A stretch of 36,811 nt of DNA from Nemertoderma westbladi (lineage: Eukaryota; Animalia; Xenacoelomorpha). The notes under the pieces are model-generated. The model searched no databases. It was given only the letters and a program-made list of their open reading frames with translations, and was not told where the DNA came from. Below are positions 1 to 36,811 of the stretch, piece after piece (position 1 is the first letter of the stretch; each line of letters opens with the position of its first letter). Both the position numbers and the translations under genes were made by a program. Location: NCBI GenBank assembly GCA_032718475.1, contig JAUCBJ010004385.1, positions 1 through 36,811 of the forward strand. Direction: 5' to 3'.

Positions 1-767
1 CGAATTGTTTGAATGGGATCCCGAATTGTTGGAAAGGGATCCCGAATTGTTGGAACGGGATCCCGAATTGTAGGAACGGGATACGAATTGTAGGAAAGGG
101 ATCCCGAATTGTAGGAACGGGATCCCGAAGTGTTGGAACGGGATCCCGAATTGTAGGAGCGGGATCCCGAATTGTTGGAACGGGATCCTGAATTGTTGGA
201 ACTGGATCCCGGAACGGGATCCTGAATTGTAGGAACGGGATCCCGAATTGTAGGAACGGGATCCAGAATTGTAGGAACGGGATCCCGAATTGTTGGGACG
301 GGATCCCGATTGTTGGAATGGGATCCCGAATTGTTTGAATGGGATCCCGAATTGTTGGAAAGGGATCCCGAATTGTTGGAAAGGGATCCCGAATTGTTTG
401 AATGGGATCCCGAATTGTTGGAAAGGGATCCCGAATTGTTTGAATGGGATCCCGAATTGTTGGAAAGGGATCCCGAATTGTTGGAACGGGATCCCGAATT
501 GTAGGAACGGGATACGAATTGTAGGAAAGGGATCCCGAATTGTAGGAACGGGATCCCGAAGTGTTGGAACTGGATCCCGAATTGTTGGAACGGGATTCCG
601 AATTGTTGGAACGGGATCCTGAATTGTAGGAACGGGATCCCGAATTGTTGGAAAGGGATCCCGAATTGTTGGAACGGGATCCCGAATTGTTTGAATGGGA
701 TCCCGAATTGTTGGAAAGGGATCCCTCCCGAATTGTTGGAACGGGATCCCGAATTGTAGGAACGGGA
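1..767. repeat. 21-bp tandem satellite, left block (runs off the window edge)
   Basis: Unit consensus GGATCCCGAATTGT(T/A)GGAACG, containing the 10-bp palindrome CGGGATCCCG. Variant units recur in blocks (e.g. GGGATACGAATTG at ~78 and ~509). Confidence 0.97.
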
Positions 768-1785
768 GGTACGGTGACACAGAACCATTTGAAGTGTTAT
801 GGGGCGTCCTCCAAGGAGACACACTTGCAGCATTCCTGTTCATTATTGTGGTTGACTATGTTCTACGCATGTCCTTAGATCATCATAATGATGATGGGGT
901 GATGATAACTCCACCTACTGGCTACAGAAGTCGAGGAAATCCTGCCAAGTACCTAACTAATCTAGACTTTGCTGATGACTTAGGAGTACTCTCAGAATCA
1001 CTAGAGGGAGCCCAACGGCTCCTCAGCTCATTAGAACATGCTGCTTCTAGTGTTGGTCTTTTTATTAACTCCAGAAAGACCAAAATTTTGACAGTTAACT
1101 TTGAAAGTCCTCAGCAAGTCTCTGATCGGATGAGCATAAGCTCAAAGGATGGTATGCTTGAGCATGTGGACGACTTATGTTACCTGGGATCATGGATCCG
1201 GAAGTCAGGTGAGGACCTTCGAATACGTAAGGGAAAGGCATGGGCAGCCTTGTATAGGCTTTCCAGGATTTGGAAGTCACCGAGAATTAATCGGAAACTT
1301 AAGGTCCGATTATTTAGAGCAGCAGTAGTTCCAGTACTCCTCTACGGGAGTCCATGCTGGGCTCTAACTGCTGAGGACACCAAATCTCTGGATGGCACAT
1401 TCACAAGAATGCTACGCCGGGTTCATTGTGTCAAGTACAATGCACACATCTCCAACCAGACACTATATAACATTGGAGGTGTCTCATTGGTTCCCCCAAG
1501 CTTGACACTAGAACAAAATCGCCTCCGCTTTGCAGGACATTGCTTTCGCCGTGAGGACCAGCCTGTGCATAATCTTGTACTTTGGCAGCCTCATGGAGTG
1601 AATAAGCATGGTGGACAGCCCATGACTTTCTTGAGACGCATCTTATAGGACACTGGCCTTAAAGATGCGGATGATCTAGCAAATGTCATGGGTGATAGGG
1701 AGTTGTGGCGGTGCAATTTTGTTGACAAGCCGGCACATCATTCTTAAAAATGCAGCTGCAATGCAGCATGCCGATCCTAGTAGTA
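768..1785 (+). mobile_element. 5'-truncated RTE-like non-LTR retrotransposon (C-terminal half of RT) inserted in the 21-bp satellite
   Basis: RT motifs GVLQGDTLA, LDFADDL, YLGSWI, VLLYGS.CW and RLRFAGHC.R. Premature TAG at 1646-1648 where the copy at ~29.5 kb has AAG. (TAG)n tail. GTAGGAACGGGA on both flanks (756-767, 1786-1797). Confidence 0.9.
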
Positions 1786-3255
1786 GTAGGAACGGGATAC
1801 GAATTGTAGGAAAGAGATCCCGAATTGTTGGAACGGGATCCCGAATTGTAGGAGCGGGATCCTGAATTGTAGGAACGGGATCCCGAATTGTTGGAACGAG
1901 ATCCCGAATTGTTTGAACGGGATCCCGAATTATTGGAACTGGATCCCGAATTGTAGGAGCGGGATTCCGAATTGTAGGAACGGGATCCCGAATTGTTGGA
2001 ACGGGATCCCGAATTGTAGGAGCGGGGTCCTGAATTGTAGGAACGGGATCCCGAATTGTTGGAACGAGATCCCGAATTGTTTGAACGGGATCCCGAATTA
2101 TTGGAACTGGATCCCGAATTGTAGGAGCGGGATTCCGAATTGTTGGAACGGGATCCCGAATTGTAGGAACGGGATCCTGAATTATAGGAACGGGATCCCG
2201 AATTGTTGGAACGGGATCCCGAATTGTAGGAGCGGGATCCCGATTGTTGGAATGGGATCCCAAATTGTAGGAAAGGGATCCCGAATTGTAGGAACGGGAT
2301 CCCGATTGTTGGAACTGGATCCCGAATTGTAGGAACGGGATCCCGAATTGTTGGAACTGGATCCCGAATTGTTGGAACTGGATCCCGAATTGTAGGATCT
2401 GGATCCCGAATTGAAGGAACGGGATCCCGAATTGTAGGAAAGGGATCCCGAATTGTAGGAACGGGTTCCCGAAGTGTTGGAACTGGATCACGAATTGTAG
2501 GAACGGGATCCCGAATTGTTGGAACGGGATCCCGAATTGTTGGAACGGGATCCCGATTGTTGGAACGGGATCCCGAATTATTGGAATGGGATCCCAAATT
2601 GTTGGAAAGGGATCCCGAATTGTTGGAACGGGATCCCGAATTGTAGGAACGGGATCCCGAATTGTAGGAACGGGATCCCGAATTGTAGGAACGGGGTCCC
2701 GAATTGTTGGAACGGGATCCCGAATTGTTGGAACTGGATCCCGAATTGTAGGAACGGGATTCCGATTTGTTGGAACGGGATCCCGAATTGTAGGAACGGG
2801 ATCCCCCGAATTGTAGGAACGGGATCCCGAATTGTTGGAACGGGATCCCGAATTGTTGGAACGGGATCCCGCATTGTTGGAACTGGATCCCGAATTGTAG
2901 GAACGGGATCCCGAATTGTTGGAACGGGATCCCGAATTGTTGGAACTGGATCCCGAATTGTAGGAACGGGATCCCGAATTGTAGGAACGGGATCCCGAAT
3001 TGTAGGAACGGGATCCCGAATTGTTGGAATGGGATCCCAAATTGTTGGAAAGGGATCCCGAATTGTTGGAACGGGATCCCGAATTGTAGGAACGGGATCC
3101 CGAATTGAAGGAACGGGATCCCGAATTGTTGGAACGGGATCCCGAATTGTTGGAACTGGATCCCGAATTGTAGGAACGGGATCCCGAATTGTAGGAACGG
3201 GATCCCGAATTGTAGGAACGGGATCCCGAATTGTTGGAACGGGAACCCGAAGTTC
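1786..3255. repeat. 21-bp tandem satellite, right block (~70 units)
   Basis: Same unit as 1-767; degenerates at about 3250 (GGGAACCCGAAGTTCCGA). Confidence 0.97.
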
Positions 3256-3347
3256 CGATAAATAGTTGGTAAACCATCCGATCCCGGTAATCAACTATAA
3301 ATTAATTGTAATATAACTATTGTGTAAATTAAACAGGAACAACTCAT

Positions 3348-3627
3348 GAGACGGGGGGGGGGGGGGGGGGCTGGACGCAAATCCCATCTTGGCGAATTGT
3401 AGGTTAGTTAAGTTATATAAGTTAGATTCTCAATTTAGGGAAAGGAACAGGTTACTGTGGTACGTTATTTTAAACAAAACAATAAACTAAACATAATAGA
3501 ATAGGTTACAGTTTTATTTTTGAGCGTAAACAGCTGTTATTTGCGTCGAATTTCCCCTGGAGAGGGATGAATTTTTATTGCGTCCAGTCCCCCCCCCCCC
3601 CCCCCCCCCTCCCCCGGCCCCCATCTG
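3348..3627. mobile_element. 280-bp non-autonomous hAT-type MITE with poly-G/poly-C terminal inverted repeats
   Basis: GAGAC-G(n)-CTGGACGCAA at the left end, TTGCGTCCAGT-C(n)-CCATCTG at the right end. 8-bp direct repeat CAACTCAT at 3340-3347 and 3628-3635. Confidence 0.7.
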
Positions 3628-6600
3628 CAACTCATATAGCAAAAGCGAACAAATGAATTCACCAACAACGGCGGTGATTGAAAATTATATTTGCGAGACG
3701 CCGGTCGCTCTCAATAAACGTCTTGGTATGCAGATCAATAAGTATAAAACGGGTTTATTAAAAAATTGTATAACTTTATTTCACTCTGGTGATTGATTAG
3801 TATGATTAAATTATACTGAAATTAATTGATGTTAATTACTGGATGGTTTACTGACATATCAATTCGATATAATCAATACAATTCGGTTCTATGGTGCAAC
3901 TATGTATGGATGTTACAATATATAAATATAATTTTAGTATAATTATTGTATCATACAATATTTCTCGTAGGTCAATATTTTAGCAGTTGGAAATGAACTG
4001 GAAATTGAATTCAAAATTCCAACCCCGAAATCCCGAAATATTTGATCCCGTTTACACAATGTACCGCAAAGTAAAACAACAAAAAACCAGGTATAAATAA
4101 ATCACGGGCCAAATGTTATAACTACTGTGGGGTGAGATAAAAACAAGTATTCCATGTAGGCCCTACTATACTACTATATATGGCGATAGCGCGAGGATAG
4201 TCTGTCATTTAAATTAAAATCAAATATTCAATCCTATACAGGTACAGCAACCAGTAAAATCGGAAGTGAGTTCGCCATTAGTAAATACCAGAGTTAATAA
4301 TATATATCCCGTATATACGATTGGATTAATAGCAACCTTTGTACTTCGTTATCCCAAATACAAACTGGCAGACACAATATAGGCAATAAGTGCCCACATT
4401 GTAGAACAGCAATGGTGATTGTATCACTTGTAATGTATAGCCAAAACTATAAGCTCATTAATTAATATGGAGCTCATACAATGGCTGCCTATCATCGTTT
4501 TGTTCTGGGAAATTGTGAGATGAAGAGTTTGTTGGTAACATTGGGGTGGAGAGAAAAAAAAAGAGATACAAAAAGTGTCAGGGAAATATAGTAAGGCAAA
4601 TAATAAAATAAATAATTATTGTAATGGGTTTAATGTTTATTTCATTACAATGTCAACATAAACAAAGAGCAAATAATTATTGTTTTTGTTCATCGCTATT
4701 TAAAAAAATAGATATTTCAAATTGCAATTAAAGTATGAAAGCAATGAGAGTAACTATGGTAACTAAATTAACATTTAGTAATACTCACACGGTCCAGCAT
4801 TACCGGGCGTTCAACTGTGTTACACAAACGGAAAAATATTAGTAATAGTCGGCGAAAGATACTGCAAACCTGCGAAAATGAAAATCTGTGTAACAAAAGC
4901 GACCCCAATATACTACAATATAAACCGCATGTACAAATAAGATTTGTGTAACACATAAATATGTGTGACACCCTTAGCAATGGGGTACAATATAATAATT
5001 ATAATCACCCATAACATAACAATATTTATTTAACAACCCGCTCCATGCAATATAGATCATATACATCATATGCTAAACACCATGTCATGCTCGCACAACC
5101 CCCCCCCCCCCCCCCCCCCCCCATCTCCAAATTTATTAGATAGTGTAGAAGAATAAAGTAAAAAATACAATAAGAATTATATCGATTTACGTCTTAAAAT
5201 TCATCCATTCTCGATGATCTGCAGAGGAAGACAATGATAACAAGACAATTCTAGAAAATATATATAACGGCGATGGAGGTGGTTAATTTTTAACTTGATT
5301 CGAAAAGAAAATCCGGCCAGGCCAGCAGTAAGAAACAGTGCTGAACTATCGAAAAATCAAATTTTGTAATATATTATTCATATATGAAAAAATTGGGAGG
5401 GGGTGAGTCGCTGCGAGTTGTTAAAAAAAGTTGTGATATTAAGGTTGATGGTAAAATACTGCCTGTCATTCTGACGAATTTTCAACCATAATCGTTAAAT
5501 AATGGATGTTATTCACGTGCTGCGCGTAGTGCTGAAGAACAAAATGACATACGGGGTGGGGTATACGAGAGTAAATAATTAAACAGTGTAAGTAGTTCAA
5601 TACTGAATTCCAATAACGGTATTAATTATAAAATCATAAATCCGATATGTGTGAAATCTGAGGTGAGGAATGCGAATTATCGCAAAATAAGGCAAATTTT
5701 GAGCAGATTGAAAAGTTTCCGAGGGAGCTGAAAAGTGACAATTTATAGATTACCAAACGTAAACAACGTAATACACGGTTATAAACGACATAAACACACA
5801 CAGAGGTATAGCTTATATAATAATAATTATTTAAGTTGGATCAAATATAATATTCTGAAATCTACTTACTTATAATTATTATTGTAAACATAAAATAAAA
5901 AGTCATCGCGTAGAGTTTCATAAAGAAAATTTGAAAAATTATGACACAGAAGTTATTATTACTCCATAGTTCAACTGTTTTATAATATAATAGAAATATT
6001 TACATGTTTTTACCTTTCTGGATAATTAATAACTACTCATTGCGAGTACAATACATAAGTACACAACAGATACCAAATCTTTTACAATTGGTTACTGGAG
6101 CTACACTAGTAGAACAAGAGCACATAGTGATAACCCATTCCAATACTCTACCTCAACTATCATTGTCTTACACAATGACCCTTATACGGTCCCACAACAA
6201 TATAACTCAATAGATTTTAACCGACAACCGACAACCATAATTATTAACGCTAATTCTCAATTAAAGAATGGAACAGGTTACAGTGGAACGCTATTCCAAC
6301 CAAAACAATAAACGACAGGAGTGAACACAAGTTATAATTTTATGTTTGTCATTGTTGGGTGTATTTGTCGGCTGTCGTATATCGTTTACACCCATTTTAT
6401 CCCAATGTATAGTCTGTTGGATAGGGTTACGAAATGGTGGGATTAACTAGAGGATAACTCATCGCTCTGGTTACGGGAGTAAGAGCTAAGTAAAAATGTC
6501 AAAAGTTGTTTTTCTAGAACTTTTAACTCCATTGATTTTATAATTTATAAGACAGTTAAATAAATTAATTAATTAAATGGTGGCGACATTGAAGATTGGT

Positions 6601-6822
6601 AATATAATTTATGTTTAAAAATGTCGTCAAAATACTTTACATAGCGTACGTTGTCTGTCATAATATGTCTAAAATAAATAAATTAATAAGTCTAATTAAT
6701 TAGTCAATAAATGGGGTCATGATAATTTATCGTAATAATGTTGAATTAAATTGGGGCTAGTAGTAAGTTAAAATACACAAAAATAATTATTACCACTCCA
6801 AAAAATATGAAAATAAATTTGT

Positions 6823-7263
6823 TGGAATAATTTTACATTATTCAAAATGGAATAATTTTACATTATTCAAAATGGAATAATTTTACATTATTCAAAATGG
6901 AATAATTTTACATTATTCAAAATGGAATAATTTTACATTATTCAAAATGGGAATAATTTTACATTATTCAAAATGGGAATAATTTTACATTATTCAAAAT
7001 GGGAATAATTTTACATTATTCAAAATGGAATAATTTTACATTATTCAAAATGGAATAATTTTACATTATTCAAAATTGAATAATTTTACATTATTCAAAA
7101 TGGAATAATTTTACATTATTCAAAATGGAATAATTTTACATTATTCAAAATGGAATAATTTTACATTATTCAAAATGGAATAATTTTACATTATTCAAAA
7201 TGGAATAATTTTACATTATTCAAAATGGAATAACTTTACATTATTCAAAATGGAATAATTTTA
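6823..7263. repeat. 25-bp AT-rich minisatellite, ~17.5 copies
   Basis: Unit GGAATAATTTTACATTATTCAAAAT, near-perfect copies; three consecutive units carry an extra G. Confidence 0.97.
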
Positions 7264-10200
7264 GTTTCAGGTTTGATCTTGGCCTCCTGCTACTATTTCA
7301 GATTAAGTTATAGTTGTTTCAGTTTTCTGTGAAAAGTGTGGTAATCCACATTACAATAGGGAGACTACAGCCAAGACTAATAAAATACACTTAGCTGAGT
7401 TTGTGTTTGTGCATGTCTGGTCGAAGGTCTGCTATTGGTTTGGCTTGTAGAAAATTATTGTACATTTTACTGAATTGATTACTAGTTGACCTAAAGGTGA
7501 AGGACAGAAAGAACAAACATAATAGATTAAATAAAACGGATACGTACGTAACCATCAGTACTTCTTGTCTCGCCCCATAAGCTATAACCCAGTATAGTAC
7601 ATAACATTGATTTCTGTTTAAAGATCCAAAATTTTGGCACAGCCATAATAGTTTATCATTGGAGTTAGTTAATTGTGGACATCATAGGGCCTTTTGCTAA
7701 AGGCGATAAATAAATCGTCAGACAGACAGGCAGAGGTTTATAATGTCTAGACATTGCTTACCTATATTTGGGTATCAAAATGATTGCAGAATATGAATAA
7801 TCATGTATTCTATAACAGATAACCTGCTAATGAAACAACAATGAATGATATCATCATAGGAACTCCAAACGCACTTTTATGACAATTTTAATTTCGGCCA
7901 GACAAGACGAATTTCTGCAATTAATTGATGATAGAGGCGGTAACGTACAACTATTTGAGAGAAATTAGAAGAAAGTTATAAGATTTTTCCACTCACAATA
8001 GAATTTAATGAATTTATAAAACTAACATAATCGTAAATAATCAAAGATATATCATACCTTGGATGTGCAGTGTATAACTTGTTTACTTTTGATTTTCTTG
8101 GTTGATTGGTTTACCAATGATTGAAAGTGGATCGTATGCGGGCTCTAAAATGTAAATCCTACCATTCCTTTGCATGTTTACTATTATTTAAATCTATAAT
8201 TAATCTATTACTTAGAACATCAGTGCTCCTTATGCCCCTATGAGAGACACCAATATATCTACTACAATACTCGGGGCGATCAGAATGAGAAAAAAATTAT
8301 GATTTCATATTAATATCACAATCCCTCTAAAGTCGTGGTTGTCTAACATCATATAGTTAAAAAATATTACGACCAGGACCAAATGGATGGTTGGATTCGT
8401 TTGCACGATCAATCGGATTAAGAAAGTTTCTATACTTTACTGAAATTTTAAATAGGAAATGTTGTGAAATCATGTAACGTTAATTATCTTGGGAGTGAAA
8501 GTGAAGGAGGGGAGAAAGAGATTTAATGTACAATGTTTGAGTTGAACTTTGGTAACATTTGAATCCAGTGTCCAACATTGTGAATGATGTATAAAAAGGA
8601 CAATTGAAGATAAATAGAGAGTGAACTCATCGATTTAGATTAAATCCCAAAACAACGCGATGGTCAGCTGAGAAATCGGTACAGCTGAAAGAAACCCTAT
8701 TGGATTACAATCTAATCCAATATCAGTTGCAGGTCTGTTGCACAACACATCGTGGGGACCAAGCACTGCCAGAATTAATGAAGAATTAATGATATTCATG
8801 TGATGGACCGAACCACCCTCCAATGAATATCATTAGGAACCACCATTCCCATCACACTGAACGCGGGTCCAACCAAATAGTTTAAGTTAGAATCTATTTT
8901 AAAGCTATCATCGATTAGGTCAACCAAGTTATGTCAGCCAGTGTGAATGAGAATGGTGCCTAACAATTCGTAAAAGTCGTAAACTTATAATAATGAACAT
9001 TTTGCAGTACAATGGTATAGCTAAATTATGTTTCAAATAAATACAATATAATTCGAAAACAAATACAGTTATTTTCATTGCCTACATTGCACTACATGCG
9101 AATGTGAATATATTCTTCTTATTCAATAATAATCAATAAATGACACATTTTGACGTCACAAATCTCATATTTACACGTATAAAACTTCTAGTAAAGGCAA
9201 ATTATTATCTGGTGGCGGAGTGAGGGAGGCTTTCACATAGTCACAAGAAAATAATAAACTACTCTAGCTACAGACATACTGCCACTGTAAACAACTTACC
9301 GCACAGCTATTCGATGGTTTGATAAAATGTACTTTATTATTGGTAGCTTAGCTACATAAATAAGGCTTAACAATCACAGCTAATAAAACAGTAATTTATT
9401 TAATTTAACAATTAAAAATTATTACAATACAATAAATAGATGCTTAGATTTGCGACTAGAGTATTTTTTAACTATAGCATAATTAATTATTGCTAACTCT
9501 TATAGTACGTAAGTTGCTTTACTTTTTTGCATTTTTTTTCTGTTAGCATATTAATGCCATGTACTCGCAATGTATATTGTGTTGTGCGAGTGATTATGGG
9601 GTTGAAGTATTACATCAACCACTCCCCATGTCCCTCGTGGTCCTTTATTTAATACAAAGGTGTAACACAAAAGTCCGTGAGAGAAACAATGTTGGAAAAA
9701 ACCTTATTTACCGGTACTATAGTAGATCGGAATGACAGATTAATTGTCAATTATTGCGAAATGGTAAATCTTAATCTGTTATTGATTGCGCCAACTGCGT
9801 AGGTAGGAATATAGCACAAACAACAGTACGAAGACATGACCTACGTAATGGTGAAACTATATATATTATGAATGATTGGGAATTGGTATATATTTTGTTG
9901 GTGCGAAGAGAATCTCTGATTGCACGATATTGCAGTCTACAATCAATTTGGTGATCATTTGCAATTTATAAAAATTGCCAAAAGAACCATTGTTCGATTC
10001 TGTGACGGTCTAAGTAGTAAATAATGATACAATATTAATGTCTAATCGCAATAAACCATTGTTACATATAATTATAAAACTAATAAGAGCTAACCTTACA
10101 GTCATTGTGTAAGTTACAGCACAGATGATGAAAAAAGGATATGTAAAATGTATGGAAGAATTCAATGTTCGTATGACTGCGTAGAAAAATTAACCACCAA

Positions 10201-10635
10201 ACTTTACATACTTTGAGTTTGGTAAAGAAAGGGGGGAGTGCATTTTATATAAAATCGGGACAAATAATAAACAATAATTATAGTACTAACAAACTAAGGG
10301 AGACAACCAGTAGATATCCAACATCTCCCACCCTGGGCCCAGTTACATTAAGCAGACTATACATTGGGTTTATAATAAGATGCTCGCTAACCAAGCAACC
10401 AGGTGGTTCCCGGATTATTATTATAATATATACAAAAAAAGTTGAGAGGAAATAAATAATGTAACGAAATTTATATGTACCGGAAAAGCGCCAATATCTC
10501 AAAACCAAACTAAAACCGGTAACATAACCGGAGTCATAGCAACTGATTGCGGACCAACCATGGGACACACCGACCGTAAAGACAATTACAGTCATCAGTA
10601 GAGGTATGGTAGGGGTTGTATTGCGGTAACACATT

Positions 10636-10807
10636 TCAGTAATTACCATGTTCGAATGTGTTAAATATATCCCTTTGTAGATCGATTTTAGCCGTTTCCA
10701 CCATGGCCTCTCTCTGTTTCCTTTGTTCTTCGCGATCCCGTTCCCGCTGTCCCTTCAATCGCTCCCCCTCCTGTTGTCTGTCCAACTCCTGTTGTTGTTT
10801 TTTAGCT
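10636..10807 (-). CDS. BRD4: Terminal coding exon of the BET gene, encoding the BRD4-type C-terminal motif (P-TEFb-interacting domain)
   Basis: Acceptor ctgtatattttag|A joins in phase 2 to the upstream exon ending ...GAA CG. Translation (R)AKKQQQELDRQQEGERLKGQRERDREEQRKQREAMVETAKIDLQRDIFNTFEHGNY* resembles the BRD4/fsh-L end (R.REAM...ID...Q.D....FE). TGA at 10636-10638. Not in the ORF track. Confidence 0.88.
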
Positions 10808-13800
10808 CTAAAATATACAGATAGACCACCGCTATAAGATGAATATTATTAAGATACCTTGATTGATTTTATAATATTCTATGATTAACAATTAACAACA
10901 AGCTGTTATGTAGCACATTTAGAGGATAACATATTATATAAACCAACTTCCATTGTGGCTAAATGTTTAAAAGCTGTGATTACAGCTTTAGGCGAGTTCC
11001 TTACAATACAACTGAACCTGAAACGTCATATCAGTGATCATCACGCCACCAACAATATTACAGAGAATAATCATAATGGTTAGGCCAACACCCCGAACGG
11101 AGTAAATATTAATAAACATTCAATTGTACAATAATATGATACACGTTTTGTAATTATAAAATAAGGAACATTATAAACAGTGGTAGAGGTGGTGATTACT
11201 GGCAATAATAAATTATAATAATACTAATAATTAATTATTTGTACTAGTTATACTAATAACGATCCAAAACCCGAACTTAAACCACTCCAATGATCCATCA
11301 CTTCCCCTGCAGAGGAAATATACAGATAAATTTAGAAGAAACCCTACGGAACCAGGAAATTTGGACATCAATGCGCATAAACCGTTCTAGAGCGACTCAG
11401 TAACTAACCGTTCTAGAGCGACTCAGTAAATAACCGTTCTAGAGCGACTCAGTAACTAACCGTTCTAGAGCGACTCAGTAACTAACCGTTCTAGAGCGAC
11501 TCAGTAATTAACCGTTCTAGAGCGACTCAGTAACTAACCGTTCTAGAGCGACTCAGTAATTAACCGTTCTAGAGCGACTCAGTAACTAACCGTTCTAGAG
11601 CGACTCAGTAACTAACCGTTCTAGAGCGACTCACTAACTAACCGTTCTAGAGCGACTCAGTAACTAACCGTTCTAGAGCGACTCACTAACTAACCGTTCT
11701 AGAGCGACTCAGTAAATAACCGTTCTAGAGCGACTCAGTAACTAACCGTTCTAGAGCGACTCACTAACTAACCGTTCTAGAGCGACTCAGTAACTAACCG
11801 GTCTAGAGCGACTCAGTAACTAACCGTTCTAGAGCGACTCAGTAAATAACCGTTCTAGAGCGACTCACTAACTAACCGTTCTAGAGCGACTCAGTAAATA
11901 ACCGTTCTAGAGCGACTCAGTAACTAACCGTTCTAGAGCGACTCAGTAAATAACCGTTCTAGAGCGACTCAGTAACTAACCGTTCTAGAGCGACTCAGTA
12001 ACTAACCGTTCTAGAGCGACTCAGTAATTAACCGTTCTAGAGCGACTCAGTAACTAACCGTTCTAGAGCGACTCAGTAATTAACCGTTCTAGAGCGACTC
12101 AGTAACTAACCGTTCTAGAGCAACTCAGTAACTAACCGTTCTAGAGCGACTCACTAACTAACCGTTCTAGAGCGACTCAGTAACTAACCGTTCTAGAGCG
12201 ACTCACTAACTAACCGTTCTAGAGCGACTCAGTAAATAACCGTTCTAGAGCGACTCAGTAACTAACCGTTCTAGAGCGACTCACTAACTAACCGTTCTAG
12301 AGCGACTCAGTAACTAACCGTTCTAGAGCGACTCAGTAACTAACCGGTCTAGAGCGACTCAGTAACTAACCGTTCTAGAGCGACTCACTAACTAACCGTT
12401 CTAGAGCGACTCAGTAACTAACCGGTCTAGAGCGACTCAGTAACTAACCGTTCTAGAGCGACTCAGTAAATAACCGTTCTAGAGCGACTCACTAACTAAC
12501 CGTTCTAGAGCGAATCAGTAAATAACCGCTCTAGAGCGACTCAGTAACTAACCGTTCTAGAGCGACTCAGTAAATAACCGTTCTAGAGCGACTCAGTAAC
12601 TAACCGTTCTAGAGCGACTCAGTAACTAACCGTTCTAGAGCGACTCAGTAATTAACCGTTCTAGAGCGACTCAGTAACTAACCGTTCTAGAGCGACTCAG
12701 TAATTAACCGTTCTAGAGCGACTCAGTAACTAACCGTTCTAGAGCGACTCAGTAACTAACCGTTCTAGAGCGACTCACTAACTAACCGTTCTAGAGCGAC
12801 TCAGTAACTAACCGTTCTAGAGCGACTCACTAACTAACCGTTCTAGAGCGACTCAGTAAATAACCGTTCTAGAGCGACTCAGTAACTAACCGTTCTAGAG
12901 CGACTCACTAACTAACCGTTCTAGAGCGACTCAGTAACTAACCGTTCTAGAGCGACTCAGTAACTAACCGGTCTAGAGCGACTCAGTAACTAACCGTTCT
13001 AGAGCGACTCACTAACTAACCGTTCTAGAGCGACTCAGTAAATAACCGTTCTAGAGCGACTCAGTAACTAACCGTTCTAGAGCGACTCAGTAACTAACCG
13101 TTCTAGAGCGACTCAGTAATTAACCGTTCTAGAGCGACTCAGTAACTAACCGTTCTAGAGCGACTCAGTAATTAACCGTTCTAGAGCGACTCAGTAACTA
13201 ACCGTTCTAGAGCGACTCAGTAACTAACCGTTCTAGAGCGACTCACTAACTAACCGTTCTAGAGCGACTCAGTAACTAACCGTTCTAGAGCGACTCACTA
13301 ACTAACCGTTCTAGAGCGACTCAGTAAATAACCGTTCTAGAGCGACTCAGTAACTAACCGTTCTAGAGCGACTCACTAACCGTTCTAGAGCGACTCAGTA
13401 ACTAACCGGTCTAGAGCGACTCAGTAACTAACCGTTCTAGAGCGACTCACTAACTAACCGTTCTAGAGCGACTCAGTAAATAACCGTTCTAGAGCGACTC
13501 AGTAACTAACCGTTCTAGAGCGACTCAGTAACTAACCGTTCTAGAGCGACTCACTAACTAACCGTTCTAGAGCGACTCAGTAACTAACCGTTCTAGAGCG
13601 ACTCACTAACTAACCGTTCTAGAGCGACTCAGTAAATAACCGTTCTAGAGCGACTCAGTAACTAACCGTTCTAGAGCGACTCAGTAATTAACCGTTCTAA
13701 AGCGACTCAGTAACTAACCGTTCTAGAGCGACTCACTAACTAACCGTTCTAGAGCGACTCAGTAACTAACCGTTCTAGAGCGACTCACTAACTAACCGTT

Positions 13801-14834
13801 CTAGAGCGACTCATTAAAACCGTTGTAGAGCGACTCAGTAACTAACCATTCTAGAGCGACTCAATAAATAACCGTTCTAGAGCGACTCAGTAATTAACCG
13901 TTCTAGAGCGACTCTGTAACTAACCGTTCTAGACCGACTCAGTAACTAACCATTCTAGAGCGACTCAGTAACTAACCGTTCTAGAGCGACTCAGCAACTA
14001 ACCATTCTAGAGCGACTCAATAAATAACCGTTCTAGAGCGACTCAGTAACTAACCGTTCTAGAGCGACTCAGTAACTAACCATTCTAGAGCGACTCAGTA
14101 ACTAACCATTCTAGAGCGACTCACTAACTAACCGTTCTAGACCGACTCAGTAACTAACCGTTCTAGAGCGAGTCAGTAACTAACCGTTCTAGAGCGACTC
14201 AGTAACTAACCGTTCTAGACCGACTCAGTAACTAACCGTTCTAGAGCGACTCAGTAACTAACCGTTCTAGAGCGACTCAGTAACTAACCGTTCTAGAGCG
14301 ACTCAGTAACTAACCATTCTAGAGCGACTCAATAAATAACCGTTCTAGAGCGACTCAGTAACTAACCATTCTAGAGCGACTCAATAAATAACCGTTCTAG
14401 AGCGACTCAGTAACTAACCATTCTAGAGCGACTCAATAAATAACCGTTCTAGAGCGATTCAGTAACTAACCGTTCTAGAGCGACTCAGTAACTAACCGCT
14501 CTAGAGCGACTCAGTAATTAACCGTTCAAGAGCGACTCTGTAACTAACCGTTCTAGACCGACTCAGTAACTAACCGTTCTAGAGCGACTCAGTAACTAAC
14601 CGTTCTAGAGCGACTCACTAACTAACCGTTCTAGAGCGACTCAGTAACTAACCGTTCTAGAGCGACTCAGTAATTAACCGTTCTAGAGCGACTCAGTAAC
14701 TAACCGTTCTAGAGCGACTCACTAACTAACCGTTCTAGAGCGACTCAGTAACTAACCGTTCTAGAGCGACTCAGTAATTAACCGTTCTAGAGCGACTCAC
14801 TAACTAACCGTTCTAGAGCGACTCAGTAACTAAC
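10808..14834 (-). other. GT-AG phase-2 intron of the BET gene (4027 bp), mostly tandem array
   Basis: Donor CG|GTTAGT at 14835/14834 and acceptor TTTTAG|A at 10808/10807. Joining them restores the reading frame into the conserved CTM. Confidence 0.82.
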
Positions 14835-14845
14835 CGTTCTAGAGC
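11379..14845. repeat. 26-bp tandem array, ~133 copies; the unit is the BET exon/intron junction
   Basis: Plus-strand unit ACCGTTCTAGAGCGACTCAGTAACTA; sense-strand unit GCTCTAGAACG|GTTAGTTACTGAGTC. The first copy overlaps codons A-L-E-R of the coding exon. Confidence 0.97.
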
Positions 14846-17800
14846 TTCCATCTCCTCAGCTTCCCGCCGCTTCTCCGCCTCGAGTTTCAACCTTTCTTTC
14901 TCGTTGGCCTCGTGTTGCTGCTTCCGGACAACTTCCTGGAGTTTCAGAGTTTTTTCTCTCTCCTCCTTCTCTTTGGCCAACATTTTAAACTCCCTGAAAC
15001 TCGTGGAGGCGTTCTCCACGTTGGCGGTAGTGGAGGAGGTGGCTTTACTCTTGGCGTGCTTGGACCACGCGCTGAGGTTGGCCTTGATGTCGTCCCGCTC
15101 CTCTCCGTCCTCCTCTTCGTGGACTCCCTCCCCGTTGGGGAGCATTCCGATCCCGTAGGTGACGGCCGCCCCGACGTGGTTGCTCTCCGCCGCGTCGGGG
15201 TGCGGTTTGGCGGGGTTCGCCGACGATTTAACCGCGGTGTCGCTGCTCGCTGCGGCGGCGACTGGCGTCGACGTTCCGTGCGTGTAAACTTTCCCAAACA
15301 CGGGGGCACTGGGCGTCAGTGGGGGCGGCCCGTCGGGCGCGGGTTGGGCCGGCTTCCCAGGGGGCGGCGCGGTCGGCGGCCGCTTTATCGGCTTACCAGT
15401 TTGCCGCGGCGCCGCGGCGGGGTTGGGGGAATGCGTCGCGGGTTTCTTCACGCCTCCCGGGTGAACACCACGACCCCCCACGCCCCCTGGATGGACCCCC
15501 CGACTCCCCACGCCCCCCTCCAGACCGCCCGCCTTCCCTCCCAACGCGTTGTGCTTCGCCGGGTCGTCGGAATTACTGGAATCGCTGCCGCTCGACGAAC
15601 TCGAGTCCGAACTATCGCTATCCGAACTGCTCGACGAGTTACTCAGTTTACTTTCCGACTTCCGTTTAGTTTTCCGCGGCTTTTTACTCCCCATTTGCTC
15701 GAGTTTTTTCTCAACTTCTTTCTTCTGCATCGCCATTGCGACAGCTGCGACTTTATTAGCGACGACGCCGGGGTTCTTCTTGGTGTAGGGCTTCCGCGGT
15801 TTCTTCCGCAGACACGAGTGGACGTACTTCTCGAGTTCCCGGAGCGTCGAGGGTTTCAGCGTCTCGAAGTCGATCTCGATCTCGTCCGGGTTGGAATCCC
15901 GCAACGAGGGCTCCCGATTCTGGATTATGTGGACGACGCGGCCCAACTTGTCACCGGGCAGCTTGTTGATATCGAGACTGAGTTGCCGCTTCTCGTCGTA
16001 CGTCATCGGCTTCGCGAGGTCCTCCTCCTCGCTGTCAAACGCGCCGGACTTCTTCCGGCGGTAGGCGCGTTTAATTTGCTTCTTGGGCGGCGACGCGCCG
16101 ACCGCCACGCCGGGGGATTTCTTCTTGTGGACCGCGGCGGCCCCCCCGGAAGCCGATGGAGTCACGGCCGGTTTAGGTGTGGCCGTAGGGCCGTTGTTGG
16201 TCGGGGGTTTCGGCCTCGGCGGGGCGATCGGCCTTTCCTCCTTCGCGACGACAACCTGCTGTTTAACAACCGGGACGTCCGCTACCGGCGCTCCAACAAC
16301 CAAAGGTTTCTTCACCTTCTTCCGTCGCTTTTTCTTCCCTTTGGATTTATTATAAGCGGCGCTGATCTCCGCTATCTGGTTCATTAGGCTGTGCAACTGA
16401 CTCTGCAGTTTGGCTAGTTTCTGTTGCTTCTCGGTGTCTGAATCGCCGCTCTCCTCGCTACTGGAGTCCTCCTCATAGGAGCTCCCGGAGCTGACCGCCG
16501 TAGTCGCGGACTCTGTCGGGCCGACCGGCTGCGGCTCCGTCGCCGGCCGTTCCAACATCTTCGCGTATCGGATCTCGAATACCGCGGATAGCTGCTTGGC
16601 CATGGTGACGATCTCGTACTCCGGGGGGTTGTACTTGTAACAATTGTCGAACATCACCCGAACGTCGGCCGCGAATTCCGCCGGGGATTTATATTTACTT
16701 GAGTCGAGTTTCGATTTTATAGTTTTTAGATCCATCGGGTACTTTATTTTCTCGTGGTAATCCGTGAGGTTTAAGGCCTCGGCGTCCACGGGGTTATAGA
16801 AAGGCCACGCGTAGCGCGAGTGTTTCTTACTCTGGAGTTCCCGGCAGATATTGAGACAATCCTTCAACTGATCCTCCAGAGTTTTAGGTTTAACTTGTTT
16901 AACGATGGCGTGCGGCGTCGTCGATGTGGTGGAGAACTCCTTGAGGGGTTTCTTTATGAGACGAGGCGATCGGGCTGTGACGGGGGAGCTGGTCGGATCG
17001 ACGGATATCGATAGAGGCGTTACAGGGATCCCGGAGGGAGTCAACGAGAAGCTCTCGGGAACCTCCGGGTTGGGGGTCGTCGTGTCCGCTTTGCGTTTGA
17101 TTCCTTTCTTCGGTTTGGATGGAAGTCGAGGTCGCGGCATCATCGGGAAGCCGGTCGGCATGTTGGTGGAGGTGACGTTGTACTGCGGGAGCGACGGCTT
17201 GGGGACTTTGGGCGGTTCCGAGACTGCGATTGTGGGTGTGGCGAAGGCGTGGCTCGCTACCGGTGCAGATACGGACTGCGTCACTGCGGGAGTCGGCGTC
17301 GCCGAGGGTTTCTTACTCACCGGAGCCGGTACAACCACCGGAGGCTTCGCTTTCGCTACTGGTTTCTTTTTCTTCGGACTGGCCCCCGGCAAAGGAAACT
17401 TGCTTCTTCTAGAAACTGAACTGCGTTTTCTAATGTTTTTTAACGGGATCGGGACTTCAAACTCATCCGATGGCATCGCCGATAACTTAGATAAGAACGC
17501 TTTCTCCAAGGACTGCGCCATTAGAACAACGTCTTCCCCAGGTTTGTTATACAAATAACAGTTCGAGAACATGAGGTTGAAGTCAGCTATACATTCCTTG
17601 GCGGAAGTGTAATAATTAGTTTCAAGACGTTCCTTTATTGTGCCGAGATCAATCGGGGTTTTTATAAGATCGAAGTAATCGTGAAGACCAAGACCTTCCG
17701 TGTCTACAGGAACATGGAACGGCCAGGCAAATTGTTCCTTCCAAACTGACGGCATAACAGTTTTCTGTAAGTATTGCAGCTGATTTGTACTCATTTTGGG

Positions 17801-17947
17801 TTTGGGAGTGGGTACTAAAGAGTCATTATCGTCGTACTGTGACCGACTTGTAGGGGTATCTGTCGTTGATGTGGGTTCTGACCCCGAATACCCATGTGTG
17901 GCATCACCCCCAAGGTTGTTCCCGTTATGAGTATCGAAACTGCTCAT
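14835..17947 (-). CDS. BRD4: BET-family protein (BRD2/3/4/T, fs(1)h-like), main coding exon: BD1, BD2, ET domain, Ser/Asp-rich tract, Pro-rich region, start of C-terminal domain
   Basis: BD1 (TNQLQYL...FAWPFH.PVD...[16 protein letters not shown]), motif [15 protein letters not shown]2 ([15 protein letters not shown]...NCYKYNPP), and ET domain ([62 protein letters not shown]). The last 6 aa of the track ORF (LVTESL) are intron read-through. The symbol denotes family likeness, not proven orthology. Confidence 0.95.
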
Positions 17948-18124
17948 CGTTATAGTCCAGAAACAACCAAATTAACATTAAATTAATTCACGAATATAAA
18001 AAGCAAATTAGCAGCGGATCAGTACGGTAGGCAGATAGGCCTATGTAATGGCATCAATGTACAGCTGTAGTGTATATATATAACTATATGTGTTGGCAGG
18101 TAGACCTAAGGCTAAAGGTGTAGA

Positions 18125-18583
18125 TGTAGAAGTTAATTTAATGACGCATAAAAAGTATGAGAATGAGACATTATATGAATGAGTAAGCCTACTGAACTGA
18201 GTATCCAAAGCGGTATACATACAGGTATATGGATAATCAGAGAAGTCTACCATATGTATTACAGATACAGAACCAGAGAAATTTGTAAACCACCCTCTCC
18301 CGCCTCATATCATAATGACACTCATCTTCATACAGTCATATCTAATATAAAATGTGATAAATATGTAATAAGATAATAATAACATATATCTGACCGAATA
18401 ACATAACTCTGACTGACACCGTACTACTGTACTATCATACCTACTAGTCTACATCAGGTAGCATGTCCTACCGGTACATAATAATATATATAACTGACTG
18501 ACAGACTCCAAATACTGTAGTTCCCGGTAATCCTCATTCACTCCCGTCACCACATACAGTACTAGAACGTAAGAGTCTCTACA
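18125..18583 (-). repeat. Probable 3' LTR of the Gypsy element (~460 bp)
   Basis: On the minus strand it follows the polypurine tract GGGGGGGA (18593-18586). Begins TGTAGA and ends TCTACA (18125, or 18119 as an alternative), with ATTAAA shortly before the end. No second LTR is available to confirm limits. Confidence 0.6.
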
Positions 18584-18746
18584 CATCCCCCCCGCTTTGC
18601 AAACAAGCCCTGGCCTCAGGGCGACGTCGAGTATAATTCCTTTTATCTCCAGTAAATTATGTATTTTCGATCTCTGGTTTGCAATGTCTTAGCCGCTCAA
18701 TTGCAACTAACTGGGGACTTTCATCTGGACGGTCAACCAAGCGAAT

Positions 18747-19937
18747 TTAAGCATTATTCCATGTGACCTTTAATAAACGATAAGGACCATGGAATGGCCG
18801 ACCGAATTTATGTAATTTTCCTTTCACTGTATCTGGACGGTATAAAAATACCCTGTCTCCAACGTTATATTTAATTGGTTGAGTTCTCTTTGTCATATTG
18901 CTTCTTATATTGGTCTTGTTTCTTTTCAAAGTTTTCCCGTGCAAGTTCCCATGCAAATGTAAGGTTCGCGGCTAGTTCAGTTTTATAATCATCCAAATCT
19001 ATTTGGTAAATAGTTTTTGGGGAATTCAGAGTTGTTTCTGTTGGTAATCTAGCATCTCTCCCGTAGAGTAAGTAAAAAGGTGACTCCTTTGAAGAACTAT
19101 ACTCCGAAGTTCGATAAGCAAATAATAAGCAAGATAAATCATCATCCCAATCCGTTTCATGTCAATCCAAAGTTTTCGAAAGCATGGATAACAATGTTCG
19201 ATTAAATCTCTCTACTAAACCGTCTGTCTGGGGATGATAAGCGCTGGTGTTGATCTTTTGCATTCCACATAATTTACACACATTTGTAAATACTTAAAAG
19301 TTTGTAAAACTTTGTAAATACTTAAAATAAAAAGTTTGCTCCCCGATCTGAAAGAACCTTCCATGGAACACTACAGCACTATGACGAGATATATAATCAA
19401 CAAAACAACAGCAATTGTTGTTGCACTTTCATCTTGTAATGCATAGGCCTCAACCCATTTCGTCAAGTAATCACTGATTATTGCACAATATCTATTTCCA
19501 CTCTGGGTTAATGGGAGCGAAAGTATATCAATTGCCACTCGATCGAATGGTCCCTCTACTTGTAAGGGCATTAATGGCGGTTTATTTGCACATCCCGGAT
19601 TCCGAGTAGCACATTTCAAGCATGAATGAGTCCATTTGAAAATATCCTTTCGCATTTTTGGCCACCAATATTGTAATTTTAGTATAGACCATAGATCTGA
19701 TAAATGTCCCCCAAACCGTCCTCCATGTACTCCCGACCATATTTTATGCCTCCAACGTTCTGGTACTGCCAAACGAGGTTGGCCTGATTTTCCAACATCA
19801 TCAAATTTATAAAGCAATCCATCTATTACTGCTGTCGAGTTTCTTTCAGTTGACAATTGGCGAAATAAATCTTCATAATCAGGTAATGCATCCATTTGAT
19901 GATAGTCAATTAATGCTTTATATAAAGGGTCTACCAA
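18747..19937 (-). pseudogene. Gypsy integrase remnant
   Basis: H...GH...WWPKMRKDI...C..C zinc finger, rve core start, and GPY/F module, split across frameshifted ORFs. Confidence 0.88.
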
Positions 19938-20187
19938 TTGTAGACTTTGTATAACATATGTCTCTCCCTTTAAGTTGTTTCAATATCCGACTTTATCTCT
20001 GCCTCTTCTTTTGATTCAGATAAACTCTCAGGCCTGTCGTTAAAAGTGGTACAAGTTCCGTGCATTCGAGATAAAACATCTGCATTCGCATTAGCTTTAC
20101 CTGGTCAATGGAAAACATTCTCGGGCGAAATATAATCAGTAAGATCTATCACCCAACGTGCCAATTGGCCTTTTAATTCATGGCGAC

Positions 20188-23100
20188 TAGACCGATCCGA
20201 AAATATTCAAATTGAGATACAGAGAAGACTTGTCAGCTTAATTGGTTCTATTTCCCATAATATTAAGTTGTGCCAAGTATGGAATCATAATGTTGAACAT
20301 GCAAGCTACTGGAGCTAAATGAATTTTTGACTTATCGCAAAATTTATCGCCCGATGAGCTTGAGCGCGGTTAAGGGACAGTTTTCATGGAATGCATTAGA
20401 TTTGAAAAATACTGATAACATCACGTTTGTCATATGTTTATCTTTAATTTGAATGGCTGCTTTAGGGTACTGTACTGTACAGTTGTAGTAATGTAATACC
20501 TGTAGGCCTATACAAATGACACTACATGACGCCTATACTGCGCTACTGCACTTCTGATCCACTCTTGCATTTTGGATGTTCTGCATTCCACTGTCCTACC
20601 TACCGGTACCGGTAGGCCTACCCTAAAACACAGGCCTTTGTACTATCTTCTACTGATGTAGCCTACTACATACAGTAGGTTTAGTGAGTGATATTCAGTT
20701 TCTACAGTACTGTACCGGTAGCCTATTATCCAATTATCGAATTTTGAGTTATATATTATAAGGTATAGATTATAATACAATGGCAAGTTGCTACAGTACA
20801 CGGAAACAACGATCTGAATATCTCCTGATTGGAAAGAGCCTTGATAGTAATTTTCGAAATTGCCATTTACCATTTAACATTTCTGTTCTTCAAAAAATGG
20901 TCTATTTTTGTCGAGAGGAAGGTATTCCCAAGAATAAGTCAGCTGGATTAGTCGCATCAGAAATCCGGAAAATATGGGTGGAGGCAGGTTCTATGTACTA
21001 TCATAATGAATTGAATGTCCTTGACAAGGTAAGAAAGCTGTATGAGAGGTGGCTTTCAATTGATAAACAACCACCTGAATGTAGAAAAACTGGCAAAACA
21101 TTGGAAAGGATAAATAAATTGTCTGAAGAGATGAACAAGCTATTTGATATTTCTGTTAAGAAACACGATGGTATGCTGCTGCCTGAAGAACGTGAATGGA
21201 TTCAAAAACTTAGACAGGGAGAAGATCTACCATTTCTGAAATCAAGGGATTTGAAATACGAAGAGGAAGCTATGAAACAAAAAGACAAACTGGACCGTAA
21301 ACTTGACAGGGAACGGAAAGAAATGCTTAGAAAGCAAAATGACTTGGACAAAATTGTTGAACTTGATATGTCGAGGTCTGCTTCAGAGGATGATAGTACT
21401 GACTCTGATGTTGACTATCTTCCACCATCTTCAGCAACATCAAGCAAGAGGTGTGCCTCAGTGCAACTGATGATGCCACGGAACATAATGAATGACCAGA
21501 CAGTAGCTCAGACTGCTGATCGCATTGGAATTTCATCTGGAGCTGCAACAGCCTACACTGCAGCAATTATCAAGGCCAGTGGAGGTAATCTAGATCAGGT
21601 CACACTCAGCAAAAGTAGCACACGAAGTGGCCGGTCAGCATCTCGAGCAGCAAGGGCCAAATATATCAAGGACTCCTTTGATCCTGGAGAACACAAAATT
21701 GCAGTCCACTGGGATGGGAAAAAAATGGCTCATCTGAAATGCTCCCTTACAGATGTTGATCGATGTGTTGTAGCCATAACTGGCAGTGGTATCCCAAATG
21801 CTGATGGCAGCACAAAGTACACAAAACTGTTGGGAATTGGAGCTGCAAGTACTAGTTCCTCTCGGGACATTACTTCAATAGTACAACGTTACATTTCTGA
21901 ATGGAATATCAAAGCCTTGGTAGCATTTCTTGTCTTTGACACGACTAATTCTAATTCTGGTTGGCTGGATGGCACCTGTGTACAGCTGGAGAAGTGGTTA
22001 GATCGGCGAGTGATATGGCTTGCCTGCCGCCACCACATTGGGGAGGTTATAGTCAGTGCAGTACACAGCCTGGTATTTGGTGCAACCAGTGGCCCTAGTC
22101 CCCGATTCCATGGTAGACTACGAGAACAATGGATAGCCCTAGATCTAACAAAGGGTCAATGTCTACCTGATACTGATAAATATGTCCAGGAAAGACATGA
22201 CCTTAAGGAACTGTTGGGCACTATTAACTGCCGTGCCGATTATCGAGAACTTCTTGTACTTGCCATTTTTCTACTTGGTGGGGAATACCCACATACATTC
22301 TATCAGCCTGGTGCTGATTCCAACGCCAGGTGGATGGCCAGCCTGATGTATGCTTTTAAATTATATATATTCAGAGGTCAACTTCACCAGAAGACACAAG
22401 GTAGTATCCATCTTGAGCAGCGACTTGAGCGCTTTGTTCAGTTTGTTGCCAGCACATATGTTGGATGGTGGATACGGTGTCCAGTGCTAGTGGATGCTCC
22501 CAGAAATGATTTGGAGTTATATTTCAGGGCACTGAATTTATCTGATGTTGAACTGGGACAAGTGGTAATAAAGAAACTAACTGGCCATCTGTGGTACCTG
22601 AGGCAGGAAGTGGTACCTGTTAGTCTGGCAAATGATCGGGTCTCCAATGAACAAAAGGAGAGGATTGCTATTGCGATGCTCGAAGCTAAACCAAATGATG
22701 ATCGACGGGATCTTTCTGTGGCAGCAGTGGTCAAGAAAGGAACCAAGATTAGTCGTGAGGTTCCACCAAACAATGTAAACCTGAACAATGGCACAACTTT
22801 GGAGGATCTCATTGGCCCTGATTCATGGCTAATGCCCCAGTTGTTGGGGTTGTCATTTGATTGGTTACACCAAAAACCAGCAACTTGGGTACTATATGAT
22901 GATTACAATCAATTTTGTTGTATTATCAATGACAAGGATCCCGTGAATGACCTGTCAGAAAGACTTATCCGTACCCAGGCAATTTACAATGGACTCCTTA
23001 CTAAGGATGAGAAGGAACATCAAGCTGTACTACAAGTCGTTGAAGACAGTCGCAAGAAAGTTCCAGATTTTCAAAAGCGTACTCTCAAGGAAAGACTCTG

Positions 23101-23613
23101 ATGGACCTAGTATAGAAACATATACTGAAATTAATACAGTACTAACTTTGTTGAGTTGATTAGATCATAGGTACTATTCTAATAATTGTTCTGATATCTG
23201 TTGCATTGTATTTTCTATGTTTTATATACCAGTCCTGCCAAGAATTAAGTAGTGCTTTCAGAGTTATATACTGGGCGATATGCGATATATGAAATTGCGT
23301 TATTATGATATATTAGTAATAGTTTAAAAAGTTACAAAAAGCATATATTCCAGCCATTCAAATGAAAGCTTATGGCATTATGATCACATTAGTAACATCA
23401 CATTTTTAAAAAAATGGAACCATAAAAAATTTATCGACTTCGCGATAAGCTATACCGGCGCTTGATCCAGTAAACTTTATTAACCCCCAGTAGCCCACAT
23501 GATAAAGTTATCACGAAACAGCTTATCATTTGGTGGTCAGTGACCAAATTGGAACAAATTTCATCAACAAGTCTTCATCATTTTGAAAAAAGTTAAAATT
23601 TCAGTGCAGTCTA
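20188..23613 (+). mobile_element. Full-length 3426-bp hAT-superfamily DNA transposon (possibly hATm-like)
   Basis: Perfect 8-bp TSD ATGGCGAC (20180-20187, 23614-23621). Imperfect TIRs: TAGACCGATCCGAAAAT versus TAGACTGCACTGAAATT (reverse complement of the right end). Removing it restores the Gypsy frame GLLLGRHELKGQLARW. Confidence 0.9.
20780..23101 (+). CDS. DDE transposase, 773 aa, uninterrupted
   Basis: Candidate catalytic residues in VHWDGK, VFDTT.SNSG and NDLSER. CxxH motif (ACRHH) after the second Asp and Trp motif ARWM. Lies between TIRs with an 8-bp TSD. Confidence 0.85.
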   Translation: MASCYSTRKQRSEYLLIGKSLDSNFRNCHLPFNISVLQKMVYFCREEGIPKNKSAGLVASEIRKIWVEAGSMYYHNELNVLDKVRKLYERWLSIDKQPPECRKTGKTLERINKLSEEMNKLFDISVKKHDGMLLPEEREWIQKLRQGEDLPFLKSRDLKYEEEAMKQKDKLDRKLDRERKEMLRKQNDLDKIVELDMSRSASEDDSTDSDVDYLPPSSATSSKRCASVQLMMPRNIMNDQTVAQTADRIGISSGAATAYTAAIIKASGGNLDQVTLSKSSTRSGRSASRAARAKYIKDSFDPGEHKIAVHWDGKKMAHLKCSLTDVDRCVVAITGSGIPNADGSTKYTKLLGIGAASTSSSRDITSIVQRYISEWNIKALVAFLVFDTTNSNSGWLDGTCVQLEKWLDRRVIWLACRHHIGEVIVSAVHSLVFGATSGPSPRFHGRLREQWIALDLTKGQCLPDTDKYVQERHDLKELLGTINCRADYRELLVLAIFLLGGEYPHTFYQPGADSNARWMASLMYAFKLYIFRGQLHQKTQGSIHLEQRLERFVQFVASTYVGWWIRCPVLVDAPRNDLELYFRALNLSDVELGQVVIKKLTGHLWYLRQEVVPVSLANDRVSNEQKERIAIAMLEAKPNDDRRDLSVAAVVKKGTKISREVPPNNVNLNNGTTLEDLIGPDSWLMPQLLGLSFDWLHQKPATWVLYDDYNQFCCIINDKDPVNDLSERLIRTQAIYNGLLTKDEKEHQAVLQVVEDSRKKVPDFQKRTLKERL

Positions 23614-23621
23614 ATGGCGAC

Positions 23622-24490
23622 CCAAAAGTAATCCTTTTATTGCTGCGTGATCTGTGTAAACCAATGTTGTTAAGGCTCTTCTTGTATAAATATGATTGAT
23701 TACAAGCCCATTTAAGTCCATATACCTCCAACTGAGTTGAAGTATATCGTTGTTGAGAGTTCGTCAGCTGTCTTGAAGCATATGCTATTGGTTGTAATTG
23801 ACCGTCATCATCAGCTATCTGGGATAAAACAGCCCCAAATCCGGTTTCACAAGCGTTAGTTTCTAAAATAAATGGTCTTGAATGATCTGGGTAACGCAAT
23901 ACTGGTGTAACCATTCTTTAAATTCACAAAAACTCAATCGTTGGTCTATCCCAAAGCAATAAGCCGTATTTTTCTTTAATAATGAGGTCAAAGGTCGGAC
24001 AATCTTTCCGTATCCTTCTATAAATTTTCGATAATAATTCGATAATCCCAGAAACGTCGAAGTTCCTTTAAATTCTTTGGTTTTGGAAAGTTTATGATTT
24101 TGTCTACAGTCTCTGGATTAGGAAGTAGTCGTTTCGTGTAACGATGTGTCCTAAAAACTTAATTTGAGATCTACCAAACTTGCACTTTCGAGTTCTCAGT
24201 TTTAAATTTGCCTCCCGTAGCTGATTTAATACTGCTGCCACATCTTCCAAGTGGCTATCGAAATCCGGTGAACAAACAAGTACATCATCTATATAGACAA
24301 AGCATGGTTTTCTTCCATTTACTACCACATCTTTAAGTATTTTCTCCATTGTTCTTTGAAACGTTGCTGGCATGCGTCCAAACGCTAAAACAATGAATTC
24401 ATAGAATCCCGCTGAACATGCAAATGCCGTTTTTGGAATAGCTTCCTCCGTTAGTGGAAGCTGCCAATATCCAGTAACAATATCCAGTAT
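23622..24490 (-). pseudogene. Gypsy reverse transcriptase / RNase H remnant
   Basis: YIDD catalytic motif, KTAF, PATFQRTM, KCKF, and RNase H N-terminal motifs; frameshifted. Confidence 0.9.
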
Positions 24491-27050
24491 CCAACAACAG
24501 TAGTTTACTACTCCGTTCAAGGGGTTATTAGAAATTCATTCTCACTCCACCCAGTAACAATAGCTGAAGTCGGTAAAATATTCCAGAATATAGATGTCAA
24601 GAAAGCAACTGGCCCTGACCTAATCCCCACCCCACTAGAGTTATTAGGGATGGCCTAGACTCGCTAATAAAGCCGTTCACACACATTGTTAACTTACCCA
24701 TAGAAACATCAACATTTCCACAGATCTACAAAACTGCTCGCTTAAACCCCATTTACAAGAAAAAAGGATCCAATCTCGTTGGTGGAAACTTTCGGCCAAT
24801 TTCATTATTACAAATTCTATCAAAGATTCTAGAACGCATCGTATTCAGCCAATGGGTGTACAACTTGGTATCAAACAACATTATGAACCCTCTGCAGTCT
24901 AGTTACCAACAACGATATTCAACAGAGTCATATCTTATGCTATTGGACAACCATATACCCGTGTCTATTGATAATGGACAACTCAAAGGGATGGTGCTAA
25001 TTGACCTGCTTAAAGCATTTGACTGCAAAGATCACCAAACCGTAATCCAAAAGATTGGGGCTATGGGAGCCACTCAGAGTACCTGCAATTGGTTCTCATC
25101 TTATCTGTCTGACAGAGAGAAATATGTCGCCATAATAGGTGAAACGCGATCAAGCTGTATAACTAACGATAATGGGGTTCCCCGGGGTTAAATTCTTGGT
25201 GTCTTGCTTTATATCAGTGATACAAATGACTTTCCCCAAGTTATCGAAGATGAAATACTAGCAGCCAAATTTGCCGACGACACAGGCCTAGCCTACAGCA
25301 ATACATGCTCCGAAAGCATATCTACCTCTCTGAGTAATACCATGGACCATGTCTCCCAATGGTGCACCGAGAACAAACTCTCCATAAACTTCGACAAAAC
25401 AGAATGTATCCTTTTCGGCACACACCAACGACTTTCTACTGCAGTTGGAAGTTTATTGCTGTGGGAAACGCATACCAAACCAGAAATATGTCACCTACCT
25501 GGGAACAGAAATAAATCAACGATTAACTGGTGAGGAAATGGCAACTAAAATATTAAAGAGGCAACACCAGACTGAAGTTTCTTCATTGAAACGCCCAGAT
25601 TCTCGTCCGATCCATTCGCAGAATGCTTTGTAACTCTCTTATTCAGCTTCATCTCGACTACGCAGCGTCTACGTGGTTTTTCACTATTTCAGCCAGACTT
25701 CACCAGCAGCTCGAAGCCCTCCAGCGGAAGTGCATTCGATTCTGCTTGGGCCTCGGACCCAGAGCGCACATCGAGGCTGCCTATTACGTGGACATTAACT
25801 GGCTTCGAGTCGAGGCTGTTATCCTTTCCTGGATGTATAAGGTAAAACACAGTCAAGCACCTCAAAACCTAAACGATCTTATACGCTTCCATGAGCCCAC
25901 CTACTGTCTGCGATCAACCAGTGAACCAGCCTCAGTCCCTCAGAGAAATACGTTATACGGCCAGAATACGTTTAGCTTCCTCGGTCCAAAGTTGTGGAAT
26001 GAACTCCCAGCCACCATCACAGACTCAATCTCTTTAGTTGTTTTTAAACATAACGTTAAGAAATACTACCTAGAAAAATTAACCAACCATTCAATATCGG
26101 CATTCATCTACTAACTAATAATATACCGGTATTTTTCTTTTTACTCAAATCGTATAAAACTTTTAATTAACGAACACACCTTCTTTAAATAAACTCCCAA
26201 TTTAAAGCCCGAGCTTTTAAAAACTCGATGTTAACCCAGACTTTTCAATAAACATTTAATACATCCACTTTTTATACTTAATTAATAATAACTTTATAAA
26301 ATTATTTTATAAAAATTGTATCTATTTTTTTGTTATTTTTACATTAATCTACGGTAGCACACTGTACTTCATATAATTTATATTTGTACTTTTAATTTAG
26401 TCTCAGTCGATAAGTTTACTTACTACCGCCAGAATACACCAATTACTATTAGTTGGGACCCTTATAGAAACGCGGTTTACCGCATAAGGCTATTCCTCCA
26501 TTTTAACAATCAAACTTGGTGCAGCTGTATTTTTTGCCAATATAATATTTATTTATACTTAATAATATATATATTTTAGAGTTAATAATATTTTAATAGT
26601 AACTTTAATAGAGCTATGAAAACTACGAATCTTGAACGGTTGTAAAACTTTTTAATGAACGCAATTGGTGCAACTACTACTACTACTGTACAGTATACAT
26701 TTAATTTGAGCTTGATTTTTCAATAATTTGGTAATAATAATATCTTTCAGCAGTCTTTAATTTTAATATTAAGATTTTCAGAGTCAGTAATTAGTAATTT
26801 AATTTGACTTTATCCCACCGCCACACCACCAGGAACTTATTTACATCTAATGAATGACCTACAGTAGTTATTAATGTATTGTCTGTTGTCTCCAATATAT
26901 GTTTGTATCACCAGGAATTACTTTCTGCGCATGACATTGACATATCATTAACTTACATATTTTAATCAATATTACTGGTACCGTGTAAAATCATGAGTTT
27001 AATTTGTTTTTAATGTAAATTTGGAAAAGAAAATCAATCAATCAATCAAT
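24491..27050 (+). mobile_element. 5'-truncated L2/CR1-group (Crack/Daphne-like) LINE with degenerate ORF2, AT-rich 3' UTR and (AATC)n tail
   Basis: KKATGPDLIP, NFRPISLL..LSKILERIV, IDLLKAFD, GVPRG, FADDT, LDYA...W and FSFLGPKLWNELP motifs. ORF2 ends at 26114; AATC repeats at 27032-27050. The extent of the 3' UTR is inferred. Confidence 0.82.
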
Positions 27051-27059
27051 ACCTTTCAG

Positions 27060-27179
27060 GCGCCGGTTTCACGATTTTTGACATTTTTTGATAAATATGA
27101 AAAACCGGCCCTGTACCGGCTCCAGTTAGGCCGGTTTATTTTTAGAACCAGCCAAAATTCGCGAACCGGTCGATTCCTA
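27060..27179. mobile_element. Possible orphan MITE end
   Basis: Several (A)CCGG motifs ending in ...ACCGGTCGATTCCTA, similar in layout to the TAGG-ended MITE at 32017. No partner end was found. Confidence 0.35.
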
Positions 27180-27232
27180 AACAATACAACCGTACAAAGT
27201 GCAAAGCATGCAAATTAATTTCACCATTTTGA

Positions 27233-27553
27233 TTAGGGAAAGGAGCAGGTTACAGAGGCGGGCTTTTCTAACCAAAACAATAAACAATAACTTTACCAAT
27301 AACCAAAACAATAAACGGCCACTTTACCATTTGGGGAAAGGAGCAGGTTACAGAGGCGGGCTTTTCTAACCAAAACAATAAACGATCACTTTACCAATAC
27401 CCAAAACAATAAACGGCCAATTTACCAATTAGGGGAAAGGAGCAGGTTACAGAGGCGAGTTTTCTAACCAAAACAATAAACAATCACTTTACCAATTGAG
27501 GGTAAGGTACAGGTTACAGAGGCTGGATTTTCTAACCAAAACAATACCTAAAC
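27233..27553 (+). repeat. Short tandem array (4 cores, ~98-bp period) of a dispersed motif
   Basis: Core GGGAAAGGAGCAGGTTACAGAGGCGGGCTTTTCTAACCAAAACAATAAAC; related single copies at ~3436-3488 and ~6268-6312. Confidence 0.85.
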
Positions 27554-27904
27554 GATAACGACAGTCAGTAGAAAAAATTGTTAATTAAAAAAAATTGTCA
27601 AAGGTGATTGTTTCAGTGTTTCATAAAATAAGTAATAATAGTAAATAAGTACATAAGTAGATATATATATATATAGAAGGGTTTCAAGGTAATTGCCCTG
27701 CAGTAGTTACTACAGTACCAGTACTGCTACCAACTGCCAACATAGTCTGTGGTCTGAGACTACATCTAACGGAAGCTGTTGTCAGGTTGTGTTTAGTTTA
27801 TACACCTGTACGTACGTACACCAATACTGGTGAACCGGTCAGCCGGTACAATAAATAACAGCTGCCAGTAGGCCTAATATTGCAGTTGTAAAAAATTCAG
27901 TAAA

Positions 27905-29702
27905 AAATCCATCCATGATGCTGATGACAGCAGGCAATCATCCCAGGCATGGAAATCGATCAACTTGCTTACTGCAGTACTGGGTGGAAAAGCCAACCAA
28001 CCACCAAGGTTAAGGCTGAATCACCAGCCGATCGCCTCAATGGTTGGAAGGCCCACTTTGAAAGGCTCCTCAATAATGACAGGGTATTGCCTGATAACTT
28101 TATAGAAGTAAAAGTGTCTGAGTCTGTACTCCCAGATATTCCCATTGGCGATATCTCCTTTGCAGAAGTGAAGGCTGCTGCAAAGAGCATTAAGACCAAT
28201 CGTGCCAGTGGAGTAGATGGTGTTCCCCCTGAGGTCTTTAAAATACCTGAGTGTTTAAAGCTCATCTATCCCATCATAGTAGACATGTACCGAACAACAA
28301 GAGTCCCACAAGAAATGAAAACAAAAAAAGTTGGTGCCAGTTCCCAAGAAGGGCAACCTAACACTCTATGGTTCTTTTCGGAGAATCTCATTGATCTCGA
28401 TTGCTGCAAAGCTATACAATAGAATTCTATTAAATCGCATCAGGGATCCCATTGAGAGACTGCTCCGTGGAAAACAGAATTTGGCTCCGTAAAGGTCGTG
28501 GGACCATGGAGCCCATTTTGGCACTTAGAAGGATAATTGAAGAGTTATCAAAAAAGAAAGACAGGCATCTGGCTGTTATCTTTGTTGACTTCTTCAAGGC
28601 CTTTGATTCAGTCTCTCGCTCACATATGTTCAGCATACTTTCATTATATGGGATTCCTGATGAAATTATTGCAGCAATCAGATCAGTATACGATGGTTCG
28701 ACAACATTTGTGTCTACTGTTGATGGTGACACAGAACCATTTGAAGTGTTATGGGGCGTCCTCCAGGGAGACAAACTTGCACCATTCTTGTTCATAATTG
28801 TGGTTGACTATGTTCTACGCATGTCCTTAAATCATCATAATGATGGTGGGGTGATGATACCTCCACCTACAGGCTCCAGAAGTCAAGGAAATCCTGCCAA
28901 GTACCTAACTCAGAATCACTAGAGTGAGCCCAACGGCTCCTCAGCTCATTAGAACATGCTGCTTCTAGTGTTGGTCTTTTTATTAACTCCAGAAAGACCA
29001 AAATTTTGACAATTAACTTTTAAAGTTCTCAGCAAGTCTCTGATCGGATGAGCATAAGCTCAAAGGATGGTATGCTTGAGTATGTGGACGACTTCTGTTA
29101 CCTGGGATCATGATTCCGGAAGTCAGGTGAGGACCTTCGAATACGTAAGGGAAAGGCATGGGCAGCCTTGAATAGGCTTTCCAGGATTTGGAAGTCACCG
29201 AGAATTAATCGGAAACTTAAGGTCCGGTTATTTAGAGCAGCAGTAGTTCCAGTACTCCTCTATGGGAGTCCATGCTGGGCTCTAACTGCTGAGGACACCA
29301 AATCTCTGGATGGCACATTCACAAGAATTCTACGCCGGGTTCATTGTGTCAAGTACAATGCACACATCTCCAACCAGACACTATATAACATTGGAGGTGT
29401 TTCATTGGTTCCCCCAAGCTTGACACTAGAACAAAATCGCCTCCGCTTTGCAGGACATTGCTTTCGCCGTGAGGACCAGCCAGTGCATAATCTTGCACTT
29501 TGGCAGCCTCATGGAGTGAATAAGCATGGTGGACAGCCCATCACTTTCTTGAGACGCATCTTAAAGGACACTGGCCTTGAAGATGCGGCTGATCTAGCAA
29601 ATGTTATGGGTGATAGGGAGTTGTGGTGGCGCAATTTTGTCGACAAGCCGGCACAGCATTCTTAAAAATGCAGCTGCAATGCAGCATGCCGATACTAGTA
29701 GT
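27905..29702 (+). mobile_element. RTE-like LINE, longer 5'-truncated degenerate copy of the family at 768-1785
   Basis: WKAHFERLLN, RASGVDGVPPE, FVDFFKAFDSV and GVLQGD motifs. Near-identical to 773-1785 from ~28726 onward. A 34-bp deletion removes FADD. Stop at 29665, then a (TAG)n tail. The 5' boundary is approximate. Confidence 0.9.
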
Positions 29703-30169
29703 AAAGTTCAGTCAATTATTTAATACTCACCACTTGACCACAGAACCAAGGCTGCAAGGCCGCTATTGACAATGTAGTGGCGCATATCTGCATATTTCTG
29801 TCCCGTTGCATTTGCTTACAATTAATTATATTTGTATACAAGCAGACAAGTGTAGTACTAGTATACACGTTTTGCAGTCCGACGAATCTGTACAAAAAAG
29901 TACAATATAGTACAAAGGAGTACAATAAAAGTGCAAAAATAGTACAAAAGAGTGCATAAATAGTACAAACGAGTGAGAAACGCATACAAAACGTGTATAC
30001 CAGTGTAGTATACACTACAGCACTACATGCACTAGCACTACACTTGTGTTGTATACAAATATAATTAATTGTAAGCAAATGCAATGGCGCCGAAATATGC
30101 GCGCTACAGTATCAATAGCGGCCTTGGTTCTGTGGTCAAGGTCAAGTATGAAATGATTGATAGAACTTT
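29703..30169. mobile_element. Fold-back/MITE element with ~120-135-bp inverted arms and a nested small inverted-repeat element
   Basis: 29703-29839 is the reverse complement of ~30049-30169. The inner element GTATACACGTTTTG...CAAAACGTGTATAC (~29861-30000) holds A-rich GTACAAAA repeats. Confidence 0.78.
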
Positions 30170-30679
30170 GATTCATGTAGATTTTGACTGGCATACAGTA
30201 AATGTTAGTAGGCTACTGTTCGTATAATACACTATAATGCAATACGGTCTGATGGTACATACTTTGCAGTGGGTAGATATAAACTCGTATAACTGAGACT
30301 CAAAATTTCGGTCATAGTCTTAAAGCGGAAAGTAACCCATATACTGAAGGATAGACTGTATGCTACGTATAGACTACGTTATGTTATGTAGGCTATGTAT
30401 GTATGGCTTTACCTGTCTATCTAGCAACTTTAGGCCTATCTGTTTATTGAGTTATACTTCTGTCTCCAGTTCTTCTTCTCAATATTGCGTGCTTGGCAGC
30501 TTGGGACCGTTTTTTGTGTTATTCGAACACAAAAAGCTGTATTAAACTCATAAGATTGTATTATTGTCATACTTTCTGACTGCTAGATTTGTGCCCCACT
30601 AAAAGCGTGGCTCGCCCCACAATGCGTTGTTTTATTTGGCACATCATGTGGACCACTCTACACGATTTGAACTACACTT

Positions 30680-30831
30680 TTATATCCGTTTTGCAATGTT
30701 TCTCACTCGTTTGTACTATTTTGTACTATTTTTGCACTCTTTTGTATTATTTTTGCACTTTATTGTACTCTTTTGTACTATATTGTACTATTTTGTATTT
30801 TTTTTGTACTTTTTTGTACAGATTCGTCAGA
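30680..30831 (-). repeat. Second, inverted copy of the A-rich GTACAAAA element
   Basis: TTTCTCACTCGTTTGTACTATTT...TTGTACAGATTCGTC is the reverse complement of ~29880-29995. Confidence 0.8.
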
Positions 30832-32016
30832 CCCAAAATTAAACAAATTTAAGCTTTTTATTTAAAAAAAAATTTTAATTAAAAAAAATATATCAGTTTT
30901 AAAATTCTTCCCAGTTTAGTTATATAAAACATGTTGTACAGGCACAGCATTCCTCTAACAGAGTTAGTGTTTTTTTGTCTCTATATTCGCCGATGCAGAC
31001 TGGGTGTGGGTGCATCCAGTTGGTGCAGCAGCTAAATTGCACCCACAGGCCATCAGAGCGTGTCATTGCATACTATATTATTGAATAGGCTACAATATTA
31101 TAATTCAATATTTGGATTTTGTTGTACTTAGATTACATTTATTCTTGAGCAGTTCAGTGAGTGACTTGAGTAAACATATAATACCACATAACCGCCTAGC
31201 TCTCCATTAAACAAATTATACAAATAAACCTTTCTGAGTTTTAAATATGGGTTTTGTATATGTCATGTTCATCATGTCAGTAATAATAGTTTTATTTCAC
31301 TATTTTACCAGCACCGTCATCATTCCACGTTTCTGGAAATAATTATTTTTAAATTTTGCATTATACTGTATTATATATTTTTAGTAAATTAAATGAAATT
31401 ACTTATTTTTTTTTAATAGATGAACCACTTGTAAAACCATTTACCCAATTGGGGGTGTAAAGATTATTATTATTATATATTTTTTATTTGGTCTACCATC
31501 AGCCGTTTTTATTTTTATTTCTGTTGTATTTTGAAATGTTTATGTATCAAGGTCTATTTTTATACATTTTAAACTTGAATTATAGGCCTATATGTTTAGC
31601 CTATTTGCAGTACAATTCCTATTGTTTATCTTTAGCCTATTTGCAGTACAATTTTAATAGAGTGTAATATAATAATAATTTTAAAATAAAGCCCGGCTTT
31701 TAATTAGACAAAATAGATATCAGTTTTAAAATTCTTCCCAGTTTAGTTCTACAAAACATTTTGGACAGTGCCATTTTTCTAACAGAGTTAATATTTGCTG
31801 ACGCAGGCAGGGTGCATCCAATGATCGAAATATATTTTAAAACAAATTGGTATCACAGGTGTAACATAGATAACTTTATTAGACTGTAATAAAGTTAAAT
31901 GAACAGATTTAAACATATTAATGTACGTATTATAATTAGTTTTGTTGCAACAGTAAGCTTTTTGTAGGCCCATTTTAAGAATTGTATAAGGTTTTTTTTC
32001 TCTCTACTGTATGTAT

Positions 32017-32792
32017 TAGGGCTCGATCGGAGCTCCGGCCTCCGGCTCCGGCTCCGGCCATTTTGGCACCTCCGGCTCCTGCTCCGGCTCCGGTAAAAAT
32101 ATTGCCGGAGTTAATTTTTTAATAAAGTATTATATTTCGTGCATATTCTAATCTGAACAATTATTTACACTATAAGTACTGAAGTAAGTACTGTAGTACA
32201 GCTTCAATATCAAGAATAATACCGGTACTGCAGTATTTACTTAAAGTCAATGACTGACTGACTGTACTGCAGTACTGGTACTGGCCAGCTGGCTGACTAG
32301 CAGACTATTACAGATAGGCCTGTAGGCCCTACTGTAAAAAATTGTAAATGCTATGAATGTACACTGTAGCTGTAGGCCTACCACTGCAGCCATTTACTGC
32401 TGTCATGCCATGCCAGCATACTGTACTGCAGTACTGGTACACGTACGGTAGGCTACCTACAGTACACACCTCTACCACAGTTAGTGAGTTAGGTACTGTA
32501 GGTAATTTTTAGCCGTCAGCATCAGGCCGTCTGTCCGTGATAAATTAATTACTTAAATTTTAAATTGAAAATTCGTAAATCTATAAATTATGATATTAAT
32601 TAGACCTACAGTATGATTGATTATGCTGTTATGAGCGATTGGCGAACGATAACCATACTTTATTTTTTTAAATAAATAATTAAATTTTTAAAATTTTTGA
32701 AAAACTCCGGCTCCTGCTCCGGCTCCGGCCAAATTGTCCAACTCCGGCTCCTGCTCCGGCTCCGGCCAAATCCCAACTCCGATCGAGCCCTA
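32017..32792. mobile_element. 776-bp non-autonomous hAT element (MITE)
   Basis: Perfect 16-bp TIR TAGGGCTCGATCGGAG / CTCCGATCGAGCCCTA. 8-bp TSD GTATGTAT (32009-32016, 32793-32800). Subterminal (CTCCGG)n arrays. Confidence 0.93.
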
Positions 32793-33044
32793 GTATGTAT
32801 ATTGTTTGTTTGTTTAAACTGGTGTCTGAAATAATGGGATTCTCCGTGCAGGCACCAGCCACGCAAATCTAATCCAATTATTTTAAATTCACAATGTAAT
32901 TAAATACTATATTATTAATAATAATAGCTTGTTTCTATCAGTTCATATTATTGTGTTGTGCATGCATTATTATATCATTTAATATCAATATTTGTGTGGG
33001 AATAGTTTAATAAAAAAAAAAAAAAAGTTAAAGTTAAATATAGA

Positions 33045-33113
33045 TAATAATAATGTAATGTATAATTTATATAGCGCCTATTTAAAAATGATACTAATTA
33101 TTCTAGGCGCTGA
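33045..33113 (-). mobile_element. L2-type LINE/SINE 3' end (stem-loop plus tail)
   Basis: Minus strand reads AGCGCCTA-loop-TAGGCGCTATATAAAT...CATTACATTATTATT, the usual layout of L2-group 3' ends. The element body is not identifiable. Confidence 0.55.
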
Positions 33114-33873
33114 AAAGAGATGAAGGTTGACGGGAGGGTGGAGGGAGCCATTAGTGGAAGTGCATTCAAAAGGAGCTACGATTGGATGATTAATTACTGT
33201 CTGGCTGTTTTCCTATTGGCTGTGGCAGATCTGTTAAGGCTGTCTCTATTGTTTTCGGCCTAAGACCTAACTGCCTAATGCTGTAAGCTGTAATGTTCCT
33301 CAACTGGTACATTTTGAATTGCTGGCGCTGGTGTAGCTTTCCACCAAGCCAGCGCGCGCAGCGCAGGATTTTTTGCACTTGGCTGGCTGGCGCCACCGCA
33401 TTCGCCTCTGAAAATAAAACTTTTCCATAGGGCCTAACTGAATAGGGCTGAGGACTGGACTGAACCTGCCTCATGCAGTCATGCAGATATGTGGTGGGGC
33501 TGTGAGCTGTGCTGTCCTGTTACCGGCAAGGCAACCGGCAGACCAATCGGTAAAGTAGCGTTACGTCCAAATCGGTATACAGGTATACCTTAGGTGATTT
33601 CAGATATGGTTTGTGATTTGGATTTGGCATTTGGTGTGATTTGTTGTGATTTGGCTGTTTGGCAGTTTGGTGTGATTTGTTGTGATTTGGGTGTTTAGAC
33701 AGACCCTTCAAAACTAGGCCTATTTTACATTTTTCAGGCATAACAGCATCAGGGGCATCACAATCCAGTTTCACCACATCGTAGTACAGTAGCAGAGTAG
33801 TACCGGTATAAACAGGGTCTGTCAGCTACTGGTACCGTACAGCCGTGTGTGATGTAGGCCTAATGCTGAATAT

Positions 33874-35635
33874 GGTCCTACTAAATACTACAAAAAGCAC
33901 AAAAAAGTCAAGAAAAGCACAAAAAAAAGCACAAAAAAAGTAAAAAAAAGCACAAAAAAAGTAAAAAAAGCACAAAAAAGCAACCTGATAGCTGTTTATT
34001 GAGCTTGTAATAGAACAGATGACTGGATGATAGAAGCAATATCATGTAGTGCAGTAGTGTCTACTGGTCTAGGCTACTGGTAGGATAATCCCATGTACTA
34101 TGTCTGTATGTACAGTATGCTTTCTGGCTTTCATGCATGTATAGCTGCCAGTGAGTGAGTACCAGCATGATCACTTACATGCGTACCACGGGTCAGTAGG
34201 CTAATGTAAAGATGATTCAATTCAAATATCAGGATAGAACTTATAAACGTACTGTTATTGTCACATTACTGCATTATGTCAACTTATCAGCGTTCTGGTT
34301 AATTACTTGTAACACTGCTATAAGTTTATTCAGTTATGTTCAGTTATTTCCAATTCCCACTATCAGATTATTGCTATCATTTTATTATAAATAAACTCAA
34401 ACTCTGATTGCGGTGGTCCGTCCCACTACGGCTACCACATGGGTACCAATTCTGATACGAAAGCCAAGTAAACAAAGCCAGGGGAGATGTAGGATGCAGC
34501 GTAGGCCGGTCAGCCGGTAGGCGCTTGTGAACTGGATATGTCAGTGTTGACCGAAATTGCGATTATTGGGATGCCTTTATTCACCGATAAATCAGTAAAT
34601 CGACACACTGTCCAATTATCACATCACAGTCTTCCCAAACCTCTCAAGTGGGCGATCGATAACCAGAGGATCGAGGTCACTATTGATTGTGATCGGGAAT
34701 GCCTCCTCCATCATGGCTACAGCTGGTTCATCGTCCAGGGGACTGTTCAACGACGTACTGGACTAAATCTATCCCGATTTAAATTTTCGTAGCATTTCGG
34801 TATCCTTCTGTCCTTCGATATGTGTTCGCTCCCAAATGCATGGGTCTGTGCATATTTCATTGTTCTTCAAATATTTTATTAATTATAAAACTAATTATTT
34901 CTATTATCCAATTCAAGTAGGTTTATTTCCATATGTTTCCATATCATGTTTATAATTGTATTATTTGAGTCAATTTTTTCTGGAGGAGTATTTAATTAAG
35001 ACATTTATCTTTTTTTGCCTCACTACATAAATCCAACCTCCAGGGCGGGGGGGGGGGGGGGGTGGCATATATATCACATTCACAATCACAATAGGAGGCT
35101 ATTAAGTTTCATCAACCTGACTTCCAACAAAATCCACTTAATACACCTCACCTAAATTCCACCTAACTTCCAGCCACTCCACCTGACAGCCTGAACATTT
35201 TTTTGTAGGAAATAGGGTTCCACCTTCTGACCTTGTTTCCACATGATTGTCTGCCGTCTGGCCGTAGCCAACAATGGGAGCACTCGGATTATTTTACTAT
35301 TGACTCGGATTCAGGTGGAAAAACAGTACTGTGGTGGAGAGTGCGACTGTATACAGTATATATAATATTATATACAGTTTATATCACATATAGGCTTATT
35401 TTATTTATTTATTTATATACAGTATTTTATATGTCCGAATGAGCACCAATGTGTATCTTGAAAGATAACATGTTGAGGTGGGGGGGGGGGGGGGGGGGGG
35501 TGCCTTTCTTGTTCTGTGCTTTTATATTTTTTTGTGCTTTTTTTTACCTTTTTTTGTGCTTTTTTTTTACCTTTTTTGTGCTTTTTTTGTGCTTTTCTTG
35601 ACCTTTTTGTGCTTTTTGTAGTATTTAGTAGGACC
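33874..35635. repeat. Inverted pair of ~110-bp A-rich repeats (possible transposon ends)
   Basis: GGTCCTACTAAATACTACAAAAAGCAC(AAAAAAAGCAC)n at 33874-33981 and its reverse complement at ~35515-35635. Confidence 0.7.
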
Positions 35636-35779
35636 CCGCTAATCAAGAAACATGAGCTGATTGTATTTTTTGTATAATGTATACAGCAGTACAGTACTGC
35701 AGTAAGTCAGTAAGTGTACCATTTCCGAATTACCGATAGGCCTACTGGATTAGGAGGGCAGCTGGGCAGAGGGTGTGTG

Positions 35780-36080
35780 TCTTGATAAGTGATGCCATGA
35801 TAAGTGAGAGCAGATTTAATCTTCATTCCGTCTATAATTATGCAACATAAACGTTGTCTCTCGTCGATATTTCCAATTATAGATGCAATCAACGTATCAT
35901 TGTCAAAGTGGCTGATAGCAGAAGTTAATGACATCAATCTGTCAATGTTCGAGCACTTGGTAGTTGATAATCGGTTCGCAGCTTCTGATAAGTTGATCGT
36001 GACATTGCAAAGTAAACAAATGATCGTACAACGTACAATCATCTCCATCGAATAAAGACGAGATGTCGACGCCCGTTGAA
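35780..36080 (-). pseudogene. P-element/THAP9-like transposase remnant
   Basis: R.YS.EMI...C...L followed by IDERQRLCCIIIDGMKIKSALTYHG, resembling the C.L..DEM.IK..L.Y motif around the first catalytic Asp. The rest of the protein is absent. Confidence 0.6.
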
Positions 36081-36811
36081 TGGCCTTTCCTGCGGTAACA
36101 ATGTCCATTTTAGCCCAGGTTACAGTTACAGTGTGGCGGCCCAAATCCTAATTAATCCGAATCGCACTACGTCCGAAATTCCACAAAATGTATTAAATTA
36201 GAGCGTCATGACTTTGGGTTATATAACACTTTTAATTAGGGTTTGCGCCTGACCAACGAACCCTAACCTAAAAACTAACCCAGTCAGCCAGTAACCGTAA
36301 CTGACAGACTGACTAACAGACTGACAGACTGATACCAGGATACTGAAGTAAATTATAGCTAGCTCACTGACTGACAGCAGTACCGGTACCGGTAGGGGTA
36401 GGTCAGTAGGTAAAATGCTGAAATGACCATTGCTGCCATTCAGCCATTGGCAGATTGGGGCTGAAACCGGTTAGAGCTTAGAATTCAATTCAAATACCAG
36501 TAGCCAGCCCTATCAGCCTATTGCAGTATTGCTGTAGTTGTAGCAGGTCAGCCCTCAGTCAGCCTTCAGTGCTGCACGGTTGCACGGCCTTGCCTACAGG
36601 CCTATCTACAGGGACAGGCAGACAGGCCTACGGCGTTACGGGGCCTACCACATACTGACCTACGCCTACTTCAAAAAGTCCTGAAAGTTTGACGACGCAA
36701 CGTAACGGTACCGGCACTGAATTTAGAAATAAGCAGATCAGCAGATACTGAGATAGGCAGATAGGTCTGCGTCTGCATCATCTCATCATTATAGCACATC
36801 TACCAACAGTC

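Follow-up and report, generated by a model that had tools for sequence, protein, structure and literature searches.

A 26-nt minisatellite of 133 copies across the end of a coding exon in a BET gene: a probable by-product of slippage or unequal exchange that is tolerated

Here, we describe a minisatellite in a contig of Nemertoderma westbladi whose first unit lies across an exon/intron boundary of a BET gene. It is likely (with a probability of about 70%) that this array is a tolerated product of slippage or unequal exchange and not a dedicated splicing element, and the by-product option that had been raised in the initial annotation of this DNA is retained as the best reading. The kind of array is already known, and the unusual feature of the present one is its copy number. 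What is new is the scale, i.e. 133 near-identical donors over 3.5 kb compared with 5-26 in the human genes studied, as well as the location in an essential-type chromatin regulator in which every wrong donor choice leads to a stop codon. The array represents a natural extreme test of how the spliceosome picks the first among many identical 5' splice sites, and shows tolerance of such arrays at sizes well above those examined at the bench, although by itself it opens no new question. Coordinates of all features within the window (the whole 36,811-nt stretch of DNA that was analysed) are given in Table 1.

Table 1. Features of the BET gene and its intronic array (positions are those of the window)
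Feature	Position	Strand	Description	Basis
Large coding exon	14835..17947	minus	~3.1 kb, opens at the first ATG of its frame and ends on the CG of a split Arg codon	ORF, Pfam, homologues
Copy 1 donor	14829..14837	minus	ACG/GTTAGT (-3 to +6), full-length frame	sequence, X4 join, homologue motif
Whole intron	10808..14834	minus	4027 nt, of which the array makes up 3455 nt (86%)	sequence
26-nt minisatellite	11380..14845	minus (sense)		Tandem Repeats Finder and unit parse, variant types, boundary check
Partial 134th unit	11380..11393	minus	exon-derived 11 nt plus GTT, then unique intron	parse; identical boundary in X2 contig
Unique 3' part of intron	10808..11379	minus	AT-rich, GC 0.31, ends ...TCTATCTGTATATTTTAG	sequence
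Terminal coding exon	10636..10807	minus	stop TGA at 10638-10636; encodes the BRD4 C-terminal domain (...REAMVETAKIDLQRDIFNTFEHGNY, stop)	Pfam, alignment of 16 homologues

Judged from its predicted protein, the host gene is a BET (BRD4-like) gene. The large exon lies in an open reading frame of 1052 aa (14813..17971, minus strand), in which the ATG at 17947 is probably the start codon, and it matched the Pfam families Bromodomain (PF00439, 7.2e-41, two stretches) and BET (PF17035, 7.7e-28). The terminal exon matched BRD4_CDT (PF17105) at 28.3 bits, where the cut-off is 27. Thus, two bromodomains, an ET domain and the BRD4_CDT motif bear out the BET identity that had been assigned at first. A protein search returned 2915 homologues (E<=0.001), the best of them with about 47% identity among the matches listed, and no protein near-identical to the BET product; the 56-aa product of the terminal exon, searched among proteins of 30-98 aa, had no match. 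Only one intron was seen in the coding region, and it separates the exon for the C-terminal domain, which we take to be of the P-TEFb-binding type, from the rest. The array sits where inclusion of this domain is decided, a position that leaves room for a role and that a neutral reading has to accommodate.

Tandem Repeats Finder reported one array over the range given in Table 1, with a period of 26, 133.5 copies, 94% matches, 0% indels and a score of 6253. When parsed on the sense strand, the array consists of 133 full 26-nt units, then a 14-nt partial unit and then unique intron, in agreement with the earlier estimate of about 133 copies. The units are arranged head to tail and fall within the size range of minisatellites; each combines 11 nt of the exon end with 15 nt of the intron start. 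Copy 1 begins at 14845, with the last exon base at 14835 and the donor GT at 14834-14833. Upstream of copy 1 only 4 of 15 positions matched the unit, so homology stops within the exon, and beyond the partial unit on the distal side 1 of 12 matched, so the array homology stops there as well. These boundaries, together with the sequence, confirmed the unit composition originally proposed, and all earlier figures on the array proved right or nearly right. The 11 nt taken from the exon are ancestral coding sequence and encode the conserved ALER.

Outside the array, no unit-like ungapped 26-mer with <=6 mismatches was found, and a resemblance of the unit to the stop-codon region (GGTAATTACTGA) noticed by eye was dropped accordingly. 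The exact 26-mer had 0 matches in metagenome contigs, and Rfam models at gathering score had 0 matches in 9500-18500. A coding tandem repeat was also rejected, since 11380-14812 contains no ORF of >=70 aa on either strand and the exon frame closes after 8 codons, at RLVTESL followed by a stop.

The spliced form was found in a 526-nt contig of an independent run (X4, whose kind had been guessed as DNA), which covers 14898..14835 and then passes directly to 10807..10778 with 30/30 letters. This join of the copy 1 donor at 14835 to the acceptor at 10807 was the only spliced-form join seen, in one X4 contig; contigs drop rare variants, and they show the presence of joins and not their absence. At the protein level, the junction reads EALER/AKKQQ and falls inside a motif conserved in homologues. 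Among 16 homologues, which were chosen from 120 listed for carrying PF17105, (E/D)ALE was present at the junction place in 9 and ALERxRK in 4, and the REAM...FEE tail encoded by the terminal exon was common to 16/16. The X4 join and this motif identify copy 1 as the donor of the full-length protein, and the X4 join and the reading frame point to it as the donor of the productive mRNA.

Copy 1 is also the only donor from which the reading frame continues into the BRD4_CDT exon. Use of any later donor leads to an in-frame stop (...RLVTESL), the same peptide that the exon frame reads through the array, and either intron retention or a later donor would yield a protein without the C-terminal domain. 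The earlier view that copy 1 is the authentic donor and that only the most upstream one gives full-length protein is upheld by the X4 join, the conserved junction motif and the stops behind later donors. The later pseudo-donors are probably silent or minor, by analogy with the human repeats studied. In X4, the depth of a two-unit array contig was 18.4 compared with 18-36 for the exon, which is consistent with cDNA containing little intron signal. No contig of X6 and X7, the other organisms of the same study, aligned at 80% likeness.

The donor GT is retained in 133/133 units, followed by the hexamer variants GTTAGT (100 units), GTTATT (19), GTTAAT (13) and GTTTTA (1), much as the initial annotation had described; the common variant with an additional GTGAGT, 8 nt beyond the donor, is likewise present, in 25 units (24 of 26 nt and one of 22 nt). 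That as many as 100 units share the copy 1 hexamer and 25 carry the extra GTGAGT fits less easily with neutrality. Within the unit, variation is highest at the +5 G (32/131 units), followed by position 20 (29/131). Although the GT is invariant, 13 other positions are invariant too, and because it is the +5 G that varies most, no sign of selection was found on the copied donors. The GTGAGT variant looks at least as good as the copy 1 hexamer; relative donor strength was judged by eye together with the precedent of F7 +5G>A (PMC6627357, as far as its available text goes).

Purines make up 73% of the last 60 nt of the exon compared with 50% of the unit. In the predicted fold of the exon end plus 16 units, the donors were mainly paired, with a mean unpaired probability of 0.30 for copy 1 and 0.05-0.43 for the others, and the predicted fold of ten units had a z of -2.8 against mononucleotide shuffles. 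RNA folding did not set copy 1 apart from the other donors and is not discriminating.

It is likely that the array started with a single duplication across the exon-intron junction and that later growth proceeded by multi-unit blocks. In the order of variant types, one 15-unit block and one 10-unit block are each present twice, and one-off variants amount to 0/11 in units 1-11, 8/31 in units 12-42 and 4/91 in units 43-133. The splicing machinery would choose the donor that lies furthest upstream, in line with experiments on the repeat in human F7 intron 7, and the purine-rich exon end just upstream of copy 1 would favour this choice. Products of the pseudo-donors would run into a stop ten codons in, without the C-terminal domain. 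Minisatellite arrays >400 bp account for 16.7% of the window; with such abundance, it is not improbable that one of them would start on a junction, and the present case may be one of many.

On the other hand, the array might be functional, with decoy donors, U1 loading or intron retention setting, in a copy-number-dependent manner, the balance between the transcript with the C-terminal domain and the RLVTESL-stop form. In other animals, long and short isoforms are switched via alternative 3' ends. If the ladder of donors acted as a copy-number dial on the sole coding intron, so that U1 trapping or slowed removal set the ratio of the full-length to the RLVTESL-stop form, it would be a repeat-length-encoded version of this switch; we regard the dial as a long shot and a functional array in general as unlikely. 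Such a role would agree with the position of the sole coding intron before the C-terminal domain exon, with the loss of that domain upon retention or use of a later donor and with the full hexamer kept in 100/133 units, and a CBS repeat has been linked to reduced enzyme activity, according to a title cited in PMC1557585. However, the copied donors appear unconstrained, the +5 G being their most variable site, unrelated minisatellites abound in the region, and the copy 1 join was the only join seen. Deletion of F7 repeats left splicing unchanged, as stated in the available text of PMC1557585. In particular, the suggestion that U1 loading suppresses premature polyadenylation was not supported, as neither AATAAA nor ATTAAA occurs in the 4027-nt intron (nor in 9800-10635) and there is thus no such signal to suppress.

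Another explanation concerns the X4 join, which might come from DNA, i.e. from an intron-less allele or a processed gene copy, with the intron and array being polymorphic or recently gained. X4 was indeed guessed to be DNA, its array contig has about single-copy depth, and the spliced contig also joins 17111 to 14898, non-canonically and in the manner of truncated retrocopies. Nevertheless, we consider this explanation distinctly improbable. The contig is unbroken across 14835/10807, with no competing exon-to-array path of equal depth, whereas a gene and a retrocopy in one DNA sample would break it at that point; moreover, there is a gap in the X4 coverage at 15176-15300. The contig sets of the three different organisms in the study behind X4 are small, which we infer to be typical of transcriptomes, and in X2, an independent DNA sample, the array is present at full depth.

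The X2 data also bear on whether assembly produced the array or lengthened it far beyond its real size. Long arrays of perfect period are difficult to assemble; even so, an artefact is very improbable. In X2, a two-unit contig was 14.7 times as deep as the exon (188.3 compared with 12.8), and the 56-mer that matches this contig occurs 13 times in the array of the window, which suggests a similar copy number in X2 by depth. An X2 contig carries the identical distal array boundary, and the ordered variant pattern is unlike that of a collapsed or inflated assembly. Stepwise intron removal (recursive splicing) through the array, also suggested at first, is hardly credible: every unit does provide a donor and a weak YAG (CTCTAG), but AGGT occurs 0 times in the array, so there is no AG/GT ratchet site, and splicing to CTCTAG would regenerate no donor and leave 4 extra nt each time.

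The reading of the array as a tolerated repeat can be compared with known systems. The initial annotation knew of no described equivalent, but the kind is documented in the available text of two sources, for boundary-spanning minisatellites in human F7, IFI6 (6-16), CBS, LMNB2 and PDGFA (PMC1557585) and for the amphioxus 'mirages' in Adh3 and the globins BflGb6 and BflGb9 (Ebner et al., 2010, PMC3087553); the comparisons below refer to the same text. In the 37-bp VNTR of F7 intron 7 (Borensztajn et al., 2006, PMC1557585), as in the BET array, the boundary of exon and intron falls inside the first unit, identical pseudo-donors come after the authentic donor and the productive mRNA comes from the most upstream one. 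Of the 5-9 identical donors in F7, the one furthest upstream alone is used, and the pseudo-sites offer no competition even with a consensus value of 91 (PMC1557585). The two arrays differ in make-up, with 4 exon nt in each of the 5-9 units (37 bp) of F7 and 11 exon nt in each of the 133 units (26 bp) of the BET array; splicing of the F7 repeat was studied in 50 minigene constructs (PMC1557585), whereas splicing of the BET array is known from one contig join; and F7 is a vertebrate gene, whereas the BET array is found in an invertebrate-like genome.

Other cases share further features. The 6-16 gene (IFI6; Turri et al., 1995, via PMC1557585) also repeats its donor many times at an exon/intron border (25 donors besides the authentic one), but its two nearest pseudo-sites are used constitutively as well and add extra residues, in contrast to the stop that such use would give in the BET gene. 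The repeats in LMNB2, CBS intron 13 and PDGFA intron 4 resemble the BET array (86% of its intron) in filling most of the intron and in repeating the junction (PMC1557585). They comprise 10-20 units of 31-100 bp, so that the BET copy number is ~7-fold or more higher, and in LMNB2 and PDGFA the authentic donor alone is used (PMC1557585). Apart from the cases named here, our literature searches brought up neither a genome-wide survey of such arrays nor a case of >26 units. The amphioxus mirages are likewise invertebrate tandem repeats across exon-intron boundaries, but their units are longer than those of the BET array, at 150-160 bp, and few in number (3-6 in the globins); their splicing is reported to be undisturbed and they are unstable in length (PMC3087553). 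With about 47% identity as the best match among the proteins searched, the BET protein is not that of a sampled lancelet. Two points run counter to a neutral reading: two pseudo-sites are also used in human 6-16 and CBS (PMC1557585), and 133 copies far exceed any bench-tested case.

The array in the intron of the BET (BRD4-like) gene was re-examined with Tandem Repeats Finder, a parse of its units and donor counts, and the observation made in the initial annotation proved right in every detail. The repeat comprises 133.5 copies with a period of 26 and 94% matches, and is free of indels; on the minus strand, 133 full units, each consisting of 11 exon and 15 intron nucleotides, are followed by a 14-nt partial unit and then by unique sequence. 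Eight recurrent unit types (n = 55, 23, 13, 11, 7, 5, 5 and 2) and 12 one-off types were distinguished, and two units are short, one of 24 and one of 22 nt. The array begins precisely at 14845; the preceding 15 exon bases match the unit end at 4 of 15 places, and the 12 bases beyond the partial unit match at 1 of 12. It occupies 3455 nt (86%) of the 4027-nt intron, the other 572 nt being unique AT-rich DNA. An ORF search found no frame open throughout the array, and an Rfam search of 9500-18500 gave 0 matches.

Coordinates of features in the window (forward-strand numbering)
Feature	Position	Strand	Remarks
BET open frame	14813..17971	minus	first ATG 17947
Large exon	14835..17947	minus	single 3.1-kb exon, GC 0.49-0.63; flanks GC 0.28-0.40
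Intron	10808..14834	minus	
26-bp array	11380-14845	minus (sense)	
Terminal coding exon	10636..10807	minus	TGA stop 10638-10636
AGCTCTA	14846-14840	minus	exon end where array starts
TAGAGCT	10810-10804	minus	across acceptor
25-bp minisatellite	6823-7263		17.5 copies, 98% identity; downstream of BET gene
21-bp-unit array	1-767		~36 copies
LINE-type reverse-transcriptase fragment	695-1648		between the 21-bp-unit arrays
21-bp-unit array (same unit)	1786-3251		~70 copies
Second copy of LINE-type element	~28434-29665		
Retrotransposon pol pieces	18747-19979, 23564-24535	minus	order RT, RNase H, integrase zinc-binding domain
779-aa open frame	20762-23101	plus	no Pfam match
Inverted pair of 10-11-bp tandem arrays	29890-29975 with 30704-30819		GTACAAAAAA with TTTGTACTAT
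Inverted pair of 10-11-bp tandem arrays	33892-33983 with 35520-35617		AAAAAGCACA with TTTTTTTGTGC

Read from its first ATG, the large-exon product contains two bromodomains and an ET domain (Pfam) and has 2915 homologues at E <= 0.001, the best with ~47% identity. The exon ends after CG of a split codon with GTTAGT directly next, and the next open stretch, preceded by ...TGTATATTTTAG, matches Pfam BRD4_CDT with 28.3 bits (cut-off 27). The two exons were joined in silico into a 1094-aa product, whose last 230 residues were aligned with 16 homologues chosen from 120 listed for carrying PF17105. All 16 have the REAM...ID.N...FEE tail in common; at the place of the exon junction (EALER|AKKQQ in the window), (E/D)ALE was found in nine and ALERxRK in four. 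The gene model is supported by homology as well as by a contig join from another sample. The 11 exon bases within every unit are therefore old coding sequence; the array arose from the junction, and not the junction from the array.

All 133 units carry GT at the donor position. The hexamers are GTTAGT (100 units), GTTATT (19), GTTAAT (13) and GTTTTA (1), and 25 units have an extra GTGAGT 8 nt further on. The exon for the C-terminal domain is reached in frame from copy 1 only: splicing from unit 2, 3 or 4 adds 26, 52 or 78 nt, and each reads RLVTESL and a stop, the same truncated end that intron retention would yield.

Contigs of four sequencing runs from other samples (X2, X4, X6 and X7, the last two from other organisms of the X4 study) were matched to 14780-15300. 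In the independent sample X2, exon depth was 12.8 and that of a two-unit array contig 188.3, a ratio of 14.7; this contig is one letter off its reference place, and the most frequent 56-mer of this kind has 13 occurrences in the array of the window. Therefore, the long array is genuine, and its 26-mer does not form a genome-wide satellite. A second X2 contig (2412 nt) ends in array sequence after 30 letters identical to 11350-11379, which is the same distal boundary. In X4, from a third sample and study, a 526-nt contig runs from 14898 to 14835 and continues with 30 letters identical to 10807..10778, and thereby joins copy 1 to the acceptor; such contigs show the presence of joins, not the disuse of other donors. 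None of the runs listed as containing the exon is catalogued as RNA, and the software's guess for X4 was DNA, in which case the join would come from an allele lacking the intron or from a processed copy. However, the X4 array contig had a depth of 18.4 against 18-36 for the exon, ~10x below expectation for a DNA sample with this array, and we infer that X4 is cDNA. Even if X4 is DNA, the join still records a splice from copy 1. X6 and X7 had no contig matching 14780-15300.

The same X4 contig ends in 22 letters identical to 17132..17111, so that 17111 is joined to 14898 (minus strand) and 2212 nt of the large exon are skipped. None of the three possible placements of this join gives GT-AG ends, and AAGAAAGG is common to both sides. 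Template switching by reverse transcriptase may account for it, as may a deletion allele or a truncated retrocopy.

The initial annotation, made without a search, was aware of no described equivalent, but precedents exist. In the passages of PMC1557585 drawn on here, only the most upstream donor is used in F7 intron 7 (5-9 units, 37 bp), and only the authentic one in LMNB2 (10-15 units, 100 bp) and PDGFA intron 4 (16-18 units, 81 bp), while two pseudo-sites are also used in 6-16 (IFI6; authentic donor plus 25 pseudo-sites) and in CBS intron 13 (15-20 units; 31 bp per the title of a reference therein). Amphioxus "mirages" are the same phenomenon, with splicing reportedly undisturbed and length unstable (Ebner et al. 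2010, PMC3087553). A literature search of main texts found no case >26 units and no genome-wide survey. The BET array is a very large new case of this already known kind of repeat.

It is probable (about 0.7) that the array is a tolerated minisatellite, its pseudo-donors remaining bystanders since splicing selects the first donor. Such a choice would be expected on two grounds, the F7 results and the purine-rich exon sequence adjoining copy 1 (its last 60 nt are 73% purine). According to the same passages of PMC1557585, F7 pseudo-sites become functional once upstream sites are mutated (Borensztajn et al.), selection always falls on the functional site lying furthest upstream, even when the competing pseudo-sites reach a consensus value of 91, and repeat deletion leaves the splicing pattern unchanged.

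A copy-number-dependent role in inclusion of the C-terminal domain is conceivable, though improbable. If donor positions were kept for U1 binding, they should vary less than the remainder of the unit; among 131 units of 26 nt, key positions were not less variable than the rest. The most variable position is the +5 G (32/131 units), next position 20 (29/131); GT is invariant, yet so are 13 other positions, and the nine donor positions have 5 distinct variant types versus 11 for the other 17. Since in human F7 the donor of the first repeat is inactivated by +5 G>A (PMC6627357), about a quarter of the array copies are probably weakened. Copy 1 was not singled out in predicted RNA structure. As for suppression of premature polyadenylation by U1, also suggested initially, AATAAA and ATTAAA are absent from the intron, and therefore no canonical signal is there to suppress. 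Stepwise removal by ratchet splicing is out, AGGT being absent from the array.

The order of variants contains repeated blocks: one of 15 units begins at unit 75 and again at unit 119, and one of 10 units at unit 71 and again at unit 95. One-off variants are concentrated in units 12-42 (8/31), compared with 0/11 in units 1-11 and 4/91 in units 43-133. Such a pattern is typical of slippage and unequal exchange, the distal two thirds having undergone recent duplications of several units at a time. Unrelated minisatellites are abundant, arrays >400 bp making up 16.7% of the window. If the window is typical, a given junction would lie inside an end unit in roughly ~0.5% of cases (8 array ends per 36.8 kb, 26-nt unit); with many thousands of junctions, many such cases per genome would therefore be expected, if tolerated.

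Several other features were observed in the window. All BET coding sequence before the array intron lies in one exon; in other animals, BET genes contain many introns. By eye, AGCTCTA is the reverse complement of TAGAGCT; later units have C for the first A, so that only 6/7 bases pair. The LINE-type element lies as if inserted into a single 21-bp-unit array of at least 3 kb. The pol pieces are ~3.5 kb apart with the 779-aa frame between them, which looks like a nested insertion. Both inverted array pairs look like subterminal repeats from foldback elements or DNA-transposon-like elements.

Follow-up and report, generated by a model that had tools for sequence, protein, structure and literature searches.

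The window (the whole stretch of DNA analysed, 36,811 nt of contig JAUCBJ010004385.1 from Nemertoderma westbladi) harbored a BET (BRD4/Fsh-like) gene on its reverse strand. The large coding exon of this gene (14835..17947, -) extended over 3,113 nt from the ATG at 17947 to its last base at 14835. It encoded the Pfam Bromodomain (PF00439) in two stretches (E=7.3e-41) and, 3' of the bromodomains, the Pfam BET/ET domain (PF17035, E=7.7e-28). As the exon ended with the CG of an arginine codon, the intron following it was in phase 2. Homologues of the gene were present across Bilateria in a protein similarity search. The protein was 41-47% identical to 25 chosen BET proteins, all phyla alike (BLAST), compared to ~46-59% identity among BETs of other phyla, and thus formed a long branch. 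Its best relatives of nearly the same length displayed 33% identity over the C-terminal part and ~43-46% over residues 40-720, and among 1,259 candidate shorter proteins none matched residues 880-1044 at E<=0.001.

The last coding exon (10636..10807, -) provided the third base of the arginine codon at the junction and 56 further codons, followed by the TGA at 10638-10636. It encoded the C-terminal P-TEFb-interacting motif (CTM) of BET proteins, with a C-terminus reading DIFNTFEHGNY. The assignment, already proposed by an earlier reading made from the letters alone (hereafter the sequence-only reading), was borne out by a match to Pfam BRD4_CDT (PF17105) that scored 30.5 bits where the cut-off is 27 (E=2.4e-7), covering profile positions 8-43 of 44. 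The match corresponded to residues 33-68 of a 69-aa stop-to-stop frame at 10636-10845, that is 10642..10749 (-) by hand-derived coordinates. The CTM end was divergent, yet the anchor residues REAM...ID...D...FE were kept in the alignment; many invertebrate BET entries in the database were without PF17105. When the large exon was joined by script from donor 1 (14835) to the acceptor at 10807, an open coding sequence of 3,285 nt (1,094 aa) was obtained.

The last intron (10808..14834, -; 4,027 nt, of which ~3,450 nt were tandem array) ended at its 3' side with ...ctgtatattttag. It was the sole interruption of the BET coding region seen within the window, and therefore the sole place where splicing could change the protein. 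BD1, BD2, ET and the long C-terminal region lay uninterrupted in 14835-17947 (-), with the CTM alone split off by the intron. BET genes of other animals contain many introns, and the uninterrupted exon could, from its sequence, reflect a retrocopy-like origin or an intron-poor lineage. Downstream of the TGA, the first poly(A)-signal hexamers (ATTAAA/AATAAA) were located at 9644..9653 (-) by motif scan, which would imply a 3' UTR of ~1 kb if they serve. The same hexamers were absent from the gene strand of the 4,027-nt intron in a scan for these two motifs, so that a stable intron-terminated mRNA was not obviously provided for, and intronic polyadenylation as a source of stable CTM-less mRNA was disfavoured on this hexamer scan.

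A second, stronger-looking acceptor, tttcctctgcag/G (11306-11328, -; exon start 11306), was found ~75 nt past the end of the array. The same 13 nt (TATCTGTATATTT, gene strand) stood, letter for letter, ahead of both the real acceptor (10811-10823) and the second one (11306-11328). Joined to donor 1, the second acceptor (exon start 11306) would read R and 24 further amino acids, then TAA (hand-derived).

Most of the last intron consisted of a 26-nt minisatellite (11380..14845, -), for which TRF returned 133.5 copies with 94% matches. Read on the gene strand, the unit was GTTAGTTACTGAGTC followed by GCTCTAGAACG. The array comprised 133 full units, of which 131 measured 26 nt and the remaining two 24 and 22 nt, as well as a partial one; the terminal CTCTAGAACG came after the 133 units and was followed by unique sequence starting with GTTTAT. 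A 21-mer of the unit, searched with up to 3 mismatches, gave 133 matches, all within 11378-14824, against none in 100 shuffles. The exact 26 nt of the exon end had no match in the metagenome contigs scanned.

The array did not begin in the intron. The span 14809-14845 (-) was made of the last 11 exon bases, GCTCTAGAACG (14845-14835), and the first 26-nt unit (14834-14809), and the junction read, in gene direction, ...GAG GAG ATG GAA GCT CTA GAA CG / GTTAGTTACTGAGTCGCTCTAGAACG / GTTAGT... Since the array opened with the final 11 bases of the coding exon (14845-14835), each unit repeated the exon tail together with the 5' splice site. The first unit of the tandem array thus spanned the exon/intron boundary, and the units repeated the donor signal itself. 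GT opened all 133 units, in the hexamers GTTAGT (100), GTTATT (19), GTTAAT (13) and GTTTTA (1). The 9-mer ACG/GTTAGT was found in 86 of 134 array sites when the authentic one was counted; downstream of donor 1, the same 9-mer occurred at 85 sites and the same hexamer at 99.

Position +5 of the donor was the most variable of the unit, with G changed to A or T in 32 of 131 units, and unit position 9 came second (29/131). Both changes at +5 weaken pairing with U1, while GT, +3, +4 and +6 were invariant in the 131 units. This variability could hint at a spread of weakened donors. As the +5 variants were propagated by block duplication, their counts are not independent events, and a purging of donors was therefore not concluded. 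In the unit map, a string of 13 units had three exact recurrences and a further one in which a single unit differed, and such higher-order blocks appear consistent with what is expected from minisatellite evolution by unequal exchange. Three further long minisatellites were present in the window: two with a 21-nt unit, at 1-767 (x ~36) and 1786-3251 (x ~70), and one at 6823-7263 with a 25-nt unit (x 17.5, 98% matches).

The origin of the unit was traced by aligning the last 150 residues of the donor-1-spliced protein to the 165 C-terminal residues from each of 12 homologues, hand-picked from 120 listed (a brachiopod, seven molluscs, a horseshoe crab, a beetle, a coral and one JGI entry). The spliced 1,094-aa protein was collinear with all 12 across the junction, and the last exon aligned with their ...RRRREAMA..ID.N.QSD.MA.FE... 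The splice junction sat inside the motif EE.E-ALE[RK]A[RQ], conserved across phyla. The exonic letters GCT CTA GAA CG encoded the A-L-E-R of EE.E-ALE[RK]A, a motif shared by the brachiopod, mollusc, chelicerate, beetle and coral homologues. Because the exonic bases of the unit encode conserved residues (A-L-E-R), the array was born from a genuine exon/intron junction, and because the junction lies inside a motif shared across phyla, donor 1 is probably the ancestral, productive site. The array was thus identified as an amplified exon/intron junction carrying old coding sequence in its unit, and the locus is a very large new example of the known junction-spanning ("mirage"-type) minisatellites. 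Exon capture of a dispersed satellite was rejected, as the exonic 11 nt encode a motif found across phyla and the 21-mer occurred nowhere else in the window.

Four donor-like sites near the exon end were as follows. Donor 1 (ACG/GTTAGT, 14829..14834, -), the putative authentic 5' splice site, was the sole site yielding 1,094 aa with the CTM. Donor-like site 2 (14803..14808, -) was identical to donor 1 over the 9-mer ACG/GTTAGT, and an inner donor-like site, TTA/GTGAGT (14795..14800, -), was found in unit 2, where the exon would be extended 34 nt past the donor 1 junction. Donor-like site 3 (ACG/GTTAAT, 14777..14782, -) had lost the G at +5. Read-through past the exon end at 14835 gave CGG TTA GTT ACT GAG TCG CTC TAG, and the frame from the ATG at 17947 stopped at 14813 after 1,044 aa ending with ERLVTESL (ORF list and translation). 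The in-frame TAG (14813..14815, -) was a shifted copy of the exonic CTCTAGA, reached by read-through or from any downstream donor.

Outcomes per donor were obtained by building with a script, for each of 134 sites, the product of exon 1, the extra units and the last exon. Site 1 led to the 1,094-aa protein, while the other 133 of 134 all led to 1,044 aa ending with ERLVTESL. The distance from the stop to the junction was 4, 30, 56, 82 ... nt for sites 2 onward. Sites 4, 7, 10 ... brought back the frame of the last exon, yet all of them included the TAG, and the CTM was joined in frame without a stop by donor 1 only. The 1,044-aa product retained the whole long C-terminal region and lost only the last 56 of 1,094 aa. 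Translation and scripted splicing thus confirmed the geometry described by the sequence-only reading: its read-through letters, the frame of the TAG, the ERLVTESL ending and the lengths of 1,044 and 1,094 aa, as well as its statement that all downstream donors end the protein at 1,044 aa (133/133 sites). Its distances of 4 and 30 nt between the stop and the junctions of donors 2 and 3 were likewise recovered, with 56 nt at site 4. The period shifted the exonic CTCTAGA into a stop frame, as had been claimed: 26 being 2 mod 3, the exonic GCT CTA GAA becomes G CTC TAG AA in the next copy.

The same reading had termed this stop built-in, which overstated its significance. From GTs in the non-coding parts of the window (778 GTs), the first in-frame stop in the same phase was met after a median of 7 codons, the value also observed here, and for 52% of these background GTs it came within 7 codons. 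In the consensus unit, stop triplets occurred in all three frames, so that no frame could cross a unit of the array, and stop-free runs in the array reached 17-22 codons at most. The TAG is an automatic by-product of the length and letters of the unit. The stop is at chance level and carries no special information, while the array itself is more than chance. A stop standing out from chance would be expected of a switch; here the stop lay at the background median.

Published junction minisatellites displayed two kinds of donor use. The VNTR in intron 7 of F7 (37 bp x 5-9), described by Borensztajn et al. 2006 (PMC1557585), uses the most upstream site alone, and its pseudo-sites are reported as functional but not selected. 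The junction minisatellites of LMNB2 and PDGF are likewise reported to use the authentic donor alone (PMC1557585). According to the same source, the authentic donor and the two nearest pseudo-sites are used in IFI6 (6-16; donor reiterated 25 times), and the authentic donor and the next two in CBS intron 13 (15-20 repeats) (PMC1557585). The locus studied here resembled F7 in that the first monomer spans the exon/intron boundary, the authentic donor is followed by identical pseudo-sites and is not itself a strong consensus. It differed by its 133 units of 26 bp against 5-9 units of 37 bp, and by its source of evidence, as first-site use was shown experimentally in the mammalian gene and would be read from letters here. 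With IFI6 and CBS it shared a reiterated donor at the exon/intron junction, although pseudo-site use was shown there, in contrast to sites recognised here on sequence. The period of IFI6 is 12 nt, which stays in frame and adds residues, in contrast to the 26-nt period that shifts the frame into a stop here.

Also close in kind were the amphioxus "mirage" minisatellites of Adh3 and the globins BflGb6/BflGb9, tandem duplicated exon/intron boundaries with AG/GT signals in their units (PMC3087553). They are of unstable length and evolve in concert, and the RT-PCR reported with them suggests that regular splicing is undisturbed (PMC3087553). The likeness to these tandem boundary duplications in an invertebrate chordate has limits: the amphioxus globins contain few units, each of 150-160 bp (in BflGb6, 3-6 units), against 133 short units here, and a defined consequence at the protein level, the loss of the CTM, belongs to the present array. 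What is particular to this array is its frame-shifting period and the removal of the CTM by every wrong donor choice.

Taken with these precedents, the locus was best interpreted as follows, a reading that we favour with some reserve. A 26-nt minisatellite spanning the junction has carried the final 11 bases of the exon, together with the 5' splice site, into the last intron in 133 copies, and the TAG, which lies in frame 22 nt past the exon end, is a real by-product of this array. Donor 1 is likely the site normally used and the TAG probably forms no regulated switch; with donor 1 as the likely normal site, the TAG would cut short, ahead of the CTM, no more than the occasional mis-spliced product. 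Splicing at sites 2-3 or at the inner GTGAGT would then amount to minor noise, with a 1,044-aa protein devoid of the CTM or an unstable RNA as its product. We infer the dominance of donor 1 from F7, LMNB2, PDGF, the intact CTM exon and the purine-rich exon upstream. Over its last 120 nt, the exon contained 70% purines and 16 GAR triplets; the corresponding values for the first 120 nt of the array were 52% and 9. Purine-rich exonic enhancers would favour the nearest donor, and the purine-rich exon end directly upstream of donor 1 could act as such an enhancer.

Other features counted against donor 1. It was weak: 6 Watson-Crick pairs could form with the 5' end of U1, position +3 was mismatched, and its predicted duplex with U1 reached -5.4 kcal/mol compared to -14.0 kcal/mol for a perfect site. 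Pairing of the inner TTA/GTGAGT with U1 was predicted to be as good (-5.7 kcal/mol), and the inner GTGAGT, a perfect GTRAGT core, was present in 24 of 131 units, those with G at unit position 9. Splicing here may also follow intron definition, in which case donors closer to the acceptor would be preferred; the distance to the acceptor was ~600 nt for the last full donor and 4 kb for donor 1. Analogy for donor 1 is further limited by the published precedents being vertebrate or cephalochordate genes with at most ~25 pseudo-sites, against 133 here. RNA structure was dropped as a reason for the choice of donor 1, its predicted mean unpaired probability (0.39) being no distinction from the 0.17-0.55 of donors 2-12.

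These features bear on a rather doubtful but still credible alternative, in which donor 2, the inner GTGAGT (+34) and donor 3 are used in a leaky, unregulated manner as in IFI6 and CBS. A constant share of transcripts would then either encode the 1,044-aa protein without the CTM or end as unproductive RNA, and the structure or length of the array would dampen full-length BET with no switch involved. In its favour, donor 2 is the same 9-mer as the weak donor 1, the inner GTGAGT pairs equally well with U1, and the stops only 4-30 nt before the junction for sites 2-3 would make the RNAs stable by the mammalian rule. The constitutive use of the second and third sites in IFI6 and CBS, and a link between the 31-bp VNTR of CBS and reduced enzyme activity, as given in a title cited there, point in the same direction (PMC1557585). 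Set against it, pseudo-sites of identical sequence are described as wholly unused in F7 (PMC1557585), regular splicing appears undisturbed in amphioxus (PMC3087553), and the purine-rich exon context is nearest donor 1. An array working as a length-tunable rheostat, with U1 occupancy, array length and allele setting the share of CTM-keeping transcripts, seems very improbable; if true, the ratio of full-length to CTM-less BET would differ among individuals or cell types.

The sequence-only reading had gone further and proposed a regulated switch with three outcomes, full-length protein from donor 1, a stable CTM-less one from donors 2-3, and transcripts degraded by NMD from donor 4 onward or upon intron retention. 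The geometry was as stated, with the CTM in the last exon and splicing able to alter the protein only at this intron, the sole one of the coding region. BRD4 CTM interacts with P-TEFb, and in mammals BET isoforms that lack the CTM differ in function (PMC8446420); the many invertebrate BET entries without PF17105 also speak in favour of this reading. One BET gene could, as far as its sequence goes, give rise both to proteins that carry the C-terminal P-TEFb-interacting motif and to proteins that lack it, as for BRD4-L/BRD4-S. Drosophila Fs(1)h-L/S is a comparable pair of long and short BET isoforms, and known short BET isoforms end soon after the ET domain via an alternative 3' exon. The predicted truncation here, via cryptic donors, would cost the protein just the final 56 of its 1,094 aa and leave the long C-terminal region in place, unlike BRD4-S. 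The 50-55-nt rule was described for EJC-dependent NMD (PMC8339359) and is given as the dominant NMD mode in mammals, possibly in other vertebrates (PMC3325483). In the three-outcome scheme the distances (4 and 30 nt vs at least 56 nt) therefore stood, while the split into stable and degraded RNAs is an extrapolation of a mammalian/vertebrate rule to this invertebrate. The stop is at chance level and any 26-nt unit of such make-up would yield it, and an array evolving by unequal exchange is a poor substrate for a precise switch. In the known cases donor use is reported as constitutive and independent of cell type, mostly with the first donor (PMC1557585). No regulatory element came to light in the analysis; the regulated switch found no support and is judged very unlikely.

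Impaired splicing of the last intron by the array, in a fast-evolving or redundant BET copy (such as a paralogue with hardly any introns) whose CTM exon is being lost, or an array size that is partly an assembly artefact, was considered highly improbable. The single coding intron, the long branch (41-47% identity vs ~46-59% among other phyla), the divergent CTM end and a PF17105 score barely above the cut-off would suit a decaying copy, but both exons were open, all four domains were recognisable and the CTM anchor residues were kept.

The locus presents 133 5' splice sites that are nearly identical, and 85 of these reproduce the 9-mer of a weak authentic site exactly. The array is a convenient natural test of how a non-vertebrate spliceosome picks the first of many identical donors, as every wrong donor gives the same readable outcome (1,044 vs 1,094 aa). 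If downstream donors were used, the length of the junction repeat would determine, in a natural case, how much of a master transcription regulator carries the tail that recruits the elongation factor.

Outside the BET gene, no Rfam family was detected at gathering score anywhere in the window. An open frame of 779 aa (20762-23101, +) matched no Pfam family and was flanked by opposite-strand fragments of an LTR-type retroelement, namely an integrase zinc-binding domain (19371-19979), RNase H (23564-23917) and RT (24104-24535). Several broken reverse-transcriptase frames were found at 24619-29665 (+), with RVT_1 at 24619-25191 and 28434-28922; located upstream of the BET gene, these broken RVT_1 frames look like decayed non-LTR elements.
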